DNA from: Lytechinus pictus
Lineage: Eukaryota
Assembly (NCBI RefSeq): GCF_037042905.1
Contig: NC_087258.1
Coordinates: 682,001-746,000, forward strand
Reading direction: 5' to 3'
Length of the DNA stretch: 64,000 bases
Both the position numbers and the translations under genes were made by a program. The notes beneath the pieces were generated by a model. It was given only the letters and a program-made list of their open reading frames with translations. It ran no database searches and was not told the DNA's origin. Positions 1 through 64,000 of the stretch are shown in pieces. Each line of letters starts with the position of its first letter. Within the stretch, counting starts at the first letter, position 1.

Positions 1-64
1 AACCAGAGAATTATTCCCGATCCCACGCTACCAAGGAAGATCCCCCACCAGTTCGAAAATGTTT
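1..64 (-). CDS. Gene C TM exon start (ETFSNWWGIFLGSVGSGIILW...), truncated by window
   Basis: tttcag acceptor; aligns with gene A WWVIFASSVGGASLLW. Confidence 0.8.
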
Positions 65-2571
65 CTGAAAGATAAACAGTTATATAACCATTATTTTTCT
101 GAAACTTTGAGGAGCCCACAATATACAAGCTTTGCTTTTTAGTGGGATCCTCCATTTTCACAAATTATAAATCACAAATCCTTTACACATGATTATTTTG
201 TATGTAACTTTCTTATAACATGTCTTTTTCAAGTTGATTGAATGACCTTGGTTTATTTTTTATAATGTTGACTTGTTATGATTGTATTCATTTGATTGAT
301 GTTTTGTTGAAAATGAAATAAATGAAAAATGAAAATGAAACTTTCAAATATAGATTTACAATTCCATTTTTTTTTACCTCTTCCATGCGAAGTCACTAGC
401 AGTGTCGCCGTGAGCTCTTCAGTTGGGTTTTTGGAAGTCCGTAATGCGCCTGTTTTCTGTTGATCGACATCAGTAGTCGTGGCATCGTCTTCTGGAACTC
501 CTCCTCCCGTCGACGTTGCATTTTGTTGTTCGGAGTAAGCGTCGGACTGACCCACGGTAAATATTTTCTTGTCGGTAAACAGGGGAATAGCAGTAGAAAG
601 GTATTTGCGGCGTTCCGATGTAAATGTTTCGCTTGTGATTTGGGAGGTTGTCGTATCTTGAGCTTTTGATCCCAAGGAAATGTCAGAGGGACCGATGGTT
701 GAAAATATGTTATATGGATCTGTAGATGATTGCAAGGGTTGAGAGTAACTATCCGTGTCTAATGTTCCCAACGGATGTGTACTAAGCGGTATGCTGCTTG
801 AAATACCCGATGTACTAGATCGTTCAGTTGGAAATGTTCGAGTTGTAATATCGTCTGTACTAGATCGTTCAAATGCTGTAGCATCTGTTTGGGTTCCGAG
901 AAGTATCGTTGAAATATCGTATGTACTAGAGCGTTCAGATGAAATTGAGCCTGTTCGAGTTTCAAGATTTGTAATTGTTGAAAGTTCGTCTGTATCGCCT
1001 GTAGTTATATCTGCCTCAGTTCCAAACAATATCGTCGAAATACTGTCCGTGCTAGAGCGCACTGTTGAAACTGCATCTGTTTGAGATCCAAACAATATTG
1101 TTGGAATATCATTTGTTGATAAAGATACTGCTTTCGTTTTATCGGCTGTAGCTGGGAATGTAGTATATGTCCCCGCCGAAGTAGAAGTGATCAGGTCGCT
1201 AAAGAAAGTAAAAGAATTTGATGAAGATGTCAATTGACGAGAAGTTACACCGCCCGACGTTTGGTCTAGATCGATAACTTTGGTTGTCATAGCAGTGACA
1301 GAGTGGTACTCAGATGAGTACGAGGTTGTCATTTCTGGTATTGACGGCTGTGTTGTGAAGATTTCTGTTGTTATCATAGTCTGATCAATGCCTGGTGATT
1401 CAGCTGAAGACATAGATGTTTTCGATTGCGATGTTGTTGGTTTTCCTGTATGATATTGTGTAAAAAGAATATGCATTTTTATGGTCAAACAGGGATTGAC
1501 TCTCCAAGGTTGAATTATGCCGTATGTCTGCCCCGCTTTACTTTTTATACTAGCTTTCCATTAAAAAGATAATTAAACGACAACGTTATGCCAGTATAAT
1601 AATGAAGACATTCAAAGACTTTAATCAACATTACAAAGGTCTTAATACAAATATCCCGAACTTAACACACACAGCACACACACAAATAAATTTGATAAGA
1701 GATGACGATTTATTATTATTTTTTGCAGCAAAGAATATAAACCGCAGCATGAGTAGCATAATTGTGGAATGAAACCAGGATGGTGTTTCTGTTGATTTGT
1801 ACATTGTCACCTACCCGAAGCATTGAGTAAACGCCTTTTCAGGGCTTCATATTTTACAACATATCACGAGGCAACAAGCTCGTGTTTTTAACAAAGACAA
1901 ATTTATGTTTACCTGTGGTTCAAAAGGACAAGACCGTATGAGGGTAGGCAGTTACTGATATTGGTTTACTCATATTTTTCGTTGAAAAAGGGTATCACAA
2001 ATTTCACAGGTCCCCACTTACCATGACATGCAGTAAGAGACGGGTCAGGAATCCAATCTTCTTTGATACACAGAGTAAAATCATCACCATCTTTTATGTA
2101 GGATGCTTCGCAATGAATGTACAGTACGAAATGTTTTTCGTAATATGGTGCATCTGGTTTTACGTACAAACCCGGAACTGTTAGAATTGGTGGGGCACAA
2201 TCTGTATTGAAGATATTTAAAGAAATTAATTAAACTTTATCGGTGAAAAATGGAAGGAAGACTTGTCTATAATTGGATTCATACAGATATTACTACAGAT
2301 ACTGATACAGATATTGCAAAAGAATGACCTCAGATATAAAGATAGGATAAGGGCGATGGAAGAAGAAGAAAAAAGTGGAAAAGGGGGTGGGATGGGGGAG
2401 AAATAGAAAGGGAAAGGGGGGATATAAAAGAGAAGGGATGATAGTTTAATGGACTGATACTGTATATTCGTCACCATTCATCAGAAAGAAAAAAACAAAA
2501 CACTTACCAGCACTGATTTGCAAAAGATGACAAATGGAGGAAAATATAATTAACCAAATTCGCACCATCAT
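1..2571 (-). CDS. Gene C (partial, runs off window): SP-1xCCP-mucin-TM small membrane mucin, paralog of gene A
   Basis: Four phase-compatible exons; TM start resembles gene A TM. Confidence 0.82.
378..1445 (-). CDS. Gene C Ser/Thr-rich mucin exon (356 codons)
   Basis: Within ORF 253-1488; cag/gtaaaa; phase 1-1. Confidence 0.88.
2022..2201 (-). CDS. Gene C CCP exon (DCAPPILTVPG...CIKEDWIPDPSLTACH)
   Basis: 4 Cys plus W, 180 nt, cag/gtaagt. Confidence 0.88.
2508..2571 (-). CDS. Gene C exon 1, signal peptide MMVRIWLIIFSSICHLLQISA
   Basis: AAAATG context, hydrophobic core, gtaagt donor, phase 1. Confidence 0.78.
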
Positions 2572-2623
2572 TTTTGTTTTATTATTTAACCTGAATATAG
2601 AAAGAAGCCCGAACAAACTCCAA

Positions 2624-2640
2624 TGACGTCCCTTTATATA
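2624..2640 (-). promoter_or_regulatory. Candidate TATA box (TATATAAA) with adjacent CRE-like TGACGTC upstream of gene C
   Basis: TATATAAAGG ~60 nt upstream of ATG; motif match only. Confidence 0.45.
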
Positions 2641-3786
2641 TGAATGTGGACACCTCTGCTATGCTTGGAAGTGAGAGCCGTACATTCGATATTACTTGGC
2701 CACACAGGTCTTTAAATTATCATTTGGTACTCAAATCTGTCGGCAAAACAACGAAAAAATAATGGCGTCAGGAGCTGAATAAGGTGCAATCACCTGTAAT
2801 ACATTATGACAAGATTCATGTGGGTGTGTGTGTGTGTGCGCGTGCGCACGTTAAGTTTTAAAATGTTAAGTAGAGTTTCATTTAGCACTTAAAAAGACAA
2901 TCAAGCAATACATTGAACAGGATTTATTTGTTTGTTTAGGAGAAACACGACAACGACTCAACGAAATAATGATGCACAGAGTGATCTCATCATGAAATAC
3001 GTTTATTTTTATCTATTTGATTGCACATTGTATGTATATTTACAATATTCTGTGTATATATCCATTGGCAAGTTGACACTTTTCTTGCTCTTGGGGAGGG
3101 GAAATTTGTTTAATAGTGAAACATATTTATCTTAGTTCTCAAAAAGAAAGCTAACGCAAACAAATATTAACAAGCCGAATGTGTTTAAGCATTATTCTGT
3201 GTTTGAATGGTGGACCAATGGTCGTTGATTTAATAGCACATTCGTAGTCATTCATCAATGTCTTCAGAAAAAAAAGATTGATGTTTTTTAATGATTGGCA
3301 TGCGTAATACAGGTAGGAAATTTAAACAATTTACAATTACTTCGCCTTCAGGTTTATTTGATTCATTTAGAGTAGATATGTATTTCTCTGCCCTTTGGTA
3401 AAAACTGACTAATGATAAATACGACTAGTCAAATAGTTCGAAGTTACTTTAAGCACGCTGTTATTATGAATGTTTTTTCATCATGATCAAAAAAAGTCTT
3501 TTGAAATTATTAGAAATTGAAATAAACGAAATGAAATGTTTCAATAGTCCGAATGATTAACTGGCCGAATCTGACCTCTATAATTAACTTAACTTTGGAC
3601 TAAATATTCAAATTGGCTTTTGTAAGCCATTGAGTGTTGATATTGGGTTCGGCATACTGATCCAAGTGTTTCAAACCGTGTCTCTTAAAGAAACCCCCAC
3701 TCGATAAGCATTTAGCTAATTTATAACATTAGATTATAAAAGTATCAAACATTTATATTGTATCTTAATGCAAAACAAAAAATAAA

Positions 3787-4379
3787 TTAAAGGGGAATCT
3801 AACCCAAATAAAAACTTGTTTTTACAGGAAAAAGGGAAATCAAACTAGCTGATAGATGCATTTTGAACAATATCGGACAAAGAACAAGAAAGTTATGATT
3901 TTTTAAAAGTTGTATATATTGTTATACCCATGGAGACTTCAAATTGGTTGCATATTTGATGTCACAGTGATGTACGGCATGGACTACTCTTCCATGTACC
4001 CCAATACATAAAATAGCTAAAAAGTCATTTTCCGAAAAAAAAAAATTCAAAATATATTTGTCTTTCATGAGAACATAAAACAATATACTACCTGGGTTAT
4101 GTTTAGATTACTACCCCAGGGGAATGGTTACTTAGAAGAAAACCACAAATCCCCAACAATTAAATACATGGCCTATAGGAAATTGTCCTTGCCCCTTGTC
4201 ATAATTTCCTTACCCTGTTGCCAATTTGAAATCTACATAATCTTAGTGATCTCAATTTTAAAGCAGCTATAACTTTCTTATTGCTTGTCTGATTTCTTTC
4301 AAACTTTCACCATTCTGTTTAATTTATTTTCCTCCTTTTCAACACAACATTTTATGGCCAAGGCTGGATTCCCTTTTAA
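3787..4379. mobile_element. Non-autonomous TTAA-targeting DNA transposon (Kolobok-like MITE), probably in gene A 3' UTR
   Basis: TTAA-AGGGGAATCTAACC ... GGCTGGATTCCCTT-TTAA imperfect TIRs. Confidence 0.7.
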
Positions 4380-4629
4380 AGGCATAAGTAGGAATTCGGT
4401 CAGGAAATCTAGCTAACAGTTCAAAGAACGCGATCAACTGCATGTTGGAAAAGGCGTCTTCGTGTGTCAGGGGTACCATGTCCATTGTCTCTCCGAAAGA
4501 TTATCCCACTGAGGACCCAATTAATTGAAATGATGAATTGAGACATTTCAAAATTGATTCAGAATATTTGTCTCTCTGGATTATCCATTAAGTACTTTTA
4601 AAAGTATTTCACTGTTTTTTTTATCCCAA

Positions 4630-4707
4630 CTAATAGTGAAGTATGCCTGGATCTTCCGGGTCTGAGAACATGATTGCGCCTGGGTTGTATACAACGCTAG
4701 ACTCGAC
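4630..4707 (-). CDS. Gene A terminal coding exon VESSVVYNPGAIMFSDPEDPGILHY*
   Basis: tacag acceptor in phase 0, TAG stop. Confidence 0.75.
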   Translation of the reverse strand, partial: VESSVVYNPGAIMFSDPEDPGILHY

Positions 4708-7700
4708 CTGTAGATATGTATTGTGGAAAAAATAGGAAAATAATGAATATTTTTTGTGCATACCAACACAACTACTGTGGTGAATGTTGGGTCCATTTTT
4801 TTCAGGCAAAAGGATTATAAAATATATCGATATTGAAAAAACACGAATGAATTGCCAATAAGGCCTGATAGCATACATTTCTTGCCTTCCATGACGTCAA
4901 TGTCATGAACCAATAGACATAATGAATGTTATTTGGTTAATTCAATATGGGTATCTAATTAAAAATTTCTTAACATTAGACGTCAAGATTTTATTTATAG
5001 TAAAATCATACACATGCTTACTAGGTTTTATGACACAATTAATACCTTTTATACAGTCTCTTGCCGTTTCCTTTTTTTTCTTTACTAGTGATCTTCTGTC
5101 ATATTTATAATTATAAAAGCGTCAGCATGCAATTTGGTTTGACTAGATTTGTGGATGTATCTAGAACTGAAACAAGATTTGCAACTGAGCTTACATTTTC
5201 ACTAGAATCTGATGGATCGAACCTATTGTGATCGCTCCTCCGTCTCTGTTTAGACATGATTACGAAGATGAGAGTGCCACAAGAAGCCAACAACCAGAGT
5301 AGCGATGCTCCTCCTACGCTACTAGCAAATATTACCCACCAAGCTGTCTGGGTCCCTTCATAAATCATGATTTTAAAAGAGAGGGATAATATATGTTATG
5401 TGAAAAGTAGATGGCAAAGGAAGGGCAATGAACAAAGACCTGAAAATGATGGATATACAATGAAAGACGAAAGACAAAGTAGAAGTACTCATTGACTAGG
5501 GGACAATAAACAAGGAGATAAGAGTCCTGATTATACATAAAATTACACTTACTCTCGAGAGAAAACATGGTAAAGGGGCACTCCAAAGGGACTGATCCCT
5601 ATTATAACTCCGTGAGGAGTGTGAATCGGGATGAGGTAAGCTCATTTGCATTTAAAGAGTATATTGCGGGAGATCTTCGTATCAAAAACCATTAAAATAA
5701 TAACATGTAAATAAGTATAAAAAATAATTCATATCGTGTTATCCTGATGTCACTATTGTTTCCTCTCATTAAAAAAATAAATACATGCCAGGTCATTCCA
5801 AAGCTTTCATGATTGTGGTGGTGTATTTGCGAACTTGGCAATTCCCCAATTTTGGAATACTTCATTTTGGTTCAATGCCAATAAATGATGGGTTAAAGGT
5901 CATAATTATGTTGGGCCTTATGAAACTCTACCAGATTTATATACCTCTTTCTTCAGTAGTCTCTTGTTGATCAACTGTAACAATTTTTGTTTTAGTTAAC
6001 GGCCCAGTCCTGTCTGGCGAGGTTGTAGTAGATTCTTCTTTCATTACGGTTGTGTCAAGAATATGGGTAAGAGGAACCATTTGAGTGGTTGACTGGTAAC
6101 TTGACAGACGGTTTGTGGTTGTTGTAGTCTCACCAAGGGTCAATGAGGTAGGTACGTTATCTGAGGAATCGCTGGAGATATCATTGCTTGTTGACATGAC
6201 TGAGATATACTGCGAGGTAGTTTTGAGTCCTAGAGTGACAGTCAAGTCACTTGAAGGACCGCCCTCTGTTGTGTCAGTAGTGCCTTCAAATAATGTAGAG
6301 AACGATGTAAGTGTTCCTTTCATGGAAACGTCTAATGTACTTGTCGGAAGGGTTTCCTCATGTGCAATGGTTGTAGGGTTTATTGTAGCTGAACTCGAAT
6401 GGATTCTGTCTGATCTTAGTGTGTCCATTACTATTTCTGTTGTGAGTCTTTGTACGGTTTGAGGATATCCAGTAGACTGTTCGCTGACACCGATAGTTTC
6501 CGGAAAGACTGCCGTTTGATCTGTTTCTCCAACGCCTGTATTTTCGGTAGGAGTTTGGAAGTTTGAAACAGGTGTTGCAGAACTTTTGGTTTCTGGCAAC
6601 ACGTTTGTGGTGGGATCACTGGTTACTGGATGCCATGTTGCCTCGGATGTTCTTAACGGTGGCATAAAACTATTAAGAGTTGTGAGGATATCATCGGTAG
6701 CACGGAAATCGGTTGTCCATTCGTTTGTGGGATCAGTTGGAATCGTATCACTCGTCTCCAAAACTGCCAGCGAAGTCTTGTCCAAAAAAGTATAATCGGT
6801 TGATTTGTGAACCGTAATAATATCTTTAATGGTAGTATAGACGCTATAGCCAACTTCGGAATAAGAAATAGGCGAACCGGAGGTTATCGAAATGTGCGAC
6901 TCCGTCGTAAATACCCGAGTTCCACCCGTTAAGTCATCGGTTGTCCCTGGTGCTAATGAGGTAGTTGAATATGAAGTTGTAGATGTTCCTTTAAGAAACG
7001 AAATGAGATGGCATTAATTTTAGCTGTAAACTCAAATGCGTAATATATGTTTTAAATAATACGGATATATATTTTCTACCCACTGTTTAATACCTCATGA
7101 CGGAAATGGGATGCATACCGTGTTTTTCTATTTTGAAGAAGACTGATTTATCTCGCCCTATTTTGGTATTTTTGTGGAAACCAATCTTAATATGCCTTCT
7201 TGCCTAATATGTCATGACTTTCTGTATTGTACTGTCTTTATTTAATCACGGTAAAACTTAATATTTCAGTCAAACAGACTGCTTTTCAGCAGGTCCGTGA
7301 ACATTAGAAAACGTGTAAAAGTGAGACACTACGAAAATATTTAAGGTATTACAGTAACACATACAAAACATACATATACATATTGCATGAAAATCAATGA
7401 TTATCAAAACTACATAAAACCACAGTGCAAAGAGAAATTATATAAATTATCTAGCCCCCCCCCCCCCCCTTATGGTAAAACATTGTTTAAAATTAAGGTG
7501 TTACCTGTGCAAGTTGGAACTTCCGTAGGTGACCATATACCATCTGTACATACCATGGTCTCCGCACCTTGAAGAATGGGTCTTGTGGTAGAAGAGCAGT
7601 TAAAACGGATCTCACTAGAATGTTCATAAAATGTCGTAGATGAATTTCCTGTTGAAGTCAGGAAGTGCAGCACGTCCGGAGGAACTTCAGGCACCTCACA

Positions 7701-10700
7701 GTATCCTGTGTTTAAAAAATGATGAGGCACAAATGGTTGATTTTTGTAACATAGCAAACCCTTGCAATAACATAACTTTTGCATTTTAAAAACCAAATCC
7801 CATTTCAAATTCTACGTCAATAATGTAAACAATACTTTTGCAGATCAAGTTCACGATTTTACATAGCATTTACTCACTCAGAGATTATATCCGATCGGTA
7901 TGATGACTAAAGAATGATTTCTTTTCACAATAATGAAATGTTATCCCTTTGGCTAAGCTTAGTCTTGCATCATTATCAACTACGCCATCTACGGCAAATT
8001 TCGGGTGAATATTGCAGCCTGTCAAGTGAAAACTTAAACACATAAAAGTTAATGATTGTCAAAAAGAACGTTGAAATTTGGTATTCTATATACCACTCAA
8101 ACCATTTCCCAAAACTCAGCCGACAATACTAGTGGTGCATTATTTAAGGCTAAATTTCTAGCTAATGGCACGGTGCGAATACAATTCACTTTCCAGGATT
8201 CATAATCATTGATTTCAAATCAACTAATCATCTAAGCATTTTTAGTGTATATTTTGTGAGTGTGTGTTAAGTGTTACCTGTAAAGTAAAAATAATTTCAT
8301 GGTAGAGTCGGGAAATTACGAACCAGTTTGGTATGCTAACAATGTAATACATGCATTACTCTTGCCCTGATTAATTTAAGTTTATTTTCAAATTGTAATT
8401 CTCGTGATGTTGCCTCTATCAATAATTGTCCTCTTAAGGTACTCGGTTATTATTAACAATGGTATCGATATGCCAATTGAGATACTGTAGACCTGTATTG
8501 TATTTCAATTAGAATGACAAAATGCAATGCATAATTGGTTTGTCAGCTCTGGTATTATAATGCTCAACAATAGATGGCGTACTGTAGCAGAATCGTTGAG
8601 ATGGGTCAGGGTACCATCTAGAATCCCAACAGAATGTAAACCAGATCATAGGAGTTGAGATGGTGTCATTACAGTAGAGAAGAAAACTATCACCGTGGAT
8701 GAATTGGTTATCAAGCCGGGATTGCTGCGGGATCACATGTATATCATCGTCCAGGATTGTAGGATAAGTTGTACAATCTGAAAGTAGGAGAAACAAACGC
8801 GAAATATAATATGTCTTAATGAAAGCAAGCATAGTACTTTATATATTTCTTTTCTTTCACACGGAAAGTAAGTCTTTCCTAATCTCTCTCTGGAACAGTA
8901 ATTTGTGAAAAGCATTGAAAATCACAATATAATATATATACAGTCATGTTTGAAGATCATCTAAATACATATGAGCGATTCCAAGAAAACGCGGACATTA
9001 AAAATAAAAAACAATATTAGATCTATTTCAAATCTGAATCAATTTTTTTCCATTCAAACTCATATGGGAGTTCAGATTAAGGGGGGTCATAATTAACCTC
9101 ATTTTTTCTTACGCATCTTATTGGAGAATTTGAACCATACCAAAAATTATATATTACATATATATATTATTATTTTTTTTTTACTTCAATTTAAGAGAAA
9201 GCTATTGTCTTTTTGCATTTCGATAATCTGAAGGCAATCATTTTAGATCATATTAAAGGAAAATTTTCAAATATGAATTACGGAAAATTTTTAAAATTTG
9301 TGGTGGCGGACAAACCGTAATGCTACTGCCTGTAATGCGACTAACCGGAGTTTGTCAAAACTCAAAGTTGCTCTCCCAGTTCAAATGTCTTATTTGAGAC
9401 TTCAATATGTAAGTAATGATTTGCAGGTATTGAAATTGATGAAAGTGTTTTGGTTTGAAAGAACTATTAAAAAGTAATCAGTCACTTTTTTCCATGTTCT
9501 TTTTGTGTAATGCGACTGACCGATTTTTGGGCCGTTATGGCCTCTATAATATACAGCCTACAATCATTCTTTATGTTTTGTTTTAAAGCCTCTCTTGCCA
9601 AAGTAAATAGACAGTATAAACTTGGTAGAAAGACTCGTCCGTTTAAAACTGACAGCACCAAGTATAAAAAAAACATGTAAAATTGTATTGCAAATGACCG
9701 TGGAATCGCCCATATGTATTTTTTTCATACTACTGAACACAAGGATACCTTTTCTGGATTAACTAGGAAATGGACCGAGGGCTATATGACTTTTCGCTCT
9801 GATTCGCGACCACCAGTTAAATGCAATTAAGGAGTATTTCCAGGCTTCAACGTCAAAGACACCTTTCCGGTAGTGTTGTAATTATGCTTGCTAACATGTA
9901 AGAAAGACATGAATCACCTGAGGATTACAGACCAAGCAGTTATCCATATATCTAAAGATTTATGAAACAAAACCAAAGGCTAAAAAATCGACATTGCCAT
10001 TGATAATTCTTCCGGTATTAAGCATCATTTTCTGTATCACTGCTAGTTGAGTGACGACGCAAGACGCAAGAGGAGGGGCTAGTAAAGAACTTCTTCTAAA
10101 ATATTAATTATTTCAAAAAATTCCAATAAAATAAACCGTTAATTACCAGAGTTGACAAAAACATATCGTGTAAATAAAACTAACATGCTGATTCTTGATA
10201 AAAATTAATAGAATCTTACTATGGCCGTCCGGGGGCAGCGTGAAGTATTCTTGGGTGAACACGGGTTGTGGTTCCAGTGTAGAAGCTGTATATTCGCTCG
10301 ATCCAGATACTGCAATTCGTGAATGAAAAATGAAGATATATATTTTTTTAAATAATACTTTCGAATATAACATAATCTTTGCATTTCTCATCAAACTGAT
10401 TTTTTTCAAACCCATGGGAAATAGCACTACATCGAAAATATTCAATTATTATCATTACTTTATCTGAATCGATCAAAGGTAATCAAGATTTGGTACTTGG
10501 CTTGTAATATTAACTACGTTCTGGAATCATCGGGGCTTTTATAACGATACACTGCATTTGTCACCACGTAGAAAGTGACCCATTAGCATTCAATTTTATT
10601 TAATTCATTTTACGATAACACAGAAATAAAATTCATTGGAAACGCAAAACACATCATTATATTCTAAAGAATATGGGAAATACTTAAGTGAATATACATA

Positions 10701-13700
10701 ATACCAAGAATTTATGTCGACATTACTAGCCGGGTTGCAAATTTTGTGAATCGTGATCCCCAACAAAGTGCATCATTGGTAAGGATTGAAGCAGATGCAT
10801 AATTATCATAAACATATCACATACTTATACATAGAGGTAATGCATCTGGACTCCATGTCCCGTCGATACAAGCCAGACCTGTTGGACCAGTCAATAACCC
10901 ATTGGTACACGTGAATTCCAGCACAGAGTCGTGAGTATACATCCCTGAATGAAACAGACCCGTGGAGTGGGTGTATGTCACCGGTGCAGATGTTAATGGT
11001 GGGTCGCATGGAGCTGCAAAAAAATTGTGCATTGCAAATATATATTGTTGCAGTAAAAAACACACTTATCCTCCTATCCCATCCCACACACACACACCCA
11101 TTCAAGCAGCCCAACCCAACACACACACGTGATCACCAGCATGAACTTGCCCTCAATTTATTCATGTTTAATGTCAATCACAACGATACCCTTCTGCAGT
11201 TGGTCTATGACTATTCTTGAGAAAAAATCATGAACATACTGCTCATTAATTCATACGTGTTTTCATATCTTCATCTGATATTAGAATTTTCTATTTTTGT
11301 GCAGGATACATTTCATGATTAAACATAAATCGCAAATATAATCCAATTAAATTGGATTCTTATAAAAACTATGTGGCACGTCACAGACTATATTGAATAT
11401 TATTAAAACACGTTTTCAGGAAGTTTTTGAAAACGAATACATATTTTTACAAGTAAATTGAATAATAAGACATAGTTTCAAACGTTCTAGCAAGGTCAGG
11501 AAACTATAGGCGTCATTGGCCCAAATAAACTATGCCCTATAAAGGCGAAATACATTATGATAGTTAAAACTCACTTATGAATGGAAATGGCTAATGGAAA
11601 AATCGCCAACAATGTCTAGATTTTTGTTTTAATATCAACTTTGCTTTCTGAGGAATCAAATTGAAATAATTAAAATGAGACCATTGGTTACCATAACATG
11701 CATTTCCTGATATATCAGGATCCCATGCCCCGTCAGTACAGACAGAAAAGGCTGTTCCTCTCGTCGCGTAGGGTATGGGTGGACAATAGAGAAGAATAAA
11801 ATCATCAAGAATATATTCATCTTTCGATGGGTTTACTAGAATATCCGAATCCAAGTTAGCAGGATGAGTACAGACGGGATCTATATGGGGAAAATCATTA
11901 TAATCTCTTTAATTTTGTGGAGGATAGTTCTTGTAGTTAAAAGGGAGCAATATGATATACCAGGTCAGAAAGTTACAGGTATACATCAACTGTTTTGTAA
12001 TAGACTTGAGATACTTAATCACATTTTTGCAATTGAAAAATGTGACTAAACCACGACGATCATTCTCATTTTTTTTCACACAAGTATAAGACTTGGCTTG
12101 GCTGAAATAACTCATACAATTATTGACCCCTAAATTATCATATTGCTATCGCCTTCTGGCATTGATTCGAAATATATTTTGAATTAAATAATAATACGAT
12201 TGTCTTGCTTTTCAATACCATTTACTAACTCGGAAAACTCTGTTTTGCCAATAATGACACATGATACGATTATTCTTAAAGCTAATCCACCTCTGTATGC
12301 CTTACCTTCACACGTCGGGTAACTGAGTTGATCCCACACACCATCGACACATACTGGGCTAGATGTGTTACTCAAAACTTTCGAAGTCACTTTACACTTG
12401 AAGGAGAGCTCGGCACCATGTTTGTACTCTGGTAGTGTGCCCCCCGTGGATTGCTCATGATGTGTTAGATGCGATGGCACTGATGGCGCGGAGCATGGAG
12501 CTGCACAAAAATAATGGAAGAAAGGGTAGAATTTGAAAATTAAAGAATTTTGTTTAAGCAAACATAGCATTTAAAAAGACAAGGATAAAAATAAACACGA
12601 TATTTGGTACATCCTTACCATAACATGCCTTGTTGGAGATGTCGGGTAGCCACCCTGTCTCCGTACATTGAGAGAATACCTCGCCCACAGCAGTGTAAGG
12701 TGGTGGAGGACAAGATAGGATGAGAAAATCGCCAACGTCATAACGATCCTTCGTCGTGCTCAATATGACGTCAGGGTCAAAGTTAACTGGTAGCACGCAC
12801 CATGTTTCTACAAAATACATGACGATAGAAATGAATTCATATTTTGAATGTTATATACTGAATGGCGCACATTTTGAAATAATTCAGAATCTTTACAAAA
12901 TCTCTATTAGTCAAAGCTGCCCTAACATTGAGGCTTCTAGAAGAATTGTGCTTGTTCTAAAGTTATGAAACCCTCTGGGAAATAAACTTAAAATAATCTT
13001 AAGTGTAGAACGAGGTGATTGTGATGAGAAACATTGATAAATAGTAATCGAATGGACAATCCCTTTCTATCTCTGTACTAAAGGAAATACTGATTTAAGA
13101 TACCAACAATATAACATACCTTGAGGATTCGTTGTAAATGGATATTTGTCCGATGTTTTACTCGTGGAAACCATCATTGTGGTACCTCTGTCCGGCTCTG
13201 TTGGTTCGGTAGTCTCCATCGATGTGCTAACGGTATCAGGCGTATTTGTCCCTGTTGTCACGGGGTAAAGGTATTGTGTAGTCATTGTAGGGATTCCATT
13301 GATCTGAGTAGGAGTTTCCGTCCGTGTGTGTGGTACAGAGGTCATAAAAGATGAGAGAGTTTCGGTCACTGAACCGCTTTGTGAAGAAGCGATCGTCATT
13401 GTTGTATGTTCCATGTCTGGAGTTGTAGTGCCATAAACAGTTGTGACCAAGGTATCAAAGGTTACGCCCATGCTTGATGTTTCTGACGACGGTTGGTCCG
13501 TACCATCAGATTCCGTTTGTACGACTGAGGTAATTGACTCCATCCCTTGTGTCTGCTCTGTTTGACGGACTGGTGTCACATGAGACACGTGATCTGAGGT
13601 AGGAAGATAATCCCTTGTGCGTGATGATGTTGCAGCCGTTTCTCCACCAAATGTAGGTCCCATGTCTAGGGTGGTAGCACCATACGCCGTTGTGATCAAG

Positions 13701-16700
13701 GTACCAAAGGTTAATGCATCAATGCGAGATGTTGCTGACGTCGGTTGGTTTGTTTGTTCAGCTTCAGTATGTGCTCTTATTGAGGTAATGTGCGTTGGCT
13801 CTTGTGTCTGCTCTGTTTGACGGATTGACGTCATACGAGACACGGGGTCTAATGTAGTAAGAGTGACTCTTGTGTTTGATGATGTTGCCGCGGTTCCTTC
13901 ATCGGAAGTAGGTATCATGTCTGCGGTGGTAGCGCCATAAGCCGCGGTAAGCAGGGTACCAAATGTAACGTCAAAACTTGACATAGCTGACGTTGGTTGA
14001 TTCATTTCATCAGATTCCGTAGATGCGACTGAGGTAATAGGCACTGTCACTCGTGTCTGCTCTGTTTGAAGGACTGATGTCATACGGGACATGGGGTCTA
14101 ATGTAGAATGAGCGTCTCTGGTGTTTGATATCGCAGCGGTTACTTCATCAGCAGTAGGTCTTATGTCTGTGGTGGTAGCGTCATAAGCCGTTGTAAGCAA
14201 GGTACCAAATGTAACGTCAGTACGTGATGCTGTTGATAACGGTTGGTCAGTTTCATCAGATGTAGTATGTAACGCGAATGTGGAAGTGGATCCCAACACG
14301 TTTGTCTCGTCTGTTTGACGTACTGATGGTAAGGCACTTACATTATCATCGGTTCCTGATGACGTTACATCGATTTCGCCATCAGTTGACTGACTGGGAT
14401 TAAATGTAGTCCAGATTGTAGGGTCTGTGGCCTGTGTCTTTTCTGTGCCGAAACTCGTTGTGCTTCCGAAATCAGTGAGTTCTGGTGAACTAAGCTCTTC
14501 AGTCGCTGTACTTGACGTTTCACTCGCCAACAACTCAGAAAATGCATAAGTGCTGTCTCTAGCGGTTGTTAACGGAAATTCAGTGTCCCGTTCAGTTGTC
14601 CTATAACTGTATGTCGTAGAAGATACTGGAAGATAATAATTTGACAGGATCAAGTTAATGAGTCTATTGTTAGATTGTGGCTGCGTTGAACATGTATCAG
14701 AACCTTATTTCGCCTTACATATTTTTTTTTCTTTCGGTCTGTGCTTTTATTATCATTGCTATCATTATCTGCATTAATATGTGAGCCCGGACATTCCAAA
14801 ATCACTAAATAATTCTGAGACATGAACAATCTTTCAAGCACTTTTCATATATAGGAGAGATTTCAATACTGATAAAACTTAATGCCATTGGATGGTTTTA
14901 TTTTGACATGTAGGAAATCGGAGAGGGGGTTGATTCAGCTTCATTTGATCACCCAATCACGTGACATCCGCAGACTTGTGTTTGTTTGGGTGTTTTTTTT
15001 CTTTTTTTACAGAAATAATAATGCTAAATATGCTAATCCATGCATGAAGTATTACATAATTTCACTTTCATTCACTGTTGCATATAGCATGAATGGAAAA
15101 TATTCTTTGAATGCAGTTAACAACTCTCATTTGTTGCGCATTCCGATGGTTCTATACATTTTATTCTAATGGGGCATTGCAAAAAATTTGCGATCAATTG
15201 CAAGTCTATTTTCGTTCCCGAAATCAAGCATATACCATGCAATTAATTTCAAATTTGCGATTGATTTCTAATCTGCTCCATAAGACAAGGAGTGATTTGC
15301 TATAGTTAAAAGTGATCAATCAATTGTAAGATTGCAACAGAATATTTGCGATTGATTGCAAATATTTTCTTGCAACACCCCCTCCCCCCTATGTCTGATA
15401 AGTATATTGATATTATTTTTTAAAAAAGGTCATACGACCTGACGAACCTTCGCAAGTTGGAACGTTTGATGGATTCCATGTCCCGTCCCTGCATAACGAC
15501 GAGCTCGGTCCAATGAGAGTCGATCTATCCGGTATGGTGCAATTGAAATTGATGTTCTTTCCGTGAAGATAGTACGTGTCTGAAGATAGCCCTGTATCAC
15601 TCTCGGCATGAAGAATGTTGTCTGCGACGGACGGAGCGGTGCATGTTCCTGCAATTATGAAAGTGTGGATATTTCACATAAATCTGTGACGTCAATGTAG
15701 TAATTACAGTCCATTAAAAGTAGCAAAATCATTAATGCCTGAATTTTCCAATGGTTAGGACTGTCCTTATTTATTATTTCTCTCGGTAAAAACAGCAAAG
15801 AAGATATGAGAGTGGAATAGCTACCCCTTCATTCAATGCATGTTTGTGTTTGAAGCGTCCGCCCCATTCTTCCGATTTTCAAATGATTTTAAAAGAAATG
15901 ATTGATGGGTTTTAACATTCAATCGCAGGTTTTCTATATTGAAAAAAAGAATGCCCATGCTTAGTTTTCTGGTTTTCATTATTCACATCCATCACAATAT
16001 GCATAAAATTTACGCCAATATTGAACACGATGATTATTTTCCAAGAATAAATATGTGAATTATTTGTATCAAAATTATTAATTTAAAAGGGATAGAAATA
16101 ATCCATGTCCAACCATGCCTAATTGCACTTAAAGGGAAATGTATACCTCTAGAATTATCTCGAAAACGTATTCCGAACGAGTATGGAAGTTTGGGGGCTG
16201 ATCATGTTAAATTAATAGGACACAAATGGCATTTGTTACGTTATTGTATAGGTTTACTGACAATATTTAGGGGCAGCTGAAGCCGTCCAACCCCTCCCCC
16301 CCCCACCCCCCCCCCACCCTCCGCATTTGGTTTAGCAGCCCAATCATATACCGTGAATTAATTAATAAACGTACTGTAGCAGAATCGTTGAGATGGGTCA
16401 GGGTACCATCTCGAATCCCAACAGAATGTAAACCAGATCATAGGAGTTGAGATGGTGTTATTGCAGTAGAGAAGAAAACTATCACCGTGGATGAATTGGT
16501 TATCAAGCCGGGACTGCTGCGGGATCACGTAGATATCATCGTCCAGGATTGTAGGATAAGTTGTACAATCTGAAAATATGAGATGCAAATAAGAGAGGCA
16601 AGGAAACCTAATTTAGTAAAAGTTATAGACGATGAGCCCTTTATCCTCGTCAAATTCCAACTTTACACGATGTTTTTTTTGCTTTGTTTTGTTTTTTGTG

Positions 16701-19700
16701 AAAATATTTCAATCTTCGCATTGACATCTACTATCTTGTGACCATTATATTAATTGGTACACATTGGTGACACAACGCAAAATGAAAAGGAATAAACCTC
16801 ATTGTTAACCATTAACGACACGGTAAGAAATTTTTAATATTTCTTTCATAATGAGTGATCAATTGATTATATTGTATAAACGATACAAAACATGAAAGAA
16901 AGAAGCCTAGCTTACTCTCTCCATCGGGTGGAAGAGTGAAGTACTCTTGGGTGAAGATGGGCTTGGGTTCCGATGTGGTGACTGCCTCCGTTGTCCCAGC
17001 AACTAGAATAATTCAAAATGTAAATGACTGCTAAACAGTATTCGATCAATAAATACAGCTGAAAATCGTCTTACACGGTACTAAACGAACCCCGTATACA
17101 TGTGAAAATAAATGATCAACAGTGCGTACTTTTTTATTATAATTGAAATTCACCCCCCCCCCCTTCCCTTAAAAATATAAAAATGTTTGAAGACAACAGA
17201 ATCTTGATCAGCTATTCTTCTTGAGCACACACCAATCCCAAGAAATGATCGTTTAATTGTAAATATTTTTATTTCAATTTCAGACTACGGATCGGATACA
17301 TTTATGACTATAAAAAAAATTGGCAGAAAAATGCGCCAGTATGTTCGCAGATTTACGCATTGCTTTACTGTATGCACGACCAACGTTGCCAGAACTGGCA
17401 TAATTATGCTTTCTGGCATAATTTCGACCCTTTCAGCATAATTTGGGGCATAATAAGACTTTTTTAAGCAAAGAATCTGGCATAATAATAGCATATTTAG
17501 CATAATTTTGATATATTTGAAGATTGAAGACCTTTTTTTTTTTTTTTTGCTTGTAATTTTTTTTTTCTGGTACGAAATCCTTTATTTGTGATTAAAGACC
17601 TTTTTTTTTTTTTTTTTTTTTTTTTGCTTGTCAATTTTTTTTGGCGGACGGTTTTGCCCCCCCCCCCCCCCCGGCCCCCCCTTGTGGAAAATCCTAGGGT
17701 TGGCATAATTTTTCGCGATTTAGCATAATTTCGCTGCTCCTCTGGCATAATTGGAAAGGGTCACCAGCCGATATCAAAGTCGTTCGTAGCTTGCAAACAG
17801 TTTCATGAAGCACCCATCTTGAGTCAGATAGTTTTGATAACTTACACATGCAACTTGGTTGATCACCAGGAGTCCATGTCCCATCCACACAGGTCAGAAG
17901 AGAAGGCCCAGAGAGCACTCCTCGGTTACAGCTGAATGACAAGACTGAGTCGTGGGTATACTTGTTATCCCTGACTAGGCCTTTGGTCATAGTGAACATT
18001 AATGGTCCAGACGAAACTATTGCATCGCAAGGCGCTGTCAGAAGAAAATAGCGAACTTTGCATTATGCACAAATATTTTGTCTAAAAAAAACAGAAACGT
18101 AAAACTACAATCGGTGTTGAAAAAATAAACTACACCAATTTTAATAATAGTGAACACAATATTAATCGTCGGAGAGTGGCAAATTAGTATAAATTTAAGA
18201 ATTTTTTAATTACCTTTATAAAATTCGATTTTGGAAATTTATATCCCTATCAACCTTGCATATTTTGTCTTGAAACCCTTGCCATTCTAATGACACTCTT
18301 TACTTTGAAAATGATATAAATTTCCATTTGTTTTATTTGGTATAATACTGAAATACAATTTGTTTGTATATTCACTTTGTTTTCAAAGAAATATAATTTT
18401 GCCAGTTTCCGATTGTAGAATCGGGTGGTCCTTTACAGAGCCCATTTGTATAATGCGAATTAGACTCAGATTCAGATGTCAGCAGGATAATCAACATTTA
18501 CCATAACAAGCATTGTCTGATATATCTGGCTCCCACCTTCCCTCTGTACATACAGAAAAAGCTGTCCCTCTCGTGGCGTATGGTACAGGAGGGCAGTAGA
18601 GAAGTATGAGGTCATCTAACATGTATTCGACTTGAGACGGATCGATTCGGATATCCGGATCCAGATCGATAGGAATGGTGCACACTGGGTCTGGATATTA
18701 AAATAAAAAAAGAAAGGGGCCCGTATTCTGAAGTCAGGTTTAACTTAGACCATAGTTTAACTCTGTGCTAAAATTATGGGAAGCCAAAAGTCTCAAACTT
18801 TTTATTCAGTTGTATGTTTCTTATGTTCACTGTGCTCTTTCTTGATTCATCGATGGTGAAGACAATTATCTATTTACACTTCCTAGACAATTATCAATGA
18901 TTTGAGAGCCAAGTGAGCTGAAATATGATATCTCTACTGTTAGTGATTTATGTAATAATTGGTTATCCGTAAATGTTTACTCATTTATTGACAAAACATG
19001 CAGGCGCTTAAGACATGGCAATAACATTTTCTTCAAGAGCATGACAGTGCTTTCTTCATAAAAAATAATTTCCCCTGGGTGAGGATACGCATAGGGATGG
19101 AAGAAGATGCAAGTGGGATTCAGAAAAAAAAAAAAAAATGCAAATCGAGATACATGTATAGGAAAATGATAAAACGACAAAAAGGATGAGAGGGAAAAAA
19201 GAGGAAATAGACCAAAAATGTAAAATGTAAAGCATAATGTGCGCTTTTGCTATTGCATGAATATTTACTTATAAAGAATTAAAGATTACTAGTCCTCCTC
19301 CTCAATTTGTAATTCACGTCAATTTATGAATGAATTTGTCATATTAGGATTTGGAAGCTCTTCATCTTATTCTTTCTTTCTCTCCCAGGTGAAAATTTTT
19401 GCACTAAAAATTTGACAAAAGCATAATCAGTTCAAATGCTAAAACTAACAATGAACTAACAATGAACTAAAAATTGAGGAAATAGAATGAGAATTTACGT
19501 TGAGACATCCACCTAAATAAAACACGTTTGTTTGGTTACAAATCCCTCTCAATCTTACACCTACCCCCCTAAAAATATTAATAACTTTCCTACCTTTTCG
19601 CCAGTTATTTATTTTTTTTCTGGCGAATAGCGCAGTAGAAAAGGATACATATAAAGAAAAAAAAGACAGGTTGACCTTATATTTTTATTTACAGCAAACA

Positions 19701-22700
19701 TACTTATGGGGCGCTTACCCTGGTGAGCATCAACATTAAAATATTTGAAAAAGATGTATAAATAACAGGGGCCGCTGAGCGTTTTTAATAATGGAGGGGT
19801 TGAGCTGAATGTGGGAGGGAGTGATCCGGCCCCCCAAAATCACAAATTTATGGACTTCGTGTTTTTGTATACGTTTGCTGATTGGGGGGGGGGGGTGGAC
19901 TGACCCCCCCCCCTACCGACTCCAACGCCTCTGTACTGTTTAATTGAACGATTAAAAGATAGAGACAAAACGTGATACAAATCTTTCATGATTTATTTAT
20001 TACTTTTGTTTTCAGTTGTGAAAACCCCCAGAACGTTTAAAAAAATAATAAAATGAAAGAACAGAATAAAACACTTATAATTTAGATGCTATAATTACAA
20101 TAGATGAAAATAATTTACTTTCTCTCATTGTGACGAACAGTAATCGGTAGCATGGCTATTTTGGAGGAAAAAGGGAGATAGATAAATGAAACGTAGAACG
20201 AGATGAGGAGAGCGTTGGGAGATGTGATTTCAGATCTACTATTTGAGTCACATTTACCCCCTTCCCTCTTTGAAATTGCAACAGGAAAAAAAATAGAATA
20301 GTGGTGTGCAATCTTCAGGAACAAAATTATTTTTATTACAAACTATATTTTATGAAAAGAAGATACCGAAGGCGTTTTTTGTGAAACATTGAGGCAACCA
20401 TCTTAAGGCCCAGAAATCACGAAATAGTTTCGGACTTTTGTTGCGCAGCATCATCATCGTACTCGCAAGGGAATGTTCACCCTATTGTATTCATTCTGGA
20501 AAATAAAGGTAGTTGGTATGCTGTGATTTCACTAAAAACGAATTATCGTCATAATTATACACTTTGCAAATGATCTATATACAAGGAGGTAAAAGAGACC
20601 ATTCATGAGTAGCGTGACAATAGGCAATGAAAAGAGCACTATAGAGCAGACAAACAAAGCGGTATCGATCGAACCCGACCTGTCCGCGTGTGCTGATTGC
20701 CCTTACGCATTTTTGTACACAGTGCGTATTGACTTGGAAAAAAGCAAAGATTTGACAAAATAACACGACTTTTTCCTCGTAAATGTCTTAACTATTCTGT
20801 TGATTTGAGAAGCGAAACCTTTATTTCTAGAAAGAAAAATGTCTGATCTTTCATCTTTACATTTATTAAAAATCCTGAAAAGACATGTACATCAGTTTGG
20901 CGCATTTAGCAATTGATTCGGAAAACACCGCAACGGATCCAAATGCCAGCAATGTACCAAAACGGCTCCGCAGCAGGGAGAGGTATCCGGTTTCGCGGGC
21001 CCGCGACTTTAAACCTGAGTTTAAGTTAAACCCGAATTCAGAATACAGGCCAGAGATTTTAACTAAATCGGATAGGGACCCCCCCCCCCCCCCTTCCTCC
21101 AAAAAAGTGTAAAAAAAAAAAAAAAAAAAATCAGGGGCCCGTTTCATAAAGAGTTACAACTGTTGTAACTTTGCCATTATGGCAACTACCATTGGAAACC
21201 TTGATTCTGATTGGCTGATGAGCCCTGTTATCATAATAGTCCTATATGAAAGGGCCCCAGGTCGACTAATAAATCTCAAACTACCATTTTGTGAGTACCG
21301 TATACTGTGACATCCGGGTAACATCCAGTCCAGTCCCAACCAAATAAGCCAGTTCGCTATAGAAGAAGTTCGGCTCTTTATGTTTGGAATTATTATATTG
21401 GCACTTTGAACTGCCATTAGTATAAAATAGAACATATATTTTTTATTGAAATTGAAATGTTGTTTTATTTTGTATTTAGCTTATGTTATACTAGGTGTCT
21501 TGCGTTGATATTCGAAAGGCAAACAAACCTTTTTTTTATTATTGTACAAAAAAATACGTGTGATTGTGTTCTTATATCCGCTTTATATATATGCTTTCTT
21601 TGTACCTTCGCACGTTGGAAACTCTAGACCAACCCATGCTCCATCATTACAAGTGGGATTCGGCGTAGAGCTCAGTACTCGCCATGTAGTAGTACAAGAA
21701 AAAGCCAATGTGGTTCCGTGATCATACTGATCTTTGCTTTCTCCAGATGATGCATCTCCATGTGTTAGATAGGCTGGAACTCCTGGGGCAGAACAGGGGG
21801 CTGAAAAAGGGAACATAACATAATTATAGATGTCCTAAGTAATGGAACATGGCATGACTAAGAAACCACATACGACATAACCAAAGTTTATACAGATTAT
21901 GACTAACTTTCGTGATCAGAGATAATATAATACAGTGCACTATTCACTTGAAATATCTGTTTTGAATATAAAAAATATCACAAAGTTCAGTTTTTCAAAA
22001 GAATTACCACTATTCAATGTTAAATGACAAGTTCACCCCCCAAAAAAAAACATCATAGTGTGTATACAAATGAGGGGATTGATGACATCACCCACTCACT
22101 ATTTAGTTTGTATCTTATAATATGAAAAATGGAATGTTCCATTTTTCTCCTCATTAAGGGAAGTTCTATTCCTCCCTGAGCATGTGGAATTTTATGTTAC
22201 CATTTCATGGTTCAGTCAAGTTAGTCCTTAAGTATTGTAAAATTTGTAAAATCTTGAATATAGTATAATTGCATCTATAAAAAAGATATAAGGAGTAAGC
22301 GAAATCATCGACTTACATTTGCATGTCATTGAATTGTGCATACAACTACTTTGTGAAATATAAGTGAAAGTTTAAAATGTCATAACTTCCTAATTTAACA
22401 TCTGATTTTGATTGAATTTTCAGCGTTATGCTTGTTGCAATTTTCTCTATTGATTCAAATCAATATTTTTCTGGCCTCGGAGTGGACTTGACATTTAAGA
22501 AGCTTACTTAACCCTTGTTCATTACTACCGTCACTACTGACAATCCTTCTAATGTGTTGCGTCATCTTACCGTAACACGCGTTTGCAGAGAAATCTGGTA
22601 CCCATCCAAATTCTGTACACTGAGAGAATATTTCCCCAGAGAAGACATATGGAGGGGGTGGACAGTATAGGATGATGAAGTCATTTACGTCATATCGGTC

Positions 22701-25700
22701 CTTCCTCACACTTGGGTAAATGTCAGGGTCGAGCTCGACTGGCATTATGCAACCTAGGAATAAAAAGGGTATTTGCAACAGTCTTAATACAATTAAAACC
22801 AAATTATGTAAGAAACAAACCTCATTAATCACAGATGTACCAGTAATTAATATGGTGCAAGGTTTACAGTGTAAATGGTTTCATCTGCTCAAAATATCTG
22901 AAGACTTCATGTGATTGTACTTATTAAATTTAGTTGATTTTAATAATTATTCGCAGGGAGGACCGAATTAAATATTAATCAAATTAATTGCTGAAAAAAG
23001 CACGAAAAGGGAAACAAAGAAATCTATTAGATCACTAGGTCGGGCCAAGCATTTGATACAGTAGGAGCGTGGCTTTATAAAACCAAAAGTGTTCGCTTTG
23101 CTATTCAAAATACCATGGTAACGGGACTCAGCACCCAATCAAGATTTCCAGTTTTCACTCGTAATAAAACGGACCGTTATTTCTTCCAAGATATTGTAAA
23201 TGATATGAAAGTTTTCAAACAATGACTGTAAAACTGTCGTATCATACGAAGCTTATCATAATATACGAATGATACGAATGGTAACGATATCATTTTTTTT
23301 TCTTCTTCTCTTTTACCTTATTGAAACATCTTCTCATAATAAATTAACTTACCAACAAGGGCTGTTGTATGTTTTATGGTCGTTATAACAGGTTCAATAT
23401 TCTGATCGGTGGTCAACAGGACATCAGTGGTCATATTGGTTGTACGACTCGTGGCTGGTGCGGTCGATTGTCCATCGATTGTAGCAAGTAGTGCGTCATT
23501 GGTTGTTGATGTGTCTGTTGTCCCCGCTGTATTCTGTGTCGTTTGATCACTCAGTTTGTGAGTTGTTAACTGACTATTTTCATCAGTTGTCTTGGTTGTT
23601 TTAAAAGAGGATTCATCTGTTGTGATTTTAGGCGTTCCATCAGTTGTGAGAAAAGTGATAATATCAGTCAGTTTGTCAATGGTACTTTGAGTTATTTTGT
23701 CAGCTGTAGCCTGAATCAGTTCATCAGTCATAATTTGAGTCGTCCCGTCAATTGTAACATGAGTCATTCCATCAGACATTTTCTGAGTCGGTTCTTGGGT
23801 ACTGATTTGAGCCGTTTCATCAGTCGTGATATGAGTTGTTCCACTAGTTAGTTTGCTATTTGTACTCTCAGTCGTTTGATCGCTCGTGATCCGAGTCGAT
23901 TGATCAGTTGTCAGTTGTATACTTGTATCAGTTTCATCCGTCGTAATTTCAAACACTCCAGTAGTTGTAATCTTAGTCGTGTCCTTGGTATTGAATGTAG
24001 TCGTTCCATTAGTCGTCATTTTAGTTGTTTCACTCGTCTTTATTTGTGTGATGCTGTCAGTCAGTTTGTCAATTGATCCCTCAGTTGTGATCTGTGCAGT
24101 TTCGTCAGTTTTTACCTGAGTCAATTCATCGGTCAAAATATCTGTTGTCCCATCAGTTTTGATATGAGTCATCCTATCAGATGTGATCTCAGTCGGGTAT
24201 ATGAAACTGATTTGAGTCGTTGTATCAGACATTATTTCAGTGGTTCCTCCAATTAGCTTGTCATTTGTAGTCTGGACCGTTGTATCGGTTGTGATCTGAG
24301 TAATTTCGTTGGTAGTGATTCTAGTCGTTTCATCAGTCGTCATTTTAGTTGTTTCACCAGTTGTTATTTGAGTGATGATGTCAGTCAGTTTGTCAATCGA
24401 ACCCTCAGTTGTGATCTGTGCGGTTTCGCCAGTTGTCACCTGAGTCAATTCATCAGTCAAAATATGAGTTGTCCCATCAGTTTTGATATGTGTCATCCTA
24501 TCAGATGTGAACTCAGTCGGGTATATGAAACTGATTTGAGTCGTTGTATCAGACATTATTTCAGTGGTTCCTCCAATTATCTTGTCATTTGTAGTCTGGA
24601 CCGTTGTATCGGTTGTGATCTGAGTAATTTCGTTGGTAGTGATTCTAGTCGTTTCATCAGTCGTCATTTTAGTTGTTTCACCAGTTGTTATTTGAGTGAT
24701 GATGTCAGTCAGTTTGTCAATCGAACCCTCAGTTGTGATCTGTGCGGTTTCGCCAGTTGTCACCTGAGTCAATTCATCGGTCAAAATATGAGTCGTCTCA
24801 TCAGATCTAATATGAGTCATTCTATCAGATGTGGTCGCAGTCGGGTAATCGAAGCTGATCTGAGTCGCTTTAGCAGTCATTATGTCAGTGGTTCCTCCAA
24901 TTAGTATGTCATTTGTACTCTGAATCGTTGTATCGGCTGTTATCTTAGTCGATTCATAAGTAGTAACATGAGTCATTCTGTCGGACATTATCTGAGTCGG
25001 TTCTTGTGTACTAATTTGAGCCGTTTCATCAATCGTGATAAGAGTTGTTCCACTAGTTAGTTTGGTATTTGTACTCTCAGTCGTTTGATCGCTTGTCATC
25101 CGAGTCGATTGATCAGTTGTCAGTTGTATACTTGTACCAGTTTCATCTGTCGCAATTTCAAACATTCCAGTAGTTGTAATCTTATTCGTGTCCTTGGTAT
25201 TGAATGTAGTCGTTTCATCATTCGTCGTCTTAGTTGTTTCACCCGTTTTTATTTGAGTGATGCTGTCAGTCAGTTTGTCAATTGAACTATCAGTTCTGAG
25301 CTGTGTAGTTTCGTCGGTTATCACCTGAGTCAATTCATCGGTCGAAATTTGAGTCGTCCGATCAGTTTTGATATGAGTCATCCTATCAGATGTGAACTCA
25401 GTCGGGTATATGAAACTGATTTGAGTCGTTGTATCAGACATTATTTCAGTGGTTCCTCCAATTAGGTTGTCATTTGTAGTCTGAACCGTTGTATCGGTTG
25501 TGATCTGAGTCGATTCATCGGCGGTAATTTGAGTCATTCCATTAGTTGGGGTCTGAGTCGTTTCTTTGGTAGTGACTTTAGTCGTTTCATCAGTCGTCAT
25601 CTTAGTTGTTTCACCAGTTTTCATTTTAGTGATACTTTCAGTCAGATTGTCAGTTGTACTCATGGCCGTTTTATCGAATGTGATCTGTGTTGTTACGTCA

Positions 25701-26975
25701 GATGTCACCTGAGTCCATTCATCCGTCATGATCTGAGTCATTTTATTAGTTGTAATTTGAGTCATCCCATCAGTTGTGCTCTGAGTCGGTTCGTTTGTAG
25801 CGATTTTAGTCGTTTTATAAGTTGTTACTTGAGTGATGTCATCGGTTTTCACCTGAGTCGTGTCACTGGAAACTATCTTAGCTGTTTCTTCACTTCTAAT
25901 CTGAGTTGCCACTTCTGTCATGACACCAGTTGATGTTGAAAATGAGATTGATTGCACCGGTGATGTATCGGTTAATAACTCCGTTTGCGATTCAGTATTT
26001 TTCGAATTAAGAGTTGAAGATTGTTGATCCGTTTTTATGGTGGCAGGTGTCACTATGGTAGACTGTACGGCTGGTGTACCAGTTGAAACGTCCAATGTGT
26101 TTGTAACAATAAAGACTTCCGTAGGGTTAGTAGGTTCTGCCGTGACTGCATCAGTTGGCTGATCTGACGATGTAGCAGAACTCGTCTGGAACACGGAAGA
26201 GTCTGTCATAGCTGAAGTTTCGGTTGACGCCTCCGTTGTAATAGTTCCTGATGCCACTGTAGTTTGGCCTGTTGCAAGATCAGTTTGGATCAGTGTATAA
26301 GTAGACTGAGAAGACGGTTCCCTTGACGTTGACATTGTAGAAGCGTCCGTGTTAGTGTTTTCTGTGTTTGTTGTAGGGCTACTTGTCATCTGAGTAGGAT
26401 TCGAAGGCAACTCAGTTGGCAATGTAGCGTCATTAGTTTTCGAAGTGACTTCCAATAAGGTCACATAATCTATCACAGTCACACTTTCTGTTTGAGCGAT
26501 TGATTGCGTTACAATTCCTGAATTTTAACAGAAAAAAAATAATGACTTAATTAATGCATCAATTAGATTAAATTGTGCGTGTTTAAAAAATTACTAAAAT
26601 AATGCAAATAATGTGGCAGAAAGTCCCGCAATCAACGCGAGTGTGTTAATATTAACAGTTTTATTACAGAATAAAATTCAGACCTGAGAATAGAATCAAA
26701 TAATAATAATGCAGTTACAGTGACGAGATTTCCATTAGAAATCAAAGCCGTTAATGTTTTTTCAGACTTTGAAAAAAAAATTTACCGACTACTGTATTCC
26801 TTATTCCCGCTTGATTTGTATTATATTAACCACTCATTTTAAATATTTAACTGGTTAACATTTGATGGATAAATCTAATCTTACCATTTGAAAATCCACC
26901 TGCGAGACAAATCACAATAATCACAATCCTGACATCTGGAACAATATTCCACAAGTATAAATTCCTTGAATCCAT
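4630..26975 (-). CDS. Gene A (whole, 20 exons, ~2,840 aa): type I membrane mucin with 12 CCP modules, SP-mucin-[4CCP-linker-2CCP-mucin]x2-TM-tail
   Basis: Exons joined by hand; all ectodomain exons phase 1-1; CCACCATGG start, TAG stop at 4630. Confidence 0.87.
5195..5355 (-). CDS. Gene A transmembrane exon (AWWVIFASSVGGASLLWLLASCGTLIFVIM-SKQRRR)
   Basis: Hydrophobic helix plus basic cluster; gtaagc donor, phase 1-0. Confidence 0.88.
5945..6988 (-). CDS. Gene A mucin exon 3 (348 codons)
   Basis: ORF 5937-6785 stays open upstream to aag acceptor at 6989. Confidence 0.88.
7505..7705 (-). CDS. Gene A CCP 2f
   Basis: FNC..LQG..CTDGIWSP..PTC, 201 nt. Confidence 0.9.
8583..8777 (-). CDS. Gene A CCP 2e
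   Basis: Near-identical to 16375-16569, 195 nt. Confidence 0.9.
8963..9721. mobile_element. MITE with ~23-bp terminal inverted repeats
   Basis: aaatacatatgagcgattccaag vs reverse complement of cgtggaatcgcccatatgtattt. Confidence 0.7.
10220..10309 (-). CDS. Gene A linker mini-exon 2 (SGSSEYTASTLEPQPVFTQEYFTLPPDGH)
   Basis: 90 nt, cag/gtaag, shares FTQEYFTLPPDG with 16916-17002. Confidence 0.85.
10825..11013 (-). CDS. Gene A CCP 2d
   Basis: Paralog of 17846-18034, 189 nt. Confidence 0.9.
11692..11880 (-). CDS. Gene A CCP 2c
   Basis: Paralog of 18502-18690, 189 nt. Confidence 0.9.
12306..12500 (-). CDS. Gene A CCP 2b
   Basis: Paralog of 21606-21800, 195 nt. Confidence 0.9.
12619..12807 (-). 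CDS. Gene A CCP 2a
   Basis: Paralog of 22571-22753, 189 nt. Confidence 0.9.
13120..14625 (-). CDS. Gene A mucin exon 2 (502 codons)
   Basis: Within ORF 13067-14653; cag/gtatgt; ~83-aa internal repeats. Confidence 0.9.
15171..15381. mobile_element. Short hairpin MITE (Harbinger-like ends)
   Basis: ggggcattgcaaaaaatttgcgatcaattgca ... gcgattgattgcaaatattttcttgcaacacccc. Confidence 0.65.
15448..15648 (-). CDS. Gene A CCP 1f (TCTAPSVADN...CRDGTWNPSNVPTCE)
   Basis: 201 nt Sushi pattern; correct frame not in ORF track; paralog of 7505-7705. Confidence 0.9.
16375..16569 (-). CDS. Gene A CCP 1e
   Basis: 4 Cys, HGD, W; 195 nt. Confidence 0.9.
16916..17002 (-). CDS. Gene A linker mini-exon 1 (AGTTEAVTTSEPKPIFTQEYFTLPPDGE)
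   Basis: 87 nt, tag/gtaag, paralog of 10220-10309; not in ORF track. Confidence 0.85.
17380..17770. repeat. Interspersed element with nine GCATAAT motifs and central homopolymer runs
   Basis: GCATAAT copies clustered at 17397-17506 and 17702-17752. Confidence 0.55.
17846..18034 (-). CDS. Gene A CCP 1d
   Basis: FSC..LSGP..TCVDGTW..C, 189 nt. Confidence 0.9.
18502..18690 (-). CDS. Gene A CCP 1c
   Basis: 4 Cys plus CTEGRW, 189 nt. Confidence 0.9.
21134..21258. mobile_element. Small Harbinger/PIF-like MITE
   Basis: cag-GGGCCCGTTTCATA ... TATGAAAGGGCCC-cag; CWG-type 3-bp TSD. Confidence 0.7.
21606..21800 (-). CDS. Gene A CCP 1b
   Basis: HG..FSC..CNDGAW..PTC, 195 nt. Confidence 0.9.
22020..22498. 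mobile_element. Kolobok-like TTAA MITE, degenerate copy of the 59733-60318 family
   Basis: TTAA ends, GTGGACTTGAC TIR, shared internal blocks (catgtggaatt, ggttcagtcaagtt). Confidence 0.75.
22571..22753 (-). CDS. Gene A CCP 1a
   Basis: 4 Cys plus Trp, 183 nt, tag/gtaag. Confidence 0.9.
23353..26517 (-). CDS. Gene A mucin exon 1 (1055 codons, Thr-rich, ~8-aa TTQITTDE periodicity)
   Basis: ORF 23318-26482 extended to cag acceptor; gtaagt donor. Confidence 0.92.
26885..26975 (-). CDS. Gene A exon 1, signal peptide MDSRNLYLWNIVPDVRIVIIVICLAGGFSN
   Basis: Strong Kozak CCACCATGG, hydrophobic IVIIVICLAG, gtaag donor, phase 1. Confidence 0.8.
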
Positions 26976-28689
26976 GGTGGTTGTATACAGACGGAATAAC
27001 TGTATTGTTATAAGTACAATTTTCTTCCTTTTTGGTAAGTGGAGTTTTTCGTATTAGCATCAGATAGAATGTTTAGGATGTCGACAAATTTGAAACATTT
27101 TTGTGTTAGGATGATCATTCAATCTGATTCTTCTCTGCCCTTTAATGCTATAAAATCAGAGCGTTAAAAACCAAGATTTACAAATTCTACATGTTATTTA
27201 TAGTATCTGTTCTAAACAAAGCTGGCGGAGGTAAAATGGAATTCAAATTAGCGAGATGCAAATTTTAACCCCAAGGACACAGGTAGTGATCATTCTCAAT
27301 AAAAAGCAAAGTCCACCAAGCGAAAACAATCACACCTAGCGTGGAACCTTCAAAAAACTTTCTACAGTATTGCGATCAATTTAAGAGGTAACTCAACAGT
27401 AGCTTATGTCGAATATTGTTTGCCGTTGTTTGATATGTGCTGGTTGTCCCACCCTTGTCCATTTTGACATGATAGATGATCTTGTCGCATGTTACAGTGA
27501 CGTGTTTCTACTACTCACCAGTTTGACCAATACTTGGCGCCCGGGTGCAAATGTCAAAACCTATCCGCCGCAGTCATAGAACAGTGTACAATGTGTTCTG
27601 ACTAAACAAGAAGCGCCTTCATTGGAGCCATCGATTCAGGCTCGGAGTTTTTCCGAACATGCTAAACAAAAACAAAAATCGCACGTTCATGTCCGATATC
27701 TATTACTGAAATAAAGGTATATGTGCACATGTGAGCAAAATACAAAACAAAACACGAACAAGAAATTTTTTATTGAAAACAATTCATGCTTATTGCTTAT
27801 AATTTATCTGGATTATTACACAGATACGTTAACATATTTTTATAAAATAATAGGATTTGAATTTACAAGGAAAGCGTACTGTCATCGAAGTGGATAGCCT
27901 CCATAAAATCTTAAATTATAAAAAGTAACACTGTGCAATGAGTTTTATTTCTTCAGGTTTCAAAGCATAAATTTAAAATCCCAATATATACACTTTACAT
28001 AAAAGCTACGACTCGCATTCTAAATATTATAGATAGAAGCATGAAACATCTGATAAAAACGTAATATTTTATAGGCATGATGGTTGAAAAGGCAAGAAAA
28101 ATTGTTATAAACCTGCAACGAGCGTGTGCGCCCTGAGAAGAAAGGTGAGGAGATATCCTATTATTTACAAATGAATGAAAAAAAAGACAAGGACGGTAAC
28201 ATTTACGAGCTAAAAGTTAACTTGTTTTTTAAATTGAAATAAAACAGCTTAATGTAGTTCTAAAAATAATGGATTAATCATATATATGTGTTTTTTGTAC
28301 AGTTTCGTAAAACAATATTTGTAAATAGTTAAAATCCGATTGGGTTCTTATGGTTTGCGACGGTAATCAGTAAACCATGTTCTAGCTGAAAATTATAATG
28401 GATATGGTTTCTTAACTTCCCATGCAGGTAAAATTATGAACTTATTTCACATCATAAGCTTTTCCAGTTTATAGTATATCTCCGTAAATTGCAGTGTATT
28501 GTATGTATAAAGTGTAATTCCTAACTCCACTTTTTATATATAATAGGTATATTGATTTTGAATTTGATATTTGATATTTAAGAGTAGATATTGACTAGTA
28601 GGCTATCCACTGGCCTCACAAGCAAATGGTCTTGATGTTAGATCGTTCAACATCACAATGGGTAATTCCTCTTTCCGAACGGTTTATTT

Positions 28690-29170
28690 TCAAGTTGTCT
28701 AATGCCAATTCGTCTAATAACCAACTCGTCAACTATCATTTGGTCTACCATCAAGTCTCACTATATACATGATCCGATTGCCATTTCGTCCACTCACCTT
28801 TTCGTCTGATAACCAGTTGGTCAAATAGCCATTTATTCCGTAAACAATTTGGTCTAATTGGATAGGTGTTAATTGGGCAAAATGAATGAAAAGAAAATGG
28901 TTATAAGACTAACCGGCTATTAGACGAAATAGTCATAGACGAACTGGTGATTAGACGAAGTGATTATTGGACCAAATATTTATAGGACCAAATGGTTGTT
29001 AGACGAAATGTTTATGAACGGAATGGCATAAGACTAAATGAAGGTAGATCATTTGATGTGTTGACGAATTAGCAATAGACAAATCGGCAGTTCCGAAAGT
29101 GTTGTAGACGAACTACTAGACAATATGCCCAGTATGGGATCATAAGGATAGGACCAAACGATATGTATAG
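28690..29170. repeat. Foldback-type element built of short TTCGTCTA / TAGACGAA subrepeats
   Basis: Left arm ttcgtcta/ttggtcta arrays, right arm tagacgaa/tagaccaa arrays. Confidence 0.65.
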
Positions 29171-31442
29171 ACAAAGCGTTTGTTATTGCATATAACAGTA
29201 GCAATATATCGATCTATTTTAACCCTGTGTAACCGTCAGATTAATTTTTAAAAATACCAAAAGGTTGTTATTAATTTATTCCAGATACCGCTGCATTGGT
29301 TTTTTTTTTGTCTCTCTTGATTTTATCTTTTAGGTCTAGCTCTCGTCCCCCTCTCTTTCCAATTAAATACACTACATGTACATCACTTGATCCTCTTTGA
29401 CGTTGGTTAAACCCCCTCCCCACATCTTCAGCCATACACACCATACCACATGTACAGTTTCTCACGCACCCATCCCTACCAACATACAAACACTTCCCTG
29501 TATTCCCTCTGCCGTGTATAAGTCATTCGTATCTGTCATTTTGACCCACCGATAACTACTCAATTTTCAATCATGAGGAATAGATCTTCTCCAAGTGATA
29601 CTACGGGTATTTTCATTGTTGCTAGGTGTATTTTTAGGACAAATTAGGACTTTACTCACCCTGACACCGCGGTACTCGAGTTGCGCTATTTTTGGAAGAA
29701 GTGATTTGGTCGACACTATGTTCATTTGTACTATTCACGAAGTGATAGACCTTTGGTTAAGTGTTAAATTGTTTAACAAATCAATTACAATGTCAGGTAT
29801 GCTCTGTCAATCTGTCATTTCAATCTGAGAGGGGTAAATAGGAGTGCATACCGAAGTACAAGCGAGTTTTTGCGTTGATATTATAATTTGATTACCAATC
29901 CTAAAAGAAATTATTGTAATAATTATATTTTTTCGTAAATTTGCTAGAATCATACACTACTCTATTTTGCGTTTATAACAAACAATTATTTGCCATTTTG
30001 CTCTATGAGATTCCTTTTATTTTAACATTAGTTCGTTACTAATCAAGGACCATCTAAACTTGGATAATAATAATAATGTCATTATTTACCGATGGTAACC
30101 ACGTCAGTTCCGAAAACTGTTCTCCCATTACATAACACTGTTTTAGAAAATAGTCATGCTATATGTTAATGCATTTGAGGGAGAGTTTGTTAAAGTTTGA
30201 CATGGATCGCATCTTGGGAGAGAATGATTGGGGCAACCATGCTGGTGAGTGGGGCAGGGGGTTCATTACTTAATACGTATATTGCCTTTATTTTTATACG
30301 TACATGTAAAAAGGACATTTTCAAGCTCAGAATTTATAAGTGCCGATAATTGTATAGGCCTATGTAGATTTTATTCAATCTGCATATAATCATTATTAAA
30401 AAAAAAAAACTCATAAGTATAAACTTATAAGTATATGCATAACATACATATTCTGTCATTGAACATTATGTGACTCATTATGTATGCAATTTTATTTACT
30501 GGATTTAATTACCGTTCAACATTAAGGTCTTGCCTAATATAATTAGCTATTTTATTTGTTTGAATTGAGTTGTGTTTACGCCTTATCTTAACCCCATGAT
30601 CTCTCCGCTTTGTTGCTTCAGAAATAAATTCGTTAAAAATGAAATCAAATCTCCATTAACTATTAATTTCATGTGAAGAGAAACTCTCATCAAAGGAATA
30701 GTTGCTTTCGTTAAAATATTTGTTAAATGTAAATAATCTTCAAGAGAATTCCTTATCTATGACTCGTTTGATAAATTATCCGTTATGAGTCTAGTATTAA
30801 AGTGCTTATTTTATGTCACATATCATCTCATTATATCCTATTATCATATTATGTTAACATGGAAATATCACATTATATGTTTTTTTAAACTGTTTTTAAA
30901 CTACAGTATATATCATGTATATATCATAGTCCCCCCTCATTTCCATTTATGCTCAATATTACTCTGTTTTTTTTTGTTTTACGAATTGAGAATGCCCGTC
31001 TGTAAAATTGTATTTGATTTGTATGACTTTATATTACTTTGTATCATGTTTTGAATGGAAATGGAATAAAGAATTGAATTGAAATTGAATTGAATAGAAN
31101 NNNNNNNNNNNNNNNNNNNNNNNNNNNNNNNNNNNNNNNNNNNNNNNNNNNNNNNNNNNNNNNNNNNNNNNNNNNNNNNNNNNNNNNNNNNNNNNNNNNN
31201 NNNNNNNNNNNNNNNNNNNNNNNNNNNNNNNNNNNNNNNNNNNNNNGTGTGTGCGGGTGTGTGTGGGGGTGAGGGTGTGTGTGTGTGTGTGAAATTATAC
31301 ATGTACAACAGCTATGGCAACTCTTTTATTTAAATATTTGTTGGGAAAGAAATGGATGAAGAGAACAACGGTAGGCGTAGCTTAAATCAAGGTTCCCCAA
31401 AGCTATCTGCCCTTTGGAAAAAAATGGTGATGCCGAAAAAAT

Positions 31443-31512
31443 ATATCTGCCGGGAATCGAACCCGGGCCCCAGCTTTGAACGCCGGTGCCTTGACCACTA
31501 TACCACAGAGAC
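31443..31512 (-). other. tRNA-like cloverleaf (A box, B box, apparent TCA anticodon); likely tRNA-derived repeat or pseudo-tRNA
   Basis: gtctctg tg gtat agtggtca aggc a ccggc gtTCAaa gctgg ggc ccggg ttcgatt cccgg cagatat followed by T6. Confidence 0.6.
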
Positions 31513-34295
31513 GGGTTAGAGGCTAGGGCGACCCCGATCCGATTCACCGTCAGCTAGACAGATTTTCGACACTACACCAATTATAATTTCCTTTCGAGTG
31601 TCGAAAAACCGTAGTAAACATGTAAAACCTGTATAAAACACACTTATTCACCGAAATACGGTTTGTTTACATTTTCTACGCCCTCTACGTCTTTACGCCT
31701 CGATTCTCGTTCCAACTTTATTTCATTTTTATTATTATTTGGACAGAATCTCGGAGGAAAAACATTTAAATTGTCTAAGTTTCGGCAAAAAGTGCGATGA
31801 CCATAAATCTGGTATATTCAAAAGTCGATTAAAAAAGGGAATAGTCAAATGTAAGTGTTTTTTATATTTTATTATTATTATTATTTTTGTGTGTGTGGGG
31901 GGGGGGGCATTTGATTATAATGACAAGCATTTGTATAGCGTCATTATTTTTTCTTTTATTCAAAGGTACCAGGTCCGCAATATGTAACATTTTATTCGCA
32001 CAGTTGCGAGAAAAGAAACATCTTTGGTTGAGATATATCGCTTGTTAATCCTTCATATTCCTACCAATTATTGCTTATTTAACGAATTCATTGATTCCTT
32101 ATTAGATCCTTTCATCGGTCTTCTTTCTATCTTTTCCTTTAAACTTTTGTTTAATGTTTATGTTTGAGCTTAATATTTTGTTTTAATATACATTTTGGTA
32201 TCAGCTATGATTTAAGCCTAGTTGGACTTAATGTCAGGGCCCTTGAACGACTTTTTAATCAGGGGATTTAAAATCTGACGTGCAGAAAGAAAGAAAAATG
32301 AAAGAAAAAAAAGTTTCATTAAAAACCAAGGTCGTTTTTTATTATATGAAATTCAGTTAATTTGGGTCAGGAGTTAGTAACTATTACGATTGAATACTTG
32401 CATATCATATATTTCATTCCAAAATCAGTTTGGTAACATATAAAACATTGTCATGAGTATCCTGCTCTTAACATGAATTGTATCATGAGCACGTACAAAC
32501 TTAAAAAGAATCAATTCATTTAATATCTTATAGAAAAACTTAATATTTTTTAACTAAACAACAATAAACCAGACCAAATTTAAACTCTGTTATATCATTC
32601 ATTTATTATGCAAATGTAGAAGTGGAATAGGAATATATTACTTTCAATCCTCAGAGTAAAAACTGGTATTTTTAGCATGGAAAAAAATAATCTACAAAAT
32701 TGATATTATACAATGTGTTGATGACGACGATATGAAATAAAATACATAGTAAAGAACTTAGTTTTGCAATTATATTAACTTTCTGGGGCTTGGTATTTAA
32801 CTTTCTAGATTCTATAAGAATACATAATAGGCACATTGTAAATCTTGCATGCAGCATAATCTCTCTATTTACACATAACGTATCATTGAAGAAAGTGAAA
32901 GCACATTAAAGGGTATTGTTTAGATAAAGGATAGAATGTCGCTTTCATTAAAACAAAAAATATAGTTTATCCGTTAGCAACGTCACATCGATTTATACAA
33001 TTATAATGGCACTATCTTAACATGCCACAGTTCAGATACGGTTCTAGTCCTATTCGAATAAATACAATTGTTACCAATGTAAGGTAATGCAAACTATTAA
33101 CGTTAAAAGTTAATACCATTGTGAGATAAGTTGACAGATTTTTGTCATCGACTTATAGTACTGTCGTGAAATGAAGGTTTATTTAAACAGAATGGCCTCA
33201 AACCGTCCGGGAAAAATATAAAACCACTTTAGATTTAATTAATTTAAGGGCAATTCCCCCCCCAAAAAAAAAAAAATGCATCCGTTAATTTTATAACAGT
33301 ATCAAGACTACTGTTCTGAATAGAAATGAGCGATATGTTTATTGAATTGCTCCATCAACGTGAATCGAAAGGTCATTCATAATGCACTTCATGAGAATAA
33401 CCAATATAAAGGTGGATACTCTTGGTTAAACATGTTCAAATACGTATAGATAGCTGAACAAACAATGGTCATGTATGAGGTTGTTTACCCCTCTTCCATG
33501 ATTTATTTTATCAAAACGAGATATACCTTAACTTTTATAACGGTGTGTTTGACTGACCAGGAAAGGAGTCATTAAATGCTTGATAGAGAGATCAAAAAGG
33601 ATTGTCAACAAATATCAATTTAAAAAACTGTCTTTGCAGTCACATCATCGAAATCCACTCCATTCTATTGTTTACGTTATGTTCAATGATACACCGTCAG
33701 TCGGTTTGGAGTGTATCTCTCCAGTGTGATTAAAGCAATAGAGAGTTTTCGCAACAGCAACGGACTCAAGAAATAGAAAATGTATTGTCAAAATGTCCTA
33801 ATGAAAAATTATAAGTGAGAAGTCTTTGTCAACAATTGGTGAATCAAATTACAGCTTTCTTAGACTTTCTGGATTAATGACATATTAAAAGTTTTTCGTC
33901 AGCTCCGACATTCAGGATGAAACTGATGTTCCGGTTTACCATTGTTTTGTCTTTGTGTGTGTTCTCCGACGGGCACTTTACTGTTTCAATACATTTACCG
34001 TATTTACTGGTTCCTATTGAAGTTACAAGAACTCCCTACCATCTCTATTGATAACACAGGAATCTTTTTTTTTTTTTTGCAACGTAATGTTTAATTTGCT
34101 AAACCTACAATTACTGTTTACGCTTCGTCTTAATTATTTGTAATAAAAACCATCGTAAAAAGTAAAAAAATAAATAGGTGATGATGAAAAAAGTTTTATA
34201 ATGAAATTAGTTATGTCGATTCGATTGGTTTCACCTCCAGCTCATGATGGGATCTTTAAACTGGCTTGCATTCCACGATTACGGGAGTCCCAGGT

Positions 34296-34340
34296 TTAAT
34301 GCATAGCCAAGTCGTTGAAGATTATACCAGGTTCCTTGAC
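34296..34340 (-). CDS. Gene B terminal coding exon VKEPGIIFNDLAMH*
   Basis: Polypyrimidine tract plus gcag acceptor, in phase, TAA stop. Confidence 0.7.
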   Translation of the reverse strand, partial: VKEPGIIFNDLAMH

Positions 34341-37300
34341 CTGCAAATGAGAGAAATAATGAAAAGAAATAAACAGGGCAGGATTACATAATAATTACAC
34401 AGTATTTTCTCTAATAAAACGCGTTATACAATACATGTAATAACATGAAAAATGTAAAGAAAAAAATTAATTGTTCCTTGTAAGCATCCATCTCCACACA
34501 AAATTAAATAAAAACAAATGAACGTAGAGGGCAGCAACACACGCCAAGACTGCAAATTGTTCCTACCCTCTACGTTCATTGATAAAATCCATCTATGCAT
34601 GGTGTGATTTAGTGTCGCTGATCATGTTCATTATTTGTGTTTAGTGTCAGCAATTTGTATATCAAATTACCAATAAATCAGGTGAGAATTCTGGACCCTC
34701 ATTGGCCCTTCTATCATTCGACCTGCGATGACTAGAGATGGTCACTAACGCAGTCTCAGGCAGAACGTTCGGCCCGCGCCCCGGCGGCTGTCTCATCCTC
34801 ATGAGGGAGTGTCCGTATCTCTCAATTTCGGGGTCGAGTGCCGAGTCAACACTGGATCCAAGGGATTCGGACCCATCAAACACTTTAGCAAAGAACATGG
34901 GTCCATCAGCGCCTCGTTCTTCAGCGTACATTCCAGCATCGTAATAATTCTGTATGCAAGAATGCGAAAATTCGTTAGATAAAGTTACAGAAACCGTCAT
35001 GTTTAAGTTGAATTTTTACAAGGGGTTTTGGTACTTATATTTATTCAATTTCAATAGAGAATTCATATTTTTTTTCAGAAATAAGAGATAGAAAGATACA
35101 TCAATAGTTTGTGATATACTCTTTACACACATGAATGGTAAATAGAGTAAGATAGAGTGAATGCAGGAGAGGGATTGATACGATTAGAAATATAATAAGC
35201 AGCAAAAAATGCATTCAGGAATTAAACAACTGGTAAATCAGTTGGCCAGGAAGAAATTCTCAGAATATGTGATTATGATCCAGCTCACTACTTTCATTGT
35301 GTTATTCTACTTTTGCTTCACCCCCCCCCAAAAAAAAAAATAATAGAATAAATAATGGATACTTTGAACCAACTTGCAAATGCGTTAAGTATTGCGCACT
35401 TTTCTCTTTAATTACGAAAAGGTCCGTATATTAATAAAGGGGGGTGTGATCATCAAATTTGGTTGTATACCCGGCTGCAAGGACCAAGTATTCGGGCAAG
35501 ATTTGTATTTCTTTTTCTTTCCACCAAACTTCGGTCGATTATGGAGCCGGTGTTTACCAAAATGTCAGAACCAACAAATTCGTATTTTTTTTTCCAAAAC
35601 AGTTACTCGAGGGTAATACGTTTCGGCGCGATCACCCGTTTTGGTTGAAGTAACGCGCTTACCCCTTTACGTAGAATGATATCATCGTTTGAATATCTAC
35701 GCTGTTTACGTTGAGGATCAGGACGAAGGTCGTCCTGGAACCGCTGCTTGTAATATCGTCTCCGTTGGACCCTTAGCATGTACGCAAGACAACAGAAGAA
35801 GGAAAGTAATGCTGCTACTGCACATGTGCTGAGTGCAATGATGATTGCCTCCCAGGGTGCTGTAGAAATACAAAATACAGAAGAGTAAGTTGCGTCTATA
35901 TTTACATGTTAATATTACAATTGACGGTCTGCCCACTCAGATTCAGATATTCAGATTCATTGATTTCGTCCTCAATGGAAATTCAGTCTGTTGGCATTAC
36001 AAAGTATACATACATTATTTACCGTATACTGCACTTACATTATTTACATAGATTATACTGCACAATAATATACATCATGCACACCATATATGTCATTATT
36101 TCAGTCATTATATTGTTACATTATTATATTATTATATTACATGTCCAATAGAAGAAATTTGTTTCCTTGTTACTTATTTCATCCCACTCTTCATGCCGTT
36201 TCGAGTAGTATAGGGGGAGGGGACTCTAGGACTGGTGTGTAATAAGGCATTGATTTACACCGATTATTCCATTTTTGTTTTGTTCTTTTTGTATTTTCCA
36301 TTTTCCAACAGCAAAAAAAAACAGTATAAACTAAAACAAAAGTAAACAATTAAAGTAGGATTAAGCAATACAAATTAAAACATCAGAATCATAGATTTGA
36401 AAGTGATATTAATAAATGCAAATTTCAATTCATAACCTTCGTGATTTAGGGCATAATTTTGATCGAAATTTTAAACCTTTAAACCATGGTTGAATTTCCA
36501 CATTCAATATGGTGGCTATGCCGCATTTGCGATATAAAAAAGTAGGTCTACTTGTATATCGTAAACATTCTGTTGATAGAATGGCAGCTACACTGCGAGC
36601 CCCCCCCCCCCCCCAAGTTTGTTTGACATCGGTCAGGAACGCCAGAGAAATGTTGAAACAGCACCAGTTCAGGATCAACCCAATACTTGGTGTGAGTCCA
36701 AAATTGATTTTTTTGGAAATTTCATGTCATGGAACCCTTAAATTTTGTCTATTAGACTGACAGTGCGTGTAGCATTCTCATATAAGGTAATTATAGAGAA
36801 CTGAATATTTACCTAAGCCGGATGACGGTTGTTCAGTAGTCCCAGTGTCTGTATTGGGAACAACGGAATATAGAACGTATATGAAAAGTAGATCACACAT
36901 ATTGACATCATAATACTGTTGCAAAAAGACAGAGAGAGGTATAATAAAGGGATTATGTTTGATAGAACCCAATTCATACGCTTATCTGAAACCTTCGTAT
37001 CCTATAAAAGATGGCGAGTTGTAATGTTTTAGTATTCTGTAGAGTTTTTTTAAATGATTTTGGGGAATTTATTTTGGGAGCCGAAAACTAATCCACCTGT
37101 TGCCATGCCTGTCGAATTCCTAATCGGTAAGAAAGTAACACAGGCCGATATTTGCAAAGAAAAAAAAAAAAAAAGTATGAATTTAACAAACTTCTTACTT
37201 AAAACCCTTCCTTCAGTTGCGCTTTATGTGATGTTATACTAACTGACTTGTTGGATAGTTGTATTTGTTTACCATTCAACACTTGATTGCCGATTTTTTT

Positions 37301-40300
37301 ATCTCTCTTCTTTTTCATTGTTTGAAATATCATTCATTTTGAGAGAGAGATAAAAGGGAATCATAATCTGGACGTTCCAGGAGGAGGGAGGTATTCAAAA
37401 TGTTTGCCGATGGCTACTCACCCTCTCTGCAGTCGAGGATACTTGTTGAATCACCTTGGAGCACATTGGTGAATCCATCAGTACATTCGCACACAAACCC
37501 ATCCGGGTTCTCGGTTTTCGACACGATAACACACACGGCGTTCTCGTCACAACTCGTATCAGTACACTCCCCATCATTCAATTCTGTTTTGCAGACAGAG
37601 ATTAAAACGAACCAAAACATTATACAATACATAGATCTATGTGTAGTTTATGAAAGGGTGGAAAGATAGTTCAAGCATACGCTTTGACACATAAATTAAG
37701 TCAAGTATGATTGTATTTATAGTAAGCAATTTTGGGGTGTATGTTTTTTCGCCCTCTGCTCTTCCTTGAAGTTAATGCAATAGATTGCTCTAACTACAAG
37801 TTATATTTATTTCCTTTTCGAATATTCAATTTTACACGTGTGTCTATTTTAGATATTTACAAGTGTGATGCCTTAATTCGATATTTTGTGGAAGTTTATT
37901 GTACATATTTTATTTCATGGAGAATTATAAAAGTTGCAAAAGGAAAAGAACGAACCTGTTACCACTAAACCACTCGCACTCTGAAGCATCAGCAGTGACG
38001 TAGATGTGGACGTGTCATTGGCAAAGTGATCTTCATTTTTTATTTGGTTATACATTTCACTTTGGAGATTATCCCCTTGCTTAGACAGCAAAGCAGAAGT
38101 AAATGCAATGGTGAAATCAGCAATGATGCTGCCTTCCCGAAAGCCATTTATCTGTACTTCAATGAGAGTTCCTTCACCTATCTGTTCGCTCAGCCTTTCT
38201 AAAAGAAGCTCACGTATCTGATTGAACAAACATTCAAATAGTCATATGAATGATTGAACAACACGATCTTCTCCTTCAAATTCAACTCCAAATCAAGATT
38301 CTATAACTCATTTTACATTTTCAGTTCTATCAAAATCACAATTAATGGTAATAATCACCATAATGATACTAATAATAATAATAGCCAATTTTTATATAGC
38401 GCTTTTCCCAGAATGGCTCAAAGCGTGTTACAGCTTATAATTATCCCCGTCATTGGATTCATTTCAATCCCGCACGAAAGTGCACAATTTCCACTTCCTG
38501 AGGAGCATTCCTTGCATTCATCGCAGCCTCATTATGGCGCTGGCAAATTCAAACATACAATATATTTCGCATCCTACCGGGTACCCATTTAGCACCTGGG
38601 TCGAGAGTGGCAAAGTGTGGATTAACGCCTTGTAAAAGGACGCTAGACCGCGGTGGGATTCGAACACACGACCCTCTGTCTACAAGGCGAGAGTCAGAAC
38701 CACTACACCACGGCTCTTCCATGAGATCCTGCTTATCATCATACCTTAGTTCGCTTCCCAATATTTCATACCATAATTACAAAATTGCCATCATTTTTTG
38801 AGATGGTAATAAGATTCAATGCCAGACCATCTAATATGCCTAATTCGTCCGAATCTAAATTTCGTGTTCCTAAATCTAAGTGTTTTTCCCTTGTTTTGAA
38901 ACATTACATTTATACACAATCAGCAATTAATTGTGTTAATCATTATGACATTCTTGTTTTGTCTCCTCCATATCACTATGAGAGAACAAAATGACCACGT
39001 TGTCCGCCGAAAATCGAACCTGTGCGTTTGACTTTGAAAGCCAATCCCTGGCGAAAATGTTTCATCTCGTTTAACCATTATATAGATTTAAAGAAATGCA
39101 ATGCAAGTTTTTTAACAACTTTCTAACGTTCTTGAATTGACATTTGATGATAGCACATCTCTAGCAGGACTAGCATGATAGAACCGCTCATGCTATGCGA
39201 TTGAGCTAATTACCGCGTTAGAAACGACTTCGGCAAGCGTCTGGTATGCCTCACTGCTGGGATCGGTGAGATCGTCTGTAAGGTTAGCTTTAGTGCCGTT
39301 GACTTCAAAGATGGTCCACGACACCGAATACTCTAAGAAATCTGGGTAAAATAAAGAAAAAAAATGAAAATCTGGATCTATTGTATTTTAGCTAAGAGGT
39401 TTCGTAAGTAGAAAGGATGAGAAATTAGATTTGGCATCATACATTTGGTGAAAATCTTCCGAAGAAATTATCCCAGGTGGAAATACTTACTTTCGCAATT
39501 TCCAGCTGGGTCCCTTCTTCTCCCGGGCCTGCATGCGCATTCGCTTCCTTCACAGAGTTCTGTGTCAAAGTCACATGTGTTGTTGCATTCATCTAGAGAA
39601 ATAAGAATTCAACATAAAACAATTCTTATATCATGAATGGATATGATAACAATGTCAGCAAACGATTCCTTACAATCTCTATGTCGCTGCTTAACCCTTT
39701 GATACGTGTTTAGGATACCAGTTAGAATAAACTTGAGTCGTGCAATATTACTTCACTTCCACTTTGTGCTTAGAATAAAAATGTAGAACAGTGTGTATTA
39801 AATGATGTAGGTTAGGGTAATCATTTGGTAAAAAATAATCCACAATCGTATATGTTTTAAAGCAATCCACGAAATCAATAACGGCACCGAGAAAAGTGGC
39901 GTTAGACAACTTTTTGTTTTACTAAATTAGATGCATTACCTAAACAGGACTTAAGTTGAAATCATTTTAAAAACTGACCAACGCCAACAAAATTATGTCT
40001 TATCAATGAGATCGTTTTGTGACGGCTGATGGTTGATCTCAACTCAGAACTAATCTTGGTTCCAAAAGAAACTTATCAAACCTCACAAGAGCACTACACA
40101 AAAAATACAATGTTTCGGAGTTGGCCTCAACTTTTAAGCTAGTTTTCTCTGATTTATTATGTGAAACAGCGAGCTGATTAATGATTTATCCTGTTGAAAT
40201 GTGTTTTAATAAATAAATGAATAAGGAATTCCACTAATTCAAAATGAACAAAATTCTGACACAGACTATCATCAGTAATCTTCACTAAGCACAGGTAAAA

Positions 40301-43300
40301 CAATAAGAGATTGTTTTATTAACAAAGAAGCCGTAGCCCCTCAAAGCAATTGGTGCTGGAATCAAAAGTCTCAGTTTCAGTCTGAACTAAATTTCCATTC
40401 TTTGTTTGACTGTGGTCGAGTCAATTCATGCTTTATGCTTATTTGACCTCAATAGGTGTGTTTAAAATGTTAATTTTAACTTCCTGTAACTTCTTCGTAG
40501 TTATTGAGGCAATCAATTAAACATGCCGATGGTCATACTGTGAACTTCAATGAACTGGTAAGTTTGTTTAATCCCATTTCAATTCCATCGGTCTTTCTCT
40601 TGCAATTTTGTGACTTTGCCAATTTGGGTTTCGGAAACAACTGATTTGAGGGGCAACAACCTCTTTGTCATTAAATCAATCTCTTAATTATTGGCATGTG
40701 CTTAGTAAAGACTATTGAAGCTAGCCTGTGTCAAATTTGTTTATTTTGACTGAGTGGAATCGATGAAATGCGCTTGTGAAGTTTGATAAGTTTCTTTTGA
40801 AACCCAGTTTATATTATATCATTACATTATAAGTTTATATTTTGGTTAAATCAACCCTATATCTAGAAAAACAAGAAAACAAACAAGTGGTAAATAGACG
40901 GTCAAAGTTCTATAGACACATTCTGATGGTTCGTGTAGTTAAAGCGTAGGACTAAAAACACCTTCACTTAAGGTATACTTACCACTGCACTGCCCATTAT
41001 CTTGTCTTAATATTCCAGGAAGGCATTCGCAAACTGATCCGATGGATGAGCAGAACTCTTGGGCTCCACATGTATTGTTTCCACACGGCTCTACACAAAA
41101 TGGTGTAAACAAACATTTTCAGTTTGGTTTAAATTGTTTAATCGTTTTCTAATTGACATTAAGACAACGGTACGTACAGTAATAAATTCTGGCATTGAGG
41201 CAAGGAACAGAAAAATACAACATACTTGAGAATCATGATAAACTATTTTCAATTGAGTATGTTATTCTCTTCCAGAAATAATTTCGGTTTTATTTAGTTA
41301 CCTGCCCTGGATGTTGTAGCTGGTTTTGTAGTTGCTCTCCTCTCTGTTGACTGCGTAGAAGCTTTGGTAGTTTGTTGGCCTGTCGTTTGAACACTCGACG
41401 TTGGTCGTAAAGTCGTCAAACCTTCGGATGTGGTTCGGTCGATTCCGTCGGTTGTTTTGTCAGCTCCCTCGGTAGTGTAGATTTTTGCACTTGTGATAGG
41501 AGTTGGCATTGTCGATGGGGTTGAGACTGCAACCGTCGTAAGATCGACTGTCGAATCCGTAGAGGCATGCCCATCTGTCAACGTGGACCTTTCGTCGGTC
41601 GTACTTGCCGTAACCGTTTCTGTTTCAGTGTTGATAGTGGTTGTAACCGATTCCGTGGCGTGAGTTGACATTGTTTGTGGAGTGGAGTGTGGTTCCGTCA
41701 TAAGGCCAGTCATTGAATCCATAGAGGGCGTCCCTGTCATTGTGGAACTTTCGAGGGTCGAACTTGACGTTACCATTTTTATCCCTGTGATGATATGGGT
41801 TGTAACTGGCTCTGATGTATAAGGTAGCGTTGTCTGCGAAGTGGAGGTTGAATCAGTTGTAAGATCAGTTGTTAAATCAGTAGACAATGTCATATATGTA
41901 GTTAAAACGGTGGTACCCTGTTTTGTAGCCGCAATGATGGTATTACCAGTTTGACCTGTGCTAAGAGATGGTATTGTCTCTGAAGTGGATGTCGCATCCG
42001 AAATAGGATCAGTTCTTATGTTAGTAGAGGACGTTTCACCTGTCATTGTGGATTGGCTATTGCTCGTGGTGGTCACTACGTGTAATGTTCCCGTGCTGAT
42101 GATTGTTGAATCTTGTACAGTGCCAATAGTTGACGTTGTCTCTTGAGTATCCGTATTCGGATCGGAAGTCAAATCCGTGGATAGCGTCTTATCTGTTCCT
42201 GAGCTGTGGATGATTGTGGTTAGCTCTGTTTCGGCAGTTGAAATTGTCTGTGGACTGGAGGGGATATCAGTAGTTAGATCGGTAGAAGTATCTGTAAAGG
42301 GCATTGAACGTGTCGAAGCAACTGATCCTGTGAGTTCGTTGGTCATAATTAATTCTGTGTCTGTTGAATTGTCTGTAGTGACATCTGTAGTGAGAACTAA
42401 TGTCGTTAGCTCGGTCACCGTATCGGTCAGGTCAGTGGTAGCAGCTGAAGCCACATCGGTTGATGTTAAGAAAATGGACCCTTCTGTCGTCACAATGGTA
42501 GCTTCCGTCGATGATGTTATATCTGTAGAGAGAAATTACACAAAGGATAAATGCCAGTTTGGGGTAACGATTTCAAAATGAGTTCATTGAGAATTCAATA
42601 AAATTACCACCTAATCGCATGTTTACATTCGAAAGAGGGGGGGGGGGGGATATGTGAAAATTTAATCTGGAATAGAATGTGTAATTGCTCAGAAATTAAG
42701 AAAACATGCATGCGATTTGAGTTGAATGCCCGGGGTTTCTTTTTCAAATAATAGCAATAATAAAATGTCCCAAATGTGCTTATTTGTGTAGGCGATCTAT
42801 AATCCGATCGTTGTTCAGCTTAAAGTTCAGGATTTCACACAGTGGATTTTCAAGATAGGGTGATAAATAATGTTAGTTTTACAGACTTTCTTGTGAAATC
42901 ATAGTTTACCGCAACTATTGATTATTTTTTGATTGGTTTTAAATTTTTGCTGGCCCTAGATAGCTACATCAAAAATAATAGAAATCGTCACGAAAAATCA
43001 TATTCTGGTCCGCAAAGATAAACTTAGAACCACACTATTGAAAGAAAAATCGTTAATTTACAGGATGTTTACCTTTCAAAAAGCAGACGACATAATAACA
43101 AAATGATTTAATAAACCAAACGTGTTTACAGAGTGATATGTAACGTAGAATTAAAAGTTAAATGAAAAACAAAGTAAAATATAACAATCTTTGTAAAAAT
43201 ACAATTTTTACGTTGATTGCAGTGCATCTATCGTATAAATAGTGTTCGGATTTGTAAATTTACGGCGATTTTCACGTTACTTTTTCATGTTATTTTTACA

Positions 43301-46300
43301 GCCTATTAAACAGTTCATACTGTTTGTAAGTCCCAGCTGCCAGTAATAATCACTGTTTTTACAATTTTATTTTTAACAGTGCACTAAATCTTGAGGTGTC
43401 AAACCAATCACATAACATTCAACATTTGTGCCAGTAATGGTACGATGCCGGATGAATCATTTTACTTTATATATTGCTTGTGACTGCAAAAAAAAATACT
43501 CACCAATCACTCTTATAAGTTCGGCGATAAGTCTCAAAACGGTTGGACTTAGAGTACCGTTAACAAAACCGTCATCTGCATTTACTGCTTCGATAATAAG
43601 ATCTTGTAGCACTGACGCATTTCCGGTGAAGTTTGTGTTGAAGATCAGTGTAAAGTCCACTACGATGCTTCCAGCAGAAAACCCATCTATACGTACCTCA
43701 ATAAGGGAAGTTAGACCAAGCTGTTCGACAAGCAGATCTCTGATCTATAAAGTATGTATATAAAAAGGCCTTTGTCTTTCGAATGAAAGTCGAAATGCAT
43801 TGGTGTAAACTATTACAAATATCATACTTGTTATTCAAATAAGGAATTCGAGGTGAAATAATTACCTCCAAATTTGGGGGTAAAAAATTACCTCCATATT
43901 TTGGGCTAAAGTTTGCAGCGTTCCTTAGCCAAGTTACCCTTTTGGCCTCTCCTTAAATTGATGCCAATGATAGGGTCATAGAAGCAATGGCAGACAAGTC
44001 GGAAACGTTAGCAATATAGAAAGGTAGTCGATCACAAGAGAGTGATAAAAAGTTTTCATTAAAAGCTAAGCAAATAGCCTTTCTACATAAGTACATAAAG
44101 AAACCTTCTGTAGCAATGTCAGAGCGATATCACATTTTTATTCAAATGCACTATAAAACGTTCTCTGGTTGTCGATAAAAGACAGGTTCATCCAACGGCA
44201 TTTACGAGGAACTCTACCTAGGGAAGGCATAGCGTCCTAGTAAGACTTTTTCTGGAAAAAAAACGAATTATTAGCTATTCTAATGTACATCTCAAGTGTC
44301 ATTACGTATCCATAATTAATCTTTGGGACAAACTGTCAATCTCGACGGGTTTATTTTCTAGAAAAGAGACGATATAGGATTTGAAAGAGATGTTAATTGA
44401 ACCATATATATGACAGCTCAGCAGCCAACTTGAACCGTTACTGATCTCTTCAAAGTTTCGACAGTTCATTAACCCACACCCTTTGCCGTTTCCATCACAT
44501 TAGGTGGCGGTTAGAAGAATGTTTCTGGGGAAGGATGAAACATTGCAAAAGATCATCTTGGGAAGATCATTTTACAAGAAATTTTATATTTACATCAATG
44601 TGTGTATTGTTTGTGCAGTACAACATACGATACAGGGTGTATCAATAACGAAAGAAACCAATCTTTCTTGACTGTAAAAAAAATTATGAGAAATTCACCA
44701 ACTATTTTCATTTCATTCAGTAATATGATTATTTCCTTACTTATTCTGGTTTAGATAAAGTACTTACCGCCATTTCTAAAGCTTCCGCCAAATTTCGGTA
44801 TGCCTCGTTGTTTGGATCATGTAGATCTTCCGTGAAATTTGCCTCCGTACCATTGATTTCCTCAATGACCCAAGTGCCTTCAAGTATTATAGTGGAACCT
44901 TCAGAAACAAATCGAGCGCACATGAGGACAGAACAAACGATATTGATCTAATCTTCATATAAAGCCAAAATGGAAACGTAACACCTTTTATACTTCAAAA
45001 TTAACATTTTAACATTAAATTGTCACAACCATATCAATATTAACCGCCCATAATCTTGATTTGCAATGTTTGTCGCTCAGTTCTTCCCCATCAATCCGTA
45101 TCCTTCCCATTATCAAATCCCATGATGTCATGTGGTCGACGTTGAATTATATCGCTATGCATAATCCATTATCTAATTATATTCAAGATTTTAGATAATG
45201 GATAAGAAGGTGTAGAAGGGTATCCTCTACATAAACCACTCCATGCTAAAAAAAATATATCGCGCAGTGTTTTCCCACGAATAAGAAAAATAAAACTAAT
45301 TATTGAGCAAATAGCTGCTTGGATTTTACGATCTTCTTATAACATTAACAGAGACGATAATCCAATATAATTGTATATTGTGCTAATAAATCATAATAAT
45401 GATTCAGTGGCGTATTCTATTGGTTTCAAAAGGCGGCGGAAATTGGCGAAAGCAGAAATACGGGAAAGTGAGATTTAATTAGATTTATCAATTTTTTAAG
45501 TTCATTAAGGAAACCTAATTAAAGCCTTGATTGACTGTTGAAACACTCGTACAGAAATTAAATCTATCCACCCACCTTCCTCGATCGGGCTAGTCGTTGT
45601 TCTCGCTGTTGTTCTTCTTTCAGTTGGCTCCCTTGTCTTTATAGCCGATGTGGACCCTGTCTCTTGTGGAGTTGTAGGATGTGTAGGTATTTCAGTCGTT
45701 TGATCTGCGATCATAACAGAACTAGTTTGGGTTTGCCCTGTTCCTGAATCCGTGAAAATAAGTGTAGTGTTAGTTCTAGTATCATCGGTTGCAGTTATTG
45801 TGTCAGTTAGGAGTGAAGTCTTCTGTTCGGTCGTAAAGTATGTACTTTCCTGTGAAGATGAATGTGTCACTTGAACAGTTTTTGTTAATTCATTTGTTAG
45901 AATATCCGTTACTTGAACAGTTTGTGTAACTACATCTGAAGGTGAATCCGTAACTTGAATAGTTTGTGTAACTTCATGTGTAGGTGAATCCGTCACTTGA
46001 GCAGTTTGTGTAACTAAATGTGTGGGTAAATCCGTAACTGGAATAGTTTGTGTAACTACATATGTAGGTGAATCCGTCACTTGAGCAGTTTGTGTAACTA
46101 CATGTGTAGGTAAATCCGTAACTGGAATAGTTTGTGTAACTACATCTGTAGGTAAATCCGTCACTTGAGCAGTTTGTGTAACTACATGTGTAGGTAAATC
46201 CGTCACTTGAATAGTTTGTGCAACTACATATGTAGGTGAATCCGTCACTTGAGCAGTTTGTGTATCTACATGTGTAGGTGAATCCGTCACTTGAACAGAT

Positions 46301-49300
46301 TGTGTAACTACATGTGTAGGTGAATCCGAAACTTGAATAGTTTGTTTGATATCCTCTGTAGGTATATTCGTATTTTGAACAGTATGTATTAATTCATTTG
46401 TTGGAGAATCCGTTACTTGAATAGTTTGTATCACTTTTTGTGTAAATAGATCCGTTGGTTGAAATGTTTGTGTCAATTCATGTGTTGTTAACTCGCTAAC
46501 TGGGAAAGCTTGTGTAATTTCTTGTGTAGCAAGTCCCGTTACATGATCAGTTTGTGAAGAGAAATCAGTAACAGTCTGTGTAATTAATCGAGTCAATGTT
46601 CCTGTCGTCATATCTGAAATAGGTTCTGTCGCCGAGTCTGTAGTTTGAGCTGTCTTAGGAATATCGGTAGAAGATTCACCCGTAAGGTCTGTAGTTATAA
46701 GCAGTCTGGTGATCTTTTCTGTTACGGTCACCTCTCCAACCGTTCCAGTATTATCGTCTGTGTTTTGAAGAGTGGGTTTAATAGTCGCAGTACCATAACT
46801 GGACAATTCAGTTATCATTTCTACCGTCATATCAGTGTAAGATTCTGTAAGTTGGCCTGTCACTTCAACCGTCTGCTTAGTTCCCTTTTCAGGAGTAATT
46901 GTTAGATGAGTGGTCAGTAGATCTTTCATATCTGTCATTAATTCCGTATCAAAGTCTGTAATCGGATCTGTAAAGAGGTTGGTAGTTCTGATGATCTCTA
47001 TATTCGTCGTTGGACCATCTTTTTGAAATTCAGTTGGTATTTCGGTCTGTATTTCAGTGATGATATCAGTAAGTATGCTTTCGGGAGTTACGCCTTTAGT
47101 TTGAATCAAGGAATCAGTCGTTGCGTCCTCCGTCAAGTCCGTACTCTGATGTGGTTTAGTTTGGTCTGTCTCGCCGGTAAAATCTACGATTTCAGTAATG
47201 TAAGAGGAATATTGTGAGGAATATGCCATACCTGTCGTTCCGATAGAGATATCCAGTTCAGTGGTTCGACCTGTGAAAACTCCAGTCGTTTCGCTGAATC
47301 CTTCAGTAAAAGTAGCGTCCGTTATGACTTCCGTAGATAAGTCTGTCAAACCTGTTGTTCCCGTAAGAACTTCCAGTTCTGTGGTTTGCTCTTTAGACAA
47401 TTCAGTTGTTGGCGTTAATTCTTCGGAAACAGTAACGTCCGTCATGACTTCCGTAGATAAGTCTGTCAAACCTGCTGTTCCCGTAAGGACTTCCAGTTCT
47501 GTGGTTTGCTCTTTAGACAATTCAGTTGTTGGCGTTAAACCTTCAGTATTAGTAACGTCTGTCAAGACTTCCGTGGTCATGTCTGTCATGGGCGTCGTTC
47601 TTGTAGAGAATTCTTGTCCGGTGGTTTGTACATTTACAGTTTCAGTCGTTGGTATCAAGGTATTCGTTATTTCCTCTGTAAGCTCTGTAGTGATAGTGGT
47701 AGGCCTTAAGTCCGATGTGACGCCTGTAGATATGTCTGTTACACCTAAAATTCCAGTAGAGACATTGAACTCAGTAGATGGTTCGGTTGCTGTTGAAATG
47801 TCCGTTCCTTCCTCCGTAAACTCTAGAGTAGCAGAAAAGTCAGTTATGCCTTCTGTTGATAAATCTGCCATGGCAATCGTTCTAGATGAGACATCTTGTC
47901 GAGTTGTTTGGTCAGTGATAACTTTAGTCGTTACAGTTGGAACACCCGTTGCGTCCTCTGTTAATCCTTCACTAACCGTAAAGTCCGTTAAGACTTCTGA
48001 AGACATGTCTGTCGTTCCTATAGTTCTCGTTGAGATATATAATTCAGTGATTTGTTCGGTAGAAAATGAAGTTTCTAAAGTGGTAGCAAACGGAATTTCT
48101 GTTACGTCAACAACAGACCCTCCAGTCGTGGTAACGTCCGTTAAAACTTCTGTAGTCGCGTCTGTTCCCTTGTAAATGGTTGATGTTGGAAAATCCGTCG
48201 ATGATGTTAAAGTTGTGTCTGTTCTAAAATAACCAGTAATTTCAGGTTCCCCTACTGTAGCTGTTTCAGTTTCGTAAGTATATCCTTCCGTAATTTCCTG
48301 CATCTCGGTGGTCAGCTCAGTGTTGTATATATCCGCTGTACTAGTTATAGACATGTCGCTTTCCGTCGGTAAATAATCTATTGTCGTCTCTGTTGTTCCG
48401 ATTTCTATTGTTGTTGTTGGATCTATGTAAAAAAAAAGAAAAAAAAGATGGAATGGAAATGGAAAAAGAAAACATTTATTGATTCTGCCTTTCTTCTAAA
48501 ACTAGTATTCTAAGGAGCACATCAACAATAAACACACATACGCATTGTTTACATCTGAAGATTATGACAAGCAATCCAGATGATATTAATCAATGAATTT
48601 CAATAGCACATCTCCATCAAAACACATCTGCAATGTCCAGACTATACCAATATAGATTGACTTAATTGCCAGGAATTTTTATCATGGTTCTCTACTGAAG
48701 CTACTTCCCCTATGAAAGGATTGTGAGTCTAAACTTCTCACCAGGGCATTCTAGATTCTGGTTCCATTGTCCTGCTTCCCCATTGCATGTGAGTAGGAGT
48801 GACATCGAGTTATCGTATTTGCAAGTAAATTCCACGCTATCACCCGGAGCATATGATCCTTCTGGGTCCGCATTTGATGGCGACAGACAGAAGACTTCAT
48901 TGGAAATATAAACATAGATAACGAGACAGTTGAGTATTATTTCATTGTGAGTTAATATTGAAAAAAACATTTAAGGCAAAAGAAAGCAATGGCTGATTGT
49001 ATATTGGAATTTCACATGACAGTGTGAAAACCTGATTTTACAGGAAAAAACAAGAATTTGCAGAAAGCAATAACAGAATCATTCTGTAAATTCATAAAAC
49101 ATGAATTTTTCTACAATTTAACGGAACAGGTCTGTTTAAAAAGGGGAAAATTATGTTTTATTAAAGAAAATGTGTAAGGTTCCATACACCAAATACCAAT
49201 TTCCTGTAATTTTACATGATATAATGTAAGATTACACAATCTGGTAAGATTACAGGTGTTCTCGAGACTCTGCTGCAGGAACTTATTTTATTTTAAGGAT

Positions 49301-52300
49301 AAATTTTCTAACGGTGTATGTACTCAAATATGATATTTGTTTTATACCCGTAAACAGCTCATATATAATTTTCGCTACTCTGATAAATGATTTTGCTCTG
49401 ATATATCTAAAACAAAGATAAACACGAGAGGCATGCCATTTTCCCTTACACTAATGCGCATAAAACATGTATATTAAAACACCCTCTTACATACTAACGC
49501 ACACAATTTATTTATGTATCACTACAACTCTTTGCACTGTAATTTGCAAGAAAGAGAAGGAGAATAAACTAAAATTCATGAATTTATTAATGCAGAGTAT
49601 ATACCATCACATGACGTTGAGCTTGGGCTTGGATCCCATGTTCCATTGTTACATGTCAGTTGATTGGCGCCCTGTATGTTTCCGTATCCATCGGCACATG
49701 ATAGCGAAGCCGTTGAATGATGAGGGTATGGATCACCAGTAGATAGCAATGTTGTTTGGTTTAAGGCAGGGTCATAACAATCCACTGAAAGAGAAAAGCG
49801 AAATGAAGAGTTGATGATTTAGAAATGTTGAGTCAGTTCGACACAAAATGGGAATAAATATATTTTGCATGGTCACCGCCCCCCCCCCCCCCCACGTTAA
49901 GCGGACCGTGTGAAGCATTAGACAATGCTCTCAATGCCAGTTATGTTTGAGATCCACACAACAAATTTAGGAGGAAAAACAGCTTTAAAAACATCTTGCA
50001 ATTCCTCATGTCGTTCAATTACATATAGATAGAATGAAAGTCATTGGTAGTGAGAAGCCTAGCAACTTGGTGGTTGAGGCTATGATTAATTATCTACATG
50101 TTTTAAAAGAAAAAAACCCAGTCACTTACAGTTGCATGTAATAGCCGATAAAGTGGTCTGGAACGAACCGTCGGATGCGGAACAGAATGTGAATGGTGCA
50201 CTCCCACTTAACGTTGAACCTTCTGCGCAGGTGATACTAACAAATTCACCATTATAGAATGTATCTTCGCCTGAATTCAGGACGATATTAGTGTCGATAT
50301 CGTCTGGTCTCGAACAAGCTGAAAATAATGAACAAAAATTATGATCAACATATGAAAAAAATGTAAAAGAAAAATAGCAATCATGTCAAAGAGTACCGTC
50401 ATCCGCTTATATCTTTAAAGGGTTTAATTGGACCAGGGAAGTGGGAGTTTCTGGTTAGATTACAACATTTTCTTTACTAACGAAATGTGTGTTATGTTAA
50501 AATTGTATTGGTAAAATATCTTGGAAATTCATGAAACCTTTATATACTTGGATGAGTCCCCGTATTGTTAAAATTATCAAAATTGCATACATCATGATAG
50601 GTTTGCCCGTTTTTATAATGATAATAATCATATATTGGACTTAAATCCCACTAAACCAACTCTGTAGACATGGTAGGGCGCTTAAGGTGCTATTCAAGAA
50701 TTATGAAGGAAATTAAGAAAAGATAAAATAAAGTGTTTTAAGTTGGTTTTTAAATTTTCAGAAGTTAACTCTGTTCAGGAAGACTGTTGCATAACTTGAA
50801 GGATGAGTGGATAAATGACCCCCCCCCCCCTTCCACCAGGTCTTGGAAAATTTGGGGACAAGGAGAGAACTGGAAGTGGAAGAACGTGAGGATCTTGAAG
50901 GGGTGTAACTTTATGCCCGTTTTGAAGTGATCTTTGCCCTTTATCAAGTAGTACAAGTTATGATTTGGTTCGCCCCTTTACCTTACAGAAATATTATATT
51001 AATAATGATAATATATGAATAAATTAATTTTAAAAATACCTGGACATCTGAAAGTAGTATCAGACAAAACTCCGTCGTTGCATTCAAGCAATGCATAGTC
51101 TTCGTTGAGCGTGCAGGTAAGGTTGGTTATGGAACCATGTAGTAATACGTTACCTTCTTGAAAAGTCCCAGTAGGTGCTAAACATGGAGCTTTTAAAATA
51201 CAAACATATAAAGTGAAATATATAACGACCATTACGTGAGCTGGGATTTGGCAAAATTGTATTTGCAATGTGCGTTTCTCATGTTTGCTTTTTGTTTCCT
51301 AATGCTTTGACAATAAACAACCAAAAATAATCATCATTTCCAGACAGGTACGAATGGTTTGAGTGTAAAATTAGCTTATAAAGTTAGCCGGTAATGTTAA
51401 ATGTTTATGAAATACAAATTTAGACCACAATTTTTTATCAAACCTGGGTTGATGATGCGGGCCTAAGAATGCGTGGACAGTATTTTTTTCTTATTGTTGG
51501 GATAAGATAGTTTAGTTCACAGCAGTAACGTTTTATATATTGGGATAATTCATATTTTTCAGTGGTATAGGCCTACCATCAATAAAGTATATGAAATACG
51601 ATTATAGACAAAATAATAAACGTGATTTGATCAGTTTATTCCTTTATGGTGGGGTATAAACCACAGCAAATGATATTTATGTGAAGGAATATTTTATTGA
51701 TATTTCTACCAACATTTCCACCTCTTAATTGTTCTTTCCCAACCTTTCCTCATCGCACCACTTACTATTACTGAGCTAGTTATGCAACAAAACACAATAT
51801 CTTAATTATTTCAAGAAACTTGTAACAAAATCATGGAAAGGAATATGAATGGCATACTTAATGTGAAGCCTGGAAACGTTTAACACGGATGCTATAGTGA
51901 ATAGGCAAGAGCATAATCACGATTCATTTAACTTCTAACCGTTTCTTTTACAAAATGAAATTAATTCATTGGCAAAATAAGCAAATAGTAACCGATACAT
52001 GAAGGAAAACATGCATAAACCATTGGACGATTACGCGCAAGACCCATGGAAATGCTTATTGAAAAGCAGTAATTAGAAAAGAAAACAAAAGAACCAAAGG
52101 ACGACATCGAAATATTTTTCTAGGCTTAGTGTATTCTAATCATGGTTAATCTATATGGAATCAAATCTTTGTCTGTTATCATTGACATATTATCCATATA
52201 GGCCGACAATATTTTCCAACCAAGGGTTTTATAAAATGGATTTTTGGTCAATAGCTTTTTGCTAGTTAATGACTTAATGCTCACGTACATTAACTAATAA

Positions 52301-55300
52301 TATCATAATGCAATACAATTATGTGAACTACCAGGTGTAAACGAGTAGATTTTGTAGTGTAGTGTTCCATGTTTTCCCTATGACAACAGTGGCATTTAAG
52401 ATCAATATTCAAGGTCTAGTCGTAGAAGGAACTATTTATATATCAACGATTGTTTTGTCTGCACAGTGGTAGGCGCTGTATTGTGACAAAAAATATTTAT
52501 CAGACACATTATGTAAAAGAAAGGATAAAGATTTGGAAATTGTAAACAGGGATTTGTAATGCGTTAAATCGAAATTTTATATTTCCCTCCATCTTTAGTG
52601 TATATATCCTTCAAAATCTATACATGCGTATCCATTTTTGAGATATAGATCTAAATGTACACTACGAACAATGCAGAATGATTATCACTACCACTAATTT
52701 TAAAAATGGATATGTCACATTAATATATTTTTTTTTATATCACCTTTATTCAAAACAAATTAAAGGGAAGCTACAAACAATAAAAACAAATACAGGTTAC
52801 TCGTTTTATTAGGACGAAGTACAGGACTAATAAAAAAATTACAGATACACAATCAAATTTACATAAAACGATGTAAATTGAGCAAAAAGTTAATATAAAA
52901 GGTAAATCCGAAAATGTACAAATTAAAGGAAATTCAACTGCATGCAATTGTGTCAGGTTTTAGTTTGAATTTGGTGGCCACAGATCCTACGTATATTTTA
53001 AAATGAAAATCTCATTATTGCAAGAAGTACTGAAATNNNNNNNNNNNNNNNNNNNNNNNNNNNNNNNNNNNNNNNNNNNNNNNNNNNNNNNNNNNNNNNN
53101 NNNNNNNNNNNNNNNNNNNNNNNNNNNNNNNNNNNNNNNNNNNNNNNNNNNNNNNNNNNNNNNNNNNNNNNNNNNNNNNNNNNNNNNNNNNNNNNNNNNN
53201 NNNNNNNNNNNNNNNNNNNNNNNNNNNNNNNNNNNNNNNNNNNNNNNNNNNNNNNNNNNTGGCTAAGATCTGGCTCCCAAGTTCCATTATTACATGTTGA
53301 TGAATCTGGTCCTGCCAGAGGCTCCGAGTAGTCATTGGCACATTGAAAAGTTACAACAGTGTGATGTGCATAGGGTGCCGTATCTCCCCCGACGACACCA
53401 AGTGATTCCTGTCCCGTTATAGGTGACTCGCAGTCAACTGATCAAAATAATCAATTATCAATATTTATGTCAGTGTTCAATCATTGCTAGCTATTTTTAT
53501 CATTTAAAAGCTGTTATTCAAGTCCGACTATTGCTATTTTTTCTTCACTTATTGATTTATTCAAATCCATTAAAATACATTGAGCAAATAAAAACGATAA
53601 CCCCCCCCCCCCAAAAAAAAAAAAAAAAAAAAAAAAAAATGGGATCAGTGTAGGATTACACAGTGCAGTAAGATTACAGGTGTTCTCGAGACTCTGCTGC
53701 AGGAATTGTTGCGGTTTTCTTAAGTAGAAATTTTCTAACAGTGTATAGATACAAGTAAGATAAGAAAGTTAAGATTGTTTACATAATCCTTCTTATTATA
53801 ATTAAGATTATTATAAATGGGGCCTATGATTATTATTATTGTTATCATTATTATGACTATCATTATTGATATTATCATTAATATTATTATCAAACTTACG
53901 ATCACAAGTGATATCTTCTAACGGGTTAGTTAATGATCCTCCAACACATAGAGTGAAATCAGCTCCCGACAGGGCTCCCATGAGGCAAGAGATTGATATA
54001 AACTGACCCTCGTTATATGGACCATCAAGCACAGACAAGAATGGATCCAAATTACTCGGCTTCGTGCATTCTGTGGAAAGAAAATGGATATTAATGTTTA
54101 TCATTTCTACAATATAATGGAACCGATTTATTAAAGTGCAGTTCATCGTGTACTAAAGTATAAAAATGAAATTAGAAGAAATTTTAGTGTGCAATCATGG
54201 AGCTTAGGAGCTTAGTAGTTCCATGGTGCAATATTAACATAATGTATTAACATAATGTATTATTAACACAATACGAGATGCCTTGTTTTCCTTTCTTACC
54301 CTCTATTATTTGTTTCTATCTCATGTTATCTTTTTTTTTCTTTTTTTTTCTTTCTGTCTCCCCTGTCTCTTTCTATTTTCTTTCCCTCCCTTTCCTTCTT
54401 TCTCTCTATATATTGTCATGAATTATTTCTTATATCTGTATACATTAAGTTTTGTTTGCCCTGCCATTGGCATTTATATAGTTTCACATATTTCCTTCCC
54501 AGGGACCTGGGCTTTAATTCTATTCTTTCGAGTTAAATGTTTACCTATTATTTCCGTCTTTATTATCTATTATTATCTATCCTGATGTATTGTTAACGTT
54601 TTGTTATTTTGTTTTATAGTCAATGGCAAATAAAGATAATATATATATATGCATATATATATATATTCATAAAAGTAGCATGATAATTATGATTAAAATT
54701 AAGCACAGTATTATACAATTTGATGTAGAGTTGGTGAGGCCTAGGCTCTAACTTATATGTATTTATTATTATTTATTATATGTTATTAAACTTATCAAAT
54801 TGTTCCTTATCGTTTATTTATTTATTTATTTATTTATTTTTAAACAAGTTCACACCTAGTTACCAATAATGCATATAGCATTTCCATTAATTTGAAAGCA
54901 ACATAAAAGAGCATTGTAGATTAAATGCCTTGTTCACGGGCATAACTGCCGCGGACGGGGATCGAACCCCGGACCTTTTCATGTATAACCAGGCGCCTTA
55001 GACCACTCGGCCACGGCTTATCGTTTATTGCAAAATATCATGCCTATATGTGTTCTCTGAAATATTTGTATTGTGGGAGTAAATATGGTCACATGTATTC
55101 ATAACTTAGTTGGGTTTGGACTCTTTGAAATATATACGTATTTATGAATATTTGTTCATACTCAACAGTGATAATGCATACATGCAATAAAAGTCCTATC
55201 TCTATTAACAAATACCAAAACCAATGGAGTCATTATACTTGTATAGTAACTTGATCGTGTCTTAATTGCGGTAAATATTTTAAGATTGCTTGATTTATAA

Positions 55301-55684
55301 CTATTTCAATGCCCGAGCGCCCGATCAAGGTATTTGCAACAGTAATAAGCTCTACCTAAATGTCGCATATTAACATTATTATTTGCTATTATTATGATTG
55401 TCATTATCATAATTATTATCCTATTAGATATATCTATATCTGTTAGATGTAAATAGTATCAACATACATGTATTTGATTCAGTCTGTCAATCAACCATTC
55501 AATCGGTCGGTCAGTCTCGTATCAATCATGTGTTGGTCAACCTTAAATATGCCAATATGTCACAAAAACATACAAGTACAAAAAATAATCAGTTATCATT
55601 ATATATTTTTTTCTACTTACGTGATCTGCAAATGTCCAAAAGACCAGTTGTTACAATTAACAAAAAACACAGCAAGTTCCTCAT
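34296..55684 (-). CDS. Gene B (whole, ~20 exons, ~2,280 aa): type I membrane mucin, SP-6xCCP-mucin-SEA-mucin-2xEGF-SEA-EGF-TM-cytoplasmic tail
   Basis: Exons joined by hand with GT-AG sites and consistent phases from ACCATG at 55684 to TAA at 34296; one CCP exon runs into an N-gap. Confidence 0.85.
34671..34949 (-). CDS. Gene B cytoplasmic exon (NYYDAGMY...SPDLL)
   Basis: 279 nt, phase 0-0, GC-richer coding-like composition. Confidence 0.8.
35663..35859 (-). CDS. Gene B transmembrane exon (WEAIIIALSTCAVAALLSFFCCLAYML-RVQRRRYY...)
   Basis: ~24-residue hydrophobic helix followed by basic stop-transfer cluster; tacag/gtaagc; frame not in ORF track. Confidence 0.88.
36813..36848 (-). CDS. Gene B 36-nt stalk mini-exon (DTGTTEQPSSGL)
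   Basis: tacag/gtaaat flanks, phase 1-1, Ser/Thr-rich. Confidence 0.55.
   Translation of the reverse strand, partial: TLGLLNNRHPA
37422..37583 (-). CDS. Gene B juxtamembrane EGF-like exon (CTDTSCDENAVC...FVCECTDGF...C)
   Basis: 6 Cys, CxxNAxC and CxCxxGF motifs; cag/gtgagt. Confidence 0.9.
37956..38217 (-). CDS. Gene B SEA domain 2, C-terminal exon (IRELL...GFREGSIIADF...)
   Basis: GFREGSII motif; cag acceptor; donor chosen to keep phase 1 (gttcgt), slightly uncertain. Confidence 0.85.
38368..38716 (-). mobile_element. tRNA-derived SINE
   Basis: A box TGGTGTAGTGG, B box GTTCGAATCC, CCCAGGTGCTAAATGGGTACC core, AAGCGCTATATAAA plus (TAT)n tail. Confidence 0.85.
39214..39341 (-). CDS. Gene B SEA domain 2, N-terminal exon (…EVNGTKANLTDDLTDPSSEAYQTLA…)
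   Basis: Clear paralog of 44768-44898; phase 1-0; not in ORF track. Confidence 0.88.
39491..39592 (-). CDS. Gene B EGF-like exon 2 (DECNNTCDFDTELCEGSECACRPGRRRDPAGNCE)
   Basis: 6 Cys EGF spacing, tag/gtaagt, phase 1-1; not in ORF track. Confidence 0.85.
40983..41090 (-). CDS. Gene B EGF-like exon 1 (EPCGNNTCGAQEFCSSIGSVCECLPGILRQDNGQCS)
   Basis: 6 Cys with CxC-xxG, tag/gtaagt, phase 1-1; not in ORF track. Confidence 0.85.
41302..42522 (-). CDS. Gene B second mucin (Thr/Ser-rich) exon, 407 codons
   Basis: ORF 41294-42493 extended to cag acceptor; phase 1-1. Confidence 0.9.
43504..43744 (-). CDS. Gene B SEA domain 1, C-terminal exon (IRDLL...GFSAGSIVVDF...)
   Basis: F..GSIVV motif typical of SEA; tag/gtgagt; phase 0-1. 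Confidence 0.88.
44768..44898 (-). CDS. Gene B SEA domain 1, N-terminal exon
   Basis: FTEDLHDPNNEAYRNLA matches SEA N-terminal consensus (F...L.DP.S..Y..L); gtaagt donor, phase 0. Confidence 0.88.
45576..48422 (-). CDS. Gene B mucin (Thr/Glu/Asp-rich) exon, 949 codons
   Basis: Long ORF 45505-48354 extended to tag acceptor at 48423; phase 1-1; contains 14-aa and 40-aa repeats. Confidence 0.9.
48742..48894 (-). CDS. Gene B CCP exon 6 (FCLSPSNA...GQWNQNLECP)
   Basis: YAPGDSVEFTC and GQW motifs, gtgag donor; acceptor slightly uncertain. Confidence 0.85.
49018..49318. mobile_element. MITE-like repeat ending TTTTCTAACGGTGTA; partial second copy at 53668-53745
   Basis: gtaagattacaggtgttctcgagactctgctgcaggaa occurs in both places. 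Confidence 0.55.
49605..49784 (-). CDS. Gene B CCP exon 5 (DCYDPALN...CNNGTWDPSPSSTSCD)
   Basis: Canonical Sushi pattern C-C(ADGY)-CxxGxW-C, 180 nt, phase 1-1. Confidence 0.9.
50130..50318 (-). CDS. Gene B CCP-like exon 4 (ACSRPDDIDTNI...SAITCN)
   Basis: 189 nt open frame, 4 Cys, paralogous to 53900-54070, cag/gtaagt; not in ORF track. Confidence 0.85.
51040..51189 (-). CDS. Gene B short CCP-like exon 3 (APCLAPTG...TTFRCP)
   Basis: 4 Cys, HG and CNDG motifs, 150 nt, phase 1-1. Confidence 0.8.
53260..53437 (-). CDS. Gene B CCP exon 2 (DCESPITGQ...CNNGTWEPDLS), 3' end lost in assembly gap
   Basis: C..C..CxxGxW Sushi motif; cag acceptor; truncated by N-run. Confidence 0.85.
53900..54070 (-). 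CDS. Gene B CCP/Sushi-like exon 1 (CTKPSNLDPF...EDITCD)
   Basis: 4 Cys in Sushi spacing, 171 nt, phase 1-1, cag/gtaag. Confidence 0.85.
54819..55017 (-). mobile_element. tRNA-derived SINE with target-site duplication
   Basis: A box TGGCCGAGTGG, B box GGTTCGATCCC, (AAAT)n tail, ttatcgtttatt on both flanks. Confidence 0.85.
55621..55684 (-). CDS. Gene B exon 1, signal peptide MRNLLCFLLIVTTGLLDICRS
   Basis: Kozak-like ACCATGA, hydrophobic core, GTAAGT donor, phase 1; not in ORF track. Confidence 0.75.
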
Positions 55685-57321
55685 GGTTGATGAGATACGG
55701 CAAAAATAATATTAGATCTCCTGGTATTGTTTCCAAACTTCTTTCATTAGTTGCACTTTCTTATTAAATCGCCGAAAGTCAGTTTCGCTGTTCGTATAAG
55801 ATAAAACTGTTTTTAAAATATATTTGTATAATAATACCGGATATATTTTTAGGGATCACGCGTTCTTTGTTACGGTGGCAATGTTAGAATTAAATATCGG
55901 CATCCGTAAATTGCATGAAACGTTATTTTTTGATGGCCAGTTTTAAATTAAATTCTTCATCATGATTCTTCCCCCAAGGAATATCAAATTAGGAGACTGT
56001 CTAAAACCTACGTCAATCTAGCTTTCAGTGCAAAAACGACCAAACTCTTGTGGTCGGATAGCAATGCGTATCCCCAATTCTGCATTTCATTTCCAAACAC
56101 AAGCGCTATGGTATACTTTGGGTAAATTTGATTTAAAATGATTGGCAAACAAGCAAAGTCTACATAATGAAAGCTTTTTTCTGATGACAGTAAATAGGCG
56201 TTGCTCTGAATCCCATTCGAGCGAAAAATTAAAGTTCAGATGGTATTTATTTCCTCTCCAAACGTGGCCGATAATAGTGGTTTATAGTGACCTGTTTAAT
56301 ACCCCCTCCCATTCTCTCTGGACCAACGTCGTATATGTTGGTAAATGATGATAAATTATGGTGATTGATCAATCAATAGTTTACTATAGATCCTAAAAGT
56401 CTGTATTGCAGTTTTCGTTTATCAATGGCGTCGCCTTTGAATATTCCAACTAATATTGTCAGACAAAATAACACAGTGTCCCATTATAGACTGNNNNNNN
56501 NNNNNNNNNNNNNNNNNNNNNNNNNNNNNNNNNNNNNNNNNNNNNNNNNNNNNNNNNNNNNNNNNNNNNNNNNNNNNNNNNNNNNNNNNNNNNNNNNNNN
56601 NNNNNNNNNNNNNNNNNNNNNNNNNNNNNNNNNNNNNNNNNNNNNNNNNNNNNNNNNNNNNNNNNNNNNNNNNNNNTTTATCAATATACGACTACTCGGA
56701 TAATAATTATATCATGCTCAATTCAGAAACCTAATAAAAACGTTTTTTTCTTCTCACAAATGCATTTCCACTCAGTTACCATGAAGTTTGTATGAAAATG
56801 CTTTCGTGCGCGATATTGTTGAGTTATACCTTATAATACATGCTCAATGTCGCCTTTGAATATTCCAACTAATATTGTCAGACAAAATAACACAGTGTCC
56901 CATTATAGACNNNNNNNNNNNNNNNNNNNNNNNNNNNNNNNNNNNNNNNNNNNNNNNNNNNNNNNNNNNNNNNNNNNNNNNNNNNNNNNNNNNNNNNNNN
57001 NNNNNNNNNNNNNNNNNNNNNNNNNNNNNNNNNNNNNNNNNNNNNNNNNNNNNNNNNNNNNNNNNNNNNNNNNNNNNNNNNNNNNNNNNNNNNNNNNNNN
57101 NNNNNNNNNNNNNNNNNNNNNNNNNNNNNNNNNNNNNNNNNNNNNNNNNNNNNNNNNNNNNNNNNNNNNNNNNNNNNNNNNNNNNNNNNNNNNNNNNNNN
57201 NNNNNNNNNNNNNNNNNNNNNNNNNNNNNNNNNNNNNNNNNNNNNNNNNNNNNNNNNNNNNNNNNNNNNNNNNNNNNNNNNNNNNNNNNNNNNNNNNNNN
57301 NNNNNNNNNNNNNNNNNNNNN

Positions 57322-57357
57322 GTAATACTACTACTACTTCTCCTCCTCTTCGTCCTT

Positions 57358-57393
<36 letters not shown>

Positions 57394-57480
57394 TTACTAC
57401 TACTACTACTACTACTACTATTACTACTACTTCTATTACTACTAGTAATACTACTACTACTTCTCCTCCTCTTCGTCCTT

Positions 57481-57516
<36 letters not shown>

Positions 57517-57576
57517 TTACTACTACTTCTATTACTACTAGTAATACTACTACTACTTCTCCTCCTCTTCGTCCTT

Positions 57577-57607
<31 letters not shown>

Positions 57608-57690
57608 CACTACTACGACTACTACTACAACAACGACTACTACATATACTGTACTACTACTTGTACGACTACTCCTTCAACTACTAACTG
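57322..57690. repeat. (CTA)n compound microsatellite with higher-order unit
   Basis: gtaatactactactacttctcctcctcttcgtccttct + (act)n repeated three times. Confidence 0.9.
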
Positions 57691-58599
57691 TTGATACTAC
57701 TATTGCTGGTAGTGGTGCTGCTGCTACTGCTGCAACTACTTCAACTACTGCTACTACCATTCCCACTTCTGTCCCTTTTATTTCTACTGCAGCTGTTGCA
57801 AGTACTGAATGATACTTTCCCTCTTGCTACATCTACTAATTTAACTAGTTTGAATTCACTGCTTCACGTATTCTTTAAGGATAACGATGATAACCAATGT
57901 TACTTTTGCCGAAATTATTTAAACTAAATATTTGATGAGTGCTGCAGAGCTTAAAATAGATTCATACATTCATGATACATGGAATTGGGTATCAGACACA
58001 ATGTTTAACTTTGAGCAATCAATACTCAAGATGCGATTCTTTTGAGTCACCGTCTCTTAAAAGCAAGCCGCTGTCTAAAATAGATGGACTCACTGCAAAG
58101 TTATGAAAACTTTGGATAGGGCAAACAGTAGTCCGTGACTTCAAACGACGTTCGATAATGCTTCATGATCTAAACTAATAATCTTTACCTCATCAATCAA
58201 TAAACATTCTAAATTATGTGATTTATGGTCTATTTGGTTTTGTTCGTTATTTGATCTTTCACTTTCTACTAAATTAATAAAAAGAAGCAGAAATCCAGAA
58301 TCATTGGTTTCAAAGAAATAAATAGCAAATCAGTGTTTCATTTGTGTATATTTGAGTCTTCATTTTTAATATATGTGATCATTGCTTACAATAACATTGT
58401 GCAATAAGAATAAAAATATAAAAACTTAAAAGAAATTTGTAAAAGACTTAACACATAAAAATGCTTTAAAAATGTCGACTCCTCGGACTTTAGGAGTGCT
58501 TCATAAAGAGTTTTGTCAGTGAGTTTCATTGACTGATCGGCTGTCAGCCAACGAGATAAGATGATTTCAAATAACCTATAACGTACTATTTTAGTGGTT

Positions 58600-58800
58600 A
58601 CACTTCGTAATTCCGAAGGTTCTTTATTCCGAAGGTTCGTAATTCCGAAACACGCAAATTGCCTATAACTCGATGTTCGTTAATCCGAGCATTTGTGGCG
58701 TTATTCCGAAGGTTTGTTATTCCGAAGGTTCGATAATCCGAAAACGAAATAAGGTTTGATGTTCCGAAGGTTCGTTAATCCGATAACGAAATAAGGTTTT
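58600..58800. repeat. Short tandem TTCCGAAGGTTCGTAA-type repeat array
   Basis: About ten degenerate TCCGA(A/G) units. Confidence 0.7.
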
Positions 58801-59732
58801 TCTATATTAAACATGCCAGCAATTGCGTTTGCTAGAATTAGTACAATTTCCTGTTCGTAAAGCAATTGGCACGATTTAGGATTGCACAATATTGAAAGGG
58901 GACACAGAAAATTATGATGACAAGCCCCCAAGACGGCTATCATTAAAAAAATACTCACAATTTTATCATCTTTGGAGCACAAGAGCGGCACTTTGTGTCA
59001 TAAAGTAATGTTATTGAAATGCTGTGAACAATCGGAATACTACAGTTTCATTCATTTTCATTGCTTCCTAATTAGTCATTTTACTTTATAAATACTCAAA
59101 TAATGTTTCATTACGCTTCTTAACGTCCTATGTGGGATTGCATGCGTTTGTTTGCAAACCTACATAATATTTCATATTGTAAATCGACATGTAGTGAAGC
59201 CTTGGAATAACAGCCTTTGAATAAACAGCCGACTCCAAAAAAATATTCATAAGAAGTTTGTGAAAAAGTAATTATTGTACTGCATGGTATAAAAATTTGC
59301 CCTACACACACCGAGCTACACCCGATTAGCAAATAATATGTTTGTGCCGGTCATTCAGAAACGGGTAAGCTTTCGTCAATAATAATTGCTTGACTGCAAA
59401 GAAAAAAGGTATTTACATTAATAGATGACAAAACGACCTCTTTTAAGAAGGGAGGAGGCATGCTATTTTTTTCATAGGGTCATTTTACATACTTTACGTA
59501 GCCTAAAATGTTCGTTAAATAACCTGAATACTTTATAGGAATAGAAAAGGGGTGATAACAATGTGTTATTAGAGGAGATGATGGTGGAAAATAGAAAGAT
59601 AAGGGGATTCATTGAAAACAGAACGTTCTGAAAATAAGTGACTTTTGACACATGAATTGGGAGTAAAGTTGGAGACAAAATTAACACTTCTGAAAAAAAA
59701 TATGAATGAACTCTTCCAAAGTTGACGTATTT

Positions 59733-60318
59733 TTAAAGAACAAGTCCACCCCAACAAAAAGTTGGTTTCAATAAAAAGAGATAAATCCAACCAGCATAAC
59801 ACTGAAAATTTCATCAAAATCGAATGTAACATAAGAAAGTTATGACATTTTAAAGTTTTGCTTAATTTCACAAAACAGTTATATGCACATCCTGGTCGGT
59901 ATGCAAATGAGGAGACTGATGACGTCATCCACTCACTATTTCACTTGTATTTTATAATATGATATATGAAATATTCTAATTTTCTCCTCAAGTGAAACAA
60001 TGATTATTTCCTCCCTGAACATGTGGAATTAGCATTGTTTAATACTATATGGTTCAGTCAAGTTTGTCCTTATTGTCATATCTGTAAAAAATGAAATATT
60101 GTATAATTCAAACAATAAAAACAAAAGAAAAAATAGTGAGTGATGGACATCATCACTGAGTTGTGCATATAACTGTTTTGTGAAAAATAGCGAAACTTTA
60201 AAATCCCATAGCTTTCTTATTTTACATCCGATTTTGATGAAATTTTCAGTGTCATGCTAGTTTGATTTTTCTCTATTTATTCAAATCAACATTTTTCTGG
60301 GGTGGACTTGACCTTTAA
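59733..60318. mobile_element. Kolobok-like TTAA MITE, full-length
   Basis: TTAA-AGAACAAGTCCACCCCA ... TGGGGTGGACTTGACCT-TTAA. Confidence 0.85.
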
Positions 60319-61385
60319 GTAGAACAATTTTCTTTCACTCGTGTTATTTTTCATGAAACGATACCGTAAATAGATTAAGAATGCCCCCTAAAATAAAAAA
60401 AATAAAATACTATAGATAAAATGAATAAAACAATCGCAATAAGAAAAAAACGTAGCAGATAGAACTTAATTATACAAATATCCTAGTCAGGAATCACAGG
60501 CGATTTATCTTTATTTAATTTCCCTTATTAATCTGGTAATTATCTCCGATACTAAGATAGTAAATACATTTCCTACTCCCATTTTGTGAAATGTATTTCG
60601 ACCCTTACGATAAAAAAATTGGAAATTAATGATGATAAAAATTCATAACCAAATTGAATTAGATTTTTCAATGACCTTCCTTATTCGTATGCATGTCAAC
60701 GATATTCGCTATTTCCGTTGCTTCCTCTGGATCCTTCTAAGCTTTTTGATATTTTGCAATGTGTAGCCTATATGCTGATCCTGAGGTCTATTTGATGTTC
60801 ATGCCCTTAATTTATCGGATTTTTGGTGAAACAACAAGGTAATATATACGAGTTGTAATTATATCCCAGTGTCAATAGCAAGAAAATATGGAAAAGTCTG
60901 ATCATCATGTTTCATGTGGGAAATTATCACTATCCAAAAAAAAATCAAAAACTCATAATAGTTCTCTATCCTAGAAAAGTGTTCCTGAAAATACAAACAA
61001 TTCAGAATCCTTTAATCTGTTTAAATTCAAACATAAATCATTTCTTCTATAAAAAAAACTTTCGTTCCAAGGATTTACTTACTTCAACTGATTGTTTTGT
61101 CTGTATGGTCTTATTTGGGGGTCAGTCTTTCTTACTAATACCGTGTTTACACGCTGCACTAGCCTCTTGTCGAGGCCCTGGCTGCTGCTGCCCGAGTAAA
61201 GCGAGGGATTTCCTAATTCGCGAAGCGAATTAGGCCTGGCGCGAGCCAGGGCATCTTGACATCTGTGCTGAATTATATATTTATGAGGAACGTCTTCCTA
61301 ATGAATATACATGAGTCATGATATTACCGGCGGTCACCTAGGCCTAGTAAACCAATGAAATGTCAAAGCTGTTTCGTCCGGGGTT

Positions 61386-62752
61386 CAGTGGCGTAGCTAG
61401 GATTTTGTTCCTGGGGGGCACTGGGGGGTCCTTGCTTTTTCAAGGGGGGGGGGGCACCATTTTTTCCGGTGTGTGTGTCACAAGGGCGGATCCGACTTTC
61501 GCCGATAGGGGACCGGGCCCGAAATTATCTTCACCTATATTTTCCCCGATCAGTCCCTTCTTAGTTTTATTCTAATAAAACAACATAAACATGAAATAAT
61601 CTCATAAGCCTTAAAAAAAGTACGAGCGCGAAGCCCGAGCGATTTTTTTTTTACTTTCATGTATTTTGTCCTGAAAATTTAATATTCTGGGCAATGTTAT
61701 GTGTGATCCTGAACAAGATTCGTATGTAACTAGATGGTTACTGCGAACGCCAAGCGCGAGCAGAAATTTTTATTAACTGTTCTAGCATTATCGAAAAGGG
61801 ACCTGTTAAGGACTGCTTACAGTTACCCACGAAGACGGTATATATTTTAGTAATGCGAGCGCAAAGCGCGATCAAATTTGTTTGACATTCCGACCTAAAA
61901 AATTGTCATTCTAAGCAATTTTTGTATCAATAAATGGGATATGTATGTAACTAAACAATTGATGCGAGCGCGAAGCGAGAGTGGAAGAAAATTTAGATTT
62001 TAGACCTAAAAGCGGGACACTCTATTCATATTTTGTAAATCATAAATAGGATATAGTTAATTGGGTATCATTAATAATGCGATCGTGAAGCGTGAGCAGA
62101 CAATTATTGATATTCTGATGTGAAACTGGATAATCTAAGTACATTTTAAATAAAGAACATGCAGGCTATCGCATATGTTTTAGATTTAGACCTGGGCATT
62201 CTGAATACATTTTGTTTAATGGAACATTATGGAATACACGTAGACAATATGAACTTGGCAAATCAAACAATGTGACCACGCAGCGTGAGCTTAAAATGCT
62301 GATATGTAGACCATAAAACGGACATTTTACAGAGCACTTAAATTTGTAAATGAAAAAAAAATAATGAAAGCTCGATGTCCGAGCTAAAATATGTTTTGTA
62401 TATTGACTTCAAAACTTGCTCCATATCAGCCTATTGAGCAAGATATGAATCTCATCGAACAGGCAATTCTGGCGCGAAGCGCAAGCAAAACTTTTATATA
62501 GTGACATGAAAGATTTTTTTTTTGCAAGTCTTTCCCTCACATTATTTTATTCACTCGTGTTCCTCCTCTTATTTTCCTCTTCTTTTTTTTCTTCTGTCTT
62601 TCTTCTTCTTTTCCTTTTTTCTTTTCTTCTTTCTCCTTTTTTTTTTCTTCTGCCATTTTTTTCAGGGGGGGGGGGGCACTTGGGGGGCTCATCAAATCTC
62701 AGGGGGGGGCACGTGCCCCCCAGGCCCCCCCCCCCCCGTAGCTACGCCACTG
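61386..62752. mobile_element. Non-autonomous hAT-type element
   Basis: TIR CAGTGGCGTAGCTA / TAGCTACGCCACTG; exact 8-bp TSD CCGGGGTT; internal GCGAGCGCGAAGCG repeats. Confidence 0.9.
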
Positions 62753-63519
62753 CCGGGGTTCGGAATACTATAGTAGTCCACTATTCTGCAGGGGATTCAA
62801 TTAATTGCGGGACACTAAAGGGGATATACTAGTAACCAGCAAAATGCTACAAGTAGTGGTACTACTACTGCTACTACTCGTACTGGCCGTAGTAACAGAC
62901 CCATCACCGCCCCAAACTTCCTGGGAGATACTGGTCAGCCGCTGTTCAGACTCGAGTCAAGGAGAAGCAACTGGACAGCATTCCATCACTGCACAGCGGA
63001 GATTGATAATCGACGCAGAGTGGAATCGCATGAAATATTACATTTTTTCAATTTCCTGTGGGTAGATTTACAAAAACATCTCGTCCTTTCAGTGCAGATT
63101 TAATTTTATCGACTTGCAAATCCTTAAATCGGTCAATATTCAGCATTTTAGAGGCATATTCAATGCTCTTTGATATTTCGTCTCCACTCTTCGCCAAGAA
63201 TCCACGATTCGCCATTCAAGATGAGCTCATGAATATTCAATATGACGTCATAGCGGCCCGCGCTCTCATTGGATGATTTTCACCGACCAGTTCTTGGTCG
63301 GAATATTGGTAAAAACAATAAGAAACAAAAGAAAGTCCTGTCTCGCGGCGCTCTGCTTTGCTCTCTTCCTTGCTTATAGTCCAGTCAATCTAGCCAGAAT
63401 AGGGGGGTAACCCACCACTAATTGCAACACGAGATATTCCACTGAAATACTTTCCAGGAAGGTCCCCTAAACAACATACTAAAAGTCCCAAGAAATCCAA
63501 GCAGTGGAAATTTATGAAA

Positions 63520-64000
63520 TTTGCCTATTATGCAAATTAGCCATGAAAAATTAGAAAAAGAAGGGAAATAATCCAAAGATTACAAATTAGATGTCCAAAA
63601 TAATTTGATTTGAATGGAAATTCATGATAAATAACTGAATTCAATTTTTTCAATAAAAAGTGCAAAAATTTCTACCTCATTTGCATATTATTCAAATAAG
63701 CATCCTTATATGGAAAAAATGTCAAGATATTGTGATTTTTGTCATATAGACTGCTTAAAAACATTTCATTAATGTTGACATTAATATGCTACTATATCGC
63801 TAAGCATGAGAATTCATCCCAATGCCTGAAAATTAATTTGCATATTATGCAAATTAGCCATTTAAAAAATAGAAAATGAGGAAATTAATCCAAAGATTAC
63901 AAATTAAATGTCCACAGCAAGTAATTTTGAACATGATGAATAAATAAGTTCAATGTCTTTATTCAAAAAAGCTAGCAAATCTGCCTCATTTGCATATTAT
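63520..64000. repeat. Degenerate ~315-bp direct repeat rich in ATGCAAAT motifs, runs off window
   Basis: tattatgcaaattagcca...aatccaaagattacaaatta at ~63526 and ~63843. Confidence 0.7.

What the first reader, a model, noticed from the sequence alone, without database searches (positions are those of the whole stretch)
8583..16569. One CCP exon pair is ~96% identical while the rest of the duplicated cassette is old
Exons 8583-8777 and 16375-16569 differ at only 7 of 195 nt by my alignment (2 amino acids), and similarity stops within a few bases of the splice sites. The adjacent pair (7505-7705 vs 15448-15648) shares only about 40-45% amino acids and pair a about 65%. Synonymous sites are also conserved, so protein constraint alone does not explain it. 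Inference: exon-limited gene conversion (possibly mRNA/cDNA-templated) or selected homogenisation of a binding module. This CCP is also unusually aromatic (WFTFCWDSRWY).
Basis: partly seen in the sequence, partly recalled or inferred. Interest (0 to 1): 0.75.

Follow-up and report, generated by a model that had tools for sequence, protein, structure and literature searches.

The report
Exon-confined gene conversion between duplicated CCP exons
Two copies of one CCP (sushi) exon in a sea-urchin membrane mucin gene stay almost identical because they repeatedly overwrite each other by gene conversion, a well-documented example of a known process and not a new mechanism.

Summary
Exons 8583-8777 and 16375-16569 (minus strand) differ at 7 of 195 nt (2 aa). 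The other six exon pairs of the duplicated cassette are 42-74% identical in protein and saturated at synonymous sites.

The gene is the Lytechinus pictus "mucin-3A-like" gene. Orthologous loci from L. variegatus and Strongylocentrotus purpuratus settle the cause:
- **No nucleotide-level constraint.** Orthologous copies of this exon between genera have dS 1.07-1.33, like every other exon. The two copies within the window have dS 0.14.
- **A mosaic exon.** At positions 9-35 the sequences group by copy, which is the ancient orthology. At positions 50-185 they group by genus, which is concerted evolution. The counts are 9 versus 14 sites with no overlap (P about 1e-6).
- **A recent event in L. pictus.** Exon positions 9-36 of the upstream copy were overwritten by the downstream type. 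Its introns stayed orthologous to those of L. variegatus. Identity rose from about 90% (L. variegatus) to 96%.
- **Conversion looks ongoing.** Two L. variegatus loci or haplotypes differ in very short shared tracts.

Exon limitation is expected, because only this strongly constrained exon keeps any homology. A cDNA template is neither needed nor supported. This is a new, unusually clear member of a known kind. No sequencing reads could be laid on the locus.

The parts
8583..8777 (-). Exon A''2, the CCP-like module of the downstream cassette (phase 1-1). It is the donor type for the recent conversion.
   Evidence: frame and splice sites; present in the annotated protein P0001 at residues 2160-2223; its introns are orthologous to those of L. 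variegatus A''2.
16375..16569 (-). Exon A''1, the paralogous CCP-like module of the upstream cassette. It is the recipient of the recent conversion.
   Evidence: P0001 residues 1305-1368; its introns are orthologous to L. variegatus A''1 up to position -7 and from position +6.
16534..16561 (-). Minimal recent conversion tract in A''1 (exon positions 9-36). The maximal tract is 16533-16575 (positions -6 to 37).
   Evidence: at 12 of 12 informative sites the window's A''1 carries the A''2-type state, while L. variegatus A''1 keeps the state shared with S. purpuratus A''1; a second L. variegatus locus agrees.
16529..16532 (-). Unconverted patch (exon positions 38-41) where A''1 keeps its own copy-specific states. 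It accounts for 3 of the 7 remaining differences.
   Evidence: at positions 38 and 41 the window's A''1 equals L. variegatus A''1, and A''2 equals L. variegatus A''2.
16375..16522 (-). Concerted block of A''1 (exon positions 48-195), homogenised with 8583-8730 of A''2.
   Evidence: 14 sites group by genus, all at positions 50-185; the tree of this segment splits Lytechinus from Strongylocentrotus copies with support 100/99.
8583..8730 (-). Concerted block of A''2 (exon positions 48-195).
   Evidence: Same evidence as for 16375-16522.
15448..22753 (-). CCP part of cassette 1. Exons: A1 22571-22753, B1 21606-21800, A'1 18502-18690, B'1 17846-18034, linker core 16911-17000, A''1 16375-16569, B''1 15448-15648.
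   Evidence: The order is the same in S. purpuratus and L. variegatus.
7505..12807 (-). CCP part of cassette 2. Exons: A2 12619-12807, B2 12306-12500, A'2 11692-11880, B'2 10825-11013, linker core 10215-10307, A''2 8583-8777, B''2 7505-7705. A mucin exon follows at about 5946-7004.
16573..16594 (-). Acceptor-proximal 22 nt of the intron upstream of A''1. It matches 8781-8802 at 15 of 22 positions. This is old residual homology or splice-signal constraint and is not part of the recent tract.
   Evidence: above all 60 background pairs; each flank is closer to its L. variegatus ortholog than to its paralog.

Best explanation
The two exons are paralogous CCP-like modules (A'') of an 8-exon cassette: A, B, A', B', linker, A'', B'', mucin. 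The cassette was duplicated in tandem inside one transmembrane mucin-like gene (Lytechinus pictus 'mucin-3A-like') before Lytechinus and Strongylocentrotus split.

Their near-identity comes from repeated short-tract non-allelic (intragenic) gene conversion at the DNA level. About 150 nt at the 3' end of the exon has evolved in concert in both genera. In the window's lineage a further A''2-to-A''1 event overwrote exon positions 9-36 after the split from L. variegatus.

The tracts stop at the splice sites because the introns have no homology left, and so do the neighbouring exons. Repair intermediates can therefore only start and resolve inside this exon.

The exon keeps that homology because it is by far the most constrained module of the protein. 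Selection on the protein and conversion thus reinforce each other.

Shown here: the concerted evolution, the mosaic, the direction and extent of the recent tract, and the absence of synonymous-site constraint. Inferred: homology limitation as the reason for the exon boundaries, and the repair pathway.
For: (1) Synonymous divergence. Between the window and S. purpuratus, A''1 has dS 1.33 and A''2 has dS 1.07, with fourfold identity 10/18 and 12/22. The other exons have dS 0.7-2.4. Within the window the A'' paralogs have dS 0.14.
(2) Quartet of L. variegatus and S. purpuratus copies. 9 sites group by copy, all at exon positions 9-35. 14 sites group by genus, all at positions 50-185. None support the third topology. 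P = 1.2e-6. Maximum-likelihood trees of the two segments give the two conflicting splits, each with support 100/99.
(3) Control exons A, B' and linker group by copy: 21:4:4, 23:4:3 and 8:0:1.
(4) The window's A''1 carries the A''2 type at 12 of 12 informative sites in positions 9-36. It keeps the A''1 type at positions 38 and 41, and its introns are orthologous to those of L. variegatus A''1 (89% over 16310-16650). Its apparent dS to that ortholog is inflated to 0.44, against a background of 0.117.
(5) Some derived states are shared by both copies of one species only: position 5 in the window, and positions 65 and 68 in L. variegatus.
(6) Two L. variegatus loci or haplotypes differ at positions 14, 140 and 188 in ways that copy the paralog's state.
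(7) In S. purpuratus B''2 was replaced by the B''1 type (96% nt, dS 0.11), and the flanking introns are 66-79% identical. This is DNA-level transfer.
(8) dN between genera is 0.013-0.075 for A'' and 0.11-0.33 for the other CCP exons.
(9) There is no Rfam hit and no RNA-folding signal on either strand.
(10) A review states that paralog conversion is usually exonic because introns fall below the homology threshold (PMC3966223).
Against: No reads of the window's species could be laid on the locus. The converted state of A''1 therefore rests on one assembly.

The recent tract crosses a stretch that was only about 60-66% identical. Its 5' end lies within 6-12 nt of the acceptor site, so it would have resolved in a microhomology of about 14 nt. 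That is unusual for homologous repair.

Concerted changes reach to within 8-10 nt of the exon's 3' end (positions 185 and 188), so the flanking anchor there is very short.

GC3 is not raised, so there is no sign of GC-biased conversion.

Only three species are sampled, plus one unidentified contig.
Confidence: 0.85

Rival explanations
1. The conversion is templated by RNA or cDNA. A double-strand break in one A'' exon is repaired from the spliced transcript or its cDNA, which would explain why identity stops at the splice sites.
For: Identity ends within 5 nt of the donor, and the recent tract begins within -6 to +5 nt of the acceptor. In S. purpuratus the 3' part of A'' (95.7%) and the next exon B'' (96%) are about equally similar, while the intron between them is only 66-79% identical.
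Against: In Lytechinus the exons that flank A'' in the mRNA (linker and B'') are not converted. They are orthologous at 94-98% to L. variegatus and only 48-69% identical to their paralogs. One end of the recent tract lies inside the exon, between positions 36 and 38. A cDNA offers no more flanking homology than the genomic copy does, so exon limitation does not discriminate between the two models. In S. purpuratus the intron flanks are homologous, with a gradient toward the exon (79%, 71%, 69%). Fourfold-site divergence in the exon (4/36) looks only modestly lower than that of the adjacent intron (12/57); this was not formally tested.
Confidence: 0.05
2. Nucleotide-level constraint keeps both copies alike. 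Candidates are an embedded RNA element, a dense splicing code or an antisense function.
For: Within the window, 22 of 23 fourfold sites are identical between the copies.
Against: Between genera the same exon has dS 1.07-1.33 and about 55% fourfold identity, like the other exons. There is no Rfam match in 7000-19000. Folding z-scores are +0.43 and +0.28. L. variegatus tolerates 19-20 differences in 195 nt between its two copies.
Confidence: 0.02
3. The identity is selected for. The two A'' modules must present the same binding surface, so converted alleles are favoured, and conversion is only the means.
For: A'' is the most constrained module (dN 0.013-0.075). The motif MIWFTFCWDSRWYPDP is invariant in all nine sequences. 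The module is unusually aromatic.
Against: Homogenisation is just as complete at synonymous sites, which selection on the protein does not see. The 5' third has stayed different between the copies for a very long time in L. variegatus and S. purpuratus (V/T, T/D, L/I), so identity of the whole module is not required. Purifying selection plus neutral conversion explains the data.
Confidence: 0.08
4. The identity is an assembly or polishing artefact, in which reads from one copy were used to correct the other.
For: No read-level check was possible. The 3' 150 nt of the two copies are close enough for reads to be mis-mapped.
Against: Both copies sit in unique flanks that are collinear with the independently assembled L. 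variegatus locus, intron by intron. A''1 has two private substitutions (positions 111 and 158) and keeps its own states at positions 38 and 41. The older concerted block is seen in three independent assemblies.
Confidence: 0.03

Closest known systems
Interlocus (non-allelic) gene conversion and concerted evolution of tandem paralogs, as reviewed for Caenorhabditis (PMC3966223) and described for mammalian TLR1/TLR6 (PMC2077338)
   Same: Paralogs within a species are more alike than orthologs. There are mosaic tracts with phylogenetic conflict along the sequence. Tracts are short. The process depends on local sequence identity and proximity. Conversion is usually seen in exons because introns diverge too far.
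   Different: Here the partners are two exons of one gene, 7.8 kb apart. All other homology of the duplicated unit is gone, so a single 195-nt exon is the whole substrate. Independent events can be placed on three lineages.
Long homologous repeats of human complement receptor 1 (CR1), cassettes of seven CCP modules that are partly homogenised. Recalled from my own knowledge and not tested here.
   Same: A multi-exon cassette of CCP modules is duplicated in tandem inside one gene. Some corresponding modules are nearly identical and others have diverged.
   Different: The CR1 repeats are young and similar over introns too, and unequal crossing-over changes their number. Here the cassette duplication predates the split of the two genera, and the introns share no similarity.
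RNA- or cDNA-templated double-strand-break repair, known from yeast experiments. Recalled from my own knowledge.
   Same: It would give identity that ends at exon borders.
   Different: Its diagnostic feature, co-conversion of adjacent exons across an unconverted intron, is absent in Lytechinus and not required in S. purpuratus.

Membership tests
CCP / Sushi / SCR module (Pfam PF00084) | About 60 residues with four conserved Cys and a conserved Trp between Cys3 and Cys4 | tested here: met
   Cys at module positions 1, 35, 49 and 63, and Trp after Cys3. These columns are invariant in the alignment of ten A-B units.
CCP / Sushi / SCR module (Pfam PF00084) | A match to the family profile above its curated threshold | tested here: not met
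   The A'' module alone gives no Pfam hit at E <= 0.1. B-type modules reach 18.5-19.6 bits against a cut-off of 20.7. The full-length L. variegatus protein carries only a faint precomputed PF00084 hit.
CCP / Sushi / SCR module (Pfam PF00084) | Profile-level homology to solved CCP structures | tested here: met
   A profile of ten A-B units matches complement factor H at E = 8.7e-36 over profile positions 4-125, which covers both modules. It also matches CR1, CR2 and beta-2-glycoprotein I.
CCP / Sushi / SCR module (Pfam PF00084) | CCP beta-sandwich fold | tested here: inconclusive
   The AlphaFold2 model of A''2-B''2 has pLDDT 79 overall, but only about 60-66 in A'' against about 90 in B''. All top Foldseek hits are tandem CCP pairs aligned over about 135-145 columns, with TM-scores of 0.4-0.52.
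Concerted evolution by gene conversion | Paralogs within a lineage share derived states that orthologs in another lineage lack | tested here: met
   14-15 such sites in exon positions 48-195, against 0-5 in control exons.
Concerted evolution by gene conversion | Phylogenetic conflict between adjacent segments, with flanks that keep orthology | tested here: met
   The trees of positions 1-47 and 48-195 conflict, each with support 100/99. The introns of each copy are orthologous between L. pictus and L. variegatus.
Concerted evolution by gene conversion | Homogenisation of synonymous sites without cross-species synonymous conservation | tested here: met
   dS is 0.14 within the window and 1.07-1.33 between genera.
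Concerted evolution by gene conversion | Conversion tracts that segregate within a species | tested here: inconclusive
   Two L. variegatus loci 1.4 Mb apart are 94-96% identical. They may be haplotypes or a recent duplicate. They differ at positions 14, 140 and 188 in a way that copies the paralog's state. No population sample was available.
cDNA/RNA-templated conversion | Co-conversion of exons adjacent in the mRNA while the intron between them is skipped | tested here: not met
   In Lytechinus the linker and B'' exons next to A'' are unconverted. The S. purpuratus pattern is compatible with this model but not diagnostic.

The most novel reading that the evidence does not exclude
The exon borders of the tracts are more than a passive homology limit. 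Two mechanisms could produce this. Repair could use the spliced transcript as template. Alternatively, the G-rich run 53-85 nt downstream of A''1 (a G-quadruplex-type motif on the coding strand, also present in L. variegatus) could make A''1 a recurrent break site and recipient. Selection would then keep two identical aromatic binding modules in one mucin.
Probability: 0.1. Interest if true: 0.6.

Novelty: new member of a known kind. Interest (0 to 1): 0.35.

Why it matters
This is a clean natural example of how concerted evolution can persist in a single 195-nt exon long after the rest of a duplicated unit has diverged beyond recognition. Events can be dated on three lineages, and tracts can be mapped to a few nucleotides.

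It matters in practice for annotating and aligning reads in echinoid mucin and CCP genes. The identical 3' ends of the two exons make splice junctions ambiguous. One L. variegatus gene model joins A''1 directly to B''2, possibly for that reason.

It matters for molecular dating, because this exon would give a wrong age for the duplication.

It also flags the aromatic A'' module as the most constrained part of the protein, and therefore the most likely functional part. It does not reveal a new mechanism.

Tried and rejected
- **Embedded RNA.** Rfam at permissive thresholds over 7000-19000 found nothing. Folding either strand of the exon gave z-scores of +0.43 and +0.28. An embedded structured RNA is rejected.
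- **Repeat or mobile element.** Only two copies exist in the 811-Mb genome, by DNA and by protein search.
- **Read-level validation.** The look-up of sequencing runs returned only runs holding 4-5% of the sampled words, and none was clearly from this species. Expression, splicing and assembly could therefore not be checked with reads.
- **Finding more species.** The search for homologous proteins with the genomic ORF P0004 found only P0004 itself. Searches with P0002 and P0001 added only L. variegatus proteins, so no further echinoid species were reachable.
- **GC-biased conversion.** GC3 of A'' is 0.45-0.59, within the range of the other exons at 0.27-0.60. There is no signal.
- **Pfam.** It does not recognise A'' on its own. 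CCP membership rests on the profile search against solved structures and on a model of low confidence for this module.
- **P0003.** This is a 1051-aa repetitive protein of unknown origin that matches the core of A'' in 19 stretches. I did not pursue it.
Full report
**What is there.**
The finding lies in a minus-strand gene. Stop-to-stop frames with a four-Cys/Trp pattern, protein self-comparison and inspection of splice sites define a cassette of exons in the order A, B, A', B', linker, A'', B'', followed by a large Ser/Thr-rich mucin exon. The cassette is present twice. All twelve CCP-type exons are phase 1-1 with canonical AG/GT sites.
- Cassette 1: A1 22571-22753, B1 21606-21800, A'1 18502-18690, B'1 17846-18034, linker about 16911-17000, A''1 16375-16569, B''1 15448-15648.
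- Cassette 2: A2 12619-12807, B2 12306-12500, A'2 11692-11880, B'2 10825-11013, linker about 10215-10307, A''2 8583-8777, B''2 7505-7705.

A library search with the 64-aa module returned the annotated protein of this very locus, P0001 (2309 aa). It is named mucin-3A-like of Lytechinus pictus.

**Checking the observation.**
- The two A'' exons differ at 7 of 195 nt and at 2 of 64 full codons.
- By the Nei-Gojobori method the pair has dN 0.013 and dS 0.14, with 22 of 23 fourfold sites identical.
- The other six pairs have 42-74% protein identity. Their fourfold identity is 25-30%, and dS is either not computable or above 1.4.
- The contrast is not chance. The Fisher test gives p = 5e-29. No 192-nt window with 7 or fewer mismatches appeared in 20,000 site permutations, where the minimum seen was 38.
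- Apart from a 75% hit for the A' pair, no DNA similarity links the two cassettes, and the introns share nothing.
- The genome holds exactly two copies of this exon.
- Past the donor only GTACG is shared. Before the acceptor 15 of 22 nt match, more than in any of 60 unrelated exon pairs.

**Is it a CCP?**
Pfam does not call A'' on its own, and the B-type modules fall just under the Sushi threshold. A profile of ten A-B units from three species matches factor H, CR1, CR2 and beta-2-glycoprotein I across both modules (E = 8.7e-36). An AlphaFold2 model of A''2-B''2 is confident for B'' (pLDDT about 90) and weak for A'' (about 62). Its Foldseek hits are all tandem CCP pairs. I treat A'' as a divergent CCP module. 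It is unusually aromatic, with 19-20% F+W+Y and three Trp.

**Related loci.**
- S. purpuratus: protein P0002, locus L003 from GCA_000002235.4.
- L. variegatus: protein P0007, locus L005 from GCA_018143015.1.
- L. variegatus, second place: protein P0008, locus L006, 1.4 Mb away on the same chromosome and 94-96% identical to L005.
- An unidentified 984-nt contig, L004, from run SRR16156427.

Both species have both cassettes in the same order. L005 is collinear with the window through exons and introns at about 82-89% identity. That also makes an assembly duplication or collapse in the window very unlikely. Exons A, B' and linker group by copy across genera (21:4:4, 23:4:3 and 8:0:1 informative sites). 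The cassette duplication is therefore older than the split of the two genera.

**The decisive test.**
It is not found.
- Between the window and S. purpuratus, A''1 has dS 1.33 and A''2 has dS 1.07. Fourfold identity is 10/18 and 12/22. These values are indistinguishable from the other exons, which have dS 0.7-2.4. L. variegatus against S. purpuratus gives the same picture.
- Synonymous sites of this exon are therefore free to change. They are alike only between the two copies inside one lineage.

**Anatomy of the concerted evolution**.
- In the quartet of L. variegatus and S. purpuratus copies, nine sites group by copy, all at exon positions 9-35. Fourteen sites group by genus, all at positions 50-185. 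None support the third grouping. The chance of that perfect separation is 1.2e-6.
- Maximum-likelihood trees give {A''1 of Lv, A''1 of Sp, X} against {both window copies, A''2 of Lv, A''2 of Sp} for positions 1-47. For positions 48-195 they give {Strongylocentrotus-like} against {Lytechinus}. Each split has support 100/99.
- So the 3' 150 nt has been homogenised independently in both genera. The 5' third kept two ancient types.

**What is special in the window.**
- L. variegatus A''1 and A''2 differ at 19-20 of 195 nt, in both of its loci. The window's copies differ at 7.
- At all 12 informative sites between positions 9 and 36, the window's A''1 carries the A''2 type. At positions 38 and 41 it keeps the A''1 type.
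- Its introns are orthologous to those of L. variegatus A''1 up to position -7 and from position +6.
- Its apparent dS to its positional ortholog is inflated to 0.44, against 0.117 for 689 codons of the other twelve exons.
- An A''2-to-A''1 conversion therefore happened after the L. pictus / L. variegatus split. The minimal tract is 16534-16561 and the maximal tract is 16533-16575. Position 140 suggests that the same or another event also touched the 3' block.
- Of the seven remaining differences, positions 38 and 41 are old copy-specific states. Position 39 is copy-specific across genera (His in A''2 of the window and of S. purpuratus). Positions 56, 107, 111 and 158 are private changes.

**Signs that conversion continues.**
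- Position 5 is derived in both window copies only. Positions 65 and 68 are derived in both L. variegatus copies only.
- The two L. variegatus loci differ at positions 14, 140 and 188 such that a copy takes its paralog's state or both copies change together.
- In S. purpuratus the history differs. B''2 was replaced by the B''1 type (96% nt, dS 0.11). The start of the mucin exon is about 85% identical between cassettes. The introns around B'' are 66-79% identical, with a gradient toward the exon. This shows transfer of genomic DNA, introns included.
- The contig L004 has the upstream intron of Sp A''2. Its exon switches type near position 21. Its downstream intron matches both S. purpuratus copies.

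**Why the exon borders.**
This step is inferred. In Lytechinus no homology exists outside the exon, in the introns or in the neighbouring exons of the mRNA (linker 69% and B'' 48% nt identity). Any homology-dependent repair, from DNA or from cDNA, can only begin and resolve inside the exon.
- The exon-limited pattern therefore does not discriminate between templates, and a cDNA template is unnecessary.
- The neighbouring exons are unconverted and one tract end lies inside the exon, so nothing positively supports a cDNA.
- The 150-nt block at 97-98% identity is the likely seed.
- That block persists because this module is under the strongest purifying selection in the protein (dN 0.013-0.075 against 0.11-0.33). 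The motif MIWFTFCWDSRWYPDP is invariant in all nine sequences.
- A review of paralog conversion makes the same general point about introns and the homology threshold (PMC3966223).

**Points that remain uneasy.**
- The recent tract crosses a stretch that was only about 60-66% identical. It ends in about 14 nt of shared sequence at the acceptor.
- Concerted changes reach to within 8-10 nt of the donor.
- No GC3 excess is seen.
- No reads could be laid. The runs found held only 4-5% of the sampled words.

**Verdict.**
This is concerted evolution by recurrent short-tract gene conversion, confined to the one exon that still offers homology. It is a new and well-resolved example of a known process, and it is not a new kind of system.

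Noticed in passing
window 17846-18034 and 11692-11880: The annotated L. pictus protein P0001 omits exon B'1 and exon A'2. Both are intact in the window, with canonical phase 1-1 splice sites, and both are included in the L. variegatus model P0008. This is either alternative exon skipping or an annotation gap.
   Followed up: partly
L005:14971-15165 joined to L005:22930-23127 (protein P0007): One L. variegatus gene model joins A''1 directly to B''2 and skips eight exons. The last 35 nt or more of the two A'' exons are identical, so spliced reads are ambiguous. It may be a mis-join or a real cassette-skipping isoform, since all the exons are phase 1-1.
   Followed up: no
L003:13963-14163 vs L003:21539-21739, and the mucin exon after them: In S. 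purpuratus B''2 has been replaced by a B''1-type sequence (96% nt). The start of the mucin exon is about 85% identical between cassettes, and the flanking introns are 66-79% identical. In Lytechinus the B'' pair shares only 42% of its amino acids.
   Followed up: yes
L003:16838-17028: The S. purpuratus B2 exon aligns in two pieces that are out of frame with each other, and it is absent from protein P0002. It is probably a disabled exon.
   Followed up: no
L005 and L006 (L. variegatus CM031028.1, 3.96 Mb and 5.38 Mb): The whole gene is present twice, 1.4 Mb apart, at 94-96% identity including introns. This could be a recent segmental duplication or a second haplotype placed in the assembly.
   Followed up: partly
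window 11692-11880 vs 18502-18690 (A' pair): The A' pair shows no clear orthology signal across genera (6:5:7 informative sites). The paralogs are 72% identical in nt, which is as close as the orthologs at 73-74%. This could be the trace of an older period of conversion that has since ceased.
   Followed up: partly
window 16290-16322: A long C-rich run lies on the + strand, which is G-rich on the coding strand with four or more G-tracts. It sits 53-85 nt downstream of the A''1 donor site, and L. variegatus has a G-run at the same place. It might be a break-prone site next to the recipient exon. This is speculative.
   Followed up: no
window 13403-14328, 23612-25851, 45841-46556: Tandem repeats with spacings between copies of about 250, about 324 and about 42-126 nt lie in large Ser/Thr-rich (mucin) exons at 70-91% identity. 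These are further internal repeats of the same gene and a neighbouring gene.
   Followed up: no
protein P0003: A 1051-aa protein of unknown source is made of 19 repeats containing LLWCNLRPLLWFSFCRDSHY. This resembles the conserved core of A'' (LLYCN..ISTPMIWFTFCWDSRWY), with E = 1.9e-49 summed over the stretches.
   Followed up: no
window 1969-2229: A further A-type CCP exon lies downstream of both cassettes, with another mucin-like frame at 388-1473. In the L. variegatus model P0008 the matching sequence follows the transmembrane and cytoplasmic part, so it may belong to the next gene or to a read-through model.
   Followed up: no
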